Source: Candidatus Levyibacteriota bacterium
GTDB taxonomy: Bacteria; Patescibacteriota; Microgenomatia; Levybacterales; UBA12049
Direction of reading: 5' to 3'
NCBI GenBank assembly: GCA_029260965.1
Contig: JAJDCG010000001.1
Location: forward strand, 312,012 to 376,011
DNA length: 64,000 nt
Numbering within the stretch: the first letter of the stretch is position 1; the number at the start of each line of letters is the position of its first letter. Under the pieces are notes generated by a model. That model saw only the letters and a program-made list of their open reading frames with translations. It was not told where the DNA came from and did not search any database. This document shows, piece by piece, positions 1 through 64,000 of the stretch. The position numbers and the translations under genes were made by a program.

Positions 1-99
1 GATGTATTGTTGTTTCTTTGCCTGCACTTTGCGCAAGAGTCTTTGCTGGGTCTAATGAGTCGTAGTCAACGCCTGATTCCTGATAGCTTATTTTTTTAT

Positions 100-1071
100 T
101 CATATCGTGATTTTATTTATGTTTTCTATTATACGTTTTTCAATAGGATAATCAAACTCCTCAAAAGTATTCCCAGTTATTTTTTCATAAACTTCAACAT
201 AACGCTGTGCTGTTTGGATTATCAAATCCTCCGACATTTCAGGAGGAGGCCCATCTCCCTGATACCCTTTGTCAGCATACCAAAGACGTAAGAACTCTTT
301 ATCAAAATTCTCTGGCTCCTGGCCTTTGATTATTCTCTCTTTGTATGTATCAGCAATCCAGAATCGTGATGAGTCAGGAGTATAGATTTCATCAATCAAC
401 ATCAATTTTCCATCAAATAATCCAAATTCATATTTTGTATCAACCAAAATAATTCCGTGCTCAGCACACCACCTGCTGCCAAATTCAAACAAATCGAGGG
501 AAACTTTTTCCATTTGTTCATAGAGTTTTTTATTGACAATTTTTTGATTGATAATCTCTTCTCGTGTTAATCTCTCATCATGAACATCGGATCCTGCAGC
601 TGGATGAGTGGTGGGTGTGATGATTGGCTGTTTTAGTCTTTGATTTTTTTTCATACCATCAGGAAATCTAATTCCATAGATATTTCGTTCTCCGTTTTGA
701 TAGGAATACCATACAGATGTTTTGGTAACTCCTGATAGATAGCCTCTTACAACCATCTCAACGGGAATAGGCTTACAATTTCTGGAAATAAGAACATTTG
801 GGTCGGGGACTGAGAGCATATGGTTATCAACTATATTTTTTGTCTTTTCAAACCAAAATGCTGCTAGCTGATTAAGAACTGCGCCCTTGAAGGGAATGTT
901 TCCCAAAATTACATCAAAAGCTGACTGTCTATCTGTTGTTACGGTTATTCTCGTATTATTTTTAATATAAAAATCACGCACCTTGCCCGAGTATTTTTTT
1001 CCAAGATTTGGAAGATCGATAGATTCTAAAGCACGAGGAATTGTATTTAATATTGTTTTTTCATCAATCAT
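100..1071 (-). CDS. purC: Phosphoribosylaminoimidazole-succinocarboxamide (SAICAR) synthase, long (~320 aa) form
   Basis: 323-aa ORF with the SAICAR-synthetase fold (long eukaryote/yeast-like form rather than the ~237-aa bacterial form). Last gene of the overlap-coupled pur operon; 4-nt overlap with purE. Confidence 0.8.
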
Positions 1072-1601
1072 TTATTTTTATCAAGATAATCTTTAACACC
1101 TAGTCTATCAAGCATATCTACCTTTTCCATTACCATATCTTCAAGATCTATTTGATATTTTTCCAATTTTTTCTGAATTTCTTTATTAGTAGCGCCGATT
1201 ATTCGGGCTGCCAGGAGTCCTGCGTTTTTAGCGCCATTTATCGCAACTGTTGCAACAGGTATGCCTGATGGCATCTGGACAATTGATAGAAGTGAGTCAA
1301 GTCCATCAAGGGACTTTGTTTTGACAGGGACACCGATAACTGGAAGAGTTGTGTGAGAGGCAACCATACCTGGAAGATGAGCTGATCCACCAGCTCCAGC
1401 AATTATTACCTGTAAGCCTTTGCCTGATGCTGTTTTGGCATACTCATTCATTCTGTCTGGTGTTCTGTGAGCTGAGACAATTGTTGTTTCGTTTGGTATA
1501 CCAATCTCGTCAAGAATTTTTCCTGCCTCACTCATCACAGGGAGATCACTATCCGAGCCCATTATTATGCCAATGATTGGTTGATTGTTTGAATTCTCCA
1601 T
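1068..1601 (-). CDS. purE: N5-carboxyaminoimidazole ribonucleotide mutase (class I PurE)
   Basis: PurE motifs GSDSDLPVM and [16 protein letters not shown]. Start moved to the internal ATG (MENSNN.., 1599-1601), leaving a 2-nt gap after the purK stop instead of a 46-nt overlap. Confidence 0.85.
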
Positions 1602-1603
1602 TG

Positions 1604-2743
1604 CTATACTGTTATAAGTGACCTTGCTTTTTCTGCCTTTGCTTTGCATTCATCAAGCGAATTTCCAACAACTGTGATGTGTCCCATTTTGCGTTCAATT
1701 CTTGTCTCCAGTTTACCATAAATATGGACAAAAACGCCAGGAATTTTTTCGGCTTTTTTAATTCCTTGAGGCTTTGCTTTTCCTTTTCTTTCTCCAAGTA
1801 TGTTTATCATTACCGAGGCTGGCACAATCATTTTGGTCTCTCCAAGATCCATTCCCGAAATAGCTCTGAGGTGTTGTTCAAATTGAGATGTTTTATTTGC
1901 TTCAATTGTATGGTGGCCTGAGTTGTGAACGCGTGGCGCAATTTCATTTATAAGGATTTCGTTAGCAGCAGTTAGAAACATTTCTACCCCAAATACTCCA
2001 GCTCCATCAAGTAGTTTTATTGCATCTTCTGCTATTTGTTTTGCTTTCGCCTTAGTTTTTTTATCAATGGACGCAGGAGAAAAAAGATAATTAAGAATGT
2101 TATTTTCATGAATTGTCTCAACAACAGGATATGAGTTAATTATACCAGAAGTATTTCTAGCCACCATAATAGCTAATTCTTTCTTAAACGGTACAAACTT
2201 TTCTACATATAAATTTTTGCCATGAAGTTTTCCTAGCGCGTCATCAATTTGATTTTCTGTTTTGATTAATGCATTTCCTCTCCCATCATACGCGCCAGTT
2301 CTAGCCTTTAGCAGTACAGGATATCCAAATTTTTTAATTGCCATTTTTATATCAGATTTTGTTTTTACTTCCAAAAAATCAGGAATCGGTAGATTATTTT
2401 TTTGGAGGAATTCGTTTTGTTTGAGCTTGTCTTGAATAATAGCTAGTGTTTTGGGAGATGGATGAACTGGTTTACCACCGTCCTTGATTTCTTGAAGAAT
2501 GTTTTGGAGTCCTTTCTCATTTGTTACTTCAACTTCAATTGTCAAAACATCTGTTTTGTCAGCAAGTTCCTGAATTGCTTTTTTGTTAGTAAGCTCAGCT
2601 ACTATTTGTTCATCTGCTATTTGTCCTGCAGGGGAATTGGGATCGGGGTCTAGTACTATTAGTGAGAATCCAAGCTTGTGCGCAGGGTCAACCATCATTC
2701 TGGCCAACTGCCCTCCACCAATTATTCCTACTCTAGTTGTCAT
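1604..2743 (-). CDS. purK: N5-CAIR synthetase (ATP-grasp)
   Basis: N-terminal [13 protein letters not shown] and an ATP-grasp body typical of PurK. Start chosen at [11 protein letters not shown] (ATG 2741-2743), which has an AGGAAA SD-like element; the ORF-track start at 2761 has none. Confidence 0.8.
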
Positions 2744-4136
2744 TTGTATTTCCTGATTCATCTATTTCTTTTATAGCTTTTTCTGTTAACTCAACAGCAA
2801 GTCCGATATAGTTTTCGGGAGTCAATTTTTTAAATTTTGTTTTTATATTTTCATCAACTGATAATCCATCAACCCACTTGCTCCAATCTTCAGGATTTAC
2901 GTTTTTTCCTCTTGTAAGAGTCGAGATAAGTGAATAAGGATCATTAACATTTTCTTTCCTTAAAAAGGTTTGAACAGCCTCTCCCAGTATCGACCAGTCT
3001 TTATTAAGCGCCCTTATTATCTCCTCAATGTTTGGTTCAATTCTTGAAAGACCAGCTAGGGTACTTTTGTATCCGATCAAAGAATTGCCAAGAAATGTTC
3101 CGATTTCCCTAAGAGTTGTGCTGTCAGATAAGTCCCTTTGCAGTCTTGAGATGGGTAGTTTGCGGACAAAAAAATCACCCAAAGAATTTGCTATTCCAAG
3201 ACGTCCTTCACTATTTTCAAAATCAATTGGATTTACCTTTTGGGGCATGGTTGACGATCCCACCTCGCCTTTTACAGTAGATTGCACAAACCAATGATCA
3301 CTGATATATCGCCACATATCCTGGTCCAGATCAATTATGATTCCATTTATTCTTTGATAGACTTGGATCATCTCGATTATATCCTCAGGTGGATTGATTT
3401 GAGTTGTAACAAGATTTGGTGTAAGCTCGAGAGATTTTATAAATTTTTCAGAAAATTCAATCCAGTCAATATTAGGATAGGTGTAGAATAAAGCATTAAA
3501 ATTTCCAACAGCTCCATTTAGTTTTCCTGTTAGCTTTAGTGATTTGAGTTTAATTGCCTCGTTGTTTAAGCGAGTTGCAAATACCGCAAATTCTTTGCCG
3601 ACAGTGGTTGGGACCGCTGCTTGTCCATGAGTTCTAGCAAGCATGGGTATAGCTTTGTATTTTTCAGCTCTTTTTACCATTTCACCGACAAGCTTATTGA
3701 GTTTTGGAAGTATTACCTTGTTGGTTGCATCAACTAGCTGCATTCTGTATGAGAGATTATTAATGTCTTCTGATGTGAGACCAAAATGAATCATTTCAAG
3801 TTGATCTTTGAGAGTTGTAGATTCAAGTTTTTTTCTCAATATTCGCTCAACTGCCTTGACATCATGACGAGTTTCTTTTTCAATATCTTTTACTTTTTCA
3901 ATATCTTCATCAGTTATTATTTCACTGCTTAAGTCCTGCAATAATTTTTCTTCTTTTTCTGTAAATTTGCGGGCAATACCTGCAATTGATAAAGCAAGAA
4001 GATATTTGGCTTCAATTTTGATGCGGTTTTTTATAAGTCCGTATTCTGATGTGATGGTTGAGAGTTCATCTACTTTTTGATTATATCTTCCATCAATTGC
4101 AGATATTGATTTTAGGGTTGATTTTTGATCTTTCAT
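2733..4136 (-). CDS. purB: Adenylosuccinate lyase
   Basis: 467-aa ORF of PurB length, with the fumarate-lyase family signature region (GSSTMPQKVNP-like) and the N-terminal IDGRYNQ motif. Confidence 0.85.
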   Translation of the reverse strand: MKDQKSTLKSISAIDGRYNQKVDELSTITSEYGLIKNRIKIEAKYLLALSIAGIARKFTEKEEKLLQDLSSEIITDEDIEKVKDIEKETRHDVKAVERILRKKLESTTLKDQLEMIHFGLTSEDINNLSYRMQLVDATNKVILPKLNKLVGEMVKRAEKYKAIPMLARTHGQAAVPTTVGKEFAVFATRLNNEAIKLKSLKLTGKLNGAVGNFNALFYTYPNIDWIEFSEKFIKSLELTPNLVTTQINPPEDIIEMIQVYQRINGIIIDLDQDMWRYISDHWFVQSTVKGEVGSSTMPQKVNPIDFENSEGRLGIANSLGDFFVRKLPISRLQRDLSDSTTLREIGTFLGNSLIGYKSTLAGLSRIEPNIEEIIRALNKDWSILGEAVQTFLRKENVNDPYSLISTLTRGKNVNPEDWSKWVDGLSVDENIKTKFKKLTPENYIGLAVELTEKAIKEIDESGNTNDN

Positions 4137-4137
4137 A

Positions 4138-5232
4138 CTAACTAATTATATCACTTAGCTTGTTTTGTTCTTGTGCTTTTTTTATTTCCATAGCAATTCT
4201 ACGCCCAACATTTACAGGTTTTCCAAAGAGATAGCCACTGTACGGCGTTGCTGTAATTCCTGGTGATCCGGGGAAACGGGGAGAGACATCTATAACAACT
4301 ATGTCTTTTTTTGGTGGACCTGGTACTATAAATGATTGAAGCGCAAACGGTCCGACAATACCAGGATTTGTTAGTTCTTTGCAGGCTTTTACAAATCTCT
4401 CACCAATTTCAAATGCTGGCTCAAGCATTGATTCAAGAACTGTTACTGCGGTATGACTTGCTTCTTCATAAGAGATTGTGATTTTTTTTAAAACTTCTTC
4501 TTGATAATTAGCTGGCAGTTTGGTTATTCCATGAAAATTTGTTTGGCGTCTGGTATCGGTTCCAAGAAGCTCAAGTCTGTCTGATATGGGTGAATAGAAA
4601 AAGTTGAAGTTAACTTGTACTCCTACGATGAATTCTTCGATCACTGCTTTTTTGATCTGTTCTTCTGTAAAAAGACCGATATACATCTTCTGTTCTATTT
4701 GCTTGAGATAATCTTCATAGCTATCAACTATAAAAAATGCTCTTTCAAATTCTCTGTCTTTCTCGAGAATCTTTACAAGACATACTCTGTCTATTTTTTT
4801 AGGGTCTTTGAATTGTTTGGGGTAGCGGATTTTGGCAACATCAAGAAGGTCGTACTGGTTTGGCTTGAAACCTCTTTCCTCAATTCTTAAAAGTTTTTTA
4901 TTTCCAAACATAGGGACTTCAAATTTATTTTCAATTGCATCATAGTCATTGATATATACCTCAAAAGATCTATTTGGGATAAAAATTGCGTTTGCGGCTT
5001 TCAATTTTTCCTGGATATCAGGATTTAGCACTTCTGAAAATTTATTTACCAAAATTACTTCATCAACACATCCGGTTTCACCCTTTGATTTATAGTACTT
5101 TGCATATGTTTTTTCTCTACCTTTCTGACAAATAATTAAATTTTTAAATCCCTCATCTTTGGCGCCGCGAGCTACTTCGAGTGCCGAATGGCTGCCAATT
5201 GCTGCAATTGTTATTGGTTTATTGCTGTTCAT
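4138..5232 (-). CDS. purP: Archaeal-type formate-dependent FAICAR synthetase (PurP family; DUF1246/DUF1297 ATP-grasp), paralog A
   Basis: N-terminal IAAIGSHSALEVARGAKDEGF and the FFYSP / GPFALQ ATP-grasp motifs resemble archaeal PurP as I recall it. 364 aa. Confidence 0.65.
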   Translation of the reverse strand: MNSNKPITIAAIGSHSALEVARGAKDEGFKNLIICQKGREKTYAKYYKSKGETGCVDEVILVNKFSEVLNPDIQEKLKAANAIFIPNRSFEVYINDYDAIENKFEVPMFGNKKLLRIEERGFKPNQYDLLDVAKIRYPKQFKDPKKIDRVCLVKILEKDREFERAFFIVDSYEDYLKQIEQKMYIGLFTEEQIKKAVIEEFIVGVQVNFNFFYSPISDRLELLGTDTRRQTNFHGITKLPANYQEEVLKKITISYEEASHTAVTVLESMLEPAFEIGERFVKACKELTNPGIVGPFALQSFIVPGPPKKDIVVIDVSPRFPGSPGITATPYSGYLFGKPVNVGRRIAMEIKKAQEQNKLSDIIS

Positions 5233-5233
5233 G

Positions 5234-6727
5234 TTAGTGCTTAAAGCTTCTGATTCCCGTAAATATCATAGCGACATCTGCTTCATTGCAGGCGTCAATT
5301 GTTTCTTGATCTCTGATAGAGCCTCCAGGTTGAATGATTGCTTTAATCCCTGCTTTTATTAATGTGTCTGGTCCGTCTCTGAAAGGAAAAAATCCATCTG
5401 TTGCTGCGACTGCTCCCTCAAGAGGCGTGAGTGCCTTACTGACACATAGCTCGCAACATCTTTTTCTGTCTTGTTGACCAACTCCTGATGCAATCAAAAC
5501 ACCATCTTTTACAGCAACAACACAATTTGATTTACTGACTTGAGATATTTTCCAAGCAAACATCAAGTCATCAATTTGTTTGCTGGTTGGTTTTTTCTTT
5601 GTCACTGTTTTTAGGTTATTTACCTCAAGCCTCATGATATCAGCATCCTGGATCAGATATCCTCCTCTGACTCTCTTTTGATCATCATACGGGACAAGAA
5701 AGGGTTTTTCAAGGTCTTTATTTTCAAGAAGTTGGAGTTTTGGTCTACTACTGAGCTCAGCTAAGGCTTCTTTTGTAAATCCTGGTGCTGCCACTATTTC
5801 AAAAAACTTTTTGTCTGCAAGCATCTGTTTTGCTAGTTTTTCATCTACAACTCTGTTGAATAAGATTACTCCTCCGAATGCCGCCAGGGGATCTCCCTCA
5901 AACCATGCTTTATGAAAAGCATCATGAATATTGTCGGCAATTGCAACGCCACATGGATTGGTGTGTTTTAAAATAACACAGGCAGGTGTTGCGCCGTTGA
6001 TTAGTGAAATTGTCATAAGTCCTGAATCAAGATCTAGATAATTATTAAATGATGTTTCCTTTCCTTGAATAACCTTGAAGTTGTTAAGTCCGAGTTTGTC
6101 TTTTCCATTATCAGAAAAGAAAAAGGCTTTTTGATGAGGGTTTTCTCCATATCTTAATTCTTTTCCGTTTTTTAAAATTTGATATTTATTTTTTGATCCG
6201 AAGAAGTTTGAGATTGAGATATCATATTCTGTAACATATGAAAATGCTTTTGCTGCTAATTTTTTTCTTTCCTCAAGTGTTGTTTGTCCTTTTGTCAGTA
6301 GTTTATAATCGTCAGGATCAACCAAGACAGATACGCTTTCATAGTTTTTGGCTGCAGCCCTTGCCATTGTTGGTCCGCCAATATCAATCATTTCAATACC
6401 AGGTTTTTCGCTGAAGGCGTAAAAATTACAGATTACGAAATCTATATGAGGGATTTTTAATTCTTCTGCTTCTTTCTGATGAGTTTTATTGCTTCTGTCA
6501 AAGAGAATTCCTGAGAGCGCCTGAAAGCTAATTGTCTTTACCCGACCACCAAAACTTTCAGGGTTTTTGGTAATTTCTTCAATTGGTGTAATCTTGATTT
6601 TATTTTTCTTGAGAAGTTCAGCTGTGCCGCCGGTTGCAATTATTTCTATATTATTTTTTATGAGGTTTTTTGCCAGATCTACAATTCCGGTTTTGTCATA
6701 AACACTAATTAGGGCGTATTTCTTCAT
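5234..6727 (-). CDS. purH: Bifunctional AICAR transformylase / IMP cyclohydrolase
   Basis: N-terminal MGS-like IMPCH domain (ALISVYDKTGIV..ATGGTA) and C-terminal AICARFT domain with the KHTNPCGVA motif. Full length at 497 aa. Confidence 0.9.
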   Translation of the reverse strand: MKKYALISVYDKTGIVDLAKNLIKNNIEIIATGGTAELLKKNKIKITPIEEITKNPESFGGRVKTISFQALSGILFDRSNKTHQKEAEELKIPHIDFVICNFYAFSEKPGIEMIDIGGPTMARAAAKNYESVSVLVDPDDYKLLTKGQTTLEERKKLAAKAFSYVTEYDISISNFFGSKNKYQILKNGKELRYGENPHQKAFFFSDNGKDKLGLNNFKVIQGKETSFNNYLDLDSGLMTISLINGATPACVILKHTNPCGVAIADNIHDAFHKAWFEGDPLAAFGGVILFNRVVDEKLAKQMLADKKFFEIVAAPGFTKEALAELSSRPKLQLLENKDLEKPFLVPYDDQKRVRGGYLIQDADIMRLEVNNLKTVTKKKPTSKQIDDLMFAWKISQVSKSNCVVAVKDGVLIASGVGQQDRKRCCELCVSKALTPLEGAVAATDGFFPFRDGPDTLIKAGIKAIIQPGGSIRDQETIDACNEADVAMIFTGIRSFKH

Positions 6728-6729
6728 AA

Positions 6730-7746
6730 TTATCCAAGGATTAGGGGCAGCTTGTTTTTTTCAATTGCAATTTTTATCTCCCTTGCGATCCTCCTTCCTG
6801 TGCTCATTGGTTCGTTATAGTAGAGCCATGAATATGGAGAGCCGTTGGTAAAGATGTTTGTGCCAGCGACAATCCTGCAGGAAATTTCAAGAACGTAAAA
6901 TTTGGCATCAGGGGTGATTATGGTTTCAAGACAAAAAGGTCCAAAAATTCCTTTTTTATCTATTAATTTTCTGGATGCTTCAATTGTTTTTCTGCCCATA
7001 TCATATGCTTCAGGCAGCATACTCTCACGTAACACAAGATCACTGTTTCCAACAACAACATAACTTGGTTCAATGTCTAGCCCTTCCTGTCCAAGAAGTG
7101 GAATTCTTCCTATCCCATCAGCATTTGTTTCATATCTTCTGTCCATGCTCATAATCTCCAATTTGTCAGTAAGAGGAGAGTAGAAATAATGTATGTAAAG
7201 AGGTACACCAATCACGTATTCTTGAATTATGAATTTTTTATTACCAAAAGCAATGATTTTTTTTTCAAAATCAGTTTTGTTTTTTGCGTAAAAATATCCT
7301 TTTCCACCAGCTGCACCATAAGATTTCACAATAATTGGATAAGTGACCGGTTCGTGTTCGAAATCATACTGTTTAGGAACATTAATTCCTGCTTTGCTGA
7401 GCCACTCTCTTTGTTGTCTCCTGTCTTCTTCCCAGTCAAGAACACTCTTATTGCCATAATATGGCAATTTCATGTTTTTGTTCTTTTCTGTTCCAAGATG
7501 AGCTACAAATGAACCATGAGGTATGATAATGACGTTTTTTTCTTTTAGTTTATCCTCGATTGAGGGAAAGTCTGAAAATGAAGCAAGAGTTATGAATTCA
7601 TCAATAAAGGGAAATGATTTGTAGAATTCCTCTCGTTCTTTTGTGGTGATTATGAGAGTTTTAAAGCCTTCGTCTTTGGCGCCTTTTAATATCTGAAGCG
7701 ATGAATGACTTCCTAGTGTCGCAATTGTGTGTTTATTATTTTTCAT
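6730..7746 (-). CDS. purP: Archaeal-type FAICAR synthetase (PurP family), paralog B
   Basis: IATLGSHSSLQILKGAKDEGF, IIPHGSF, HYFYSP, GPFCLE and LSTGRRIAREIK motifs closely follow PurP. 338 aa. Confidence 0.7.
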   Translation of the reverse strand: MKNNKHTIATLGSHSSLQILKGAKDEGFKTLIITTKEREEFYKSFPFIDEFITLASFSDFPSIEDKLKEKNVIIIPHGSFVAHLGTEKNKNMKLPYYGNKSVLDWEEDRRQQREWLSKAGINVPKQYDFEHEPVTYPIIVKSYGAAGGKGYFYAKNKTDFEKKIIAFGNKKFIIQEYVIGVPLYIHYFYSPLTDKLEIMSMDRRYETNADGIGRIPLLGQEGLDIEPSYVVVGNSDLVLRESMLPEAYDMGRKTIEASRKLIDKKGIFGPFCLETIITPDAKFYVLEISCRIVAGTNIFTNGSPYSWLYYNEPMSTGRRIAREIKIAIEKNKLPLILG

Positions 7747-7749
7747 AGT

Positions 7750-8553
7750 TTATTTATTAAAATATTGTACAGCATTTTTGAATATAGATAAACCCGGTCC
7801 TTCAGATGATGTTTTTTTGCCTGTTCTTTTGTGCTCTTCTTTTTTAATTTGCCAGTTGGGGAGTTGGGTAAAAAACATGCCCCGTTCAGGGTGTGGCATG
7901 AGACCCAGTATTTTTCCTGATCCATCAATGATGCCTGCTATATCAAGCGCTGATCCGTTGGGATTGTAGGGAAGATCAAGATATTTACTCATTTCGCCAG
8001 CCTCATATTTTAGTGCAATTTGTTTGTTCGTTTCAAGTTTTTTGAGATCATTTGCTTTTGCAAAAAACTTTCCTTCTCCATGCGCAATTGGCAAAGATAG
8101 TTTTTCTATTCCATCAAGCCAGGGAGTTTTGGTGGTTACTTTTAGATCAGTCCAGCGACATATGAATCTCGCGCTTTCATTATTTAAAAGCGCCAAATCT
8201 CTTTGACCATAGTTATTTTCAAATGCTGGAAAAAGTCCAGTATTGGCAATAATTTGACAACCATTACAAATTCCGATTACTAATTTATCTTTTTCTATAA
8301 ATTTCAATAACTTTTCCCAGAGATGATTTTTAATCTTGTTTGCGTATGCGATACCAGCTCCTGTATCATCGCCATATGAAAATCCTCCGGGAAAAGAAAG
8401 AATCTGGTAGTCATCGAGTTTGTAAAGTCCATCAATTATGTCATTGATGTGGATTATCTCTGATTCAGCACCAGCCAGTGTAAAGCCATATGCTGTTTCT
8501 GCTTCCGAGTTTAGTCCGTATCCTGAGAAAATTAGCACTCTTGGTTTTTTCAT
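7750..8553 (-). CDS. purQ: FGAM synthase glutaminase subunit
   Basis: Class-I glutamine amidotransferase: GICNGCQ nucleophile elbow and HPER near the C-terminus, which are PurQ hallmarks. Confidence 0.85.
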   Translation of the reverse strand: MKKPRVLIFSGYGLNSEAETAYGFTLAGAESEIIHINDIIDGLYKLDDYQILSFPGGFSYGDDTGAGIAYANKIKNHLWEKLLKFIEKDKLVIGICNGCQIIANTGLFPAFENNYGQRDLALLNNESARFICRWTDLKVTTKTPWLDGIEKLSLPIAHGEGKFFAKANDLKKLETNKQIALKYEAGEMSKYLDLPYNPNGSALDIAGIIDGSGKILGLMPHPERGMFFTQLPNWQIKKEEHKRTGKKTSSEGPGLSIFKNAVQYFNK

Positions 8554-8555
8554 AT

Positions 8556-11522
8556 TTAATAATCTTTAAAAGTTTTTTTATATTGATTTTTTGCGTTATT
8601 AAGCTTTATGTTTACTATTTTCTTTCCCGATAAGCCTTTTATTATTATTTCAGGTTTTTTTGTAACTGTTCCAATTTGTTTTATTTTATTTCCACTCATT
8701 GTCTTTTCAAATGCTTTTTTATTTTTGGGTGCGATTGATATTAGAATTCTGCCTTGGCTTTCTGAAAAAAGAGCCAGATCATTTCTTGTGATGCTACCTG
8801 GAAGATTTTCAAGTGACACATCAACACCCAGCATCCCACCAATTGATTTTTTGGCAATAGCAACAGCCAGACCGCCTTTGCCTATGCTGATACTTGATGC
8901 GATCAGTTCTTTTTGAATTGCTTTGTAGAAATCTTTGTACATTTTAAAATTCTTTTTTGTATTTACAATTGGTGTTTTCGTACTGCTGACATTCTTCATA
9001 GATAAATACTCGGATCCTCCCAGCTCATCAAAAGTTTCACCTAGGATATAAATCAAATCATTTTCCTTTTTTGCATCAAGAGAAACTGTTTTGTTTATAT
9101 CCTCAATAACACCAATTGATGAGATCAGAAGGGTTGGGGGAATTGTGACTTTTACTGGTTTGCTGTTTTTGTCAAAACCGTTGAATTCATTAAACATGCT
9201 GTCTTTTCCTGAAATGTAGGGAGTTTGATAATCAACTGCAGTGTCATAGCATGCTTTGGCTGCCATTTTTAGTTGAAAAAGCCTTTGGGGGGTATTGCTT
9301 TCTGTCCAGCAAAAATTATCAAGCAAAGCGATATAGTCAGGATTGCCACCTATTGCAACTGCATTGCGAACTGCTGTATCTATACTTGCTGCAGCCATAG
9401 CATAAGGATTTATGTCAGAGTAGTTTGGATAAAGAGCTTGAGACATCACAACGCCTCTTTGAGACTGAAGAACTGGACGGAAAACAGACGCTTCTGAGTT
9501 TACTCGACCTGATCCCTGGAGTGGCCCGAGGACTGCACCTCCGAGCACTATGTGATCGTACTGGCTAGAGATGAATTCAATGCTGGTTATGTTTAATCTT
9601 GCAAGCATCTGAGAAACAGACATGTTTAGATTCACATCTGTTGGTATTGTTGCCTGGTGCTTGTTGTTTGTTGTTTTGTCAGAAATCATCTTGCGTTGGG
9701 GTAATCCGTCGTGGAGAAATTTCATATCAATATCGAGAATTGTTTTGTTTTTGTATTTTACAATTCCTTTTTTTGAGTTGGTAAATTTACCAATTATCGT
9801 TGCTTCAACGCCTCGTCTTTTCATAAGGGAGTTAAATTTAACCCAGTTTTTTTCTGGAACAGCAAGGGTCATTCTTTCTTGAGATTCTGATATCCAGATT
9901 TCCCAAGGGTCCAGGCCCTGGTATTTGAGTGGGGTTTTTTCAAGATCGAGTACAAATCCTCCTGACTCTTTTGCCATTTCTGAAACAGAGCAAGACAGTC
10001 CTCCTGCTCCATTATCAGTTATGCTGCTGTAGAGAAGTTGATCTCTTGCTTCATTTATAATTGCGTCGCTTAATTTTTTTTGTGTGATAGGATCACCGAT
10101 CTGGACTGCTGCTGCTGGGCTTTTAGTGTTTAGGCTTTCTGAAGAAAAGGTTGCTCCGTGCACACCGTCTTTTCCGACTCTTCCACCGATCATGACTATC
10201 AGGTCACCAGGTTGAGCATTTTTGATGTGTGAGGGTTTATTTTTTATTTTTTTGGGAATAAGACCTATTGTTCCCGCAAAGACAAGCGGTTTTCCTCTGT
10301 AGCCCTCATGGAAATAAACAAATCCCTGAGGTGTTGGGATTCCTGATTGATTACCACCTGCATTTATTCCAGCAATAACCCCATCCATAATTCTGCGGGA
10401 TGAGAGCATTTTTTGAGATTTATTTTTATTTCTATATAAAGGTATGTCTATTGCAGGATCTGCAAGGCAGAATCCATAAAAATTTGCAACCGGTTTGGCT
10501 CCAAGTCCAAATCCCAGTGTGTCGCGATTGACACCTACTATTCCAGTTATTGCTCCGCCAAATGGATCAAGAGCTGATGGGCTGTTGTGTGTTTCGACTT
10601 TATGAGTGATTAAATAATTTTCATCAAACGAAATGCCACCTGAATTGTCAGTGAATACTGATACGCAAAAATCTTTCTTTCCTTTAATTTTCCTTATTTT
10701 TTCAGTTGCGCCCTTGATGTAGGTTTTATATAGCCCATTTTTAATATTGTCGATTGGATCATTAAAAATAGTGTGCTTACAATGCTCAGACCATGTTTGG
10801 GCAAGTGATTCCAGCTCTATATCAGTTGGGCTTCTTCCAAGTTTTTTAAAATATTTTTGAATGGTTTTCATGAATGAAAGATCAAGTGCTAGGGGGCCAC
10901 GAGTTGTTCCGTCCTGGTTTTGGATTCCATTTTTTCCTATTTTTGCTAGCTCTTCATCGCTGATATTTAGATTTATCTCAATGACTTTTGGTTGATGCTT
11001 TATATCTACTTTTGGAACGAATAAATCCATTCCGCCGTCTTTTAGGAATTGCTGATAGCTCTTGATGTGGGCTCTCTGGATAAGAGGATTGTAAAGAGTT
11101 AGCGATATTTCTTTTGCGTCTTTTTCAGACACTTTGCCTGTCAAAAAGGTTACTTGAGACGAGTAGACATCTTCACCGTTCCTAAATTTTGTTTTTAGAC
11201 TATCTTCAATTATTTCTTTTGCAGTATGTCCGATGTTGTCTGTAACTCCAGGTAAAAATCCAATCTCAATTGCAAAGGTGAATTTTTTAGGAGGTGTAAA
11301 TCTAGCTTTTTCTGTTTGAAAGACAACTGATTGGGTTAGGGGATTTGATAGTTTTTTCCCGATTGATATCAGTTGTTTATCATCTAGTTTTTTTGCAACA
11401 GTATAAATGTCATAGATCCAAAGATCTTTTATTTTTTTAAATCCCTGATTTTTCAGTTTATCGATACGATTTTTGGCTCTGGTATCAAAAACATTTGTAA
11501 TTATTCCAATTCTTGCTGTCAT
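8556..11522 (-). CDS. purL: FGAM synthase synthetase subunit with a fused large-PurL-type (PurS-like) N-terminal domain
   Basis: 988 aa. Residues ~200-250 (GRSPTDIELESLAQTWSEHCKHTIF) match the linker/start of the FGAM-synthetase domain in single-chain large PurL (cf. E. coli ..[25 protein letters not shown]). The ~200 aa before it correspond to the PurS-like N-domain. There is no glutaminase domain (PurQ is separate). Confidence 0.85.
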   Translation of the reverse strand: MTARIGIITNVFDTRAKNRIDKLKNQGFKKIKDLWIYDIYTVAKKLDDKQLISIGKKLSNPLTQSVVFQTEKARFTPPKKFTFAIEIGFLPGVTDNIGHTAKEIIEDSLKTKFRNGEDVYSSQVTFLTGKVSEKDAKEISLTLYNPLIQRAHIKSYQQFLKDGGMDLFVPKVDIKHQPKVIEINLNISDEELAKIGKNGIQNQDGTTRGPLALDLSFMKTIQKYFKKLGRSPTDIELESLAQTWSEHCKHTIFNDPIDNIKNGLYKTYIKGATEKIRKIKGKKDFCVSVFTDNSGGISFDENYLITHKVETHNSPSALDPFGGAITGIVGVNRDTLGFGLGAKPVANFYGFCLADPAIDIPLYRNKNKSQKMLSSRRIMDGVIAGINAGGNQSGIPTPQGFVYFHEGYRGKPLVFAGTIGLIPKKIKNKPSHIKNAQPGDLIVMIGGRVGKDGVHGATFSSESLNTKSPAAAVQIGDPITQKKLSDAIINEARDQLLYSSITDNGAGGLSCSVSEMAKESGGFVLDLEKTPLKYQGLDPWEIWISESQERMTLAVPEKNWVKFNSLMKRRGVEATIIGKFTNSKKGIVKYKNKTILDIDMKFLHDGLPQRKMISDKTTNNKHQATIPTDVNLNMSVSQMLARLNITSIEFISSQYDHIVLGGAVLGPLQGSGRVNSEASVFRPVLQSQRGVVMSQALYPNYSDINPYAMAAASIDTAVRNAVAIGGNPDYIALLDNFCWTESNTPQRLFQLKMAAKACYDTAVDYQTPYISGKDSMFNEFNGFDKNSKPVKVTIPPTLLISSIGVIEDINKTVSLDAKKENDLIYILGETFDELGGSEYLSMKNVSSTKTPIVNTKKNFKMYKDFYKAIQKELIASSISIGKGGLAVAIAKKSIGGMLGVDVSLENLPGSITRNDLALFSESQGRILISIAPKNKKAFEKTMSGNKIKQIGTVTKKPEIIIKGLSGKKIVNIKLNNAKNQYKKTFKDY

Positions 11523-12793
11523 AATCTGCCTATATCTGATCTGTATTGCATTCCCTCAAAATGTATTCCGTTTGGGCCAATTGTACTGTAAGCCTTTTTT
11601 AGGGCCTCATTTAGAGTTTCACCTGTTGCTGTTATGCCCAGGACCCGACCGCCGTTTGTGACAAAATTGTTTCCATTTTTTTTGGTAGCAAAGTGAAAGG
11701 TAGTAATTTCGGGATCATGGGCAAATTTCTCCAATCCGTTGATTGCAATCCCTTTTTGCGAACTGACGGGATAACCATTTGATGCAAGGACAATGCAACA
11801 AGCGATTTTTTTTGACCATTTTATATTTATTTCCGAAAGTTTTTTTTCTACGCAAGCGTTTAATATTTCAAAAATATCTGTCTCAAGAAGTCTCATGTAG
11901 GACTCCATTTCTGGATCACCAAAGCGTGAATTAAATTCAATTACTTTCGGTCCGTCTTTTGTCATCATCAATCCTGGATAAAGGCATCCTGTAAAGGGAA
12001 TTCCCATTTTTTTCATTCCCTGAATTGCTGGAGTCACAATTTTTTCTTTTATTTCATTAATTTCTTTTTCTGATATTTCAGAAAGTGGCGCGATAGTTCC
12101 CATGCCACCGGTATTGGGACCTCTATTGCCATCGTGAATTGGTTTGTGATCTCTTGCTGTTGGGAAAAGTGAAATTGTTTTTCCGTCAGAGAATGCATGG
12201 ATTGAAACTTCCTTACCCTCCAGATATTCCTCGATTACTATTTCCGCTCCAGCATCACCAAAAACTTTTTTGATCATCGCATCATTAATTGCGCTGATTG
12301 CTTCATTGATTGTTTTTGCAACAACAACGCCTTTGCCCAATGCGAGGCCTGATGCTTTTATGACAATGGGTGCTCCATGTTTTCTTGTATAATCTTTCGC
12401 TTTTTCAGCATCAGTAAACGTTTTGTATCTTGCTGTTGGTATATTATTTTCCCTCATCAGGTTTTTTGCAAACGCTTTTGATGACTCAATTTGCGCAGCT
12501 TCTTTTGTGGGACCAAAAATTTTGAGTTCATGTTTCTCAAAGGTGTTTACTATGCCAGATGCTAAGACATCATCAGGTCCGGCAATAGTTAGGTCAATCG
12601 AGTTTTCTTTTACGAATTTGATGAGGGATTCAAAATCAAATGGGTTGATGTCTGTGTTTTTTCCGACCAGCTCAGTGCCTGCTGTTCCTGGGGCAAAATA
12701 AATATTGTTAACCTTTGGTGATTGTTTTAATTTCCAGCCCAATGCATGTTCTCGTCCTCCTGATCCAATAATTAATATGTTGTTTTTTACCAT
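11519..12793 (-). CDS. purD: Phosphoribosylamine-glycine ligase (GAR synthetase)
   Basis: N-terminal ILIIGSGGREHALGWKL; ATP-grasp; 424 aa. Confidence 0.9.
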   Translation of the reverse strand: MVKNNILIIGSGGREHALGWKLKQSPKVNNIYFAPGTAGTELVGKNTDINPFDFESLIKFVKENSIDLTIAGPDDVLASGIVNTFEKHELKIFGPTKEAAQIESSKAFAKNLMRENNIPTARYKTFTDAEKAKDYTRKHGAPIVIKASGLALGKGVVVAKTINEAISAINDAMIKKVFGDAGAEIVIEEYLEGKEVSIHAFSDGKTISLFPTARDHKPIHDGNRGPNTGGMGTIAPLSEISEKEINEIKEKIVTPAIQGMKKMGIPFTGCLYPGLMMTKDGPKVIEFNSRFGDPEMESYMRLLETDIFEILNACVEKKLSEINIKWSKKIACCIVLASNGYPVSSQKGIAINGLEKFAHDPEITTFHFATKKNGNNFVTNGGRVLGITATGETLNEALKKAYSTIGPNGIHFEGMQYRSDIGRL

Positions 12794-14916
12794 ACAAAAT
12801 CTCCTTTACTGATATCGATATTTTGGCTAATAACGTGAAGTACTCTTTTTATAGCTGTTGGTAAAACCTGGTATTCTGTTTCATGTATTTTTTTCTCCCA
12901 TGTTTCAAATGAATCGTTTTTGTGTCTGGCAACCTCTGATTTTAATATAATCGGGCCTATATCAAAATTTTCGCTTGGAATCACTTGATGAACAGTGACA
13001 CCTGATACTGGAAGATTTTGATCATACGCTTCTCTTATTGCGTGAGCGCCTCTGATTACGGGAATTTTTCCTTTGGATGTGCGGATTGTTTCTTTGAATT
13101 CTTTTGTCATTAGTGAAGGGTGGAGATTTATTACTGGTATTTCAAGGTTCTGCATTTCTTTGAGGAATTTATATCCTAGTACCAACATCCAGCCTGACAA
13201 TATAATGAGGTCAGGGTTTGTATTTTTAACCTCAGCAGTCAATTTTTCTTCATAGTTTTCACGTGTTTTTTTATCTGAAAGTTTACCCTGGTATGGAATT
13301 ATTGATATCGGAATATTATGTTTTTTGGCTCTAATTGTAGCGTATGCATCTTCCTTATTGGAGAGGACAGATATAATTTTTGCGTTTATATCGTTAGACT
13401 CAATACGATCTATTATTTTTTGTAAATTTGTTCCTGATCCTGAAACAAAGATAGAGATTTTGGGCTTGCTATTTATTTTTTTATGCATTTTTTTAAATAC
13501 AAATTGTTCGTCTCTTACAGGATGTGGGCCACCGAAAATGTAGTGATAAAAATCTTCTTTTTTACCACCCATTGCAAGTGCTGTTTCTTCAATGGGTAGG
13601 TATATTACTTCATCTGCTTTGACTTTTTTTGCCATTTCTTTTTCTATAATTTCAATTGGTTCATTTTCAAATGCGGATGCAGCCAATTCTTGTTTAGTTC
13701 TCATATCAATTCCTAAATCGCATTGATTCACAACAGGAGGGGATGCAAAAGCCATATATATTTTTTCAGCACCAGCATCTCTGATGTCTCTTGCTAGTAT
13801 TGTGCTTGTTGTTAGTCTGACTGCAGAGTCGTCAACAACTATCACTTTTTTTCCTCTGATCTCATCAGCAACAACATTATGCTTACCACTTACTGCTGCA
13901 ATTCGGTTCTCTTGACCAGGTCTTATAAAGGTGCGTCCGACATAGTGACTTGTGGTAATAGCATCAACAATAGGAATATCAAGTTCTTTGGCAACTCCTT
14001 TGGCAGCAGGATACCCAGAGTCGAAAATGGGGATAACAATATCTGCCTTGATTCCCTTGTTTCTTATCCGTGTTCCTAGGAACTTTCCTGATTTTTCTCG
14101 TCCTGCTTTTACTCTTTTACCGTTTGCAAAACTGTCAGGGCGTGAGAAGTAAATTCCCTCAAAGATGCACGGCTGTGGTTTTTTAACAGTCCCGAAAAAC
14201 TGAGAATTGATAGTGCCTTCATCGTCAATGCGTATTATTTCCCCGGGTATGATGTCGCGTAGGTATTCTGCTTTTAGAATATCTAAAGCAACCGATTCAG
14301 ATGCCATAACCCATCCGTCATGAAGTTTTCCAAGGCAGAATGGTCTGATACCGTATGGGTCTCTAATGCCGAATAGTTCATTGTCATTAGTGACAATAAC
14401 TAGGTTGTATGCGCCGTTGAAAAGGGGCATACATTTTTTTATAGTATCTATCCAAGTTTTATATTTTGGTCTTTCCTGGATCAAAAATTCTGCAACAATG
14501 TTCGTATCGCTATCTTGTTGTTTTTTATTTTTTAAAAGTTTTATTACATTTGAAACATCAGGAATATTTCCGTTGTGGCCTATTGATATCTCAAATTTTC
14601 CATTTTTCAGGTGAATTGGCTGAGCATTGTTTAAAGAAGATTGTCCAAAAGTACCGTATCTGTTTTGACCTATCGCAAACTTACTTTTGCCGAATTTTTT
14701 TACAACCTTGTCATTGAGAACGTGTGGTATGAGTCCCATGTTTTTGTAGGTTAAAATTTTATTTTTTGCTCCAATAACACTCATACCAGCACTTTCTAAT
14801 CCACGGTGTTGGAGTGTGGCGAGACCTGATCTCGCATAGTATGCTGCATTGCTATCAGCGGTGTAGATACCGATGACTCCACATTTTTCATGAATATCTA
14901 ATTTGCTGTTTCTCAT
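12787..14916 (-). CDS. purF: Fusion protein: amidophosphoribosyltransferase (PurF) + phosphoribosylglycinamide formyltransferase (PurN)
   Basis: Residues 1-~470 carry an 11-aa propeptide then Cys (MRNSKLDIHEKC-GVIG), the Ntn glutaminase domain and a PRTase domain (VIVVDDSAVRLTTS). Residues ~480-709 carry a PurN domain (SGSGTNLQ, NLHPSL, SGVTVHQV..DIGPII). Confidence 0.8.
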   Translation of the reverse strand: MRNSKLDIHEKCGVIGIYTADSNAAYYARSGLATLQHRGLESAGMSVIGAKNKILTYKNMGLIPHVLNDKVVKKFGKSKFAIGQNRYGTFGQSSLNNAQPIHLKNGKFEISIGHNGNIPDVSNVIKLLKNKKQQDSDTNIVAEFLIQERPKYKTWIDTIKKCMPLFNGAYNLVIVTNDNELFGIRDPYGIRPFCLGKLHDGWVMASESVALDILKAEYLRDIIPGEIIRIDDEGTINSQFFGTVKKPQPCIFEGIYFSRPDSFANGKRVKAGREKSGKFLGTRIRNKGIKADIVIPIFDSGYPAAKGVAKELDIPIVDAITTSHYVGRTFIRPGQENRIAAVSGKHNVVADEIRGKKVIVVDDSAVRLTTSTILARDIRDAGAEKIYMAFASPPVVNQCDLGIDMRTKQELAASAFENEPIEIIEKEMAKKVKADEVIYLPIEETALAMGGKKEDFYHYIFGGPHPVRDEQFVFKKMHKKINSKPKISIFVSGSGTNLQKIIDRIESNDINAKIISVLSNKEDAYATIRAKKHNIPISIIPYQGKLSDKKTRENYEEKLTAEVKNTNPDLIILSGWMLVLGYKFLKEMQNLEIPVINLHPSLMTKEFKETIRTSKGKIPVIRGAHAIREAYDQNLPVSGVTVHQVIPSENFDIGPIILKSEVARHKNDSFETWEKKIHETEYQVLPTAIKRVLHVISQNIDISKGDFVW

Positions 14917-14959
14917 AAGTATGAATTATAAAAAAATAATTCTAAAGTTTTCTGATTTT

Positions 14960-14988
14960 GGGACGAAAAACCCCGCGTCGTAGCGGGG
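14960..14988 (-). terminator. Leader hairpin (CCCCGC-loop-GCGGGG) followed by T5 on the minus strand, inside the purF 5' UTR
   Basis: Forward 14971-14988 ccccgcgtcgtagcgggg. The minus-strand reading is hairpin then TTTTTCG (forward A-run 14966-14970). It lies between the putative promoter and the purF start codon. Confidence 0.4.
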
Positions 14989-15056
14989 CTGCAAAAATTT
15001 AATGATATCTATTTTTAATAATCTTGAAATTATGGACCATGTAGTTTCCATACATG

Positions 15057-15085
15057 ATTATAATTCATTTGAGTTTTGGTGTCAA
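15057..15085 (-). promoter_or_regulatory. Near-consensus sigma70 promoter for the pur operon (TTGACA-17 nt-TATAAT)
   Basis: Minus strand: TTGACA (forward tgtcaa 15080-15085), a 17-nt spacer, TATAAT (forward attata 15057-15062). About 135 nt upstream of the purF ATG. Confidence 0.45.
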
Positions 15086-15465
15086 TTATCTTTCAAAATT
15101 GCTATCATTATAATGACGTGAAGAAAATAGTTATTAGAAATATATTTGTCATATCTATAATTTTTCTTATTGTTTTTTTAGTTTCAGCAAATGAAGAGTA
15201 TATCAGAAGGAAAGCTATTTCTCTTCTGGGAGATGGTACTTCTCAGGTAAGGGGTGCTAGCACAGAGAAGGGGGAAGAGGTATCAGGAAAGATCAGCTCA
15301 GATATTGGCGACCAAATGAGCTTAATAAAAGATGATTTGCTTGACATAAGAATAGGGGACATTATGGATGGTTTGTCTCGTGCTAGAAAAATTTCTCATG
15401 ACCTTAGTCAAGTAAGTATTTATATTCGAGATAAAGTTGATGGTGTGTTACAATCTGATAAATAA
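15076..15465 (+). CDS. Hypothetical small membrane-anchored protein (N-terminal TM; alternative GTG start at 15115)
   Basis: The ORF starts with TTG in the track and there is no ATG. It has a hydrophobic N-terminus (IVIRNIFVISIIFLIVFLV) then a charged soluble part. It ends 3 nt before prfB. Confidence 0.35.
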   Translation: MVSIIFQNCYHYNDVKKIVIRNIFVISIIFLIVFLVSANEEYIRRKAISLLGDGTSQVRGASTEKGEEVSGKISSDIGDQMSLIKDDLLDIRIGDIMDGLSRARKISHDLSQVSIYIRDKVDGVLQSDK

Positions 15466-15468
15466 TTT

Positions 15469-16470
15469 ATGGATGATTTAAAAACTAGACTTAAAAAAAT
15501 ACTAGAAAGAATAGATCCTGATTCTCAAAAAGCAAAAATAAGAGAACTAACAGCAGAAAGTATGAAGCCGGATTTTTGGCAGGATCACCAGAAAGCTGCA
15601 AAAAAGATGAAAGAGCTGTCTGATTTACAAAATGAGGTAGACGAGGCGGAGAAGTTGTTTGTTTTTGTTGAGGAAGGAAATGAAAAAGAAGCAGAAAAGC
15701 TGTTAAAAAAAATGGAGACTATATTATTCTTTTCAGGGGAGCACGATAGTGCAAATGCAATAGTTGGAATCCACTCAGGGCAGGGTGGGACAGAGGCAAT
15801 GGATTGGGCTGAGATGCTTTTTCGTATGTATACGAGATATTTTGAGAAAAAGGGCTGGAGCTATGAAATACTTGATCAGACAACAGGTGAAGAAGCTGGA
15901 ATAAAAAGCATAACAATTGCAATTAGTGGGAAATATGCTTATGGTTATCTCAAGCATGAGGCAGGCGCGCATCGATTGGTGCGTCAGTCACCGTTTAATG
16001 CTGATAAATTGCGTCAAACATCATTTGCATTAGTTGAGGTAATGCCTGAAGTTGAGGATGCAAAAATTGAGCTCAGAGATGATGATATCGAATTCGAAGC
16101 TTTTAGATCTGGTGGTCATGGGGGTCAAAATGTAAATAAGGTTTCGACCGCAGTGCGCTTGAAGCACAAGCCAACCGGAATTGCAGTTGCGGCATCGGTT
16201 GAAAGATCGCAAATTCAGAATAGGGAATTTGCCATGAAGTTGCTTCGCGCAAAATTGTGGGCAATTGAGGAAGAAAAGCAAAAGAAAAAGGAGGCTGAGC
16301 TAAAAGGTGGATACAAAACCCCAGGTTGGGGAAATCAGATCCGCTCATACGTATTGCATCCATACAAAATGGTTAAGGACCTCAGGACTCAAGTTGAAAC
16401 AGGAAACACCGACGCAGTGCTTGATGGGGATTTGGATATGTTTATTGAAGAAGAACTGAGGAGTTTATAA
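15469..16470 (+). CDS. prfB: Peptide chain release factor 2
   Basis: The SPF tripeptide (RF2-specific) and the GGQ motif are present, with overall RF2 collinearity. There is no programmed +1 frameshift site. Confidence 0.9.
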
Positions 16471-16890
16471 ATCTTTGGTGAAGTAATAGCCTCTTTTTAC
16501 ATAATCAAGATTTTTATAAAAGATGTGGGCTATTTTATGATCTTTGCCTGATTGAATAAAGATGCCTTTGCAATTTAGTTCTTTTGTCTTCTTTTCAATT
16601 TTTTTAATTAGAGCTTTACCTATTCCGTGTTTTCTGTATTCTTCTAACACAAAAAGCTCATCTAGTTCGGCAATTGATTTGGAATATCTCACAACATTTC
16701 TAACTGATAAAGTTGCAAAACCAATCAGTTTTTCTTTGTCTGTTGCGACATAAATATAGCTATTAGAGTTTTTTAAAACAATTTTGAAAGAGTCGCTATC
16801 AGGTTTTAAAAATCTATCATCTCCAACAAAAAGCGTAAATAGCTTCATTAGTTCTTTATAATCTGTTAATTTTACAGGTCTAATATCCAT
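16465..16890 (-). CDS. GNAT family N-acetyltransferase
   Basis: Acetyl-CoA-binding core ([15 protein letters not shown]) in a 141-aa GNAT fold. Confidence 0.7.
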
Positions 16891-16906
16891 AATTTTATTA
16901 TATCAA

Positions 16907-17662
16907 TTATTTTCCGCCTCCGCCTTTTTGCCATTTGACTGCTGTCAGGAATTTGCCGTAGAGATCCTTTTCCATGGGCCAGATTACAGCATCTAGTTCT
17001 TTTTTGTTTGGGACTCTATCTTGAAATTTTACAAACGACAGGTCTGTGAAGACAGAGAGTGGGGTTTGTTCTTGAGCTTCCCCCATGGCAAGCGCTGCTG
17101 CAGTTGCCAGTGAGTCAATGACATTTACTTTTATCCACTCAATATTGCGACCAAAAATATCTTTTTCACCGACATGGTTCTTGACTGCTTCAAATCCACA
17201 CCAACTCATACCAAAACCTAGAGTTCCAGTTCGTCCTGGATTGAACCTGCTGTCAGTTATAATTATTCCCAGATTTTTTAGTTTATGTTTATTTTTTAGA
17301 TATTCCCAGATATCGTTTGTTTTTTTCTGGAGATTTCGCGGCCAGAGAATATAATTCCCATCAGCGTTTGATTCATCAATTCCTGCGGTAAAAACTATGT
17401 GTCCGTTTTTGCGAGTTAAAAATACTTTTCCATACGGTGTTGGGACTGGCGCCTCTACGTATGAATCAGCTTCTTTCTTGATAAGTTCGTCTTTATCGGA
17501 GACATCTTTAACAGGGATTACATCTTTCTGGGTTATGCTTATGATTTTGGATGTGATTGCAACGATTGATTTATCTTTGAGATTTGGTAAATACTTATCG
17601 AGGATTTTATAAATATTATCTCTAGTTTTTATTTTGTGGGTTTTGTATGATTTGACAATCAT
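16907..17662 (-). CDS. F420-0:gamma-glutamyl ligase (CofE)-like family protein (PF01996-like)
   Basis: IVAITSKIISITQKDVI and TAGIDESNAD motifs resemble the CofE / folate-type gamma-glutamyl ligase family. A glycine-rich C-terminus is present. Confidence 0.55.
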   Translation of the reverse strand: MIVKSYKTHKIKTRDNIYKILDKYLPNLKDKSIVAITSKIISITQKDVIPVKDVSDKDELIKKEADSYVEAPVPTPYGKVFLTRKNGHIVFTAGIDESNADGNYILWPRNLQKKTNDIWEYLKNKHKLKNLGIIITDSRFNPGRTGTLGFGMSWCGFEAVKNHVGEKDIFGRNIEWIKVNVIDSLATAAALAMGEAQEQTPLSVFTDLSFVKFQDRVPNKKELDAVIWPMEKDLYGKFLTAVKWQKGGGGK

Positions 17663-17668
17663 GAAATT

Positions 17669-18397
17669 CTAAGCGTAGTGGGGGTTTATTGATTTGACTG
17701 CAGGGAGAATTTTTTTATCAGCCAGATATTTAAGCATTGCTTTCATAGCAACATATGTAAGTGCAATTCCTGCAGCGAAAACAAGCCTTTCTGTTATTAC
17801 AACAGGGATAAGTCCTTTCCAGACCTCAGCTGGTAGATTAAATGCCCAGATCCAGGCAGCTCCTCCAACTGCATGCTGTGTAAATGTAGCACCAAGTGCT
17901 CTCATATAAAGATTTTTCCTAAAGAAATAAGCAATAAATGGAATTGTCCAGAAAAGAGTAAAGTAAGGAACAGTTCTTCCGATTGGATGGGCTACAAATG
18001 CGATTATTGCAATAAGGGTTACAATGAGTGCAAGTTTTGAATTATTTGTTTTTGTTTTTTCTGACTTTTTGTTTTGAGTTAGCACAGCAAAGTAATAAGT
18101 TGCAAAAAGAACAGGGAAAAGTCTGATGATTGATCCAAGCTCAATTGGGGTTTGTTTGATTATAACGTTAGTTACTTCAACTCCAAGAACTGTCAGTATT
18201 CCAAAAAGTGGCCCAAGGAATGCACCAGCAATTGGAGCAAAGAAGTCAAAAAGAGTAAATGATACATTGCCACCACCAATCAGCTGAGTAAAAGGCATAT
18301 TTAGTCCAGCTAGTCCGAGGATAAAAAAGATACCGATGAATTTTAGCTTGTTGCTTGTCACGAGGATTACTTTAATATAAATATTTTCTCTTGTCAA
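17669..18397 (-). CDS. Polytopic membrane protein, possible ECF-type transporter substrate-binding (S) component
   Basis: About 6 predicted TM helices; size and topology resemble ECF S-components. It lies immediately downstream of the CofE-like gene. The family call is tentative. Confidence 0.4.
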   Translation of the reverse strand: MTRENIYIKVILVTSNKLKFIGIFFILGLAGLNMPFTQLIGGGNVSFTLFDFFAPIAGAFLGPLFGILTVLGVEVTNVIIKQTPIELGSIIRLFPVLFATYYFAVLTQNKKSEKTKTNNSKLALIVTLIAIIAFVAHPIGRTVPYFTLFWTIPFIAYFFRKNLYMRALGATFTQHAVGGAAWIWAFNLPAEVWKGLIPVVITERLVFAAGIALTYVAMKAMLKYLADKKILPAVKSINPHYA

Positions 18398-18409
18398 GGG
18401 AGAGGGTGG

Positions 18410-18814
18410 TTATTGGTTTTGTTTTTGCTGGTTAATTTTTTTCTGATCTTCAAAAAATTTTACCAACTCAGCTATTATGTCTGTTGCTTCCATTTGAGCT
18501 TTGATGAAGAATCCATCAGCACCTAGGCCGAAGCATTCCTTGATGATGTTGTCCTGTCCCAGATTGGTGAGAAGAAAGATAGGAGTCTTGATTGCAGGAG
18601 ATCCAGGAGCTCGAAGAATTTTTAGCACCTCAATACCGTTCATTTTGGGCATCATTATATCGAGTAGGATAACATCGTATATATTTGATTTTGCCATATT
18701 AACACCTGCTTCTCCATCTTTTGCTAGAGTAATTTCATATCCAGCATTAGAGAATACTCTGTGATAGATATCCTGTATGTAGTGATCGTCTTCAACTAAT
18801 AAGATTTTTTTCAT
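18410..18814 (-). CDS. Single-domain response regulator (CheY-like receiver)
   Basis: LLVEDD...DVILLDIMMPKMNG...LTNLGQ: receiver domain with conserved Asp positions; no output domain. Confidence 0.85.
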   Translation of the reverse strand: MKKILLVEDDHYIQDIYHRVFSNAGYEITLAKDGEAGVNMAKSNIYDVILLDIMMPKMNGIEVLKILRAPGSPAIKTPIFLLTNLGQDNIIKECFGLGADGFFIKAQMEATDIIAELVKFFEDQKKINQQKQNQ

Positions 18815-18892
18815 ATATTTATTATTTCAACACAGGCTTTACGTTTTGTCAATTTGTTATTTGGTTGATTCAGCTCTAAATTATTGTGTTAT

Positions 18893-21211
18893 TTAGCTAG
18901 TATTTTTTTTGTTTCGATCTGGGTTTACAAAAAATCCCTTGCTGGAAACGGTAGTTTTACTAGATGTTTTGAAATTGTCAATGTCTTTTTGCGAAGCGAT
19001 AGGTAGTTTAAAAAAGAATGTAGAGCCTTTTCCTACTGTGCTTTCTACCCAGATTTTTCCATCATGGAGATCCAATATAGACTTGGTTATAAAAAGCCCC
19101 AGACCTGTTCCCTTTGATCCCTGCTCAAGCTTACCTCCGACGCGGAAGAATTTGCTAAATAGTCTGGATATTGCAGCCTCTGGTATTCCTTCTCCATTAT
19201 CTGATATTTTTGTCAAGATAAAGTTGTCCTGTTTTTCTACTGAGATAGAAATTTTCCCCTCAGGAGGTGAATAGTTGATGGCATTTGCTACAAGATTAGT
19301 AAATACTTCTATGATTCTAAATTTGTCCAGCAGTACAAGTGGTAAATCTTCTTTTGGTTTCACTAGGGTGATTATTTGTTTTTTCGTTTTTGCTACTTGT
19401 TCCAGGTCTTTGATGGCGATTTCTGCTAGTTCAAGCAGATTGTAGGGTCTTTTGTCCAGTTGGAGTGTGCCTTTTTCTATTCGTGATGCATTGAGAAGGT
19501 TGTCTACCAGGTTGCTGAGATTGGAGGAGCTGTTGATTATTCTAAGCATAAATTCCTTTTGTTCTTCAGTAGCATTTTCCCAGATCTCGTCTTTGAGCAT
19601 CTTAGAATATCCTCTCATGGCAGTAATTGGAGTTCTGAGTTCATGGGCAGCCATAGAAACAAAATCAATTTTCATATTTTCTAATTCTTGTTCCTTTGAT
19701 ATGTCAAAAAATGTGATGATATATCGTATGTCTGAAATAATTTCAGGTTTTATAGCAATAAAAATTGCCTGAATTGTTTTATTTTTTTTACTTGCTGTAT
19801 TAAAGCTTAGGGTTTTTGATATAAGTCCAGATTTTGCGTTTGAACAAAGTTCTCGAATGTTAACATCTAAATCTTTTTCCTGAAATCTTAAAGTATCTTC
19901 AATATTGTGATTGATAATAGATGAGGTTTTTATTTCTAAAATTTCTGAAGAAGCGTTATTCTGTAGGAGTATTTTTAAATTCTTATCTAAGGCTATTACA
20001 CCATCAGCAATGTTGCCAAGAATAGTAGAGAGGGTATCTTTTTCAGCAATTAAAGAATTCCTATCCTGTTTTAGTTTTTGTGCCATTTCGTGATAGTAGG
20101 ATGCTAGTCTTTCTAGCTCATCACCTGTATTAATAGAAAAATCATAGTCGAAATCTCCTTTTCCAATCTGCACAGTTCCTTTTACGAGCTCCTTAATGGG
20201 AGATACGAGTCTTTGTGAGAATAAAAAGCTAAGTAGAAAGGCAAAAGAAAGTGGAAGGGAAAACAAGATGATAGCTTGTCTTTGAATTCTGGATATGTCC
20301 GATGAAATGTCACTAATTGGTTGTTCTGCGACAATTGACCAATCGGTTTTGTTAATTTGAGAAAGAGTAGTTAGCACATCGGTTCCATCAGTATTGGTTG
20401 ACGCATAGGGATCAATTACAGCATCTTTTAGAAGTTCTTTAGATAGTATATCTTTTATTTTTTTGTCTGATTGATTGTTGTTATTTTTGCCAATTTTTGA
20501 ACCATCTGGATGAGCTATTATCTTGCGGTCTCTGTCAATCATATACACATAACCATTTTGTCCAATACTTAGGGAGGTCGCATCATTTCCGAAACGACTA
20601 AGATCTATTTCACCAACAACTACACCGTAGATTTCTCCTGGACTACGTTGGGTAATTTGAAAGCTGGAGAAGGTCAGAAGTGAGCTAGATCGCTCCGGGA
20701 AAACGACGGGCACAGCGATTGTAATTTTTGGTTTATTATTTTTATGAAACATAACATCGCTGATATACTCGTTGCCGTAGCGAAATGTAGTAATTTTAAA
20801 TTCTGGATTTTCTTTAATATTTTTAAGTTCATTTTTAGGATAAATTTTATTTCTTGAAACTTTGACAATCTCATTTCCAGAAGAATCAGCATAAGTAAGT
20901 GTTTCTATGTCTGGGTCCTGTTGTAGGAAGTTTAGCAAGTCTTCTTCTATCAAATTCTCATCCCCACTAAGTATTGCAGCATTTTGAGAATGTGATAGAA
21001 AGCCCAGCAGTTTTGTATTTAGAAAATTTTCTACATTTCTTGCCGCTTCTTGTGTTACAACAATGATATTATTCTCTGAATTATTATATGCAGATTTTTC
21101 AGCATTAAAATACCAGAATGCATTCGAGACCAGGAATGGAAAAATAACTATTAGAAGAGAAAAAATGAGAGTTTTTTCTCTTAGATTTAATTTTGAGAGT
21201 GGTAATTTCAC
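18893..21211 (-). CDS. Sensor histidine kinase (TM, extracytoplasmic sensor domain, HAMP, PAS, HisKA-HATPase_c)
   Basis: N-terminal TM and a periplasmic Cache-like region, a second TM, HAMP, an H-box (MAAHELRTPIT) and N/G boxes (DNGEGIP...GTGLGL). Confidence 0.85.
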   Translation of the reverse strand: MKLPLSKLNLREKTLIFSLLIVIFPFLVSNAFWYFNAEKSAYNNSENNIIVVTQEAARNVENFLNTKLLGFLSHSQNAAILSGDENLIEEDLLNFLQQDPDIETLTYADSSGNEIVKVSRNKIYPKNELKNIKENPEFKITTFRYGNEYISDVMFHKNNKPKITIAVPVVFPERSSSLLTFSSFQITQRSPGEIYGVVVGEIDLSRFGNDATSLSIGQNGYVYMIDRDRKIIAHPDGSKIGKNNNNQSDKKIKDILSKELLKDAVIDPYASTNTDGTDVLTTLSQINKTDWSIVAEQPISDISSDISRIQRQAIILFSLPLSFAFLLSFLFSQRLVSPIKELVKGTVQIGKGDFDYDFSINTGDELERLASYYHEMAQKLKQDRNSLIAEKDTLSTILGNIADGVIALDKNLKILLQNNASSEILEIKTSSIINHNIEDTLRFQEKDLDVNIRELCSNAKSGLISKTLSFNTASKKNKTIQAIFIAIKPEIISDIRYIITFFDISKEQELENMKIDFVSMAAHELRTPITAMRGYSKMLKDEIWENATEEQKEFMLRIINSSSNLSNLVDNLLNASRIEKGTLQLDKRPYNLLELAEIAIKDLEQVAKTKKQIITLVKPKEDLPLVLLDKFRIIEVFTNLVANAINYSPPEGKISISVEKQDNFILTKISDNGEGIPEAAISRLFSKFFRVGGKLEQGSKGTGLGLFITKSILDLHDGKIWVESTVGKGSTFFFKLPIASQKDIDNFKTSSKTTVSSKGFFVNPDRNKKNTS

Positions 21212-21328
21212 GCGATTACTCTTATCGTAGCATATGGTAGGTGGTGATTGACAAGTATAAAAATACTTGTTATTAATATATTAACCTATTGATTTGCATT
21301 CGTTCTGTTAGAGAGTAGGAGCAAAATT

Positions 21329-21940
21329 ATGAAAAATCACAAAAAGTCATCCATTTTTTCAATAATTTTAGTTATAACATTACTGGTTGTTTCATTTTTG
21401 CTCTATGTAAAGTCAAATGAAGTAAAGGAGCTTGAGAGACAAAATATTGCAGAGGCCACAATTCAGCTACCTAGAGATGCTATAAAACTTTCTGGATGTG
21501 TTCCATTTATGGGTGAACATTGGGCAGTGCCCGAGGATCTTCCTTTTGGTCCGACTTATTTGGTCAATAATAATCAGGTTATCGGAATTGAATATATGTT
21601 CAGGATGAATGAGATACCGGGTGAATTCTTGGCAAATGCTGATTCTGTGACTGCACAGCACCATTTGCAAGAAAATAATTTGGGGCTTTCTGACATAGTT
21701 GAGCATACTTTTACATTCCCATTGAGCAATCTGAAGTATAAATTTGCTGCACTAGACTGGTCAGCTCCCCATGCAGGTTTTGTGGAGCCTCATTTTGATA
21801 TGCATTTTTACCTCATAGATAAAGAGGAAGCCAAAACAGTTTGTCCAGACTCAACTCTTCTCGATGTTCAGAGCCCAGAGTTGGAGCAGATGCTTCAAGA
21901 AAATTCTGTTCCTTATATACCACTTCCACAAGACCAGTAA
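21329..21940 (+). CDS. Hypothetical secreted/membrane-anchored protein
   Basis: AGGAG SD 8 nt upstream; N-terminal TM/signal (IFSIILVITLLVVSFLLYV); no recognisable domain. Confidence 0.5.
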   Translation: MKNHKKSSIFSIILVITLLVVSFLLYVKSNEVKELERQNIAEATIQLPRDAIKLSGCVPFMGEHWAVPEDLPFGPTYLVNNNQVIGIEYMFRMNEIPGEFLANADSVTAQHHLQENNLGLSDIVEHTFTFPLSNLKYKFAALDWSAPHAGFVEPHFDMHFYLIDKEEAKTVCPDSTLLDVQSPELEQMLQENSVPYIPLPQDQ

Positions 21941-21945
21941 TGTTT

Positions 21946-22134
21946 TTATTGGATATTAGTTTTTTTCATTGAAAGATAAACATTTGTTGCATCAAAAAAT
22001 TCCTCCAAGTGTCCTTTGTCAACTGAAACATGCACTATATTTGCCTCTGGTACATTTTCTCCATAAACAACCAGGTCAACATGTTTATTAAATTTTTTAG
22101 CACTATCAGCAGTAAATTTGTATTTTGTTTTCAT
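21946..22134 (-). CDS. Hypothetical small protein (63 aa from the internal ATG)
   Basis: The ORF-track version (to 22188) overlaps the secA 3' end by 50 nt. The internal ATG at MKTKYKF leaves a 4-nt gap. No known domain. Confidence 0.3.
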   Translation of the reverse strand: MKTKYKFTADSAKKFNKHVDLVVYGENVPEANIVHVSVDKGHLEEFFDATNVYLSMKKTNIQ

Positions 22135-22138
22135 ATAT

Positions 22139-24925
22139 TTATCCAATCTCAGGATAATGGCATTTTTTGAATTTTTTACTACTTCCACACCAGCAGGGAT
22201 CGTTGCGGCCTAGTTTTTTCTGCGATTTGGCTACGTTTTGTTTTTTTGTATCTGTTGAGATCTCACTGGCTGGCGTGTTGGTCGTGGCGTGATCTGTATG
22301 TTTTGGTAGATCTGGAAGGACGCTTGTTGCTTTAGTAGGGGAAATTTTTGCATTATCAGCGTTAGTTTGGGCATGGGTTGGTCCTGGATGAACGGATCCG
22401 TCTTCGTGCGTATGTGTTTGTTGTTGGACCTGTACTTTATAGATTCTATGAACTATCTCATCATCAATTGAGCTCATGAGATTTTCAAACATTTTAAATC
22501 CTTCATTTTTATACTCAACTAACGGATCTTTTTGGGCATAACCCCTCAGGCCGATTCCTCCCCGTAGGCTATCCATAGCATCTAGATGATTCATCCAGAG
22601 TTTGTCTATAGTTCCCAGCATCACAAATTTTTCAACCCGTCTCATCAGTTCTCCTCCAAGTTGATTCTCTTTTTGTCTGTAAAGATCGTTGGCAATTTTT
22701 TTCAGGAATTCTATTTTTTCCTCTGCTGAGCCTGCTTGCTGGAGTTGCGTTATCAATTGTTTTTGTGAAGCAGGATCAAATGGAATTATGATGGTGAAAT
22801 CTGTCACGATAGCTTCATTTATGTTATCGAGTTTTTCTGGATCAGAAGCGGCTCGATTTACGATCATGCTGATTGCAGACTCGATTCTTTCCTGTACCTC
22901 TTCTTTTAGGGCTGTATCTTTTTCTATTTCTGATTCAAGCACTTTTCGTCTGAGATCATAGATTATTTCTCTTTGTTTATTGAGAACATCATCGTATTCA
23001 ACAAGGTGTTTTCTGGTATCAAAATTGAATCCTTCTACTTTGACCTGTGCATTTTCAATTGATTTGGAAACGAGTGGGTGTTCAAGTGGTACATCCTCTG
23101 GCATATTAAATCTGGTCATGATACTGGCGACTCGGTCTCCACCAAAGATTCTCATTATCTCATCATCAAGCGCGACAAAAAATTTGGATGCACCAGGATC
23201 ACCCTGACGGCCTGAACGGCCTCTGAGCTGATTATCAATACGTCTTGATTCGTGTCTCTCAGTCCCTATGACGTATAGTCCACCGAGTTTTTTTACCTCA
23301 TCATGTTCTTTTTTCCATTTTTTGTACTCTGGAGAATTTTGTTTTGTTGAACCATCTGCTTTTTTAGGTGGTTCTCCGCCTAGAACTATATCAACTCCAC
23401 GACCCGCCATGTTGGTTGCCACTGTCACAGCGCCTATTTTGCCTGCATCGGCGATGATCTCTGCCTCTCTCAAATGGTTTTTGGCATTTAACAGTTCAAA
23501 TCTTATCTTCCGTCTTTTGAGAAATTCTCCTATGATCTCATTTTTTTCAATAGAAGTTGTGCCGATTAGTATTGGTTGACCAGTTTTGTGTACCGCCTCT
23601 ATTTCTGAGACAACAGCCGATATTTTGGCGCGTCCTGTTTTATAAACAGCATCTGAATTATCAATTCTGGCGAGGGGATTATTGGTGGGAATTACAACTA
23701 CATCCAGGTTGTAGATTTTGCGGAACTCCTCAGACTCTGTAACAGCAGTACCAGTCATGCCAGCGAGTATTTCATACATGCGGAAATAATTCTGTAGCGA
23801 TACAGTTGCAAGCGTTTTTGACTCGCGTTGAATGGCTACATTTTCTTTTGCCTCAATCGCTTGATGGATTCCGTCTGAGAGACGTCTACCCTCCATGAGT
23901 CGTCCTGTGAATTCATCAACTAGTATTACTTGATTATCTTTGACTATGTAGTCTTTCTCTTTTTTAAAAAGAGTACGAGCTTTTAGTGCTGCCTCCAGGT
24001 GATATACGGTATCAAAATCTTTTTCATAAATATCTTTGACACCGTAAAGTTTTTCAATTTTTCCAATTCCATGATCTGTGAGGTGAACAGTGCGGAGTTT
24101 TTCATCAATGTTATAGTCAGTATCTGATGAAAGTTTGTCTACGACTTTAGCATATTCATAATAACGTGCAGATGGTGATTCGTCAGGTGCTGAGATGATG
24201 TGGGGAGTACGCGCTTCATCAATAAGCACAGAGTCTACTTCATCAACGACCGCGAAGTAGTAGCCTCTCTGCCTAAGATTTTTGACTTCATTTTCCATGT
24301 TGTCCCTGAGGTAATCAAAACCAAATTCTGAGTTAATGCCATATGTTACGTCAGCAGAATATGCTTCTTTTCTTGATATGGGTTTTAAGTGTGCAAGTTT
24401 GAAATCTTTGGCATTCTTGTCATTAAATTTAGAATCGTAAATGAAAGATTCATTGTTGATAATTGATGAGACACTTATGCCAAGTAGGTCAAAAACAGGA
24501 CCCATCCAACCTGCATCACGACGTGCTAGATAATCGTTGACAGTAACAAGATGAACACCCTTGCCAGTTAGTGCATGGAGATATAAGGCGGGAAGAGCAG
24601 ATAGGGTTTTGCCTTCACCTGTTTTTTGCTCAGCTATCTTACCTTGTGACAGAACAACTGCTGCCATAATCTGGACATCAAAATGTCTCATGCCCACGGC
24701 TCGTAGGGATGCTTCACGAACGAGAGCAAATGCCTCAGGTAGTATGTCCTCAAGCCTTTCATTTCTGGAAACTCTTTTTTTGAACTCTTCTGTTTTTTTG
24801 GGGAAATCAGTATCCTTCAATTTTTGCATTTTTGGTTCAAGCGATGCTACCTGGTCAACGATTGGCTGAAGGCCTGAAACCTCGCGGTTATTGGAATCAA
24901 AGAGCTTATTTAATATGCCTAGCAT
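22139..24925 (-). CDS. secA: Preprotein translocase ATPase SecA
   Basis: DEAD-like motor motifs and a C-terminal zinc-binding tail (CWCGSSKKFKKCH); 928 aa. Confidence 0.95.
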   Translation of the reverse strand: MLGILNKLFDSNNREVSGLQPIVDQVASLEPKMQKLKDTDFPKKTEEFKKRVSRNERLEDILPEAFALVREASLRAVGMRHFDVQIMAAVVLSQGKIAEQKTGEGKTLSALPALYLHALTGKGVHLVTVNDYLARRDAGWMGPVFDLLGISVSSIINNESFIYDSKFNDKNAKDFKLAHLKPISRKEAYSADVTYGINSEFGFDYLRDNMENEVKNLRQRGYYFAVVDEVDSVLIDEARTPHIISAPDESPSARYYEYAKVVDKLSSDTDYNIDEKLRTVHLTDHGIGKIEKLYGVKDIYEKDFDTVYHLEAALKARTLFKKEKDYIVKDNQVILVDEFTGRLMEGRRLSDGIHQAIEAKENVAIQRESKTLATVSLQNYFRMYEILAGMTGTAVTESEEFRKIYNLDVVVIPTNNPLARIDNSDAVYKTGRAKISAVVSEIEAVHKTGQPILIGTTSIEKNEIIGEFLKRRKIRFELLNAKNHLREAEIIADAGKIGAVTVATNMAGRGVDIVLGGEPPKKADGSTKQNSPEYKKWKKEHDEVKKLGGLYVIGTERHESRRIDNQLRGRSGRQGDPGASKFFVALDDEIMRIFGGDRVASIMTRFNMPEDVPLEHPLVSKSIENAQVKVEGFNFDTRKHLVEYDDVLNKQREIIYDLRRKVLESEIEKDTALKEEVQERIESAISMIVNRAASDPEKLDNINEAIVTDFTIIIPFDPASQKQLITQLQQAGSAEEKIEFLKKIANDLYRQKENQLGGELMRRVEKFVMLGTIDKLWMNHLDAMDSLRGGIGLRGYAQKDPLVEYKNEGFKMFENLMSSIDDEIVHRIYKVQVQQQTHTHEDGSVHPGPTHAQTNADNAKISPTKATSVLPDLPKHTDHATTNTPASEISTDTKKQNVAKSQKKLGRNDPCWCGSSKKFKKCHYPEIG

Positions 24926-25061
24926 GGTTTTTGTTTTGTCATCCTGAGTAGCGCGAAGGATCTAAGCTAAACAATGTTTTTGTAGAGATTCACCTCTCTC
25001 GCTAAGCGGGATCAGAATGACAATGCGTATTTAATATTAGCATATACTAGGCTCATAAACA

Positions 25062-25092
25062 AGAAAAACCCCTCACCTGATCAGGTGAGGGG
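25062..25092 (-). terminator. Perfect 10-bp palindromic hairpin (CCCCTCACCT GATC AGGTGAGGGG) with a T-run on the minus strand
   Basis: Forward 25069-25092. The minus strand reads hairpin then TTTTTCTTG (forward A-run 25064-25068). It sits directly 3' of the tiny K-rich ORF. Confidence 0.45.
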
Positions 25093-25100
25093 TTAATAGG

Positions 25101-25142
25101 TTACTTTTTTTTAGCTTTTTTAGCTTTTTTCTTTGCTGGCAT
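25101..25142 (-). CDS. Candidate micro-ORF encoding MPAKKKAKKAKKK (13 aa)
   Basis: Canonical SD (AAGGGAGGTGA) 6 nt upstream of the ATG, TAA stop, then the perfect terminator hairpin. Too short for the ORF track. Confidence 0.25.
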   Translation of the reverse strand: MPAKKKAKKAKKK

Positions 25143-25318
25143 GAAGAATCACCTCCCTTTGATTTATTTCGCAAATTTATGAAATAAATATTAATATAAT
25201 AGTCGTTTTTTGTCAGATTATTGTCAAGAAAATAGCGAGCTTCAAAAAAGGGGATTTGGATTGATTTGAAGCCAAAAATCACGAATGAGAATTATTTTTT
25301 TTAATATTTTTATTTTAC

Positions 25319-26575
25319 TTATTCTCCAATACTAATCTTCTCTTTGCCCATGTATTTCTGGAGAATTTTGGGGATAATAATTGATCCGTCTTCCTGCTGG
25401 TAGTTTTCAAGAATTGCAACTAGCGTTCTACCAATTGCGAACACGGTTCCATTTAGGACATGTGCGTATAATTTTTCTGATCCGTCAGTATATTTTATGT
25501 TTAATCTACGGGACTGAAAATCAGTAACTGTTGATACAGATGTTACCTCGCGGTATTTGTCTTGAGAGGGGATCCATGCCTCCAGATCATACTTGCGTGC
25601 AGCAGGAAAGCCTAGGTCTCCTGTACACATTTTTACTACTTGATATGGAATTTCTAAGGCTTGGAACAGCTTCTCCTCAATGCTTAATAAAAATTCTTGC
25701 TCTTGGTCATCTTTGCCATCTGTAACAAATGAGACCATTTCTAGCTTATCAAATTGATGAACCCTGAGGATGCCCCGCGTGTCTTTACCGTATGATCCTG
25801 CTTCTCGTCTAAAAGCAGATGAGAAAGCAAGATATCTCTTTGGCATCTCTTTTAGGTTTATCAGATCGTCTTTATGCATTGGGACGATTGAGTGCTCGGC
25901 AGTTCCGACGAGAAATAATCCGTCTTCTTTGAGTTGAAACATATCTTCCTCACCACCATTTTCCATATATCCTAGACCCTTCATGATATCGTCCTTTATC
26001 ATGGTAGGCGGTATCACCAGGCTAAACCCTTCTTTTGTTAGCTCTGCAATGGCGAATTGGATTAGCGCGAATTCCAATAGTGCGGCGTCATTTTTGAGAT
26101 ATGCAAATCTGCTACCAGAGACTTTCGCAGCACTTTCTACATTTATAATGTTAAGACTTTTTCCGAGCTCTAGGTGATCCAGTGGTTTGAAGTCAAACTT
26201 TTTGGGTTTACCCCAGGTTTTGACTACATCATTTTCTGATTCGTCTTTTCCAATTTTGACATCCTCTTTTGCAGGGTTTGGGATTTGCAACAGGAGTGCG
26301 GTAAGCTTTTCATTTAGTGCATGATACTGATCGTCTAATTCTATATATTTTTCTTTAGCCTTTTTCCCTTCTTCTATTTGTTCAGGTGTTGGTTTTCCAG
26401 TAATTGATTTATTTATTTTGTTTCGTTTTTCTGCAATTTCTTGTAAATTTTTCTGTGCTTCACGTTTTTTATTATCTAATTCTAGAATTTTTTTTATATC
26501 AATATCAATTTTTTTATCTTTTGCAGCTTTTTGTATCTTCTCAGGATTGTCGCGGACTAATTTAATATCAAACAT
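25319..26575 (-). CDS. serS: Seryl-tRNA synthetase
   Basis: N-terminal coiled-coil arm plus class-II aaRS motifs (FRREAGS.., GTAE..RTLVAILEN); 418 aa. Confidence 0.95.
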   Translation of the reverse strand: MFDIKLVRDNPEKIQKAAKDKKIDIDIKKILELDNKKREAQKNLQEIAEKRNKINKSITGKPTPEQIEEGKKAKEKYIELDDQYHALNEKLTALLLQIPNPAKEDVKIGKDESENDVVKTWGKPKKFDFKPLDHLELGKSLNIINVESAAKVSGSRFAYLKNDAALLEFALIQFAIAELTKEGFSLVIPPTMIKDDIMKGLGYMENGGEEDMFQLKEDGLFLVGTAEHSIVPMHKDDLINLKEMPKRYLAFSSAFRREAGSYGKDTRGILRVHQFDKLEMVSFVTDGKDDQEQEFLLSIEEKLFQALEIPYQVVKMCTGDLGFPAARKYDLEAWIPSQDKYREVTSVSTVTDFQSRRLNIKYTDGSEKLYAHVLNGTVFAIGRTLVAILENYQQEDGSIIIPKILQKYMGKEKISIGE

Positions 26576-26663
26576 AATTTAAGAATATCATATGGGTACC
26601 AAGAGTGTCACAAGTACCATGGATAAGGAGATTATATATTTTTATCTATGGATTGGCAATTTG

Positions 26664-27026
26664 TTATTTTAATTTTTTGGGGGAAGCTTTCTTCTTCGTA
26701 GAAGTTTTTGCTTTTACTGTTTTTGTTTTGGAGGCAGGTTTTACCTTTTGAGTTTTAGATGCGGGAGCTGTTTTTTTTGCAACTGGTGCTGATTTTCCAA
26801 TTAATTTTGACAGGGAAGATTTGAGCCTTGAAGATTTATTTTTATGAATTATGTTTGACTTTACAGCCTTGTCAAGCGCTTTGTAGGCCTCATTTAGGCT
26901 TTTGGGTGATTTTGTTTCACGTGCTGTTTTAACAGCTTTTTTGAAAGCTTCTTTTACCTTCTTGTTTCTAACTGTTCTTTTCTTATCCTGCTTGAGCTTT
27001 TTCTTTGCGTGTTTTAGGATTGGCAT
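26664..27026 (-). CDS. rpsT: 30S ribosomal protein S20 with lysine-rich C-terminal extension
   Basis: N-terminal ~75 aa match bS20 (HAKKKLKQDKKRTVRNKKVKEAFKKAVK). The C-terminal ~45 aa are a KxxK/PAK-type histone-H1-like tail. Confidence 0.75.
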   Translation of the reverse strand: MPILKHAKKKLKQDKKRTVRNKKVKEAFKKAVKTARETKSPKSLNEAYKALDKAVKSNIIHKNKSSRLKSSLSKLIGKSAPVAKKTAPASKTQKVKPASKTKTVKAKTSTKKKASPKKLK

Positions 27027-27068
27027 ATAAGTATTTTACCATGATATACTTGTAAATACAATAAATTT

Positions 27069-28748
27069 ATGCAAAACGGTTTTTTATCAAAAAGTATTGA
27101 TCTCTTGACGCGCAAACAAAGCACGATTCTGTCTGCGGCTTTTGTAATCATGGGAACTGTGGTCTTGTCACAAGTTTTGGGTCTTGTTAAGAAAAGACTT
27201 CTTATTTCAATTTTTGGTGCATCTGTAACAACGGGTGTTTATGATGTTGCATATAAGCTTCCTGATCTTTTGTTTCAGCTGGTTGTTGCTTCAGCTTTTT
27301 CTAGTGCTTTCATACCAGTGTTTTCTGATCTTCTGAGCAGCAACAAAGAACGTCTTGCTCACAAGATGGCATCAAATATTCTGAGTTGGGGGATGGCTAT
27401 TTTCTTTGCATTGTCAGTAGTGCTTGCCGTCTTTGCGCCATTTTTCCTGCAAATTCTAAATCCAGGCGGTGGGTTTAGTCCAGCAGATATGCAATTAATG
27501 GCAAACCTGATGAGGATTATTATCTTGGGACAGTTTCTTATCGTAATAGGTACATTTTTTACGGCAATGCTTCAATCATATAATCATTTCTTTGTCCCAG
27601 GTTTTGCTCTATCGCTTTACAATCTGGGAATAATACTTGGTCTCTTGATATTTTCGCCTTTTATTGGGATATATTCGGGAGCCGTAGGTACAGTGATGGG
27701 TGCAATTTTCTTTATACTTTTTCAGTTGCCACTTGTTAAGAAGATTGGTTTTAACTTCAAGCTAAATTTTGCGTTAGGCGATTCGGGTTTGAGAACAATA
27801 ACTCATCTGATGTGGCCAAGAACTCTTGCAAACGGGGTATTCCAAATGGGAGTTATTCTCATTGTTGCGCTCGTATCTTTTTTACCTGAGAGTGGAAGAA
27901 AATATATTATTTTTGATCTGGCGCAGACTATAGCATGGGCACCAGTTGCCTTGATCGGTAATGCGATTGCTCAGGCTGCTTTTCCAGTTTTAGCACGTGA
28001 GCGGGGACAGCTTGATAAGTTCAAGTTGACTTTTATGAATAGTTTCAACCAGATGCTCTATCTGATTTTGCCAATATCTGTTCTTATATTAGTTTTGCGC
28101 ATACCGATAGTGCGGCTTGTTTTCGGAGCTCCCAAGCTTGATTGGCCCGCAACCGTGTTAACTGGTAATACATTGGCATTTTTCTCTTTTTCTATTTTTG
28201 CTCAAGGCTTGATAGCGTTAACCTATAGAGCATTTTATGCTCTTCATGACACGAAGACTCCTCTTGTCACTGGTGCAATTTCCACTCTTTTGATGCTTGG
28301 AATTGGCTTTTTCTTGATAATCGGTTTACCTCAGAGCTTTGGTATAAACACTGATGTGTCAAGCATAGCAGTAGCATATTCAGGAGCATCTATTTTCCAG
28401 CTTGTTTGGTTATTCCTTCTTTTGAATAGGGCAACAGGTGGATTTCCTGTTGCTCATCTTTTTTCTTCATGGTGGAAATTTATTGCATCTTCAACCTTAA
28501 CTGCATTCGCGCTTTATATACCCATAAAGCTTCTTGATCAGTTAGTTTTTGATACCACACTTACTGTTAATCTTTTGATACTGACTGGTATTTCGTCGAT
28601 GGCAGGTTTGTCAATCTACTTGTTTCTCTCTTGGTTTTTTGACGTTAAAGAAGCAAAAATCTATATCCTTGCGATTCGAAAAATAGGGAACTGGAAAGAA
28701 GTTGCCTCCAAGATGGAGGAAGTAATAGGGCGTCGCGATAAAGAGTAA
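27069..28748 (+). CDS. murJ: Lipid II flippase MurJ (MviN)
   Basis: 14-TM MOP-superfamily protein with the N-terminal pattern typical of MurJ (VVLSQVLGLVKKRLLISIFGAS..YDVAYKLPD). Confidence 0.85.
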   Translation: MQNGFLSKSIDLLTRKQSTILSAAFVIMGTVVLSQVLGLVKKRLLISIFGASVTTGVYDVAYKLPDLLFQLVVASAFSSAFIPVFSDLLSSNKERLAHKMASNILSWGMAIFFALSVVLAVFAPFFLQILNPGGGFSPADMQLMANLMRIIILGQFLIVIGTFFTAMLQSYNHFFVPGFALSLYNLGIILGLLIFSPFIGIYSGAVGTVMGAIFFILFQLPLVKKIGFNFKLNFALGDSGLRTITHLMWPRTLANGVFQMGVILIVALVSFLPESGRKYIIFDLAQTIAWAPVALIGNAIAQAAFPVLARERGQLDKFKLTFMNSFNQMLYLILPISVLILVLRIPIVRLVFGAPKLDWPATVLTGNTLAFFSFSIFAQGLIALTYRAFYALHDTKTPLVTGAISTLLMLGIGFFLIIGLPQSFGINTDVSSIAVAYSGASIFQLVWLFLLLNRATGGFPVAHLFSSWWKFIASSTLTAFALYIPIKLLDQLVFDTTLTVNLLILTGISSMAGLSIYLFLSWFFDVKEAKIYILAIRKIGNWKEVASKMEEVIGRRDKE

Positions 28749-28757
28749 GGGGAAAAG

Positions 28758-30733
<1,976 letters not shown>

Positions 30734-30755
30734 CTGCTTTATTTTTGCCTCCAGT

Positions 30756-30782
30756 TTATCACTCGGATAATCTGTATGCTAA
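30756..30782 (-). promoter_or_regulatory. CIRCE-like inverted repeat (HrcA operator candidate) upstream of groES
   Basis: The minus strand reads TTAGCATAC-N9-GAGTGATAA, against the consensus TTAGCACTC-N9-GAGTGCTAA (14/18 matches, correct 9-nt spacer). It lies 23-49 nt upstream of the groES ATG. Confidence 0.45.
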
Positions 30783-30870
30783 TTTTTAACACAACAACCT
30801 GTTTTTTGTCAAGGCCTTGTTGTTTTATCTTCTGCTTGACAGGCGCATTTTTCTTCTATACGATAAAATT

Positions 30871-32028
30871 ATGCATGGAAAAATAAACGGTAAGAAAGCC
30901 TTACTGATAGGTTTTATCGTGGTTTTATTAATTGGTATACCCCTTACCATATATCTATTGCAGCAGCAGCAGGATGCTCGTTCCCGCGCCCAGAAGTCCA
31001 CAAATATTAATTTCTCACCTGACTCCTCAGCCTCAAATCCTATCCAAGCAAGTGTGGGTGATGAGATCGCTCTTGATATTGTTGTTAATCCAGGTTCCAA
31101 TCTTGTTTCTTTTGTGAGACTGGAGGTTCAATACGATTCCGAGAAGCTTGCAACTGCTTCAGCGCAAGCTTTTCAGCCAGATACAACGATATTCACCGTC
31201 CAAGATGGACCGATATACTCACCGGGAAAGATAGAGGTTTCTCTTTCAGCAGGTCCTGATCCCACAAAGGCAATCCAGACAGCTACAAAAATAGCTACTG
31301 TTAACTTTAGGGCCATAGCGAATACACCAGATGGTGCACCTACTCTTGTGTCATATGGTGTGACAACTCAGGTGCTTTCAATTGGGTCAAGCGACGAGGC
31401 ATCAGAAGATGTTCTTTCGTCAACAAGTCCTGCTGCAATTGTGATAGGTGGTCCTGGTCCAACTGATCCATTGCCTACTACAGAACCAACACCTACAGTT
31501 GAACCGACACCTGAGCCGACTACCGAGCCAACTCCGACACCTGAGCCGACTGGTCCAGGCGTAACTAACGAATCACCTGTATGTAGTCAGTTAGCTGTTG
31601 ATCGCGATCCAAATGGGGCTGCTCCTTTGGCGATTACATTTACAGCGATTGGCTCAGACACAGACGGTACTGTGTCAAGTGTTACGTTTAACTTTGGTGA
31701 TGGTCAGGTGAGTGATGTGACAACAGGTGGTGGTGTAGGAACGGCATCAGTTAGTGCGCAGCTTTCACATACATATAATAGCGCTGGTACATTTCAGGCA
31801 ACAGCTGTTATGACAGATAACAACGGTGGTGTATCAGGATCAGGCTCTTGCACACAGACGGTCAGTGTTACAGGTGGCGGAGGAGCAAACCCCACAACAG
31901 TAGTTGTTAATCCAACTGGAGTACCTGTTGAATTGCCTCCAACCGGTGCGACAGAGAATGCTATAGCACTGGGTGCAATACTTATGACTTTCATTATCGG
32001 TGGAGCATTTATTTTCTTCCTTCTCTAG
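30871..32028 (+). CDS. Cell-surface protein with a Pro/Thr-rich linker and an LPxTG-like C-terminal sorting signal
   Basis: ATG at 30871 (the track start is TTG). It has a signal/TM, Ig-like-looking domains, a TEPTPTVEPTPEPT linker, then ELPPTG followed by a hydrophobic tail. Confidence 0.55.
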   Translation: MHGKINGKKALLIGFIVVLLIGIPLTIYLLQQQQDARSRAQKSTNINFSPDSSASNPIQASVGDEIALDIVVNPGSNLVSFVRLEVQYDSEKLATASAQAFQPDTTIFTVQDGPIYSPGKIEVSLSAGPDPTKAIQTATKIATVNFRAIANTPDGAPTLVSYGVTTQVLSIGSSDEASEDVLSSTSPAAIVIGGPGPTDPLPTTEPTPTVEPTPEPTTEPTPTPEPTGPGVTNESPVCSQLAVDRDPNGAAPLAITFTAIGSDTDGTVSSVTFNFGDGQVSDVTTGGGVGTASVSAQLSHTYNSAGTFQATAVMTDNNGGVSGSGSCTQTVSVTGGGGANPTTVVVNPTGVPVELPPTGATENAIALGAILMTFIIGGAFIFFLL

Positions 32029-32126
32029 GTCTTTTATCCTTCTGGTTAAAATGCGGGAATATACTGAAGTTATTTGAATTTGTGATTTTGCAAAAATTTT
32101 CTGGGTTTTCGAAGCTCTTAGTAAAC

Positions 32127-33857
32127 TTATTTCCCGTCACTGATCATGGAGAAGAGAGCGCTTTGAGATAATTGGACCTTTCCTGTTGTTACCATTTTCT
32201 TTTTGCCCTTTTTTTGTTTATCAAGAAGCTTGTTTTTGCGGGTTACGTCTCCACCATAGAGCTTGGCAGTTACGTCTTTTCTGTATGGAGATATTTCCTC
32301 TCTAGCAACAATATTCCCATTTATTACAGCTTGAATTATTTGTTTGAATTGTTGCCGATCTAGTGATTTTTTTAATTTTTCAGCCTTGGATCGCGCTACA
32401 TAAATACCTTCGTCTTTATAAACCAGTTCTGATAGGACGTCGATTGGGGTTCCATTTATTTGGATCTCAAGTTTGACCATGTTAGCTTTTTTATAGTCAG
32501 TTAGTGTGTAATCAATGCTGCCGTATCCTGCTGTAGCTGATTTGACCTCTGCAGAGAGACCACGAATAAACATAGAATAAGGCATTTCATATGAGAGCAC
32601 AGCATATGCCTCGTGATATTTGATATCGATAAGATGTCCCTTCTTGCCCTGTGCAACAGTCATTATTGACCCTACATGTTCTGCTGGTGTGAAGATCTCA
32701 ATAAACATATACGGTTCATAAATATCCTCTCCCCTGTATTCATAGAGCACCTGTGGCATGGTTAGGAGGAGGTCAAGTTCGTATTCCTTCTCAAGCCTTT
32801 CCTTGACAATGTCAGCATGCAGTAGCCCTAGGAATCCGACGCGAAATCCAGATCCGAGATAGGCAGAGTATTCCTCAGAATAGGTAAGTGAGGTGTCGTT
32901 GAGAGTGAGTTTGCCCAGTGCTTCGCGTAAGTCTACAAATTTATCGGAGTCTTTGGGATAGAGTCCAAAAAAGACCATGGATTGAGGAAGTTGATAGCCG
33001 GATAGAGGTTCTGTTTTTACGTTGGCGTGAACTATCGTGTCACCCACTCTGGCCTGTCGGATATCCTTGATAGATCCGACTATGTATCCAATCTCTCCTG
33101 TTGAAAGCTTTTCACTGCTTTTGAGAAAAGGGGTAAAGATGCCTACTTCGGTTGCATCTGCTTTGGCTTTATTTTGGAAAAACTCAATTTTTTCTCCTTT
33201 TTTTATTTCTCCGTCTACAACTCGCACATACGCAATTACACCACGATATTCATCATATACTGCATCAAAAATAAGCGCACGTAGTGGCGCATCGGGTTTT
33301 CCCTGTGGGGGAGGTATTTTTTCAACTATTTTTTCAAGAAGTTTTTCTACGTTTTCGCCTGTTTTTGCAGAAATGCTGAGTATTTCCGACTCTTCAAATC
33401 CTAGATCAACAAGCTCTTTTTTGATGAGTTTTGTTTCTGCATTGGGCATGTCAATCTTATTGAGTACAGGTATCATGGTGAGTCCGAGTTTTTTAGCAAC
33501 TTGAAAATGCGCGACAGTTTGAGCTTGTATGCCTTGTGTTGCATCAACCAGTAGCACTGCTCCTTCGCAAGCTGCTAGAGTGCGAGATACTTCATAAGAA
33601 AAATCAACATGACCTGGGGTATCTATCAGGTTTAGGATATAGGTTGTGGGATGTAGGGTGTAGTGCATCCGAACTGGTGCGAGTTTGATGGTTATTCCTC
33701 GTTGACGGCTAATGACATTTTGATCCAGAAATTGCTCTTGCAATTTATCCTTGGCAATTGTATGGGTTATCTCCAGTAGTCTGTCTGACAAGGTTGATTT
33801 TCCATGATCAACGTGTGCAATAATAGCAAAATTCCTTATAAGATCCTGATCTTTCAT
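32127..33857 (-). CDS. lepA: Elongation factor 4 (LepA)
   Basis: G-domain (AHVDHGKST, DTPGHVDF, NKID) and the LepA-specific C-terminal domain; 576 aa. Confidence 0.92.
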   Translation of the reverse strand: MKDQDLIRNFAIIAHVDHGKSTLSDRLLEITHTIAKDKLQEQFLDQNVISRQRGITIKLAPVRMHYTLHPTTYILNLIDTPGHVDFSYEVSRTLAACEGAVLLVDATQGIQAQTVAHFQVAKKLGLTMIPVLNKIDMPNAETKLIKKELVDLGFEESEILSISAKTGENVEKLLEKIVEKIPPPQGKPDAPLRALIFDAVYDEYRGVIAYVRVVDGEIKKGEKIEFFQNKAKADATEVGIFTPFLKSSEKLSTGEIGYIVGSIKDIRQARVGDTIVHANVKTEPLSGYQLPQSMVFFGLYPKDSDKFVDLREALGKLTLNDTSLTYSEEYSAYLGSGFRVGFLGLLHADIVKERLEKEYELDLLLTMPQVLYEYRGEDIYEPYMFIEIFTPAEHVGSIMTVAQGKKGHLIDIKYHEAYAVLSYEMPYSMFIRGLSAEVKSATAGYGSIDYTLTDYKKANMVKLEIQINGTPIDVLSELVYKDEGIYVARSKAEKLKKSLDRQQFKQIIQAVINGNIVAREEISPYRKDVTAKLYGGDVTRKNKLLDKQKKGKKKMVTTGKVQLSQSALFSMISDGK

Positions 33858-34129
33858 TGCATCATTTTAGCTTATTGATAAGTGTTTAGCAAAACCTCCA
33901 ATTGTAATTGACTTTTATCGTTCCCGTTTGCTACCATGAACCTCAAGAACCCGCTTTTGTGTGGTTTGGGTTGTGCTTACAGTAATTAGTACAGCTTGCA
34001 CTTTAACAAGGCATACAAGAAATTTTGGAAGAAATTATTTGTATTCTTTCAATCCGGTACAGCAGGTACGAGTGGGCAATTTGCTTGTCCTTTGGTATCT
34101 GTTGTATTGGAAAAGAAAGGAGAACTGAA

Positions 34130-34423
34130 ATGCACGAAGATAACAAGATGGAACTCTCAGAAAAGATTGCGATCCTTTGCGTTGTGCTCCTAATTATTGC
34201 AGCTTATGCATACTCCTATGCTCCCTGGCTGAGCTGGATAGCGTTGGTGCTAGTAACTGTCACGGCTATTGTGACTGGCTTACTCCTCGTAAATGACGAG
34301 CTTGGGCAGTGGCTCATGGGACTCAAACCCCAGGACTATCCTCAGTGTCCCGACTGCAAATATCGTAATTCAAAAGATGAGATGTTCTGCAATAGATGTT
34401 ACAGATCGTTTTTAAACTGGTAG
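34130..34423 (+). CDS. Small membrane protein with a C-terminal zinc-ribbon (CPDC...CNRC)
   Basis: AAAGGAG SD 7 nt upstream of ATG 34130 (the track start at 34025 is TTG). Two TM helices then a CxxC-X12-CxxC motif. Local GC is elevated (~46%). Confidence 0.45.
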   Translation: MHEDNKMELSEKIAILCVVLLIIAAYAYSYAPWLSWIALVLVTVTAIVTGLLLVNDELGQWLMGLKPQDYPQCPDCKYRNSKDEMFCNRCYRSFLNW

Positions 34424-34447
34424 GCCATCAACCAGGAGGACATGGGA

Positions 34448-34567
34448 ATGAGAAAACAACTTAAGGATCTGTCTTCGAGCGAGATTGTGCTCCTAGGGTT
34501 TCTTGCTTGTTGCGTTGTAGTAGCGGCTGCCATGGCGCTTTCAAGCATCATCGCTTCGTTCCGCTAA
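34448..34567 (+). CDS. Candidate 39-aa hydrophobic peptide (MRKQLKDLSSSEIVLLGFLACCVVVAAAMALSSIIASFR)
   Basis: AGGAGGA SD 7 nt upstream of ATG 34448; single TM; too short for the ORF track. Confidence 0.3.
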   Translation: MRKQLKDLSSSEIVLLGFLACCVVVAAAMALSSIIASFR

Positions 34568-34711
34568 GCAAAACACCAGAGTGGGAGTTGGGTGATAACA
34601 CTCAAAAGCGAAAGCTTTCCGCAATCCGGCGGGCTCCGTTGGGGACCAATAATAATTTCTCCTAGAAAGGACAGATTATCGTATACGATTTTTGGGTTTA
34701 CCGAAATGAGG

Positions 34712-34857
34712 TAGGCATACAAGATGTTGACGATAACTCGTCTTAAGATTTGGATATACCTGGAAAGAAAAGACTTCAGCAATTACGCGCTGAATTTTCT
34801 CTTCTTGGCTTTATGCCTTCTTCCGGAGTTTTCCGAATCTCATCTTGTATGCCTATT
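34712..34857. repeat. 15-bp perfect inverted repeat (TAGGCATACAAGATG) flanking a 116-nt core, with a T7 run after the 3' arm: structured ncRNA or MITE-like element
   Basis: Arms at 34712-34726 and 34843-34857 (reverse complement). A third partial copy, AGGCATACAAGA, is at 34009-34020. An internal hairpin TTCAGC-N8-GCTGAA is present, and TTTTTTT lies at 34861-34867. Confidence 0.4.
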
Positions 34858-34899
34858 TCATTTTTTTATCAATCTGGTTTGGTAAGATGGGTGAAGTAG

Positions 34900-35517
34900 T
34901 TATTTACCTCTAGGGATAGGAGGTTTGGGTGGATTTTTCATTGCACCCAAAACTTCTGCTACAAGTTTTGTGGTTTCAGTTCTGCCTTTGGGGGATGTAC
35001 CGATGTTAGATCCATTTAAACCACCAGCTGATCTTGCACGATAGCTTATAAATCCTTGCTTGCCCTCTTCATCGGTAATAACATGTGCCGTAGCAAAATT
35101 ATGTGTTTTCTCCACCTTCCTTATTACACCCTCATCCTCAAATAGTATTTCTTCTGTTCCACCTCTTTTTGATACAGATGCTGTTTTTCTATCTCTCCGA
35201 CCCGTTTCTAGATTTTGGAAGCTGCCCATAGTAGCTTCATATGTTAGTTCATCCCTTCTTAGCGTAAGGCTTGTAACCGCATGATTATTTGTTTTGTCCC
35301 ATTTAAGTTTTGCATCTCGGGTAGGAGGGTTGGACATACCTTCTGATACTAATTCTATGATTTCCTCGGCAGCTTGTAGAGCTTCATCCTCTGGGAGTTG
35401 GTCATGACCTAGCGACTCAAGTTCTGGAATAACTCCATCGCTATATTTTTCTCCTGCTTTTCTAATTGCTTGAATTAGGTTTTCTGCACCCGTAAGCGCG
35501 TGTTCCACACTTGTCAT
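34900..35517 (-). CDS. Hypothetical protein (205 aa, acidic N-terminal half, basic Pro-rich C-terminus)
   Basis: Clean ORF with no domain I can recognise. Confidence 0.45.
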   Translation of the reverse strand: MTSVEHALTGAENLIQAIRKAGEKYSDGVIPELESLGHDQLPEDEALQAAEEIIELVSEGMSNPPTRDAKLKWDKTNNHAVTSLTLRRDELTYEATMGSFQNLETGRRDRKTASVSKRGGTEEILFEDEGVIRKVEKTHNFATAHVITDEEGKQGFISYRARSAGGLNGSNIGTSPKGRTETTKLVAEVLGAMKNPPKPPIPRGK

Positions 35518-35575
35518 AATTGGTTTATATCACAGTCCAAACGTTTACGCAATAAGAAATTTCAAACTATATTTC

Positions 35576-36505
35576 TCAAGATTTATCTGAAAAATCATCT
35601 GGATTTAGTTGCGTAAAATCAATTTTGATCTGTGATTCGCTAAACAATACATCAGGTGGTATTCTTCTAATTTCCATTGGTGGTTCTTCATCCATTTCTT
35701 TTAGGGTTGCAATTTCCTCAGCAATTTTTCTTTCATGGTATTGAATTGTTTCTGGTCCTAGCTCTAAGATTACAGCTGAGACTACAGTGCTAGCAATATC
35801 AAGCATTTTGTCGCCAACATCTTTTTTGGATAATTTTAAATCCTCTAGAGCAGTTTCTACAAAAATATCAGGCCCAAAATATCTTTTATATCTTTTTTCA
35901 TAGTGACTTTGTTCAAGTCTTTTATCATCTCCAAAATTATCCCACGACACTATCATCTCAGTCATACCTGCAACTGCAAGAGCCAGATGTGATAGTTCAT
36001 AGCTTAATTTGTATCCTTTATGGGGATGATAAGGATTGGGATTTTGGAATGTGTCAAAAATATCTGCTTTTACTTCTTGAGTAAATAGGGAATCAGGACT
36101 CTCTACTATTTCCATGCTTCTACGCAAACTGTCTGCTAAATCAAGCGACCAGGAGAGTCCTCCAATGGTTACTGTTTCGACTTGATAGTGATTTCCATAT
36201 TTTTTTCTTAATCTAGCATCTTTCTCTTCTTGCAATCTCTGCTCCATTGCGTCTATTGCTTTTTCTTCAATATCGCGAACAGCCTGTGGTCTGTGAGTGG
36301 CAATAGCTAACTGCGTAGAGTATTTAACTAATTTTAATGCTTCAGGTTTTTCTTTTGTGGGATCAATTCCAGCTAGTGTAAAAGCGCGGTCAATAAATCT
36401 CTGAGGAGGAACATGTTCAAAAACACATTCAGTTTCGCTATAAAACCATTGTCTCTCTGGTTCTTTAAGGCCATCTTGATTTCGTTTGGGTACTTCTTTG
36501 CTCAT
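35576..36505 (-). CDS. Hypothetical protein (309 aa)
   Basis: Clean ORF 43 nt downstream of tsaE on the same strand; no recognisable domain. Confidence 0.5.
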   Translation of the reverse strand: MSKEVPKRNQDGLKEPERQWFYSETECVFEHVPPQRFIDRAFTLAGIDPTKEKPEALKLVKYSTQLAIATHRPQAVRDIEEKAIDAMEQRLQEEKDARLRKKYGNHYQVETVTIGGLSWSLDLADSLRRSMEIVESPDSLFTQEVKADIFDTFQNPNPYHPHKGYKLSYELSHLALAVAGMTEMIVSWDNFGDDKRLEQSHYEKRYKRYFGPDIFVETALEDLKLSKKDVGDKMLDIASTVVSAVILELGPETIQYHERKIAEEIATLKEMDEEPPMEIRRIPPDVLFSESQIKIDFTQLNPDDFSDKS

Positions 36506-36548
36506 ATGGTGGGAATTATAGCAGAACTAGGTCCATAGTTGTAGACTA

Positions 36549-36989
36549 TCAGCTTAACTCTATTTTTCTCTTATCATCTTCTAGATATTCAAAATGTATG
36601 TCAATTTTGTGCTTTGGTAAAATTTTATCAATTTTTTCAGGCCATTCAATGGCAATGATAGATTCTGGATCCTTGATGATTTCCTCTAAACCAAGACCCT
36701 GGATGTCTTTTTCAGATTCTATACGGTAGAGATCGATATGATAAAAGTGCTTGGTGCGTAGCGCGTTAGTGATAGTGGGAAGATTATATTTGCGGACTAT
36801 TATGAACGTGGGGGAAATCATGTGCTGCTTGATACCTAAACCCCGCGCCAGCCCTTGTACAAATGTTGTTTTGCCAGATCCGAGATTTCCCTCCAGGGTA
36901 ATTACGTCTCCTCCCTTGAGAGTATGGGCAATTTTTTCGCCGATTTTTTGTGTCTCTGTAAAGCTGTTTGAAAAGAAAGTTTTTGTCAT
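36549..36989 (-). CDS. tsaE: tRNA t6A37 biosynthesis ATPase TsaE (YjeE)
   Basis: Walker A GNLGSGKTTF and the YjeE-type switch region; 146 aa. Confidence 0.85.
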   Translation of the reverse strand: MTKTFFSNSFTETQKIGEKIAHTLKGGDVITLEGNLGSGKTTFVQGLARGLGIKQHMISPTFIIVRKYNLPTITNALRTKHFYHIDLYRIESEKDIQGLGLEEIIKDPESIIAIEWPEKIDKILPKHKIDIHFEYLEDDKRKIELS

Positions 36990-37002
36990 ATTGATTAAGT
37001 AA

Positions 37003-37800
37003 TTATGTATTATTTTTGATTTGACGGAAAGCTATTATAGCAGCAGATATGAAAAAAAGTGAGCCTATTATTGTGATGATAGTTGGTAGTAATTTTTTTT
37101 GACTAGTTGACTCAATTAACACTTTTTTTTCTTCATCCTGTTTTTGATCATACTCTTTTTTTGATTTTTCAAGTCTGGAGGTAGGGATGGCACTTATGTT
37201 AGCGCTTTTACTACTTGATTTTGTGGATGCTGATTTTACAGACCCAGTTGGAGTGTTGGGGGGTTCTGTAGGGGTGGGAGTTTTGGTGGGCGTGGGTGTT
37301 GGTTTTTCAGTTGGGGCTGGGCTGGGGGTAGGGGTGGGTGCGGGAGTAGCGGTTGCATTTGATGACTCCTTTGAAGGACTGGAAAAGATGATCCATGGCA
37401 TGCTTCCGTCGGATTTTCTCCCAGCAGATTGTCCATCGTTTGGTGCAGCGACATCTGTACCTTTGTCTCCGTATCCGACCAGGTCGAGAATATTATTTTC
37501 ATCAGCTATCAAAATAAGTTTGATAATATCTCCTGTTTTATTGAGTTTGGAATTCCATGAAAAAACCTTGAAGTTTCCTGCATTGATTGAACCTTCAAGA
37601 TCAAGTTTATTGCTCGTTGAATCATCTCGCAGACGGTATTTACCAAGATCAACTGAATTCGGGCCACTATTATATATCTCTATCCAGTCGTCTTCTGTTG
37701 AGGAATCAGATGAGAATTCATTAATAAAAATTGCAGCAAAAGCAGAGGTAGAACTGGAAAGAAAAAATAATAAAGCAAATAGGGCAGTTAATGCCTTCAT
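37003..37800 (-). CDS. Secreted lamin-tail-domain (LTD) protein with PT-rich linker and C-terminal TM anchor
   Basis: Signal peptide, then FINEF...DWIEIYN (the LTD hallmark), a TPTPTPSPAPTEKPTPTPT linker, and a C-terminal hydrophobic helix plus a basic tail. Confidence 0.65.
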   Translation of the reverse strand: MKALTALFALLFFLSSSTSAFAAIFINEFSSDSSTEDDWIEIYNSGPNSVDLGKYRLRDDSTSNKLDLEGSINAGNFKVFSWNSKLNKTGDIIKLILIADENNILDLVGYGDKGTDVAAPNDGQSAGRKSDGSMPWIIFSSPSKESSNATATPAPTPTPSPAPTEKPTPTPTKTPTPTEPPNTPTGSVKSASTKSSSKSANISAIPTSRLEKSKKEYDQKQDEEKKVLIESTSQKKLLPTIITIIGSLFFISAAIIAFRQIKNNT

Positions 37801-37817
37801 GAATATATTAAAGCATA

Positions 37818-39011
37818 TTAGTTGACATAGTTCACGTGGAGGTAGAGAGTATCCAAATCACCCTCGTCGTGATCAACTCTAACATAGCGCAGTCTGCAGC
37901 CTCCTCCGCCTGTGTAGCTTCCTTGATAGAGGGTTCCTGATTTTACGGCTCTTACCACAGCTGATCCATAGACGTCTATTCCGTTATGGAATGAATAGAT
38001 GCCTGATATTGCTGCAAATCCAGTATTTCCATAACCCTGATAGTATTCAATGGTTCCTGATAGTGGCCAGTCCCAGCTGCCTGATGCTGTCCAGGGATCG
38101 TTTGTATAGCTGTTGTGCCCAGTGTCTTTCAGGTGGTTAAATGGATTTTCTGTACCACCCCCACGTAGCACAGTGAAGTGGAGATGGGTGCCTGTTGAGT
38201 TGCATGACGCACCTTGTATTATAGAAGCGATTGCATCACCTTGGTTGACGTGTCCTATTTTTCCTTCAGTGCCTTGTCCAGAGATGACTCCCTGAACAGC
38301 AAGGTATTCTGCTTTTGCCTCTGCAAGAAGAGCCTGATATCTTTCTTCAGATCCTTTGGTTTGCTCGAGGAGGTTTTCTTTGTTTTCCCGCTCTTTATCC
38401 AGTTGAGTATTATATTCTTCTAGTTGTGTTTGTAAGCCCTCTATTTTTGCTTTCTTGTCCTCAAATATATTTTTCTGATTGGCATAGTCATTTTTCGCTT
38501 GCTGGGCGTTGTACATGAGTTTTTTATCGTGTTCTTGTACTAGTTTGAGATAGGTTGATTTGGTAAAAAGATTATCAACATCACCTGCTGCTGCCAATAT
38601 GTGAAGTGGTCCTACGTCACCTGCTTTGTATGTCGCGATAATTCTATTGACAAGTACTTCGCTGATATCATCCAGTGATGCCTCTAGTTTATCGACGCGT
38701 TTAGTTGCAGAGTCTATATCAAGTGTAAGTTCCATAATTTCTGCCTTTGTTGCATCCATGCGTGCTTCGGTAAGCTTGATCTGATTATCCATCACGCCTA
38801 TTTGAGAGGAGAGAGAATTTTCCTGTGATTTAAGCTCTGCAATTTTTGATTCGTATTCTGCTATTTTATTGCCAAGCTCTTGAGTGTTAGAAGAATTAGG
38901 TTTTGGGGTAGGGGTGGGTGTTGTTTGTGCATAAACAAATACACTCCCAAAAATTAAAAAAAGTGCAATAGTAAATATGGTTTTGAACATTTTTTTTCTT
39001 AGGATTTTCAT
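37818..39011 (-). CDS. M23 family metallopeptidase with N-terminal coiled-coil (EnvC-like)
   Basis: Signal peptide, ~250 aa of coiled-coil, and a C-terminal M23 domain (HxxxD...GTHLHF). Confidence 0.8.
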   Translation of the reverse strand: MKILRKKMFKTIFTIALFLIFGSVFVYAQTTPTPTPKPNSSNTQELGNKIAEYESKIAELKSQENSLSSQIGVMDNQIKLTEARMDATKAEIMELTLDIDSATKRVDKLEASLDDISEVLVNRIIATYKAGDVGPLHILAAAGDVDNLFTKSTYLKLVQEHDKKLMYNAQQAKNDYANQKNIFEDKKAKIEGLQTQLEEYNTQLDKERENKENLLEQTKGSEERYQALLAEAKAEYLAVQGVISGQGTEGKIGHVNQGDAIASIIQGASCNSTGTHLHFTVLRGGGTENPFNHLKDTGHNSYTNDPWTASGSWDWPLSGTIEYYQGYGNTGFAAISGIYSFHNGIDVYGSAVVRAVKSGTLYQGSYTGGGGCRLRYVRVDHDEGDLDTLYLHVNYVN

Positions 39012-39027
39012 AGGCAGGAAAGTATAT

Positions 39028-39900
39028 CTATTTTACTTTAAGATAGCGACGGACTGCAAGTGAAGAGGCAACAACTCCAAGTGCTGTTGCGATTATTAGT
39101 TCAACAAAAAGGAGAAGTATGAGAAAAACAGGCGATACAGGAAGAATAGAAATTCCTTTCAAAAAACTTTCGAGAAATGGAGTTGCAAGGAGTAAGCCAA
39201 CTGACGCTATTGTCCAGCCTATGACTGTGCCTGCTATGCCGTAAAATATACCCTCGAGGACAAATGGAAGTCTTATGTACCAGTCGGTTGCTGAAAGAAG
39301 CTTCATGATTTCGATTTCGTCTTTTTTCTGAGAAACCTTAAAGCCTATGATTATCATCATTATAAATATAGAAACAACCGTCAGTATAATAACGATGGTT
39401 ACGCCAATTACGCGAATTGCATTCGTCCAGTTAGAGAGCGTATCTACAATGTCGCGTTGATAAACAACTTCAGAAATAATGGGTGATCCTTTTAGTGTTT
39501 CAGAAATTTCAGTCAGATCCTCGATTTCGTAAGTTGATATTTCCAGAGATGCAGGCAGTATGTCCTCTGTGACCAGATCCAAGAGGAGGCGATCATCTTT
39601 ATTTTGCTCTTCATATATTTGTAGAGCCTGGGACTTGGTTACAAATCTGGTTCTTGATACTTTGCCTGTTTGTTTTAGATTTTCCTCGAGCTTGGCAATT
39701 TCTTCAGGTTTTGCTTCGTCTTTAAAAAATGCAGTTGCTTGAGGTTTTGACTCAAAATGCTTGATGATGGCGGATGATCCAAAAATCAAAAAAGTAAAAA
39801 CCGAAACAGTCAAAAATGTAAGCACCATGATGGTTACAGCAGCAAGTGCTTGATGCGGGGTGCGTCTGATGTGTTTCCAGCTTTCCCTAGCGTGTTTCAT
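39028..39900 (-). CDS. ftsX: Cell division ABC transporter permease FtsX
   Basis: 4-TM topology with a large first extracytoplasmic loop; 4-nt overlap with ftsE. Confidence 0.8.
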   Translation of the reverse strand: MKHARESWKHIRRTPHQALAAVTIMVLTFLTVSVFTFLIFGSSAIIKHFESKPQATAFFKDEAKPEEIAKLEENLKQTGKVSRTRFVTKSQALQIYEEQNKDDRLLLDLVTEDILPASLEISTYEIEDLTEISETLKGSPIISEVVYQRDIVDTLSNWTNAIRVIGVTIVIILTVVSIFIMMIIIGFKVSQKKDEIEIMKLLSATDWYIRLPFVLEGIFYGIAGTVIGWTIASVGLLLATPFLESFLKGISILPVSPVFLILLLFVELIIATALGVVASSLAVRRYLKVK

Positions 39901-40631
39901 TTTTCCTCCTCCTTTTTATCAGGTTCTTTTTTGTCTTCATGTTTATCTTGTTCTTTTGTTTCTTTACTTTTTTTATTATCGTTTATGAGTTTGCCTTTCT
40001 CAAGTACTAGAACACGCTTGAGGAGATTGTTTATTATGTCTGTGTTGTGAGTTGCCATGAGAATGGTCGTTCCTGATTTATTGATGTCTTGAAGTAGTTT
40101 CACAATTTCCCATGACGTAGTAGTGTCCAGATTTCCTGTTGGTTCATCCGCAAGCAGAATCTCAGGTGAGAAAACAAGCGCTCTTGCTATTGCAGCTCGC
40201 TGAAGCTCTCCACCTGAGAGCTGGATAGGAAACTTGTCCCTGTGCTCTGCGATTCCGACTTGTTCCAGTATCGCATCTACTTTTTGGGTTGTTTCACTTT
40301 CTGCTACGCCTGCAACTTCAAGAGGGAGTAATATGTTTTCGAAAATTGTGCGGTCACGGAGAAGTTTTAGATCCTGGAAAACAACACCTATACTTTTTCT
40401 TAGGTTTGGGATATGCCTGTCTGTTAATTTTCCGATATTCCAGGCGCCAATATGGATTTCTCCTGAGGTTGGTTTCATTTCTCGTGTGATGAGACGAAAA
40501 AGAGTAGTTTTGCCAGAACCTGACGGCCCCACGAGAAAGACAAACTCACCCTTGTCGATTGAAAACGTTACTTCAGATAGGGCAGTTGTACCAGTTGGAA
40601 ATTCTTTGGTGACATTATCAAGTCGTATCAT
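39897..40631 (-). CDS. ftsE: Cell division ATP-binding protein FtsE (with K/E-rich C-terminal tail)
   Basis: Walker A GPSGSGKTT, ABC signature LSGGELQR, Walker B LLADEPTGNLD; ~25-aa KE-rich tail. Confidence 0.9.
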   Translation of the reverse strand: MIRLDNVTKEFPTGTTALSEVTFSIDKGEFVFLVGPSGSGKTTLFRLITREMKPTSGEIHIGAWNIGKLTDRHIPNLRKSIGVVFQDLKLLRDRTIFENILLPLEVAGVAESETTQKVDAILEQVGIAEHRDKFPIQLSGGELQRAAIARALVFSPEILLADEPTGNLDTTTSWEIVKLLQDINKSGTTILMATHNTDIINNLLKRVLVLEKGKLINDNKKSKETKEQDKHEDKKEPDKKEEEK

Positions 40632-41107
40632 TCTAGCACTTCAATTCGTCCAACATCCATAAGCCATCCCGCTGTTTGAGCAGCCTGTGTCTGGCCCCAG
40701 ACTTTTATTTTCTTTCCTACTACCTTTGAAAGATCAACTGTTGATGATGTCATATAGACGTTTTGTGACTCTCCGCCCGACCTGACCAGATGATATGCTC
40801 CTTCTCCCTCGATGCCTCCTTCATTCACTACGCCCTCTGCCGTATCTGAAAAAGTGTCAGTATCGTCAGATCCTATGATGTCGCCTTTTTGGGGGTTGTT
40901 TGCGCTGGGTAGTGCGGCAATAGGTTTGTTGCCAGGAGTTGTAGAATATTTGGCGAGTGCAAATCCCGTGCCTACTCCAAGACCAATTACGACTATAAAT
41001 AGAATTGCCAATTTTTTCATGTTTTTGCTTGATGTGTCATCTTTGAAGCTATGCATGACTTCTTCACTTTTTGGTGTCTCTGAAGTAGTTTTTTCTTCTT
41101 TTTCCAT
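40628..41107 (-). CDS. Hypothetical single-TM protein (start uncertain; alternatives at 41056 and 41020)
   Basis: 4-nt overlap with ftsE. The track start (41233) would overlap tsaC divergently by 56 nt, so an internal ATG is preferred. There is one TM helix and no domain. Confidence 0.35.
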   Translation of the reverse strand: MEKEEKTTSETPKSEEVMHSFKDDTSSKNMKKLAILFIVVIGLGVGTGFALAKYSTTPGNKPIAALPSANNPQKGDIIGSDDTDTFSDTAEGVVNEGGIEGEGAYHLVRSGGESQNVYMTSSTVDLSKVVGKKIKVWGQTQAAQTAGWLMDVGRIEVLE

Positions 41108-41177
41108 ATAGTAAAGTACAGTAAGTATTGCACATTTTATATGGTTTGGCAACACTCTGTTATAATCCAGATTATAC

Positions 41178-41759
41178 ATGAAAAAAGACGTTGAAATAGC
41201 AGTTAAAACCCTCAATAAAGGAGGAGTAATCATCTTTCCGACAGATACAGCCTATGGCATAGGGTGTCGAATAGATAATTATGAAGCGGTTCGAAGATTG
41301 TTCAAAATCCGTAAAAGAGCGGAGAATAAGGCTGTGCCTGTCCTCGTTTCGAGTGTCGAAATGGCGCAAAAGTATCTGATGCCGATATCAAATGAGATTA
41401 AAGAAAAACTTATCTACAAATACTGGCCAGGTGCCTGCACAATAATACTTGACCGTAATAAGACCTATGTACCTGATTTGGTAAGCGGAGGTGGGAGTAC
41501 CTTGGGGGTGAGGATGCCAGATAATGATGTGATAATCAATATTATTGAAAATGTTGGCGTGCCAATTCTTGCTCCTTCCGCAAATTTTTCAGGAGAAAAG
41601 ACACCTTTTACTTTTGGAGAATTGGATCCTGAACTGGTAAAATTGGTTGATTATGTGATTTCGGGAGAGTGTAGCCTCAGGGAGGCCTCGACCGTAATTG
41701 ACTGCAGTCTTTGGCCTTGGAAGATATTAAGACAAGGAGGCATCAAGCTCAGTCTTTAA
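41178..41759 (+). CDS. tsaC: L-threonylcarbamoyladenylate synthase (YrdC/Sua5 family)
   Basis: IIFPTDTAYGIGC and the YrdC fold; 193 aa. Confidence 0.85.
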   Translation: MKKDVEIAVKTLNKGGVIIFPTDTAYGIGCRIDNYEAVRRLFKIRKRAENKAVPVLVSSVEMAQKYLMPISNEIKEKLIYKYWPGACTIILDRNKTYVPDLVSGGGSTLGVRMPDNDVIINIIENVGVPILAPSANFSGEKTPFTFGELDPELVKLVDYVISGECSLREASTVIDCSLWPWKILRQGGIKLSL

Positions 41760-41780
41760 TATTAAGAATAAAATATCAGT

Positions 41781-42089
41781 ATGAATATTCTAAAAATTGA
41801 CACTTCAAGCAATAGTGAGGTTATCGTGGGTTTGAAAATAGGAGATAAAGAGTTTATAAAAAAAAAGCCTCTAGATTATAGAAAGGCACAGGCAGTTCTT
41901 CCGATGGTTGAGAGCATCCTGAAACAGCATAAAATTGAATTAAAAAATCTCGATGGAATTGAGGTTAAAAAGGGTCCAGGGTCTTTTACGGGACTAAGAG
42001 TTGGGGTGGCTGTAGCAAATGCTTTAGGATATTTATTGGACATTCCGGTGAATGAAAAAAAGATAATCATAGAGCCATCATATAAATGA
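41781..42089 (+). CDS. Truncated TsaB (YeaZ)-like protein, N-terminal domain only
   Basis: MNILKIDTSS...GPGSFTGLRVGVAVANALG matches the TsaB N-terminal ASKHA half. The ORF ends at 102 aa, against ~230 aa for full-length TsaB. Confidence 0.55.
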   Translation: MNILKIDTSSNSEVIVGLKIGDKEFIKKKPLDYRKAQAVLPMVESILKQHKIELKNLDGIEVKKGPGSFTGLRVGVAVANALGYLLDIPVNEKKIIIEPSYK

Positions 42090-42144
42090 TTTATGACGGT
42101 TTGGTTATGGGTATTTGTTATAAATAATTTGTTATACTATTTTT

Positions 42145-43053
42145 ATGATTAAATTTTTGAAGCATTATTTTGTTCCACACAGCTCCAATGATCATCGTGC
42201 CCGAATTCTACATCCTAGTTTTCTTTCATTTTTCATTGTAGTTTTGCTAAGCTTGCTTATTGTTGCTCCCCATATCAAGCAGGCTTATCCAGCGGTTTTA
42301 GGTGTATCAACGAATATCTCTATTAACGAGCTGGTTGATTATACAAATCAAAAGAGGTCTGAGAATGGACTACCTTCACTTAGTCTCAGTAGCCAGCTTT
42401 CATCTGCTGCGTCAGGCAAAGCTATGGATATGTTCACCAACAATTATTGGGCTCATGTATCACCGAGTGGAACTACTCCATGGTTCTTTATAAGAAACGC
42501 AGGTTATAATTATGTTTACGCTGGAGAAAATCTCGCACGAGGATTTGACAATGCATCAGACATAGTTAATGCATGGATGGCAAGTCCATCTCATCGAGAA
42601 AATATCTTGTCAGGTAATTATAGTGAGGTGGGTTTTGCAGTTCAGGATGGTAGTCTGACGGGATCAGATACTATTTTGGTAGTTCAGATGTTCGGTTCTC
42701 AAAACAGTACCAATGTTGCACAGGGGGGCGTGTCAGATGATGTCCAAGCCTCAGTTGTTGAGACGGAAATAACTCCTGTCCCAACTGGTGTGCCAGTTGC
42801 AAGTGCTCCAGAATCTACGAATGCTCAAGGAGTGGCAGCCCTGACAAGTCAACCATTAGTAGATAGTAGCTTAGCCACTCGTAATATCTCACTATTTATA
42901 ATGATGCTTTTGATTGTTGTATTGGCGGTTGAGCTAGTTGTTATTGATAGAAAAAAGATAGAGAGAATAGTTTCGCATAATTTGGATCATATAATATTCC
43001 TGGTAATTATTGTGATAGCTGCTATAATAATCGGTGGAGGGTCTGTACTGTAA
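42145..43053 (+). CDS. CAP (SCP/PR1-like, YkwD-type) domain protein with N- and C-terminal TM segments
   Basis: NYWAHVSPSG...GENLARG...MASPSHRENIL are CAP-domain motifs. Hydrophobic segments at both ends. Confidence 0.75.
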   Translation: MIKFLKHYFVPHSSNDHRARILHPSFLSFFIVVLLSLLIVAPHIKQAYPAVLGVSTNISINELVDYTNQKRSENGLPSLSLSSQLSSAASGKAMDMFTNNYWAHVSPSGTTPWFFIRNAGYNYVYAGENLARGFDNASDIVNAWMASPSHRENILSGNYSEVGFAVQDGSLTGSDTILVVQMFGSQNSTNVAQGGVSDDVQASVVETEITPVPTGVPVASAPESTNAQGVAALTSQPLVDSSLATRNISLFIMMLLIVVLAVELVVIDRKKIERIVSHNLDHIIFLVIIVIAAIIIGGGSVL

Positions 43054-43304
43054 TGTCAAGCATAAAGGAACACAGAGCATATTATATTTTTTTTACCTTA
43101 ATACAGATTCTTGGTTTGGTTATTCTCTTGACAGCGCCTAATCAGAAAATACAACTGACTGCAATACTTCTTATGGCTTTTTCATATTTTGTATTTGCTA
43201 TAGCACATCATATGATGAATCATGACTTAACAGCTAAAATTGTTGTAGAATATGCATTGTTCGCAAGTATCGGATTGGCAGTCGTGATGCTGTTACTTAG
43301 ATAA
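43053..43304 (+). CDS. Small 3-TM membrane protein
   Basis: 83 aa; ATGA-type overlap with the upstream gene. Confidence 0.4.
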   Translation: MSSIKEHRAYYIFFTLIQILGLVILLTAPNQKIQLTAILLMAFSYFVFAIAHHMMNHDLTAKIVVEYALFASIGLAVVMLLLR

Positions 43305-43310
43305 ATTATT

Positions 43311-44051
43311 ATGAAAGGAGTTATATTAGCAGGAGGGTTGGCAACAAGACTGAGGCCTCTGACGCTTGTTACAAATAAGCATTTGCTTCCAATTTATAAT
43401 AAGCCGATGATTTATTATCCGCTTGAAGCGATGGTAAAAGCAGGCATAAAAGAAGTGCTTGTTACATCATCGCCTGATCATGCTGGACATTTTGCCAATC
43501 TGTTGGGATCTGGAGAAGATTTTGGTCTTAAGCTCTACTATGCAGTGCAGGAGAATCCCAAAGGGGGCATTTCTGATGCGATAATTCTGGCTGATGAATT
43601 TGCAAAAGATGAAAAAATATTGGTACTGTTGGGAGACAATATATTTGGTTTTGATTTAAGAGAATCAGTTGAAATGTTTGAAAAGAGAGAGAAGGGAGCA
43701 ATGACTTTTGGAATCGAGATGCCAACAGAGTCAAAGCAATACGGTGTAATTGAGAAAGATTTAGATGATAATGTGATATCAATTGAAGAAAAGCCTGAAA
43801 ACCCTAAATCAAATATAGCTCAAACCGGAATTTATATGTACGACAACAGGGTTTTTAGTTTTATAAAAGACCTATCTCCATCCCAGAGAGGTGAGCTGGA
43901 GGTAACAGATCTTAATAATTTTTACGTCAAAGAAGGGACTATGAAATGCGAGATGATAGATTGGTGGATTGATGCAGGAACATCATTTGACGAGCTTCTC
44001 CGTGCTAATAAAATGGTTGCAGAAAAAGTAAAATCAGGAGAACTTCAATAA
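43311..44051 (+). CDS. rmlA: Glucose-1-phosphate thymidylyltransferase (short form)
   Basis: MKGVILAGGLATRLRPLT..LLPIYNKPMIYYPL..LGDNIF is near-collinear with RmlA. It lacks the C-terminal ~45 aa. Confidence 0.8.
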   Translation: MKGVILAGGLATRLRPLTLVTNKHLLPIYNKPMIYYPLEAMVKAGIKEVLVTSSPDHAGHFANLLGSGEDFGLKLYYAVQENPKGGISDAIILADEFAKDEKILVLLGDNIFGFDLRESVEMFEKREKGAMTFGIEMPTESKQYGVIEKDLDDNVISIEEKPENPKSNIAQTGIYMYDNRVFSFIKDLSPSQRGELEVTDLNNFYVKEGTMKCEMIDWWIDAGTSFDELLRANKMVAEKVKSGELQ

Positions 44052-44052
44052 T

Positions 44053-45066
44053 ATGAAACTTCTTGTTACCGGTGGGGCGGGTTTTATTGGCTCCAATTTT
44101 ATTCTTTATTGGATGAAGGAACATCCTCAAGATGTGATTGTTAATTTTGACAAACTTACTTATGCTGGGAATCTAGAAAATCTCAAAGAAGTCGAAAAAA
44201 ATCCAAATTACAGTTTTATTCATGGAGATGTTTGTGATCCCGAGGCAGTTGATGGTGCAATGCGGGGAGTAGATATTGTAGTTCATTTTGCAGCCGAGAC
44301 ACATGTTGATAGGTCGATCACTGGCCCTGCAGTATTTGTAATGACAAACGTTGTGGGAACGCAGGTGCTTTTGGATGCAGCAGTGAAAAATGCTGTCAAA
44401 AGGTTCCATCATGTTTCAACTGATGAAGTTTTTGGATCACTTGATCTAGATGATACGAATAAATTTAGTGAACGAACAAATTATAACCCCAGAAGTCCAT
44501 ATTCGGCAAGCAAAGCTGGATCCGATCATTTGGTTAGATCTTATTTTATTACTTATGGTTTGCCCATTACCATTACAAATTGTTCTAATAATTTTGGACC
44601 ATATATGTTTCCTGAGAAATTGATTCCTCTTGCGATTACAAATGTATTGGAAAATAAGAAAATTCCTATTTATGGTGATGGGTTATATGTCAGGGATTGG
44701 TTATATGTTGAAGATCATGCGCGAGCAATTGATGTTGTTTTGAATAAGGGAAAAATAGGTGAAACATATCTTGTTGGTGGAATGACAGATCTTATCCCAA
44801 ATATTGAAATTGCCAAGAGAATACTTAAAATTTTAGGAAAAGATGAAAGCTATATAGAGTTTGTCAAAGACCGCCCAGGGCATGATAGAAAGTATGATGT
44901 TGATTGGTCAAAAATAAAAAAGGAGCTTGGGTGGAAACCACAACATAGCTTTGATGAATATTTAGAAAAAACTATTCAGTGGTATAAGAGTCACGAAGAA
45001 TGGTGGAAGAGAGTAAAGTCAGGTAAATATGAAGAGTATTACAAAAACCAATACGAATCTAAATAA
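44053..45066 (+). CDS. rmlB: dTDP-glucose 4,6-dehydratase
   Basis: VTGGAGFIGSNF, the YSASKA catalytic triad region, and the SDR-extended fold; 337 aa. Confidence 0.9.
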   Translation: MKLLVTGGAGFIGSNFILYWMKEHPQDVIVNFDKLTYAGNLENLKEVEKNPNYSFIHGDVCDPEAVDGAMRGVDIVVHFAAETHVDRSITGPAVFVMTNVVGTQVLLDAAVKNAVKRFHHVSTDEVFGSLDLDDTNKFSERTNYNPRSPYSASKAGSDHLVRSYFITYGLPITITNCSNNFGPYMFPEKLIPLAITNVLENKKIPIYGDGLYVRDWLYVEDHARAIDVVLNKGKIGETYLVGGMTDLIPNIEIAKRILKILGKDESYIEFVKDRPGHDRKYDVDWSKIKKELGWKPQHSFDEYLEKTIQWYKSHEEWWKRVKSGKYEEYYKNQYESK

Positions 45067-45070
45067 CTTC

Positions 45071-45607
45071 ATGTCAAAATCAAGAATCATTTCAAAAGAT
45101 ATAGTTTTTCAGTCGAAAACATTTAGGATTGAGAAAACTAAATATAATAGAGAAGGAAAAATATTTATCAAGGATATTATCATTAGAAGTCCACACGTTA
45201 TAATAATTCCTTTGACAGATAATAATGAAATATATCTTGCTTCAGAATTCAGAGATATCTATCAAGAGGAAAAACTAGAGTTGATCGCTGGATATATGGA
45301 AGATGATGAGGACCCACTAGATGCTGCAAAAAGAGAACTAAAAGAGGAGGGTGGGCTTACAGCAGGTAAGTGGACTTTGCTTGGAACAAAACACACATCT
45401 GCAAATATGGATAGTAAGGTTCATATTTTCCTCGCAGAGGAAATAAAAGAGGGCGGTCAGACACTTGATGAAGATGAGCAGATAAGCTTGACTAAAGTAC
45501 CCCTAGGTGTTGCAGTGGATAAGGTAGTAAATGGAGAAATAGATATATTTTCTTATATTGCGACAATACTTCTTTTTGATAAGTTGAAAAAAGAAGATAG
45601 AGTTTGA
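45071..45607 (+). CDS. NUDIX hydrolase
   Basis: Nudix box GYMEDDEDPLDAAKRELKEEGGL. Start at ATG 45071, 4 nt after the rmlB stop (the track start overlaps by 38 nt). Confidence 0.7.
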   Translation: MSKSRIISKDIVFQSKTFRIEKTKYNREGKIFIKDIIIRSPHVIIIPLTDNNEIYLASEFRDIYQEEKLELIAGYMEDDEDPLDAAKRELKEEGGLTAGKWTLLGTKHTSANMDSKVHIFLAEEIKEGGQTLDEDEQISLTKVPLGVAVDKVVNGEIDIFSYIATILLFDKLKKEDRV

Positions 45608-45610
45608 TCT

Positions 45611-46468
45611 ATGAAAAAAGTTTTTATAACAGGGGGGACTGGGATGGTTGGCTCAAGGATAATTGAGCTACTCGAAGATAAATACAAGTTTACAAATCTA
45701 AGTAGAGAAAGAGGTGTTGACATAGCTGATTTTCAGAGTCTGAAGATGGTCAGAGAAGACAGGGAGCATGATTTTTTTATTCATGTTGCGGCAAAAGCTG
45801 ATGTGGATGGATGTGAGAAAGATAAAAAGGATGGTGAAAGGGGAGATGCGTACAAAATCAATGTATTAGGAACAAAAAATGTAGCAGATGCCTGTTTGGC
45901 TGGTAAAAAAAAGCTTATATATATCTCTACCGATTTTGTATTTGATGGTGATATAGTGCCGGATGGAGGATACAAAGAAACAGATGTGCCATGTCCGATG
46001 AACTGGTACGCAGAGACAAAGTACAGAGGTGAAAAAGAGGTGGAGCAATCAGGTGTCCAATATGTTATTGCTCGAATATCGTATCCATACAGAAAAGAAT
46101 TTGATCCAAAAAAGGACTTTGCGAGGGCAATCAGAGATCGTCTGAAAGATGATAAATCAGTAATTGCAGTGACAGATCACATTATGACTCCGACTTTTAT
46201 TGATGATATTGCACGGGCCCTATATAAATTAGTTGAAAAAGACGCAAATGGAATATATCATGTCACTGGAGAACAAAGCCTTTCGCCATATGAAGCTGCG
46301 TTGATAATAGCGGATAGGTTTGGATTTGATAAAGGTTTGATTGGAAAAACAACAAGAGCTGAGTTTTTCAAAGGAAAAGCATACAGGCCATTTAATATGA
46401 CAATGAATAACAACAAGATAAAAAGTTTGGGTGTCCAAATGAGCAGGTTTGAAGATACACTTCAATAA
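45611..46468 (+). CDS. rmlD: dTDP-4-dehydrorhamnose reductase-like (RmlD family)
   Basis: ITGGTGMVGS, STDFVFDG, YAETKYRGE and the RmlD-type C-terminal region. Confidence 0.7.
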   Translation: MKKVFITGGTGMVGSRIIELLEDKYKFTNLSRERGVDIADFQSLKMVREDREHDFFIHVAAKADVDGCEKDKKDGERGDAYKINVLGTKNVADACLAGKKKLIYISTDFVFDGDIVPDGGYKETDVPCPMNWYAETKYRGEKEVEQSGVQYVIARISYPYRKEFDPKKDFARAIRDRLKDDKSVIAVTDHIMTPTFIDDIARALYKLVEKDANGIYHVTGEQSLSPYEAALIIADRFGFDKGLIGKTTRAEFFKGKAYRPFNMTMNNNKIKSLGVQMSRFEDTLQ

Positions 46469-46470
46469 TA

Positions 46471-47349
46471 ATGAATAAACTAACTGTTGCCCTTGCAACT
46501 TACAATGAAGAATCCAATATCAAGGACTGTCTTGAGTCGGTAATGGGTTTGGCAGATGAAATCGTGATAGTTGATGGCAATTCAACAGATAAGACAGTTG
46601 GGATTGCGAGAGAATTTGGTGCAAGAATAGAATTAACTGACAATCCTAAAATTTTTCACATCAACAAACAAAAGGCACTGGATATGTCTGTAAACAATTG
46701 GGTGCTACAGCTTGATGCAGATGAACGCGTGACAAAGGATCTTGCTCATGAGATAAAAAAAATAATTCAATTGTCTGATAAAGAGATTGATGATTATGAG
46801 GCGAATATGGGTGGAGCAAAACTGTTCAGGAGACATCAGAAGCTCATCGAAGAAAGAGACGGGCAGATAGGTAAAAAAGACGGTCGATATGTCGCTTTTT
46901 TTATTCCGAGGTTAAATTATTTTCTTGGAAAATACCTAAGACATGGCGGTGTATATCCAGATGGGGTAATCAGGCTGGTAGATAGACGATACGCACACCT
47001 TCCCTGTGTTGATGTGCATGAGCAGTTTGTAATTGATGGTAGAGTCGGTTGGCTCAAAAATCCATTATTTCACATAGATTCTCCTACATTCTCGCGATAT
47101 TGGCAAAGAAATAATAGGTACACAGCTTTAATTGGAGATCAGATAAAAAATGAGAAAAAAAATTTACTAACACCTTTGAGATATCTGATCTTTTTTCCTC
47201 TGAGGTGGTTTTTGTTAACTTCCTTTCGTCATAAAGGTATACTTGATGGATGGAGGGGTATTTTGTTTGCTTTTTTTTCATCGCTCAGATTCCCAATTGG
47301 CTACATGAAGTATTTGAAAAGTTTTTTTTCAAATACTGTGTTAAAATAA
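46471..47349 (+). CDS. Family 2 glycosyltransferase
   Basis: VALATYNEESNI...IVIVDGNSTDKT plus DAD/DxD motifs. Confidence 0.8.
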   Translation: MNKLTVALATYNEESNIKDCLESVMGLADEIVIVDGNSTDKTVGIAREFGARIELTDNPKIFHINKQKALDMSVNNWVLQLDADERVTKDLAHEIKKIIQLSDKEIDDYEANMGGAKLFRRHQKLIEERDGQIGKKDGRYVAFFIPRLNYFLGKYLRHGGVYPDGVIRLVDRRYAHLPCVDVHEQFVIDGRVGWLKNPLFHIDSPTFSRYWQRNNRYTALIGDQIKNEKKNLLTPLRYLIFFPLRWFLLTSFRHKGILDGWRGILFAFFSSLRFPIGYMKYLKSFFSNTVLK

Positions 47350-47363
47350 ATAATTATTAAATT

Positions 47364-48650
47364 ATGAAGATTACTATCGTAGGACATGGATATGTAGGTT
47401 TAGTTACGGCATGTGTTTTTGCTGATTTTGGCAATGATGTGTGGGTGATTGGTCGAAATCCTGAAAAAATTGAGAGATTAAAAAAAGGAGATCCTATTTT
47501 TTATGAACCTGAGTTAAAAGAGCTTTTGGGTAGCGTGCTCGAAAAGGGCAAGATACATTTTACTCTTGACTACAAAGAATCAGTGGGTGTATCAGATATT
47601 GTGTTTACTGCTGTAGGTACTCCTCCGCAGACAACTGGAGAGGCAGATCTTTCAATGGTGTTTGATGTTGCTGAGAAAATCGGTAAAAATTTGAAAAAGG
47701 GATTTACTGTTGTTTCTTGCAAGAGCACTGTTGCTGTAGGTACCAATAAAAAAGTTGCAGAGTTGATTGAGAAAGTGAAGCCAGTGGGTGCAGAGTTTGC
47801 AGTTGCATCCTGTCCTGAGTTTTTGAGTCAGGGTACAGCAGTTGATAACACGTTTCATCCCGACCGTGTGGTTATAGGCTCGGACTCTCAAAAAGCAATT
47901 GAGCTCTTGAAGCAGCTTCATGAGCCGATAGATGCGCCAAATATTGTTACAGACCTGGCATCAGCAGAGCTGATAAAATATTCGGCAAATGCGATGCTCG
48001 CAACTAAAATTTCGTATGCAAATGCAATAGCACTGTACTCTGAAAAGGCTGGTGCAAATGTGGAGTTGGTTTTGGATGCAGTTGGCATGGATAAGAGAAT
48101 AGGTCGTATATTTATGAATCCTGGAGTTGGTTATGGGGGTTCATGTCTCCCCAAAGACGTAAAGGCTCTTATTCAGATTGGCCGATCAATGGGCATTGAT
48201 ACAAGCTTTTTTGATGCAGTTGAAGAGGTAAATCTTGTTATGCGTCAAAACGTGATTGATAAGATCGTAAAACTCTCAAGAGATAAAAATATTGCGATAT
48301 TAGGTCTTAGTTTTAAGCCAAATACAGATGATATTCGTGAAGCTCCAAGCGTATACATTATTAAAGAACTTCTTGAAAGAGGATTTAGTATAAATGCCTA
48401 TGATCCAGAAGCGATGAACAAGGTTAAGGATGTAGTAGGTGAAAAGATTAATTATTTCGACAATCCATATGATGCTGCAGAGGGGGTTGATACGGTTGTT
48501 GTTCTTACTGAATGGAACGAATTTAGGGAACTTGATCTTGAGAAATTAAAGAAAGAAATGAAGGGAGATATATTAATTGACGGACGCAATATTTACAATA
48601 CCGAACGTGTTCGCAAAATAGGTTTGAAATATTTTGGTGTTGGTAGATAA
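47364..48650 (+). CDS. ugd: UDP-glucose 6-dehydrogenase family (nucleotide-sugar dehydrogenase)
   Basis: N-terminal Rossmann IVGHGYVGLV, catalytic GGSCLPKD, and the UDPG/MGDP dehydrogenase C-domain. Confidence 0.85.
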   Translation: MKITIVGHGYVGLVTACVFADFGNDVWVIGRNPEKIERLKKGDPIFYEPELKELLGSVLEKGKIHFTLDYKESVGVSDIVFTAVGTPPQTTGEADLSMVFDVAEKIGKNLKKGFTVVSCKSTVAVGTNKKVAELIEKVKPVGAEFAVASCPEFLSQGTAVDNTFHPDRVVIGSDSQKAIELLKQLHEPIDAPNIVTDLASAELIKYSANAMLATKISYANAIALYSEKAGANVELVLDAVGMDKRIGRIFMNPGVGYGGSCLPKDVKALIQIGRSMGIDTSFFDAVEEVNLVMRQNVIDKIVKLSRDKNIAILGLSFKPNTDDIREAPSVYIIKELLERGFSINAYDPEAMNKVKDVVGEKINYFDNPYDAAEGVDTVVVLTEWNEFRELDLEKLKKEMKGDILIDGRNIYNTERVRKIGLKYFGVGR

Positions 48651-48653
48651 AGA

Positions 48654-49610
48654 ATGAAAAGAGTACTTATTACAGGAGCAACTGGATTTGTAGGAAAGTA
48701 TCTGATTGACCACTTGGTAGAGATTGGTAATTCTGAAATTTTTGGCACATCCTACGTTGATTCTGATCTTTCTCAGTTTTCGAAACAAAAAAATGTTAAA
48801 ATTAAAAAAGTTGATTTAACAAGTTTTGATCAAACAAAAAATCTGATAGATGATATAAAACCTGATCAAATTTATCATCTTGCAGCCCTCACATCTCCTG
48901 CTGATAGCTTTACTGACGGAACAAGAGTTATTTTGTCAAACATCGGAATTCAGATGAATCTTTTGAATGCTGTGAGGGGATCGAAGCTTGATAAGACTCG
49001 AGTTTTAATAGTTTCCTCAGGTGAGGTGTATGGCATGGTTGATCAATCTGATTTACCTATCAATGAGGAGACGAAGATGCGCCCTGCAAATCCATACGCG
49101 GTATCAAAAATAGCACAAGACTATCTGGCACTACAATACCATCTCTCATATAAAATGAATATTGTCCGCATCCGACCTTTTAATCATACAGGGCCGGGCC
49201 AGACTGATACATTTGTTGTCCCAGCTTTTGCCCGTCAAATTGCAGAAATAGAAAAGGGACAAAAAGATCCTGTCATAAAAGTCGGGAGTCTTGATGCAAA
49301 ACGTGATTTTTCAGATGTCCGTGATGTTGTCAGGGGTTACGTGCTTCTCATGGAAAAAGGAGAAAGCGGAGAGGTGTATAATCTCGGTTCAGGAAAATCT
49401 CTAAAAATACAATCAATTCTGGATACACTTCTTTCCTTTTCTGATATAAAAATTATAGTTGAGAAAGATCCTGCCAGAATGCGTCCGATTGAAGTGCCTG
49501 AGATTTATTCGAATTTTTCTAAAGTTGCGAAAGCAACAGGTTGGAAGCCAGAGATTGGTATTGAAAAAACATTGAAAGACACTCTGGACTATTGGAGAGG
49601 AGTAGTTTAG
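48654..49610 (+). CDS. NAD-dependent epimerase/dehydratase, probable GDP-4-keto-6-deoxy-D-mannose reductase (Rmd-like)
   Basis: ITGATGFVG, YAVSK, and IRPFNHTGPGQ (the Gmd/Rmd-clade signature). It sits immediately upstream of gmd. Confidence 0.55.
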   Translation: MKRVLITGATGFVGKYLIDHLVEIGNSEIFGTSYVDSDLSQFSKQKNVKIKKVDLTSFDQTKNLIDDIKPDQIYHLAALTSPADSFTDGTRVILSNIGIQMNLLNAVRGSKLDKTRVLIVSSGEVYGMVDQSDLPINEETKMRPANPYAVSKIAQDYLALQYHLSYKMNIVRIRPFNHTGPGQTDTFVVPAFARQIAEIEKGQKDPVIKVGSLDAKRDFSDVRDVVRGYVLLMEKGESGEVYNLGSGKSLKIQSILDTLLSFSDIKIIVEKDPARMRPIEVPEIYSNFSKVAKATGWKPEIGIEKTLKDTLDYWRGVV

Positions 49611-49621
49611 AATAATAAATT

Positions 49622-50593
49622 ATGAAGAAAGCTTTAATAACAGGAATAACTGGACAAGATGGATCATATCTTGCTGAATTTCTTTTGAGCAAAGGCTACA
49701 AGGTTTATGGTACTGTTCGTAGGCTTAGTGCTCCAAATATCGGAAACATAAAACATTTTCAGGATAAAGTAGAGTTATTATCTGCTGATCTTTTTGATCA
49801 GTCTTCTATTTCTCAGGCATTGACAAAATCAGAACCAGATGAAGTGTATAATCTCGCAGCTCAATCTTTTGTGAAAGCATCATTTGATCAACCAGTTCTA
49901 ACTGGAGAATTTACAGGAATAGGTGTTACAAAAGTGTTGGAGGCGATAAGATCAGTTAACAAAAAAATAAAATTTTACCAAGCATCAAGTAGTGAGATGT
50001 TTGGAAAAGTTACTGAGACTCCACAGAAAGAGACAACCAGGTTTTACCCTCGTAGTCCATATGGTGTTGCCAAAGTTTATGGACACTACATAACCATGAA
50101 TTATCGCGAGAGCTATGATATGTTCGCATGCTCGGGAATTTTATTCAACCATGAATCGCCAAGGCGGGGAATAGAGTTTGTAACTCGCAAGATTACCAAT
50201 GCTGTCGCGCGGATAAAACTTGGCAAGCAGGAGAAACTGGAGCTTGGGAATATGGATGCCAAACGCGACTGGGGATTTGCTGGAGATTATGTGGAGGCAA
50301 TGTATCTCATGCTGCAGCAGGACGTGCCTGATGATTATGTGGTAGCAACAGGGGAAGCGCATTCTGTTCGCGAATTTGTGGAGCTAGCCTTTGAAGCTGC
50401 GGGTATCAGTGACTGGGAGAAGTATGTGGGTTCTGATAATCCTGACTTTTTGCGCCCTGCGGAAGTTGACTACCTGATAGGTGATGCCAGTAAAGCCAAG
50501 AAAGTTCTTGGATGGACACCCAAAACAAGTTTTAAAAAGCTTGTTGAAATGATGGTCAAATCCGATCTGGATCGGGTAAAAGCCGAAAGATAA
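49622..50593 (+). CDS. gmd: GDP-mannose 4,6-dehydratase
   Basis: [34 protein letters not shown] are Gmd hallmarks. Confidence 0.9.
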
Positions 50594-50645
50594 TTACCAA
50601 TCCTCTCTATTTCAAAACCCTCCAAATTTTAGTAAGATATACATT

Positions 50646-51608
50646 ATGTTAAAAGTATTGATTGCAGGTGGTGCTGGGTTTATCGGGTCGCATTTGTGTA
50701 AAAAATTCATTGAAAGAGGAGACAGTGTTTATTGTATAGACAATCTCATTACCGGGGATAAAAATAATATAATTCCACTTCTTGATAATCCTAATTTCAA
50801 CTATCTAGAATACGATATAACCAATTCTCTGGTTGAAATGTTATCGAAAATAGGAGACCTTGATTATGTTTTGCATCTGGCCAGTCCAGCCAGCCCCAAT
50901 AAAAATAGTCCCAGAAGTTATATAAATTTTCCGATTGAGACCCTTCTTGCCAATTCACTTGGCACATATAATCTGCTAAATATTGCCAAAGAGAAACAGA
51001 GCCGTTTTCTTTTCGCATCAACCTCCGAAGTATATGGAAATCCCGAGGTCACACCTCAACCAGAGTCTTACTTTGGGAACGTAAATCCCAATGGTGTTAG
51101 ATCTGTTTATGATGAAGGTAAGAGGTTTAGTGAGGCAATGACGTTTGGTTATAGGAGAAAATTTGGTATTGATGCAAGAATTATCCGTATTTTCAATACC
51201 TATGGTCCTTTCATGCAAAAAGATGATGGACGTGCGGTTTCGGAATTTATTAACCAAGCAATTGCTAACGTCCCAATTACTGTATTTGGAGACGGACAAC
51301 AAACAAGAAGTTTTTGTTATATTGATGACATGGTCGAGGGCATCATGAAGGCAATTGAGGCAAAAGAAACAGCTGGTGAGGTTATAAACCTAGGGAATCC
51401 TGATGAAAGAAAAATATCAGATATTGCAGCAATAATAAAACAGATGACAGGGAGTAGTTCTGAGGTTGTGTTTCAAGAATTACCCCAAGATGACCCCAAG
51501 GTCAGAAAGCCTGATATAACAAAAGCAAAGGAACTACTCGGCTGGGAGCCGACAATAAGTCTTGAGGAAGGACTTAAGCAAACTATTCTCTATTTTAGAA
51601 ACACATGA
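50646..51608 (+). CDS. uxs: UDP-glucuronate decarboxylase (UDP-xylose synthase family)
   Basis: IAGGAGFIGSHL...DNLITGDKNNI...YDEGKR is collinear with UXS/ArnA-decarboxylase-type SDRs. Confidence 0.75.
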   Translation: MLKVLIAGGAGFIGSHLCKKFIERGDSVYCIDNLITGDKNNIIPLLDNPNFNYLEYDITNSLVEMLSKIGDLDYVLHLASPASPNKNSPRSYINFPIETLLANSLGTYNLLNIAKEKQSRFLFASTSEVYGNPEVTPQPESYFGNVNPNGVRSVYDEGKRFSEAMTFGYRRKFGIDARIIRIFNTYGPFMQKDDGRAVSEFINQAIANVPITVFGDGQQTRSFCYIDDMVEGIMKAIEAKETAGEVINLGNPDERKISDIAAIIKQMTGSSSEVVFQELPQDDPKVRKPDITKAKELLGWEPTISLEEGLKQTILYFRNT

Positions 51609-52768
51609 AGATTGTTGTAATACTACCTACATATAACGAGCGAGAAAATATAAAAGAAATGTTACCTCTTCTCGAGGAGAAAATTTTTCCACAGATCAAA
51701 AATCATGATATGCAAATTTTAGTAGTTGATGATAATTCTCCTGATGGTACCTCAATTGAAGTGAGAAATTTCATGAAGAAATGGAAAAATATAGATCTTT
51801 TGAGTGGTGATAAAAACGGCCTGGGTGCTGCATACGTGCGTGGGATGAAGCATGCTATGGGAAAGATGAAGGCAGGGGCAGTGATGGAATTCGATTCTGA
51901 TTTTCAGCATGATCCACAGGATATACCACGTTTGGTTGACGCGCTGGATCTGGGTGCAGATTACGTGATTGGTAGTCGTTATGTAAAAGGAGGATCAATT
52001 CCCAAGGAGTGGGGAATTGATAGAAAATTTTTGAGTGTTTTTGGCAGTCTTTTTACCCGAATTGTCTGGCTAAATTTTCAGATACATGATATGACATCTG
52101 GATTCAAGCTTACAAAAACTGAATTTCTTAAAAAAATTGATCTAGATAATCTGATTTCTAATAATTTCGCATATAAGATGCAAATACTTCATGATGTCGT
52201 AAAAAAAGAGGCAAAAGTAGTCGAGGTGCCAATAGCATTTCTAGAGCGGGAGAAGGGAGCAAGTAAAATTTCTAAGAAAGATCAATTTGAGTCGCTATAT
52301 GTTGTCCTTAGACTTGCTGTGTACGATCATAAAAGATTTGTGAAATTTTTGATTGTTGGCGGAACGGGATTCTTGATCCAATATGTTGTTCTGTATCTTT
52401 CTGTAAGTGCGAATCTTGAACAATTTGTAGGCGCTGGGTTGTCAGCAGAAGCAGCAATTCTTTCGAATTTTTTCCTTAATAATATTTGGACTTTTAATGA
52501 CACGAAGGAGGTCAAAGAAAAGGGAAATATTTTTGCAAGGCTCATCAAGTTTAATACTGCTTCCCTTGGTGCAATTGGCATTCAGACGCTTTCTATATAT
52601 ATTGCTGTTAAGCTTTTGGGTGAAAAGATTTCTATACTTGGCCATGCGGTACATACTTCCTTTATTGTTTTATTGCCTACGATTGTACTTTTGGTAATAC
52701 CACTGAATTATTTTATTTACAATAAGCTAATTTGGAAAACACAATACCTCAAGAAAAAACAGATTTGA
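51605..52768 (+). CDS. Polyprenyl-phosphate glycosyltransferase (DPM1/ArnC-like GT2) fused to a C-terminal GtrA-like membrane domain
   Basis: N-terminal GT2 (VVILPTYNEREN...VVDDNSPDGT) followed by a ~120-aa 4-TM GtrA-like domain. Confidence 0.75.
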   Translation: MKIVVILPTYNERENIKEMLPLLEEKIFPQIKNHDMQILVVDDNSPDGTSIEVRNFMKKWKNIDLLSGDKNGLGAAYVRGMKHAMGKMKAGAVMEFDSDFQHDPQDIPRLVDALDLGADYVIGSRYVKGGSIPKEWGIDRKFLSVFGSLFTRIVWLNFQIHDMTSGFKLTKTEFLKKIDLDNLISNNFAYKMQILHDVVKKEAKVVEVPIAFLEREKGASKISKKDQFESLYVVLRLAVYDHKRFVKFLIVGGTGFLIQYVVLYLSVSANLEQFVGAGLSAEAAILSNFFLNNIWTFNDTKEVKEKGNIFARLIKFNTASLGAIGIQTLSIYIAVKLLGEKISILGHAVHTSFIVLLPTIVLLVIPLNYFIYNKLIWKTQYLKKKQI

Positions 52769-52770
52769 TT

Positions 52771-54303
52771 ATGGGAAAGAAAACTAAATTAATTATTTTA
52801 ATTTTAATACTCGCACTTTCGATTTTCCTTCGCCTCTATCGCATTTCAGATTATATGACTTTTTTGGGAGATGAGGGTAGAGACGTGGCAGTTGCTAGAG
52901 AAATACTTCATGGGGATTTCACCCTTCTTGGACCTCGAGCATCAGCAGGAGATTTTTTTCTTGGTCCTATTTATTACTACATGATAACGCCATTTTTGTG
53001 GATATTTAACTATGACCCTGTTGGTCCTGCTGTAATGGTTGCCTTATTTGGTGTGGCGACTGTGTATCTGGTTTATTTTACAGGTAAAAAGTTTTTTGAC
53101 GAGCGGGCAGGACTTTTTGCGGCCAGTTTGTATGCGGTCTCGCCACTTGTGATTACTTATTCTCGATCATCCTGGAATCCCAATGTCTTACCTTTTTTCG
53201 CACTTCTCATAATGTATGTAGTATATAAAGCGACATACAGAAAAGACGCATGGAAATTTTACTTATTGGCAGGATTTCTTCTCGGGATTGCGCTACAACT
53301 TCATTATTTAGCATTGCTTTTAGGAGTTATAGTTGGTGTATATGTAGTATCGGCATCACTTTTTTTGAATAAGAAAAAATCTGTTCTGACTGTCCCGAAG
53401 AATTATCTCGAGATACTGATAGGTTTTCTGATAGGTTTTTCGCCCTTTTTGGCATTTGAGATAAGACATGGATTCCCGAATATAAAAACTATTTCGGGAT
53501 TCATTCTGGGTGACACCCTAAATAAGGGTTATGATGCAGGTATTAGTTATTTTACCATAGTTGTGGATGTGTTTTTTAGAACTTTTGGCAGGCTTGTTTT
53601 TAATTTTCCAACTCCTGACCGCTACGAAAAATTTTCTCAACTCACACTGGATGTTTTTGGAGCCATAATTGTTCTGATTGCTTTTGCTTCTATCATTGCA
53701 TTGTTTTTCCGAAAAGATAAGCTTTCGGTAAGACTTCTTTTGATATGGCTTGTTTTTGGTTTGTTGCTTTTTGGTTTCTACAAAAAGCCTATTTTTGATT
53801 ATTATCTTACATTTCTTTTCCCACTACCATTTCTACTTGTGGGCAGCATGCTTTCTTTTCTTTCGAATTGGGAGAAGCGGACTGGATTTACCTTGAGTAT
53901 TATTTTGTTTGCTGGTGTTTTTGCCTACAATTTAACAGGTGTGCCTTTTCTTGATGAGCCCAATAGGCAGAAAGATCAGATAAAAACAATATCAGAATTT
54001 GTAATTGAGAAGTCTGATTACAAACCATATAATTTTGCGCTTTTAGCAAGTGGTAATTCAGATCATGGGTATCGTTATTACTTTGACATACTTGGGCATG
54101 AGCCTGTGAGGATCGATAATACGATAGATGATCCAGAAAGAAAAACTGTTACTGATCAGCTGCTTGTTGTTTGTGAGGAAAAAGTTTGTGAACCACTGGG
54201 GCATCCGCTTTTTGATATTGCAGGTTTTGGTAGGGCAAGCGTTGAGGAGGAGTGGAGTATTTCAGTTGTTAAAGTTTATAAACTCGTCCCTTATGTTGAG
54301 TAA
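52771..54303 (+). CDS. ArnT/PMT-family (GT83/GT39-like) polytopic membrane glycosyltransferase
   Basis: ATG 52771 (track start is TTG). N-terminal pattern RLYRISDYMTFLGDEGRDVAVARE..., with an Asp/Glu-rich first loop and ~12 TM helices. Confidence 0.7.
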   Translation: MGKKTKLIILILILALSIFLRLYRISDYMTFLGDEGRDVAVAREILHGDFTLLGPRASAGDFFLGPIYYYMITPFLWIFNYDPVGPAVMVALFGVATVYLVYFTGKKFFDERAGLFAASLYAVSPLVITYSRSSWNPNVLPFFALLIMYVVYKATYRKDAWKFYLLAGFLLGIALQLHYLALLLGVIVGVYVVSASLFLNKKKSVLTVPKNYLEILIGFLIGFSPFLAFEIRHGFPNIKTISGFILGDTLNKGYDAGISYFTIVVDVFFRTFGRLVFNFPTPDRYEKFSQLTLDVFGAIIVLIAFASIIALFFRKDKLSVRLLLIWLVFGLLLFGFYKKPIFDYYLTFLFPLPFLLVGSMLSFLSNWEKRTGFTLSIILFAGVFAYNLTGVPFLDEPNRQKDQIKTISEFVIEKSDYKPYNFALLASGNSDHGYRYYFDILGHEPVRIDNTIDDPERKTVTDQLLVVCEEKVCEPLGHPLFDIAGFGRASVEEEWSISVVKVYKLVPYVE

Positions 54304-54304
54304 T

Positions 54305-54335
54305 CAAAAAAATCCCCCACCAGTAGGTGAGGGAT
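54305..54335 (-). terminator. Hairpin (ATCCCCCACC AGTA GGTGAGGGAT) with a T7 run on the minus strand; probably a bidirectional terminator
   Basis: Forward 54312-54335 stem; forward A7 at 54305-54311 gives TTTTTTT 3' of the hairpin on the minus strand. It follows the 49-aa zinc-ribbon gene and the plus-strand ArnT-like gene. Confidence 0.4.
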
Positions 54336-54389
54336 TTCCAGTTATTAGTTGTTCCCTGAAGTTATTTTAAACAACTTCAAAGAGATAAG

Positions 54390-54539
54390 TTAGTTTGCTC
54401 CTATTTTGTACATTCCTGTACCACAAACTGGACACTTACCCTTGGTAGCTGGTTTACCGTTTTTCATTGTTACGTCTTCTGCATTTTCAAAATCTCTTTT
54501 CGCTCTGCATTTTACGCAATAACCTACTTTTGCTGGCAT
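54390..54539 (-). CDS. 49-aa zinc-ribbon protein (MPAKVGYCVKCRAKRDFENAEDVTMKNGKPATKGKCPVCGTGMYKIGAN), DUF5679-like
   Basis: AAAGGAGGTGA SD 8 nt upstream of the ATG (54537-54539). CxxC...CPVC zinc ribbon; followed by a terminator. Below the ORF-track length cutoff. Confidence 0.5.
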   Translation of the reverse strand: MPAKVGYCVKCRAKRDFENAEDVTMKNGKPATKGKCPVCGTGMYKIGAN

Positions 54540-54588
54540 AGTTTTATTCACCTCCTTTCATATTTCTTTTATTTATCATGTTTCGTAT

Positions 54589-54864
54589 TTACAGAAAGAG
54601 TTTGATTAATACCTCAATCATCATGATTACGCCAGTGAAAACAACAGTTTTTCTAAGATCTTTTGTAAAGTCTCTACTATTCAGGGCCTTAGATTGACTA
54701 TCAGTAGGTGTATAACTAAAAGTAGGACTTTGAAATTCTGTTTGTGGTTGATGAGTGGTAAAGTGTTGTTTTTCCTGTGGAATTTGGGCAATTTGATAAT
54801 TCATAGCCTGCCGTTTAGTTTCGGCAAGAATTTTTTCTCTCCTGGTTTTTTTTCGTTTAGCCAT
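54589..54864 (-). CDS. Hypothetical 91-aa protein, basic N-terminus and C-terminal TM
   Basis: ORF only, with no clear SD. It lies 49 nt upstream of the zinc-ribbon gene on the same strand. Confidence 0.3.
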   Translation of the reverse strand: MAKRKKTRREKILAETKRQAMNYQIAQIPQEKQHFTTHQPQTEFQSPTFSYTPTDSQSKALNSRDFTKDLRKTVVFTGVIMMIEVLIKLFL

Positions 54865-54921
54865 GAGTTAGCCTAGATTACACTATTGACAGCTTCGGTG
54901 TCAAGAGGCTAATATAAATAA

Positions 54922-55386
54922 ATGCCATTTCCTATAATCCTCGGATTTTCTCTATTAATACTTGTCTGGTTGTCAGCGCTTACTTTCTACCTCGTGCGTA
55001 CTGTTAGAAACTATACAGTATTTACGAGTGGTGTAAACAAGAAAACCCTCGAAGAAGTATTGACACGTATGGTTGGTGAGCAGAAATTGGCTAGAAAAGA
55101 TATTGCATATTTAAGTGAGCGATGTGATAATATAGAGAGACGAGAGTTGTTGCATATTCAAAAAATAGGTCTCTTGAGGTTCAATCCATTCAAGGATACT
55201 GGGGGCGATCAGAGCTTTGTCCTATCATTAATTGATGCAAAAGATACAGGAGTTGTAATTACAGCGCTGTATTCTAGGTCAGGAACCAGATGGTACGCAA
55301 AGAAAGTGATAAATGGAAAGGGTGTTGAGCATGAACTCTCAAGCGAAGAAGTAAAATCATTAAAGATTGCAAAAAATGATGAATAA
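54922..55386 (+). CDS. DUF4446-family membrane-anchored protein
   Basis: N-terminal TM plus the conserved RFNPF...GGDQSF...LD core that I associate with DUF4446. Confidence 0.55.
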   Translation: MPFPIILGFSLLILVWLSALTFYLVRTVRNYTVFTSGVNKKTLEEVLTRMVGEQKLARKDIAYLSERCDNIERRELLHIQKIGLLRFNPFKDTGGDQSFVLSLIDAKDTGVVITALYSRSGTRWYAKKVINGKGVEHELSSEEVKSLKIAKNDE

Positions 55387-56536
55387 AAAAATTTTAATAT
55401 TAATTTCAATAGGACTATACTTAATATCTACAGGTGTCTCGTATTTTCTTTTTTCTGGATCCTCTGTTGCTCAGGGAGGAGAAGTAGATATACCAAAATC
55501 AGCAAAAATTGATAATGACTATGAAGCGATAACTTTTGATCCTAACGCACCAAAAACAGAAGAATGTCCTCTCAATGGCGCGATGTATTCAAAAGAACAG
55601 CGCGCATGGTGGGAAAGTCATAGGCCACTTGGAGTTATGATCGAGAACCACGTTGAATCTCGACCGCAGTCAGGCATTAATGCAGCTGATGTTACTTATG
55701 AAGCTGTTGCCGAGGGTGGGATAACCAGGATGCTGAATGTCTATCATTGTAATGATGCTGGTATAGTTGGTCCTGTGAGATCAGCACGAACATATTTTCT
55801 TGATTATATATCAGAATATGGAGATTACCCACTTTATGCACATGTAGGTGGAGCAAATACTCCAGGTCCAGCTGATGCTTTGGGTCAGATAGATCAGTAT
55901 GGTTGGGGTGGATATAACGACCTTAACCAATTTGCCATAGGCTTCCCCACTTTCAGAAGAGATCAGACGAGGCTGGGAAGAACAGTTGCGACAGAACACA
56001 CTATGTATTCTGTCACCAACAAGCTTTGGGAGGTTGGAAAGGAACGCGGGCTTACGGATGAAGACGAAGATGGTAATTCTTGGAGCGAGAATTTTGTGCA
56101 GTATTCTTTCAAGGACGATAGTCCATCAGGCAGGAAACAGACAGTTGATGTTGATTTTTGGGAGGGAGCTGCCTATGCAGTCAGGTGGATTTATGATTCT
56201 GAAAAAAATATATATCTCAGGCAGAATGGTGGAGAAGACCATATAGACCGCAATACAAAAGAGCAACTAAAGGCTAAGAATCTGGTTGTTCTTTTCATGA
56301 GCGAGCGTCGCGCAAACGACGGTTATGAGGGCAATGTCCATCTTCTTTATGGAACAGTGGGTTCGGGAGACGCACTAGTTTATCAGGATGGTAGAGAGAT
56401 AGAGGCTACATGGGAGAAATCGGATCGTGAATCAAGAACAATAATCTATGATGAAAACGGAGATGAGATAGAATTTAACAGAGGTAAAATCTGGTTTATG
56501 ATAGAACCCCTAGATGGAACTGTTACCGCAAAGTAG
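55376..56536 (+). CDS. DUF3048 (YerB-like) secreted/lipoprotein-like protein
   Basis: Signal/TM, then a GVMIENH...VRSARTYFLDY...YAHVGG pattern matching DUF3048. First ATG is at 55376. Confidence 0.7.
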   Translation: MMNKKILILISIGLYLISTGVSYFLFSGSSVAQGGEVDIPKSAKIDNDYEAITFDPNAPKTEECPLNGAMYSKEQRAWWESHRPLGVMIENHVESRPQSGINAADVTYEAVAEGGITRMLNVYHCNDAGIVGPVRSARTYFLDYISEYGDYPLYAHVGGANTPGPADALGQIDQYGWGGYNDLNQFAIGFPTFRRDQTRLGRTVATEHTMYSVTNKLWEVGKERGLTDEDEDGNSWSENFVQYSFKDDSPSGRKQTVDVDFWEGAAYAVRWIYDSEKNIYLRQNGGEDHIDRNTKEQLKAKNLVVLFMSERRANDGYEGNVHLLYGTVGSGDALVYQDGREIEATWEKSDRESRTIIYDENGDEIEFNRGKIWFMIEPLDGTVTAK

Positions 56537-56618
56537 TGATAAATATTGATTTAATCTGGATTCTAGATGTTGACAATATCTGATAGAAAACTATATGCTA
56601 TCTATAGTATAGGCTACA

Positions 56619-58499
56619 ATGACTGACTATAAGGATCATCATAAAGACAAAAAGAAAAATGTTATTCGTGCCCACCGAAAGCATCTCAACCTCTTTTATC
56701 TCCTCTCTCTTGCAGTGATTATTTTAGTTATGCCTCTTATAGTTTTACAAGTCCAAGAGCGTACTGTTTTGCGTCAGGAGGCCGCCCCCTCGTGCTCTAG
56801 TAGGACAGAAGCTAGTTGTGGTAATACTGAGTGTAAGTTAGTAAGCTCGTTAACAGAAGGAGTGTGTAAGGGGGTTGTGGGTTCAACAAAGCCGTGCAGT
56901 ACCTACAATAGAAGTGGATGTTCGGCAAATAGTACTGTATGCACTTGGTATCCCAAGAAGGTTTGTGTTTCTAACCCAAATTTTTCACCTTCAAAAAAAG
57001 GTCCGGGATCGAGCTGTACTACGGGAGCTGTGTGTATATCAGGTAAGTGTATTGACAATATCTGTAAAAACGACAATGGAGGAAGCTGTACAACGGGGAA
57101 GGTCTGTGTTTCTGGATATTGTGGTTCAGATAACAAGTGCGCAGCAGCTAGTGCTCCAAATTCTGATGAACAGTATCATGGTAAGGTCTCTTGTGATAAT
57201 GGTCGTGGAACTTGTTTTATAAGATCTAGGCTTTCAGGCACAGTACCGAGTTATTGGCATACAGGTAAATGTCCTGGTAGCCCAGCAGTGCAATGTTATT
57301 CAGATAGGCCTGCAACTAACAACCCTCCTCCTGTTAACAACCCGCCAGTAAATGATTCACCAAAAACAAATCCACCTCCAGCAGGCGATGATACTCGCTG
57401 TACCAGTCAGGGAGGTCAATGTCAGCTGGGGCAAGCAAATAATGTGGGAGGACCATGCACCGTGAACGGTAAGGCTGGAACCGTGAAGATAAATTTATGC
57501 TCTGGTGGCAATGACAGGAGATGTTGTGTGCCAAATGGGAGTAATCCAACTAATCCAAACAATCCCATTCAACCAAATCCCAATAATCCTTCAAATAAAA
57601 TTGACATGCCAGATTACTGTAAAGTGGGGAATTGTTCAAATGAAGAAAGAACGATCATAGGAATTCCCAATGCCAAGGATGCTTGCGGTAGTATTGCCCG
57701 CTCATGTTGTAGGCCAGCTAGGTCTTCTCGTACCAGCACAACATGTGAATTAGCTCCACCAAAGACAGATCCCAATAACCCAAATCAGCCTGTTGTAAAT
57801 CCTGTAAACCCAGTTACATCAAAACTAGGTCTGTCTATAAAGCTGCAGGGTATAGGCCCTGATGGTAACTCAAATCCACAGTCTCAGCAAATACCGATTG
57901 TACTCAGACTTTATAAAGATAATGTTACGGCACAAAACATAACAGCATCAAATAATGTTCTGGCTGCTGCGTCAATAGTGGTTGAAAGCACGGCATCATA
58001 TGATAGCGCATCTGGATATTTCGTAAATGACGATTTTGACATGGGTGAGGTGCCAGAGGGAAATTATAAAATTATTGTACAAAACCCTAAATTTCTTGAT
58101 GTAAAATTGACTAATTCAACAACAGGAACAGATGTGTTTAATATACAATCGGGACAAAAAATCATCGCCAGTACGGTCTCTATGAGGGGTGGAGATGTGC
58201 AGCCTGAGCCAAGGGGTAATAATTATGTAGACCTTTTTGATTACAATGCAGTTATTGGTTGTACTTCAGGCCAGCCAGAAAGCGCGTGTCTTAATAAAAA
58301 ACTTGCTGATATCAACGATGATGGTGTAGTTGATCAGGAAGATCTTGATATTGTCAGATCCAATTTTGGTCAAGAAGGAATAGCATTTGATACTGGAGAG
58401 TTTGTTTGCAAGTCAGATCCTGAATGTACTGCGTCTGGAAGCAAAAATGCGCTTCAGCTTTGTCGCCTCCTCTGTACAAAGAAGCCAGATAGGCTTTGA
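56619..58499 (+). CDS. Cysteine-rich secreted protein with Pro/Asn-rich linkers and a C-terminal dockerin-like Ca-binding repeat
   Basis: N-terminal TM, then about 50 Cys residues in repeated CxxGxC modules (TGAVCISGKCIDNIC / TGKVCVSGYCGSDNKC), NNPPPVNNPP linkers, and DINDDGVVDQEDLDIVRSNFG (dockerin/EF-hand-like). Confidence 0.6.
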   Translation: MTDYKDHHKDKKKNVIRAHRKHLNLFYLLSLAVIILVMPLIVLQVQERTVLRQEAAPSCSSRTEASCGNTECKLVSSLTEGVCKGVVGSTKPCSTYNRSGCSANSTVCTWYPKKVCVSNPNFSPSKKGPGSSCTTGAVCISGKCIDNICKNDNGGSCTTGKVCVSGYCGSDNKCAAASAPNSDEQYHGKVSCDNGRGTCFIRSRLSGTVPSYWHTGKCPGSPAVQCYSDRPATNNPPPVNNPPVNDSPKTNPPPAGDDTRCTSQGGQCQLGQANNVGGPCTVNGKAGTVKINLCSGGNDRRCCVPNGSNPTNPNNPIQPNPNNPSNKIDMPDYCKVGNCSNEERTIIGIPNAKDACGSIARSCCRPARSSRTSTTCELAPPKTDPNNPNQPVVNPVNPVTSKLGLSIKLQGIGPDGNSNPQSQQIPIVLRLYKDNVTAQNITASNNVLAAASIVVESTASYDSASGYFVNDDFDMGEVPEGNYKIIVQNPKFLDVKLTNSTTGTDVFNIQSGQKIIASTVSMRGGDVQPEPRGNNYVDLFDYNAVIGCTSGQPESACLNKKLADINDDGVVDQEDLDIVRSNFGQEGIAFDTGEFVCKSDPECTASGSKNALQLCRLLCTKKPDRL

Positions 58500-58546
58500 G
58501 ATAAAGCCTTGACTACCAAGGGGTTACGAGATAAAATGAACAAAAT

Positions 58547-59122
58547 ATGTTTGCAGATCTTATTACTTCAAAAACTCGCAACAAACTTTTGAATTTGTTT
58601 TTAGGTGATCCATCAGAAATGTATCATGTACGTGAGTGTGTTAGGAGAACAGAGGAGGAAATAAATGCTGTTAGACGTGAGCTGATACTTCTTGAAAAAA
58701 AAGGAATTCTCAAGCGTGAACCGCGAGCCAATAGGGTTTATTATTCGCTTTCAAAAGACTATACTTTTTATTTTGATCTTCTGAGAATAGGTGCCAAGAT
58801 AACCGGGCTTGGTAAGGCGATTCTTGAGAACAGAGCAAAACTTGGCAAGATAAAATTTGCTATGTTTTCTGGTAAATTTGTCAGAAGAATCAAGGATTCT
58901 CCTGATGAGGTAGAGTTGATTGTTATTGGTACTGTTGTGTTGCCAGAACTGGCGATTTTGGTGAGGGCTGAGGAGAAAAGGCTTGGAACTGAAATCAACT
59001 ATACTGCCATGACTGAAGATGAGTTTAAGTTTCGAAAGACTCGACGTGATCCATTTCTTGCAACTATTCTGGTGGGATCTCGCGTGATGCTCCTTGGTGA
59101 CGAGGAGGCAATGTTGGCATGA
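58547..59122 (+). CDS. Winged-helix DNA-binding protein (putative regulator), translationally coupled to secD
   Basis: N-terminal wHTH-like segment (RNKLLNLFL...HVRECVRRT...), then an alpha/beta domain; ATGA overlap with secD. Confidence 0.4.
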   Translation: MFADLITSKTRNKLLNLFLGDPSEMYHVRECVRRTEEEINAVRRELILLEKKGILKREPRANRVYYSLSKDYTFYFDLLRIGAKITGLGKAILENRAKLGKIKFAMFSGKFVRRIKDSPDEVELIVIGTVVLPELAILVRAEEKRLGTEINYTAMTEDEFKFRKTRRDPFLATILVGSRVMLLGDEEAMLA

Positions 59123-60501
59123 AATCCTCCCGTTCCTCTTTTGTGTTTGTAATTTTTATAATAATAGTTTCTCTTTTTATTAATTTGTCTGAAGGATTAA
59201 GAATTGATCTTGGTTTTTACAAGCTGGACATCCCTTCATTTAATCTCCAGAGAGTAATTGGACGAGATTTTTCTCTCAAGCAAGGCCTTGACCTCGAAGG
59301 TGGTACCAGTATCACGCTTCGAGCAAGCATGGATGAGATTGCCGAGGATCAGCGTGATGATGCGCTTGATAGCGCAACATCAATAATTGAGAAGAGAGTA
59401 AATTTTTTTGGGGTATCCGAACCTTTGGTTCAGACCTCAAAAGCAAGTGGTGACTACAGGATAATCGTTGAGATACCAGGTGTTACAGATGTTGATCAAG
59501 CAGTATCCTTGATAGGACAGACTGCAAAATTAAGTTTTTGGGAAGCTGGTCCAGAGGGCGAATCATTTGATGCAAGTGAATCTGCGAAGATTGCTACCAA
59601 TCCAGCAGAGCTTATCCGTATCGCTTCAGAATCGGGAAAGCCTCTTGGTGCGGTCCAGATTTTCGGAGAACGCGCTAAACAAACAAACCTAACTGGATCT
59701 GATCTAAAAAAGTCGAGTGTTATTTTTGATCAGAATACAGGAAATCCTCAGGTGGGATTGGAATTCACGAGTGAAGGTGGTAAAAAATTTGCTGACATAA
59801 CCGAAAGGAATGTTGGAAAGATTATTGCTATTTTGATTGACGAAGAGCTCGCAACAGCACCCAGTGTTAATGAGCCTATTTTCGGAGGAAATGCTGTAAT
59901 TAATGGAGATTTCACAAGGGATGAGGCAAATAAGCTTTCGGTACAATTGAATGCTGGGGCGCTTCCAGTGTCTTTGTCTGTTCTTCAAGAGCGAACAATT
60001 GGTGCAACACTTGGTGACAAATCTGTTGATAAGAGTCTTGTTGCAGGAGTAGTTGGGCTTATCGTGGTAGTTATTTTTATGATATTTATATATGGGCGCT
60101 TGGGTGTTGTTGCCAGTCTTGCACTTTTGGTTTACACAATTGTGCTGTTGGCTGTTTTCCGAATTGTCCCAGTTACATTGACACTTGCAGGTATAGCAGG
60201 TGTGATACTCTCAGTAGGAGTTGCGGTTGATGCTAATATTCTTATTTTTGAAAGAATGAAGGAAGAGGTTGGGCGAGGCAGATCGCTTGATTCAGCAGTT
60301 GATGTGGGTTTCTCAAGAGCCTGGCCATCAATCAGGGACTCAAATGCAGCTAGTCTAATCATCAGTACTATTCTTTATTATTTTGGGACCACTATTGTAA
60401 AAGGATTTGCCCTGACTCTGGCACTAGGCGTTATTGTCTCGATGTTCTCAGCGATTATGGTAACAAGAACCTTCTTGCGGGTTTTTTATCAAAGGAAATA
60501 A
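59119..60501 (+). CDS. secD: Protein translocase subunit SecD
   Basis: N-terminal TM, a large periplasmic domain, and the C-terminal 5-TM SecD core; 460 aa. Confidence 0.9.
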   Translation: MKSSRSSFVFVIFIIIVSLFINLSEGLRIDLGFYKLDIPSFNLQRVIGRDFSLKQGLDLEGGTSITLRASMDEIAEDQRDDALDSATSIIEKRVNFFGVSEPLVQTSKASGDYRIIVEIPGVTDVDQAVSLIGQTAKLSFWEAGPEGESFDASESAKIATNPAELIRIASESGKPLGAVQIFGERAKQTNLTGSDLKKSSVIFDQNTGNPQVGLEFTSEGGKKFADITERNVGKIIAILIDEELATAPSVNEPIFGGNAVINGDFTRDEANKLSVQLNAGALPVSLSVLQERTIGATLGDKSVDKSLVAGVVGLIVVVIFMIFIYGRLGVVASLALLVYTIVLLAVFRIVPVTLTLAGIAGVILSVGVAVDANILIFERMKEEVGRGRSLDSAVDVGFSRAWPSIRDSNAASLIISTILYYFGTTIVKGFALTLALGVIVSMFSAIMVTRTFLRVFYQRK

Positions 60502-60505
60502 ATAT

Positions 60506-61414
60506 ATGTTGAATATAATTGGAAAGAAAAAGTTATATTTTTGGATATCATTTCTCATGATTGTTCCAGGTGTGGTTTCGCTAGCTCTTTTCGGTCTGAG
60601 ACCTTCTATTGATTTTACGGGAGGATCCAGGCTGACATTTTCTTTTGCACGATTTGTGGATCAATCTGTTATCGATGATGTGAAGACTGTTTTCGATGAA
60701 CAAAGCATTGAAATAGTTACGTCGCAGCCATCAGAAAATAGTCTTATCATTAGGACAAAGCCTCTGGATGAAGGCAGTGAACAGCTAGTGCTAACCAGGT
60801 TGAGAAAAGAGTATGAAGATGTGGGTCTTGAGCAGTTTGAGACAATAGGCCCTGTTATCGGACAGGAGACAACGTTGAATGCATTGTATGCAATTCTGAT
60901 AGCATCAGTAATGATTGTTCTTTATATCGCCTGGTCTTTCCGTAATATACCAAAGCCATTGAGTAGTTTTAGATTTGGGTTGGTTGCAATTTTTGCAGTG
61001 CTACATGATGTCTTATTGGTTGTAGGTATTTTTTCAATTCTGGGATATTTTTATCAGATTGAGATTGATAGTCTTTTTGTGACCGCGCTATTAACTGTTG
61101 TGGGGTTTTCAGTTCATGACACTATCGTTGTTTTTGACAGGATAAGAGAAAATTTACGCTTGAGTGTTTCTTTACCTTTTGAACAGGTGGTTAATAATTC
61201 TATAATTCAGACAATGGTTCGTTCTGTTAATACATCATTCACAACACTTCTTGTACTTTTAACACTCTTTCTTTTTGGCGGAGACAGTATTAGGTGGTTT
61301 GTTTTTGCTCTTTTTATTGGTATAGCAAGTGGTACCTACTCGTCCATTTTTACGGCAAGCCCACTTCTTGTGGTCTGGGAAAATTGGGATAAAAAGCGGA
61401 AGAGAAATAGCTGA
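60506..61414 (+). CDS. secF: Protein translocase subunit SecF
   Basis: SecF 6-TM topology with a periplasmic loop; 302 aa, directly after secD. Confidence 0.9.
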   Translation: MLNIIGKKKLYFWISFLMIVPGVVSLALFGLRPSIDFTGGSRLTFSFARFVDQSVIDDVKTVFDEQSIEIVTSQPSENSLIIRTKPLDEGSEQLVLTRLRKEYEDVGLEQFETIGPVIGQETTLNALYAILIASVMIVLYIAWSFRNIPKPLSSFRFGLVAIFAVLHDVLLVVGIFSILGYFYQIEIDSLFVTALLTVVGFSVHDTIVVFDRIRENLRLSVSLPFEQVVNNSIIQTMVRSVNTSFTTLLVLLTLFLFGGDSIRWFVFALFIGIASGTYSSIFTASPLLVVWENWDKKRKRNS

Positions 61415-61418
61415 TAGT

Positions 61419-61871
61419 TTAAAATCCCAGCTCTTCTCGTACAATTTTTGATACAATTGCACCGTCGGCTTTTCCTTTAGTATTGGGCATGAGAACACCC
61501 ATTACTTTTCCCATATCAGATTGGTTTTTTGCACCTGTTTTTGTTATTGCATCTTTAACTAAGTCTCTGATTTCTCCTTCATTCATTTGTTCTGGTAAAT
61601 ATTTTTGGAGTATCAAGAGCTCTCTTTTTTCCTTCTCGACCAGTTCATGACGTCCCGCTTTTTCAAATTCTATTATTGCATCGCGTCTCTGCTTTGCTTC
61701 TTTTTGGATAACGATCATTACATCTTCATCAGTTGCAGTATAGCCAGCACCACCTTTTTGCGTTTCATAATACCCGATCGCTGATATTAACATGCGAAGA
61801 ACGGAGGTTCTTATCTGATCTTTTTCTAGCATTGCTGTTTTGAGTTCGCTTTGTAAATCGCTTTTTGTCAT
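61419..61871 (-). CDS. yqeY: GatB/YqeY domain protein
   Basis: 150 aa collinear with YqeY (LKTAMLEKD...YLPEQM...GKADG). Confidence 0.8.
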   Translation of the reverse strand: MTKSDLQSELKTAMLEKDQIRTSVLRMLISAIGYYETQKGGAGYTATDEDVMIVIQKEAKQRRDAIIEFEKAGRHELVEKEKRELLILQKYLPEQMNEGEIRDLVKDAITKTGAKNQSDMGKVMGVLMPNTKGKADGAIVSKIVREELGF

Positions 61872-61970
61872 GTCAATATAATTATAGCATATTGCCTAAT
61901 AGACCTTGTATTCTTGTATGAGTAAAATTAGACTTTTTAAAGCAAGACTTAAGAGAAAAAAAGATTTTGA

Positions 61971-62645
61971 TTATTCTTTTATTACGTAGCCGAAGCCGCG
62001 AGCGGAGTGGATGAGTTTTTTATCAAATCCTGAGTCAATCTTTTTTCTGAGATAGCCGATATAAACATCAACAACTCTTGTTTCAACATCGGTAGAGTAA
62101 AGCCAGATGCGACTCAGGATCATTTCACGGGTTAAGATACGTCCCTTATTACTCATTAGATATTTGAGTAGCTTGAATTCTTGTGGTGTGAGTTGTATGT
62201 TTTTGTTAGCTCTTTTTACCTCAAGTGTTCTGTCGTCCAGTTCGAGATCAGCAATCTTAAGCATTGCACCTGAACTACCATCTGTTTTCTTTAGTCGTGC
62301 TTTTACTCTAGCGAGTAGCTCGTCTGCATTGAATGGTTTTGTTATATAATCGTCTGCTCCTATCTCAAAATTACTCAAGATATCATTTATAGAGTCTTTA
62401 GCAGTTAGTATGATGATGGGTACATCTTTGTGTTTTTTACGGATTTCTGTAGTTACTGCACTACCAGTCATTGAGGGAAGTCCAAGATCCATGATAACTA
62501 AATCTGGAACTGTTTTTTTGAAGAAATCTAACGCCTGTAATCCGTCTGATACAGAGTGGGCTGCGTAGCCGTTATCAAGAAGCATTTCTTTTATGAAATC
62601 TCTTATTGTGTCATCGTCTTCAACTACCAGAATTGATTCAGCCAT
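61971..62645 (-). CDS. OmpR-family response regulator (REC + winged-helix)
   Basis: ILVVEDD...DLVIMDLGLP...ILTAKD receiver plus a C-terminal Trans_reg_C domain (RVVDVYIGYLRKKI). Confidence 0.85.
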   Translation of the reverse strand: MAESILVVEDDDTIRDFIKEMLLDNGYAAHSVSDGLQALDFFKKTVPDLVIMDLGLPSMTGSAVTTEIRKKHKDVPIIILTAKDSINDILSNFEIGADDYITKPFNADELLARVKARLKKTDGSSGAMLKIADLELDDRTLEVKRANKNIQLTPQEFKLLKYLMSNKGRILTREMILSRIWLYSTDVETRVVDVYIGYLRKKIDSGFDKKLIHSARGFGYVIKE

Positions 62646-62703
62646 AAACTCAAAGCATTATATCAGGAGAATTGTAAGAAAGGCAAGTATTAGTAATGTA
62701 TAT

Positions 62704-63984
<1,281 letters not shown>

Positions 63985-64000
63985 TTAGCTAAGTAATGAA

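Follow-up and report, generated by a model that had tools for sequence, protein, structure and literature searches.

We interpret the interval that separates lepA from the next annotated gene as a foreign plus-strand unit, which lies at a synteny break, encodes two small membrane proteins (p97 and p41 or p39) and carries a big hairpin as terminator or 3' stabiliser; we give this reading a probability of roughly 0.45. The interval would be filled by one plus-strand transcription unit that was missed by the source annotation. A sequence-only reading of the locus had offered, among others, the remnant of a small mobile or toxin-like module, and this proposal is the most compatible with the foreign GC3, the strong SD sequences, the synteny break and the lack of homologues. 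The sequence features of the locus are real but fairly ordinary. Structures with their strand asymmetry, composition, the SD anomaly, missing homologues and the synteny break are observed, while transcription, termination, control of translation and acquisition are inferred. All positions, most of them collected in Table 1, refer to the window, i.e. the whole 64-kb stretch of DNA that was analysed.

Table 1. Features in and around the lepA-proximal segment, in window coordinates
Feature	Position	Strand	Basis
11-nt copy of the arm core inside lepA (codons Q-G-I-Q)	33525-33535	-	sequence search
Divergent lepA promoter-like site	33892-33864	-	consensus scan, prediction
Promoter-like site TTGACT-18-TACCAT, TG before -10	33908-33937	+	consensus scan, prediction
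12-nt exact copy of the 5'-arm core, AGGCATACAAGA	34009-34020	+	sequence search
Leader hairpin, 78 nt, 34 bp, 7 G.U	34044-34121	+	fold, pair list
SD of p97, AAAGGAG	34116-34122		
p97, 97-aa ORF, two predicted TM helices	34130-34423	+	ORF list, AF2, hydropathy
SD of p41/p39, AGGAGG	34434-34439		
p41/p39, single-TM peptide, 41 or 39 aa	34442 or 34448 to 34567	+	ORF list, hydropathy
G-rich spacer with several short hairpins, p41 stop to large hairpin	34568-34702	+	fold
Large branched hairpin	34703-34867	+	inverted-repeat search and fold; covariance model, Rfam
Closing helix of the large hairpin (RNA), 24 bp	34703-34726 with 34841-34864		
Perfect 15-nt arms, TAGGCATACAAGATG	34712-34726 and 34841-34855		
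Side hairpin of the large hairpin	34729-34742		
9-bp helix continuing the closing helix	34746-34754 / 34831-34839		
Inner hairpin	34775-34794		
T7 run	34861-34867		

Two small ORFs with atypical composition and SD sequences at a synteny break

The GC content reaches 0.45-0.48 over 34.1-34.7 kb, as had been read from the letters, and the 600-nt value of 0.458 belongs to the top 1.4% of the window. The range of 35-42% that had been given for the remaining sequence does not hold throughout, since GC peaks also occur at 31.3-31.8 kb (0.49-0.50) and at 37.2-37.5 kb (0.51). The anomaly in composition is real, and it is mainly an effect of the third codon position. GC3 amounts to 0.53 in p97 and 0.51 in p41, compared to 0.304 +/- 0.034 with a maximum of 0.395 in 55 neighbouring genes, which places both ORFs more than six standard deviations above the genes of the window. 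For p97 the values of GC1/2/3 are 0.48/0.35/0.53, i.e. GC1 and GC2 are gene-like and GC3 is shifted; the codon usage scores of p97 and p41 fall into the 1st-2nd percentile. An SD-like core of any kind precedes only 8 of the 55 window genes, while the SD sequences of p97 (7 nt before the ATG) and p41/p39 (8 nt before the second ATG) are strong and well spaced. Because codon composition and ribosome-binding signals are foreign to the genome, p97 and p41 may have been acquired horizontally or represent the remnant of a mobile element.

Both SD-led ORFs reported before, a 97-aa protein with two TM helices and a CPDC...CNRC motif and a 39-aa single-TM peptide, are present. Judged from its codon periodicity, the two TM helices and a CxxC-x10-CxxC motif, p97 looks coding. 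Kyte-Doolittle hydropathy gives two hydrophobic helices, and the AF2 model, which is confident for the TM helices only, places them at residues 6-30 and 32-54. The C-terminus reads CPDC-x10-CNRC, a pattern that appears in 414 of 200000 shuffles (p about 0.002), and p97 has a weak match to the DZR zinc ribbon (E 0.007). Coding is least certain for p41, which may be no gene at all. It begins 18-24 nt past the p97 stop and contains one TM segment with a maximum KD19 hydropathy of 2.88. By size and hydrophobicity p39/41 falls within the definition of type I toxins as membrane peptides of <60 aa (PMC8594479), for which p97 is too long. Translational coupling by a hairpin over the p41 SD was considered and dropped, since the fold is not significant (z -0.4). 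The products of the proposed unit would be p97, with two TM helices and a zinc-ribbon-like C-terminus, and p39/41 with its one TM helix.

Among 5.8 billion proteins no homologue was detected for either small ORF; for p97 this holds for the word-indexed search of that set and for an exhaustive phmmer search of 1.84 billion representatives. No family match was obtained for p41/p39 in Pfam, NCBIfam, PHROGs and PADLOC, and the same four resources gave no toxin family match for p41 or p97. In five start variants altogether, p97 and p41 are absent from the protein collection and the source annotation, in which all flanking genes are present.

Compared with three related genomes, in which murJ directly precedes lepA, a stretch of 5.1 kb is inverted here, and the segment adjoins the breakpoint. 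The only homologue of the neighbouring gene p309 lies beside a type IV secretion/conjugation cluster, which also fits a foreign origin. Searches of 80 lepA loci by blastn, nhmmer and tblastn found no part of the region; the closest of these loci, from a Levybacteria MAG, has 66% identity. The neighbouring gene p205 matched only itself in the protein search, and the AF2 model of p309 (pLDDT 47) is too poor for a fold comparison.

A leader hairpin and a large branched hairpin on the plus strand

Transcription of the unit would start at the promoter-like site near 33908-33937, with the first nucleotide predicted near 33944 and a leader of ~185 nt. Within this leader folds a hairpin that reaches a dG of -40.7 kcal/mol (z -5.9) on the plus strand and -18.6 kcal/mol (z -2.0) on the minus strand; at its base (GAAAGGA, 34115-34121) most of the p97 SD is engaged in pairing. 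As far as folding models can indicate, this strand specificity argues for selection on a plus-strand RNA, and the leader hairpin is the strongest new evidence for such an RNA. It would hold translation of p97 low until it is opened or cut. Strand asymmetry is also seen in the spacer behind p41, with a dG of -39.7 kcal/mol and a z of -2.4 on the plus strand compared to a z of -0.9 on the minus strand.

The perfect 15-bp inverted repeats that first drew attention to the locus are present, as are the inner hairpin and the T7 run, while the 15-nt arms measure 144 nt, not 146, from outer end to outer end. The repeat itself reaches further, to 23 nt with 91% complementarity (34704-34726 / 34841-34863), and as RNA it forms the 24-bp closing helix, which is continued by the 9-bp helix. 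In total the branched helix spans 162 nt and 62 bp. The dG of the plus-strand fold is -71.7 kcal/mol (z -9.1), a value equalled by none of 200 shuffles, versus -63.6 kcal/mol for the minus strand; the number of G.U pairs is 5 versus 2, and the closing helix has three imperfect positions, each of which is a G.U pair in the plus-strand RNA. The first four T of the T7 run pair with the stem base, and directly 3' of the helix the plus strand reads UUUCAUUUUUUU. A U tract is lacking on the minus strand; an A-rich stretch ahead of the 5' arm is the counterpart of the U tract at the other end. A 53-codon ORF inside the hairpin (34724-34885) was rejected for its poor codon score and a stop beyond the U tract, and no credible ORF is found within the 162-nt unit.

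This repeat is the strongest inverted repeat of the window, in which, by our estimate, chance would give ~0.02 perfect 15-nt inverted repeats with arms no more than 400 nt apart. In 1.09 Mb of other bacterial loci, a comparable inverted repeat turns up about every 45 kb, so this one is non-random yet not rare. Unlike the ORFs p97 and p41, the large hairpin has a native-like GC content of 0.38-0.39, equal to the genome mean, and therefore may not have come in together with them.

In the proposed unit, the 162-nt hairpin with its U-rich tail would act as intrinsic terminator and/or protect the 3' end of the transcript; it is probably also a barrier between the unit and the convergent p205-p309 genes, and would not be an independent sRNA gene. 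It lies in the convergent gap, 136 nt past the p41 stop and 36 nt past the p205 stop. With intrinsic terminators and protective 3' hairpins it shares the stable helix, ending at 34864 downstream of p41, the U-rich tail behind it and the location past the last gene of an operon, within a convergent gap. It differs from intrinsic terminators by being about tenfold larger and by lacking a U tract on the opposite strand, and in place of a compact stem of ~5-14 bp with a short loop and a G+C-rich base it has an A-U rich base beside the U run. The terminator scan did not call the large hairpin and flagged only the inner one at 34775-34794. Its branched size of 162 nt, the A-U rich base and the fact that terminator-like motifs show no enrichment in this genome count against a role as terminator.

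Copies of the repeat and other readings of the hairpin

The third partial copy of the arm that had been pointed out at 34009-34020 is exact over 12 nt; it falls within the predicted leader of 185 nt and matches the complement of the 3' arm at 34843-34854. A further copy, inside lepA, has 14 nt, ACAAGGCATACAAG, in common with the leader copy (34005-34018) and may be a coincidence in a conserved LepA motif. The likeness of the extra copies ends past the core of 11-14 nt, and in a simulation the probability of one or more 11-mer matches within +/-1.5 kb was 0.036, with two observed. A model of operon plus terminator leaves these additional 11-12-nt copies unexplained. We rejected the idea that the 12-nt direct repeats at 34009 and 34713 are the target-site duplication of a 704-bp insert, because the inverted repeat continues leftwards for 9 nt beyond the second copy and thus into the supposed insert.

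Bacterial MITEs, such as the Correia elements of Neisseria, RUP and ERIC, have lengths of 100-200 bp, terminal inverted repeats of 20-30 nt and intergenic locations near gene ends, and they may fold as long RNA hairpins that terminate transcription or get cut by RNase III. The large hairpin resembles them in size, terminal repeats and intergenic place near gene ends, so far in line with the MITE suggested from the sequence. It could accordingly be a single-copy MITE-like or IS-derived non-autonomous element, with the RNA fold as a by-product of the terminal repeats and the short copies at 34009 and 33525 as decayed ends or preferred targets. The format of such an element is typical (arms of 23-33 nt, size about 160 bp, no credible internal ORF), its GC content at the genome mean would suit a resident repeat, and a rearrangement breakpoint lies next door. 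However, the class is defined by multiple copies, and only one was seen: neither a sequence search nor the covariance model with filters off gave another copy in the 64-kb window of the 549-kb source contig, the covariance model gave none in 1.03 Mb from 85 related loci, viral, phage and plasmid collections had none either, and matches in metagenomes are at chance level. The metagenome scan for the two arms gave four loci (L081-L084), which we take as coincidence because ~0.7 chance hits are expected from the density of inverted repeats. L084 is a palindromic contig and probably an assembly artefact, and L081-L083 are one Bacteroidota locus, in which a susD terminator happens to share AAGGCATACAAGAA. 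Nor is there a convincing target-site duplication, since the candidate pair TTTACC and TTTATC is imperfect, offset by 1 nt on each side and at chance level. The limited likeness of the partial copies and the three G.U positions of the closing helix speak against a mobile repeat as well, and we regard it as unlikely.

The arm-bounded element thus turned out to be single-copy in the window, the related loci and the collections. By the refuting condition that came with the sequence-only reading (an arm confined to this place, here within the searched scope, and ORFs lacking conservation), both the MITE and an sRNA have lost weight. Together with a type I toxin-antitoxin module they are possible but unsupported.

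As a separately transcribed structured sRNA, for instance a regulator resembling a type I antitoxin, the hairpin would pair by its 3' arm UCUUGUAUGCCU with AGGCAUACAAGA in the p97-p41 leader and possibly with the lepA mRNA, and the hydrophobic peptide or peptides would be the toxic partner. The stable, U-tract-terminated fold is in agreement with this, and so is a leader segment 24 nt upstream of the SD-masking hairpin, which is apparently unpaired and exactly complementary over 12 nt. In the type I systems of tisB and zorO, too, the ribosome-binding site is sequestered and a single-stranded sRNA or standby site lies upstream of it (PMC7708055, PMC3919570). The size and hydrophobicity of p41 are those of type I toxins. 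But the consensus scan found no promoter-like site before 34703 and none inside the inverted-repeat segment, the proposed seed is hidden in the 24-bp helix, and the complementarity of just 12 nt is statistically modest. RNAduplex comparison of element and leader was uninformative, as shuffled sequences gave long unconstrained duplexes that were just as good. The missing toxin family match of p41 and p97 (Pfam, NCBIfam, PADLOC) and the Rfam result also argue against such an sRNA, which appears quite improbable to us.

The 4227 Rfam models, including those of 6S, SRP, RNase P and tmRNA, gave no match at gathering score in the whole window and nothing but miRNA/snoRNA noise at E <= 10 in 33700-35100, and ARAGORN detected no tRNA or tmRNA. 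This bears out the earlier impression that tmRNA, RNase P and SRP signatures are lacking, and it lends no support to the suggestion of a 6S-like or other known sRNA. 6S RNA has a similar length (160-190 nt) and its ends also form a long closing helix, whereas the large hairpin is a near-continuous rod with a side hairpin and without a large central bubble; the near-perfect 24-bp helix would suit RNase III rather than RNA-polymerase mimicry.

We give very little credence to a type I toxin-antitoxin-like module of a new family without sequence relatives, in which the -40 kcal/mol leader hairpin would act as lock on the ribosome-binding site of a normally silent mRNA for small membrane peptides, and a 165-nt RNA or the processed 3' end of this transcript would exert control by pairing of its arm with AGGCAUACAAGA in the leader. 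Known type I loci (hok/sok, tisB/istR-1, zorO/orzO, fst/RNAII) also consist of a gene for a small hydrophobic peptide, a stable leader structure over the ribosome-binding site and a nearby structured RNA with short complementarity to the leader, and fst/RNAII shares the convergent layout about a common hairpin. Here, however, the masked SD belongs to the 97-aa zinc-ribbon membrane protein and not to the short peptide, no separate antitoxin promoter was found, the complementarity is limited to 12 nt and no known toxin family matches. To date, type I systems have been recorded from Proteobacteria, Firmicutes and Tenericutes alone, with Cyanobacteria as a proposed addition (PMC12390103).

Inspection of the repeat ends for integron attC sites found no R''/R' core sites (RYYYAAC ... 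GTTRRRY), and for a retron msr-msd no reverse transcriptase follows downstream on the same strand, p205 and p309 being on the opposite strand and without RT domain. Finally, a function of the repeat as DNA, either as recombinase sites around a 114-bp invertible segment or as origin-of-transfer or hairpin site of a p309-related mobile element, might be imagined from the perfect 15-bp inverted repeats around a short segment, further core copies in both orientations within 1.3 kb and the only p309 homologue, which adjoins a type IV secretion/conjugation cluster, but is highly improbable in view of p205 and p309 without recombinase, relaxase or transposase domain, a segment without promoter-like site, 10 other scanned window genes that are housekeeping or without mobile-element or recombinase domain, and a segment length that is short for known invertible switches.

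Meaning for CPR genomes

The locus would matter more if the hairpin were a regulatory RNA or a toxin-control element: to our knowledge RNA-based toxin control has no description in CPR bacteria, and small peptides of CPR bacteria are unexplored. The foreign plus-strand unit that we prefer is useful for annotation and unsurprising. If it is the true reading, it adds one more case in which gene callers trained on the codon usage of the host miss small foreign membrane-protein genes in CPR bacteria, and reduced genomes that, as here, rarely use SD sequences or terminator hairpins can hold imported units with their own expression signals.

Genomic setting of the interval between lepA and p205

The source genome belongs to the Microgenomates group of the Patescibacteria/CPR; by lepA it is closest to a Candidatus Levybacteria MAG (66% identity) and to Patescibacteria MAGs. 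The public protein collection contains the flanking proteins as singletons, all from one 549,591-bp contig, whereas exact look-up with any plausible start codon retrieved neither p97 (97 aa) nor p41 (41 aa, or 39 aa from the second start). The source record thus leaves the 1,042-bp interval without annotation.

Three related Microgenomates genomes share the gene order rpsT-murJ-lepA-PKD protein-small ORF-p556, with 12-19 nt between the end of murJ and lepA. Relative to these, the block from lepA to p556 (28758-33857, including the PKD-domain protein and the small ORF) is inverted in the window, where murJ and p556 are just 9 nt apart at the left junction and the studied region starts exactly at the lepA end. 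Since the sequence beyond p556 in the relatives also has no counterpart within the window, the region lies at a lineage-specific rearrangement junction. Inside the block, the stretch 30440-30733, absent from the list of ORFs of 120 aa or more, is 71% conserved (tblastx) with L001 and the other relatives; it probably represents a genuine small gene that separates p556 from the PKD protein.

The convergent genes p205 and p309 show native codon usage, yet both are orphans. The predicted structure of p309 is too poor to use; its one distant homologue (P0005, 28% identity, E 1e-12; Logan contig L085, 7946-9007) shares the conserved motif YSTQLAIATHRPQ. P0005 directly follows a type IV secretion/conjugation-like cluster (L085 190-7768; TrbL, PrgI, TraC-like, VirB4-like, M23 peptidase, coupling protein), a neighbourhood that gives a hint, and no more, of mobile-element ancestry for p309. 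A run of small orphan genes comes after P0005.

Features of the studied interval and its surroundings (window positions)
Feature	Position	Strand	Remark
lepA	32127-33857	minus	left neighbour of the interval
fourth AGGCATACAAG copy	33525-33535	lepA strand	in lepA codons for conserved QGIQ motif
promoter-like site	33908-33937	plus	TTGACT-18-TACCAT, TG upstream
third arm copy	34009-34020		12 nt, in predicted leader
leader hairpin	34044-34121	plus	78 nt
p97	34130-34423	plus	AAAGGAG-7-ATG
p41/p39	34442 or 34448-34567	plus	AGGAGG-8-ATG
closing helix	within 34703-34864	plus	24 bp, RNA fold
perfect 15-nt inverted repeat	34712-34726 / 34841-34855
side hairpin, small	34729-34742	plus	RNA fold
continuation helix	34746-34754 / 34831-34839	plus	9 bp, RNA fold
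internal hairpin	34775-34794		part of branched tip
T7 run	34861-34867		overlaps helix end
p205	34900-35517	minus	right neighbour
p309	35576-36505	minus	right side, beyond p205
tsaE	36549-36989	minus	Pfam TsaE, E 1e-38
53-aa protein	54390-54551	minus	two CxxC pairs; in 54304-54921 gap
91-aa basic protein	54589-54864	minus	in 54304-54921 gap

Composition and coding potential of p97 and p39/41

The sequence-only reading had reported a GC rise over 34.1-34.7 kb, and 34100-34699 indeed reaches 0.458 (top 1.4% of 600-nt windows). The range of 35-42% given for the remainder does not hold, as 0.49-0.51 is reached in the Pro/Thr-linker regions (31.3-31.8 and 37.2-37.5 kb). The real anomaly sits in the third codon positions: GC3 is 0.526 in p97 and 0.513 in p41, compared to 0.304 +/- 0.034 (maximum 0.395) in 55 neighbouring genes, none of which contains a 97-codon window with a GC3 as high as that of p97. 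The shift is confined to GC3, GC1/GC2 of p97 being 0.48/0.35 versus 0.50/0.35 for window genes, as expected for a coding sequence derived from a higher-GC donor and not for a non-coding RNA. The codon-usage scores of p97 and p41 (1st-2nd percentile) count against gene status.

Both small ORFs carry the strong SD sequences ascribed to them, well spaced from the start codons, while any SD-like core is found in just 8 of the 55 window genes. Many window genes have a TATAAT-like hexamer ~6-12 nt before the ATG (e.g. 16890, 35517, 36505, 61871, 62645), suggesting widespread leaderless or very-short-leader mRNAs; the predicted lepA -10 element (TAAAAT, 33869-33864) would place the transcription start at the lepA ATG. 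The two transmembrane segments and the zinc-ribbon motif described for p97 were recovered as two strongly hydrophobic segments (AlphaFold helices 6-30 and 32-54, pLDDT 76-88) and CPDC-x10-CNRC. This motif uses four of the five cysteines and arose in 414 of 200,000 shuffles of the p97 residues; the DZR zinc-ribbon match is sub-threshold (E 0.007). A search of 5.8 billion clustered proteins and an exhaustive HMMER search against 1.84 billion representatives detected no p97 homologue. We conclude that p97 is probably a genuine gene, foreign and orphan, and that p39/41 is plausible but unproven as a gene. Two small ORFs also lie in the second-largest gap left by the listed ORFs of 120 aa or more (54304-54921), where RNA structure is not strong (z -1.5).

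The two hairpins and the search for relatives

The perfect inverted repeat, internal hairpin and T7 run described earlier are all present, and the repeat can be lengthened to 23 nt with 91% complementarity. The plus-strand RNA of 34703-34864 forms 62 bp (-71.7 kcal/mol, z -9.1), the minus strand being somewhat weaker (-63.6 kcal/mol, z -8.5). G.U pairs number five on plus versus two on minus, including all three imperfect closing-helix positions on the plus strand, but this bias taken alone is not significant. The repeat ranks first among inverted repeats of the window; in 1.09 Mb of other bacterial loci, perfect arms of at least 15 nt turn up about every 45 kb, and the class as such is common. 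Downstream of serS, a perfect 28-nt palindrome (25067-25094, AACCCCTCACCTGA/TCAGGTGAGGGGTT) runs into a T-rich tail when read on the minus strand. It is the only textbook intrinsic terminator observed; beyond it, terminator-like motifs show no enrichment relative to shuffles.

The leader hairpin, immediately 5' of p97, is strongly asymmetric: the plus strand folds at -40.7 kcal/mol (z -5.9), the minus strand at just -18.6 kcal/mol (z -2.0), and 7 of the 34 plus-strand pairs are G.U and thus C-A mismatches if read on the other strand. A DNA palindrome cannot produce this asymmetry, which is the best available sign of selection on a plus-strand RNA. At its base the hairpin pairs 34115-34121 (GAAAGGA), covering most of the p97 SD, and the promoter-like site would yield a leader of ~185 nt.

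Four copies of the 11-mer AGGCATACAAG lie in the window, all within 33525-34854, two of them as the arms of the inverted repeat; the previously noted third copy was found again. One such match within +/-1.5 kb has P = 0.036 in simulation, and two extra arm-core matches are unlikely to be due to chance (roughly 1e-3). Similarity among the copies stops at 11-14 nt. Complementarity of the leader copy to the 3' arm could allow RNA-RNA pairing, but the 24-bp helix sequesters that arm.

Rfam gave no match, and by its sequence the feature belongs to no known RNA family; no tRNA was found and, in agreement with the sequence-only reading, no tmRNA. None of 80 lepA loci from related genomes contains any part of the region, phage and plasmid collections gave no match, and neither did IMG/VR viral contigs for the arms, p97 and the p309 family. 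A covariance model built from the element, run on the window with filters off, recovered only the element itself, and it gave no hit across 1.03 Mb of fetched loci. A metagenome scan for both arm cores yielded four contigs, three of which represent one Bacteroidota locus (L081, L082, L083) whose susD terminator and nearby repeat have AAGGCATACAAGAA and nothing else in common with the window. With ~0.7 chance hits expected from inverted-repeat density, we treat these matches as coincidence. L084 (JAAUYH010116786.1) was rejected because its first part (1-420) is a near-perfect palindrome of ~400 bp, probably a fold-back artefact of assembly or library. In L081, the intergenic stretch that separates a dehydratase-like gene from susD (9805-9933) carries three AAGGCATACAAGAA copies, two direct and one inverted, sharing 14-17 nt with the window motif 34005-34021, a curious parallel in arrangement.

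The element is a singleton among the window, fetched loci and collections searched, and a MITE-like element with further copies outside the sequences searched is an unlikely reading.

A possible transcription unit

The feature is real and non-random, although a singleton without comparative support. The most economical reading, to which we assign a probability of about 0.45, is a single plus-strand unit with a foreign coding part. Transcription would run from the promoter-like site into a structured leader masking the p97 SD, and p97, p39/41 and a structured spacer would follow on the same transcript. The large hairpin with its U-rich tail would serve as terminator and/or 3' protector between the convergent genes. 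Composition and expression signals of the coding part are foreign.

An independent sRNA, possibly type I antitoxin-like, is improbable. The type I idea is attractive on three counts: the leader hairpin masks the p97 ribosome-binding site, a candidate single-stranded complementary site lies upstream, resembling those of tisB (PMC7708055) and zorO (PMC3919570), and a small hydrophobic peptide, part of the type I toxin definition (PMC8594479), is predicted. Type I systems are so far described from only a few phyla (PMC12390103). However, of the defining features, family homology was not found, and the antisense transcript and toxicity are putative. A recombination or transfer site at the DNA level is more doubtful still.

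We propose that the single plus-strand unit most likely represents a small-membrane-protein operon, acquired horizontally and missed by annotation, that is flanked by two long RNA hairpins.

Follow-up and report, generated by a model that had tools for sequence, protein, structure and literature searches.

A conserved Levybacteria operon ends in a predicted DPMS-like polyprenyl-phosphate glycosyltransferase and an adjoining GT-C enzyme

The three genes studied here, which encode a UDP-xylose synthase (UXS), a GT2 glycosyltransferase fused to a GtrA-like domain (GT2::GtrA) and a membrane glycosyltransferase of the GT-C type, appear to close an operon of 11 genes for glycosylation of the cell envelope in Levybacteria (CPR/Patescibacteria), lying at its distal end. 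They were analysed in a 64,000-nucleotide stretch of DNA, hereafter the window. We tentatively read the last two proteins, with a probability somewhat short of even, as a polyprenyl-phosphate-mannose (or other GDP-sugar) system that resembles Ppm1/Pmt and has a self-contained flippase-like domain. On the evidence, a lipid donor of the mannose type (GDP-sugar) is more likely than the lipid-linked xylose proposed in the initial annotation.

Results

The three genes make up the 3' end of an operon of 11 genes on the same strand (43311-54303), which is composed of the following features.

43311..44051, + strand: RmlA-like sugar-1-phosphate nucleotidyltransferase, gene 1 of the operon (Pfam NTP_transferase, 199 bits; NCBIfam rmlA, 251 bits, below the equivalog cut-off)
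44053..45066, + strand: dTDP-glucose 4,6-dehydratase, RmlB (TIGR01181, 476 bits, above the cut-off of 365)
45029..45607, + strand: NUDIX hydrolase, NudE-like (Pfam NUDIX; NCBIfam NudE, 70 bits, below the cut-off)
45611..46468, + strand: RmlD-like 4-keto-6-deoxyhexose reductase (RmlD_sub_bind, 199.7 bits; TIGR01214, 183.8 bits, below the cut-off of 224)
46471..47349, + strand: GT2 glycosyltransferase (Glycos_transf_2, 59 bits)
47364..48650, + strand: UDP-glucose 6-dehydrogenase, UGDH (three UDPG_MGDP_dh domains; TIGR03026, 429.6 bits, above the cut-off of 189.8; TuaD, 436 bits)
48654..49610, + strand: Rmd, GDP-6-deoxy-D-lyxo-4-hexulose reductase of the GDP-D-rhamnose branch (best solved relative 2pk3, 271 bits, E 1e-79)
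49622..50593, + strand: GDP-mannose 4,6-dehydratase, GMD (TIGR01472, 440.5 bits, above the cut-off of 415)
50646..51608, + strand: UDP-glucuronate decarboxylase / UDP-xylose synthase, UXS, 320 aa (full-length homology to human UXS1)
51605..52768, + strand: DPMS-type polyprenyl-phosphate glycosyltransferase, GT2::GtrA, 387 aa (Pfam and structure matches)
52771..54303, + strand: GT-C membrane glycosyltransferase of the PMT_2 family, final gene of the operon, 510 aa (Pfam and AlphaFold/Foldseek)

The start of the NUDIX reading frame overlaps the 3' end of the RmlB gene, and the equivalent position is occupied in many loci. The GT2 gene at 46471..47349 is peculiar to the cluster of this genome, other loci having no counterpart at the equivalent place. 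No RmlC was found in the whole window. The UXS and GT2::GtrA reading frames overlap by 4 bp (ATGA). The GT-C frame could begin at TTG 52732 or at ATG 52771, and the alignment of orthologues identifies the latter as the true start. UGDH produces UDP-GlcA, which is the substrate of UXS; the two genes are not neighbours, since Rmd and GMD lie between them. Profile searches of the 11 operon genes bore out the absence of aminotransferase and formyltransferase genes noted in the initial annotation, and found no ArnD deformylase. UGDH (47364-48650) and the other nucleotide-sugar genes immediately upstream, which the initial annotation does not mention, lead us to read the gene order differently: the operon is a 'nucleotide-sugar supermarket', of which UXS, GT2::GtrA and GT-C are the tail. 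GMD and Rmd, encoded two genes upstream, imply that GDP-mannose is present in the cell.

The gene order of the operon, through to SecDF, is shared by about 80 Levybacteria genomes. Because the whole order is a lineage-wide synteny, adjacency carries little information on the pathway. GT2::GtrA is followed directly by GT-C in all 77 loci that hold both genes. UXS is located directly upstream of GT2::GtrA in 67 of 75 loci, with a spacing below 25 bp in nearly all and the 4-bp overlap in 28 of 66. It is missing from the other 8 of the 75, which fall on about six separate branches and include the clade nearest to the window. In these loci the GT2::GtrA/GT-C pair is intact, with its donor-site and active-site residues unchanged. 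The best 120 UXS homologues include none from the large contigs of the UXS-less genomes, and a divergent UXS might be encoded elsewhere in them. The pair always has GMD and Rmd beside it, and directly adjoins GMD in the loci without UXS.

These arrangements bear on the proposal that UGDH and UXS make UDP-xylose, that GT2::GtrA uses it to form polyprenyl-P-beta-D-xylopyranose, and that GT-C then xylosylates an extracytoplasmic acceptor, in a pathway that resembles Arn but lacks its amino and formyl steps. The Arn operon sets a precedent for such a grouping, since its ArnA, ArnC and ArnT unite decarboxylase, Pren-P GT2 and GT-C functions. The tight upstream position of UXS speaks for the proposal, as does the pairing of a bona fide UXS with UGDH in one operon. 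Against it stand the separation of these two genes within a syntenic order and the independent losses of UXS, through which the pair kept its active-site residues. We consider it improbable: the xylose donor had been drawn from adjacency, and the synteny, the losses and the DPMS-type residues described below all weaken it. As a separate observation, which goes against a mannose donor, the neighbourhood of the UXS gene that so often precedes the pair holds no further gene for an enzyme that would obviously consume UDP-xylose.

The UXS protein matches the Pfam Epimerase and GDP_Man_Dehyd families. Its best solved relative is human UXS1 (hUXS1; PDB 2B69/4GLL), to which it is homologous over the full length (314 bits, E 7e-93), as compared with 150 bits for 4zrm, 147 bits for the UDP-GlcA epimerase 6zl6 and about 89 bits for ArnA. 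It also stands nearer to the UXS group of extended SDRs than to RmlB or GalE. In hUXS1, the SDR triad consists of T118, Y147 and K151, and Ser119, Glu120 and Arg277 are specific to UXS, UDP-GlcA 4-epimerases having Ser, Thr in place of Glu, Arg (PMC3438964). Alignment to 4gll/2b69 places T126, S127, E128, Y155, K159 and R287 of the window protein at T118, S119, E120, Y147, K151 and R277. All 68 orthologues share five of these six residues (S127, E128, Y155, K159 and R287), and each of them has Thr or Ser at position 126. With all six signature residues, the protein is predicted to be a bona fide UXS-type decarboxylase/reductase, as had been claimed, and a different SDR specificity, considered earlier as an alternative, does not agree with S127, E128 and R287 together with the T/Y/K triad. 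Unlike hUXS1, which has an N-terminal membrane anchor, the window UXS is a soluble bacterial protein, whose predicted activity would turn UDP-GlcA into UDP-xylose with the 4-keto intermediate retained.

GT2::GtrA can be described as composed of a GT2 domain (residues 1-240; Pfam Glycos_transf_2, 96.7 bits over residues 5-178) and a C-terminal GtrA-like domain with four transmembrane (TM) helices (residues 243-385; GtrA_DPMS_TM, 61.4 bits over residues 247-377). Its AlphaFold model (pLDDT 85.4) has four long C-terminal helices. The reported fusion was thus correct, both domains being in one reading frame. It is not a novelty, since GT2 plus GtrA is the native architecture of the type-III dolichyl-phosphate mannose synthase (DPMS) of Pyrococcus furiosus (PfDPMS; PDB 5MLZ/5MM0/5MM1; PMC5526996, PMC12992685), in which one chain likewise carries a GT2 catalytic domain, interface helices and four TM helices of the GtrA-like kind. 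Pfam, AlphaFold and Foldseek all recover this monomeric architecture. The sequence aligned to PfDPMS (5mlz) with 177 bits over residues 1-338, and to ArnC and GtrB with 41 and 30 bits, respectively. The model aligned to 5mlz with E 9e-26 and TM-scores of 0.63/0.68 over 386 columns, at an identity of 33%, compared with 19% for ArnC and 16% for GtrB. GT2::GtrA is therefore a full-length homologue of PfDPMS over catalytic and TM domains alike, much nearer to PfDPMS than to ArnC or GtrB. The distance from ArnC is a further argument against lipid-linked xylose.

The residues of PfDPMS that contact GDP-Man (PMC5526996) are retained in GT2::GtrA as D43, G72, L73, D97, D99, Q101, H102, R125, R140, S144, R215 and K221, and these positions are mostly invariant among 78 Levybacteria orthologues. 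D43, G72, L73, D97 and H102 are among the contacts to guanine and mannose. The metal/diphosphate motif DxDxQ of the GT-A domain is D97-S98-D99-F100-Q101, in which both aspartates occur in 78 of 78 orthologues. Position 101 is Gln in 51, Ser in 15, Phe in 11 and Tyr in 1, so that 66 of 78 have Gln or Ser, as in Dpm1-type enzymes; position 102 is His in 72 and Phe in 6. R125, R140 and S144, which correspond to R117, R131 and S135 of the PfDPMS acceptor-phosphate site, and R215 and K221, which correspond to R202 and K208 of its A-loop, are each found in all 78. At two donor-contact positions, GT2::GtrA has G-L and DxDxQ-H like DPMS, while ArnC has G-Q and Q-N and GtrB has G-K and Q-D (comparison with UDP-sugar enzymes after PMC12690121). 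L73, D97 and F188 keep L69, D89 and F177 of PfDPMS, which are linked to the axial O2 of mannose (PMC5526996). Both the DPMS-type residues where ArnC and GtrB differ and this O2 site count against xylose, whose O2 is equatorial. PfDPMS weakly tolerates other donors (PMC5526996), a point in favour of xylose.

Type-III DPMS is defined by DADxQHPP, SRY (R117), R131, S135, K178, the N248/N277 pocket and the gate F338 (PMC12992685). In GT2::GtrA the [ST]RY, Arg and Ser elements are present. The motif DADxQHPP (x = L, F or Y) reads DSDFQHDP; among the 78 orthologues, DAD occurs in 70 and Asp at position 95 in 69, the usual form being DAD[LF][QS]HDP. K178 (KIL) is replaced by A189, and by Thr, Ala or Ile among orthologues, where the surrounding motif is F-A-Y-K or Y-T-F-Q. 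Q259 and N288 occupy the positions of N248 and N277, which have been proposed to form a pocket for the head group (PMC12992685), and are invariant in 34 orthologues, in an alignment in which TMH4, with F338, did not align. One of the two polar-pocket Asn is therefore kept, N248 being changed to Gln. The altered DADxQHPP motif and the lost K178 are observations that go against a mannose donor. PfDPMS further differs from the window protein, which is bacterial, mesophilic and from the CPR, has a predicted donor, and is encoded directly before a GT-C gene.

Homology does not fix the sugar, because enzymes with UDP-GlcNAc as donor, WpsA for example (PMC10821137), share the DPMS-like fold and the DxDxQ machinery. 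It could be neither mannose nor xylose, and instead D-rhamnose (6-deoxy-mannose) from GDP-D-rhamnose, made by GMD and Rmd, or else a sugar taken from a UDP-sugar (Glc, GlcNAc or GlcA), for which the GtrB, GacI/WpsA and RgtE systems are models. We regard this as rather unlikely, although less so than xylose. The constant proximity of GMD and Rmd to the pair, a nucleotide pocket that suits a GDP-sugar, and the replacement of K178, which contacts O4/O6 of mannose in PfDPMS, would fit it. Precedents are WpsA for GlcNAc (PMC10821137) and GtrB for Glc (PMC4728340), both DPMS-like Pren-P glycosyltransferases. However, the contacts to O3 and O2 of mannose are conserved as H102 and D97, and the G-L and Q-H positions are occupied otherwise in enzymes that use UDP-sugars. 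We know of no polyprenyl-P-D-rhamnose system.

The GT-C protein matches Pfam PMT_2 (62 bits, cut-off 26.1) and PMT (43.9 bits, cut-off 22.7). In its AlphaFold model (pLDDT 89.3, pTM 0.89), it adopts the GT-C fold of ArnT/PMT/STT3, with an extracytoplasmic C-terminal domain. As in other enzymes of the PMT/ArnT type (GT39/GT83), a multi-TM core is combined with juxtamembrane helices in the first extracytoplasmic loop. Foldseek aligned the model to AglB (E 3e-8) and to ArnT (5ezm/5f15, E 1e-7), and also to ALG12, STT3, PglB and Pmt1/2; ArnT gave the best full-length TM-score (0.64/0.61). The loop-1 motif FLGDEGRD directly follows TM1, with D34 in 80 of 80 orthologues and E35 in 79 of 80, and Cys468 and Cys473 are present in all 80. 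An acidic DE/Dx motif in loop 1 is a hallmark of these enzymes (Pmt1 D77/E78, Mtb Pmt D55/E56, CmArnT D55; PMC8698208). The earlier assignment as an ArnT/PMT-like transferase agrees with these profiles and with the fold, and the catalytic acid on which it depended is there. At the level of sequence, no match to solved ArnT or solved Pmt was found. ArnT orthology was rejected, since the equivalog model NF009784 scored 19.3 bits where 567 are required.

Discussion

The general logic, in which a polyprenyl-phosphate sugar would be made inside the cell and used by a GT-C enzyme outside, is well supported by homology. On the cytoplasmic face, the 387-aa Dpm1/Ppm1-type enzyme would charge polyprenyl phosphate with a single sugar taken from a nucleotide sugar; we infer that its donor is most likely GDP-mannose, providing mannose, or a close GDP-sugar. 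The GtrA-like four-helix domain would act as an anchor and may help the polyprenyl-P-sugar across the membrane. GT-C, with the loop-1 Asp-Glu on the outer face, would then use the lipid-linked sugar on an extracytoplasmic acceptor, probably a protein, secreted or at the cell surface, or else a wall polymer, and not lipid A. To our knowledge, CPR bacteria do not make lipid A. UXS, together with the upstream UGDH, would supply UDP-xylose as one of several activated sugars from the operon, which are probably used by cytoplasmic glycosyltransferases encoded elsewhere.

This scheme resembles actinobacterial Ppm1/Pmt O-mannosylation, which acts on secreted proteins in a monoderm bacterium and likewise combines a GDP-Man-type Pren-P-sugar synthase with a GT-C enzyme that has the loop-1 DE and about 11 TM helices (PMC8698208). 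Unlike in Ppm1/Pmt, the window synthase has its own GtrA-like domain, the synthase and GT-C genes are adjacent, and GT-C has a weak PMT profile match (43.9 bits) and a distinct C-terminal Cys-pair domain. The Arn pathway for L-Ara4N lipid A (ArnA, ArnB, ArnC, ArnD, ArnT, ArnE/F) resembles the window in that one strand encodes pentose chemistry starting from UDP-GlcA, along with a Pren-P GT2 and an ArnT-fold enzyme of the GT-C type. Of the Arn-like logic first proposed, manufacture inside and use outside holds, but the GT2 is DPMS-like and not ArnC-like, the decarboxylase is UXS-type and not ArnA-type, the aminotransferase, formyltransferase and deformylase are absent, and lipid A is not expected in the lineage. 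Three-component Gtr systems (GtrA flippase, GtrB Und-P-Glc synthase and GT-C Gtr*; Mann and Whitfield; PMC11127046 Fig. 1) have three equivalent functions, and at the window locus the synthase, the GtrA-type module and GT-C are all encoded together, in two adjacent ORFs. Here, however, the GtrA-like module is fused to the synthase, which belongs to the DPMS clade and not to GtrB (16-18% identity).

If xylose were the sugar, the locus would share an extracytoplasmic GT-C and a polyprenyl-monophosphate pentose with known lipid-linked pentose systems (Und-P-Ribf/Xylf with GT136, PMC11127046; decaprenyl-P-arabinose; mycobacterial MTX capping). The donors of those systems are furanoses made from PRPP or methylthioadenosine by UbiA-type or other enzymes, not from a UDP-pentose by a GT2, and we found no literature on polyprenyl-P-xylose from UDP-xylose, which also argues against this donor. 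Had the enzyme switched to UDP-xylose, this would be the first genetically defined pathway to a lipid-linked xylopyranose donor, a PRPP-independent pentose route and, in bacteria, the equivalent of the dolichyl-phosphate xylose activities that have orphan EC entries. The conserved GT-C would then xylosylate wall polymers or surface proteins of Levybacteria. Since a mannose-type donor is favoured over lipid-linked xylose, the locus would be a fairly ordinary, conserved cell-surface glycosylation operon.

The trio and its operon

Positions 50646-54303 of the window hold three closely packed ORFs on the + strand, and both the ORF calls and the Pfam matches bear out the families assigned in the initial annotation. 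The three genes close an 11-gene operon, which lies on one strand with almost no gaps.

Features of the operon and its 3' flank
43311-54303, +, operon in the order RmlA-like, RmlB, NUDIX, RmlD-like, GT2, UGDH, Rmd, GMD, UXS, GT2::GtrA, GT-C
47364-48650, +, UDP-glucose 6-dehydrogenase (UGDH), which makes the UXS substrate
50646-51608, +, extended SDR, 320 aa, assigned as UDP-xylose synthase (UXS)
51605-52768, +, GT2::GtrA, 387 aa, 4-bp overlap with the SDR ORF; Pfam Glycos_transf_2 (residues 5-178) and GtrA_DPMS_TM (residues 247-377)
52771-54303, +, GT-C, 510 aa; PMT_2 (62 bits) and PMT (43.9 bits)
54390-54551, -, DUF5679 zinc-ribbon mini-protein, 53 aa, convergent to the operon
54589-54864, -, 91-aa ORF with a hydrophobic C-terminal tail, convergent to the operon

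An alignment of 35 orthologues places the start of the GT-C gene at the ATG at 52771 and not at a TTG further upstream. The closest solved relative of Rmd is 2pk3 (271 bits), and GMD scores over the cut-off of TIGR01472. RmlA-, RmlB- and RmlD-like genes are found at 43311-46468, although RmlC (3,5-epimerase) is missing among the window ORFs of at least 120 aa; the dTDP branch may therefore yield a sugar other than L-rhamnose, or RmlC may be encoded elsewhere. The NUDIX gene (NudE-like, 45029-45607), which shares 38 nt with the 3' end of RmlB and has the same spot in many Levybacteria loci, may encode a nucleotide-sugar hydrolase for pathway control. The extra GT2 gene between RmlD and UGDH (46471-47349) has no counterpart there in the other 80 loci; its best NCBIfam match, far under the cut-off, is a SunS-type peptide S-glycosyltransferase.

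The genes 3' of GT-C are small and convergent, and the DUF5679 gene is at the same spot in two further loci (L081 and L083). The other window genes are of housekeeping type (purine synthesis, SecA, GroEL, MurJ, LepA, FtsEX, SecDF). An Rfam scan of the window found no RNA element, and promoter and terminator scans gave background level only. The de novo purine operon (100-14916, -) looks complete, with PurC, PurE, PurK, PurB, PurH, PurQ/PurL and PurD, a pair of PurP-like genes of archaeal type (DUF1246/DUF1297; 4138-5232 and 6730-7746) and a PurF fused to a PurN-like formyltransferase (709 aa, 12787-14916); a full purine operon is unusual in a CPR-type reduced genome. An F420-0:gamma-glutamyl ligase-family gene (16907-18397, -) adjoins an ECF-transporter S component, an odd pairing in an organism in which F420 use is not expected. 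A 626-aa secreted protein (56619-58499) is Cys-rich, with Pro/Asn/Thr/Ser linkers and a weak dockerin-like C-terminal match. It is not conserved in other loci and nothing ties it to the operon; that it is a glycosylation substrate is conceivable.

The decarboxylase

Among solved structures, the 320-aa SDR matches human UDP-xylose synthase (hUXS1) over its full length with 314 bits (E 7e-93), versus at most 150 bits for the next families and about 89 for ArnA. The active site of hUXS1 is defined by six residues, T118, S119, E120, Y147, K151 and R277, of which E120 and R277 are UXS-specific, other residues being found there in UDP-GlcA epimerases (PMC3438964). The equivalents in the window SDR are T126, S127, E128, Y155, K159 and R287. 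The S, E, Y, K and R are unchanged in 68 of 68 UXS orthologues, and the T126 position is T or S. On the full-length match, these residues and UGDH as supplier within the operon, the identification of the SDR as UXS is well supported. It had been proposed initially with the reservation that the SDR could have a different specificity, which the residues and scores do not bear out; the same tests rule out an epimerase or a dehydratase.

The GT2::GtrA protein

By a wide margin, the closest solved relative of GT2::GtrA is PfDPMS, the type-III dolichyl-phosphate mannose synthase of Pyrococcus furiosus (5MLZ), with 177 bits over residues 1-338, the first TM helices included. ArnC scores 41 bits and GtrB 30 bits. 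The AlphaFold model (pLDDT 85.4) has 5MLZ as its top fold match (E 9e-26, TM 0.63/0.68, 33% identity, 386 columns), followed by ArnC (19% identity) and GtrB (16-18%). Human DPM1, which we take as a lead only, is 33% identical over the whole catalytic domain. Orthology to ArnC is ruled out by these scores and by equivalog models that stay far under their cut-offs, and with it falls the ArnC-like label given initially. The proposed fusion to GtrA stands: a profile search found GtrA_DPMS_TM, and the TM domain is at present named GtrA/DPMS in Pfam. The "fusion" is the native architecture of a PfDPMS-type enzyme.

The PfDPMS residues that touch GDP-Man, the metal and the acceptor phosphate were taken from PMC5526996. 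Their counterparts in GT2::GtrA are D43, G72, L73, D97, D99, Q101, H102, R125, R140, S144, R215 and K221, and most of them are unchanged across 78 Levybacteria orthologues. His is kept at H102 in 72 of the 78. Variation is greater at Q101, where 51 have Q, 15 S, 11 F and one Y. In PfDPMS, L69, which follows the conserved Gly, stacks on guanine, and H94, which follows DxDxQ, contacts mannose O3 (PMC5526996). The first position is Leu in both the window protein and PfDPMS, Gln in ArnC and Lys in GtrB; the second is His in both, Asn in ArnC and Asp in GtrB, in agreement with the ArnC and GtrB motifs of PMC12690121. In these alignments, the two donor-contact positions set the enzyme classes apart.

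The strict type-III definition (PMC12992685) has the motif DADxQHPP, which in GT2::GtrA reads DSDFQHDP. K178 is missing, and of the two pocket positions of PfDPMS, N248 is replaced by Gln (Q259) while N277 is kept (N288); TMH4 is without alignment. Because of the motif and the missing K178, the protein is classified from its sequence as a DPMS-clade enzyme of type-III-like architecture and not as a strict type-III member. A GDP-mannose-type donor is likely by homology but not certain, since WpsA, which uses UDP-GlcNAc, also has a DPMS-like fold and the DxDxQ machinery (PMC10821137).

The orthologues of GT2::GtrA (L001-L080) fall into two deep clades, one 63-72% and the other 37-47% identical to the protein of the window, unlike the neighbouring GT-C, which is uniformly 50-60% identical. 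Identities are also bimodal in UGDH, UXS and RmlA, which suggests cassette exchange inside the conserved operon.

The GT-C protein

Neither the single sequence of the GT-C protein nor a 35-sequence profile matched solved structures significantly, and matches came by fold comparison only. The AlphaFold model (pLDDT 89.3, pTM 0.89) predicts an unambiguous GT-C fold, with matches to AglB/STT3/PglB (E about 1e-8 to 1e-5), ALG12, AftA/B and Pmt1/2/4. ArnT gives the best full-length superposition (TM 0.64/0.61). The sequence FLGDEGRD lies immediately past TM1; all 80 orthologues have D34, and 79 of the 80 have E35. The two make up the loop-1 DE motif, which is regarded as the hallmark of PMT-type GT-C enzymes and has its counterpart in ArnT D55 (PMC8698208). 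A small alpha/beta domain with two invariant cysteines takes up the last 110 residues, in keeping with a placement outside the cell. The family has more than 3,300 matches and about 60% identity across Levybacteria.

The ArnT/PMT-like transferase proposed initially thus keeps its PMT-like part, in the GT-C fold, the PMT_2 and PMT profiles and the catalytic acid (D34/E35). It is not an ArnT orthologue: the ArnT equivalog model has a cut-off of 567, and the protein reaches 19.

Synteny and coupling to UXS

We scanned one genome per species and compared the best 80 loci of 506 relatives, nearly all labelled Levybacteria or Patescibacteria. By tblastn, almost all 80 have the same gene order from Sua5 and a CAP-domain (cysteine-rich secretory family) gene to SecDF, so the adjacency of the trio is lineage-wide synteny and not an independently recurring association. 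Among these loci, a "Roizmanbacteria" match (P0090) and the best UXS homologues, no independent context was found and the order was the same throughout. UGDH and UXS, which are successive pathway steps, are kept apart by Rmd and GMD, and the colinear, Arn-like reading of the gene order does not fit.

UXS lies immediately 5' of GT2::GtrA in 67 of the 75 loci with enough upstream sequence, with the 4-bp overlap in 28 of 66. In the other eight (L004, L006, L018, L049, L054, L059, L064 and L070; region 7700-8850 of most), UXS is cleanly missing, GMD abuts GT2::GtrA and UGDH is kept. They occupy about six separate places in a neighbour-joining tree of GT2::GtrA proteins, L004, L006 and L018 being the clade nearest the window. 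The GT2::GtrA and GT-C pair is intact in all eight, with donor-site residues identical to those of UXS-containing loci. Two UXS-less genomes have contigs of 1.3 Mb and 1.6 Mb, and not one of the 120 best UXS homologues is on these, a weak indication, as the 120 go no lower than 65% identity. The converse is seen in locus L082 (9034-11793, on a 1.14-Mb contig), where an intact UXS adjoins a GT2 of 284 aa that stops short of the GtrA domain and a GT-C broken up into ORFs of 240 and 236 aa; pseudogenes, long-read frameshift errors or an assembly artefact could account for these. Taken together, these results argue that the pair is not dependent on UXS. In other loci, the variable DNA between GT-C and DUF4446 has SUF, POR and hydrolase genes and gave no acceptor or glycosyltransferase clue.

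Donor and proposed mechanism

From the directly supported identities, folds, catalytic residues and conservation we infer an order of events. The DPMS-type enzyme would charge polyprenyl phosphate on the inner side, the GtrA-like domain would serve as an anchor and perhaps as a flipping aid, as proposed for PfDPMS (PMC12992685), with Q259 and N288 at the pocket positions, and GT-C would transfer the sugar on the outer side. Lipid A is excluded as acceptor by lineage biology.

GDP-mannose must be present in the cell, since GMD needs it, and mannose or a GDP-mannose-type sugar is the donor that we favour, tentatively. Another sugar, either D-rhamnose from the adjacent GMD and Rmd or a UDP-hexose or HexNAc, is a less probable candidate. 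In the polyprenyl-phosphate-xylose system first proposed, the identities of UXS, GT2::GtrA and GT-C stand; xylose itself, weakened by the DPMS-type residues and by the pair without UXS in eight loci, is an improbable donor.

Functionally, GT2::GtrA and GT-C make up a three-component, Gtr-like or Ppm1/Pmt-like system in which synthase and GtrA module are one protein. Of the lipid-linked pentose donors known so far, namely Und-P-Ara4N, decaprenyl-P-Araf, PRPP-derived Und-P-Ribf/Xylf (GT136) and MTX (PMC11127046), none comes from UDP-xylose via a GT2. Our literature search found no published donor of that origin, and nothing relevant on polyprenyl-, undecaprenyl- or dolichyl-phosphate xylose or on CPR glycosylation.

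Under the strict motif definition, the type-III architecture, which may flip its own product, was reported only in hyperthermophilic archaea (PMC12992685). Full-length homologues of PfDPMS architecture (GT2 plus a GtrA-like domain of 4 TM) are abundant in mesophilic CPR, with 7,082 matches at E<=1e-5 among the candidates scored (including proteins P0121-P0240). These predicted proteins show that the DPMS-plus-GtrA architecture, in relaxed form, is common in mesophilic bacteria, contrary to an archaea-only distribution.

The CPR/Patescibacteria are uncultured, episymbiont-type bacteria whose surface chemistry is essentially unknown. The operon of the trio is conserved across Levybacteria, and no other machinery for lipid-linked glycosylation was seen in the window, which makes the operon a defined candidate for envelope decoration in an uncultured phylum. 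With the bacterial homologues, the self-flipping idea (PMC12992685) could be tested in a second setting, and xylose, if that reading were true, would be a new lipid-linked donor for glycobiology.
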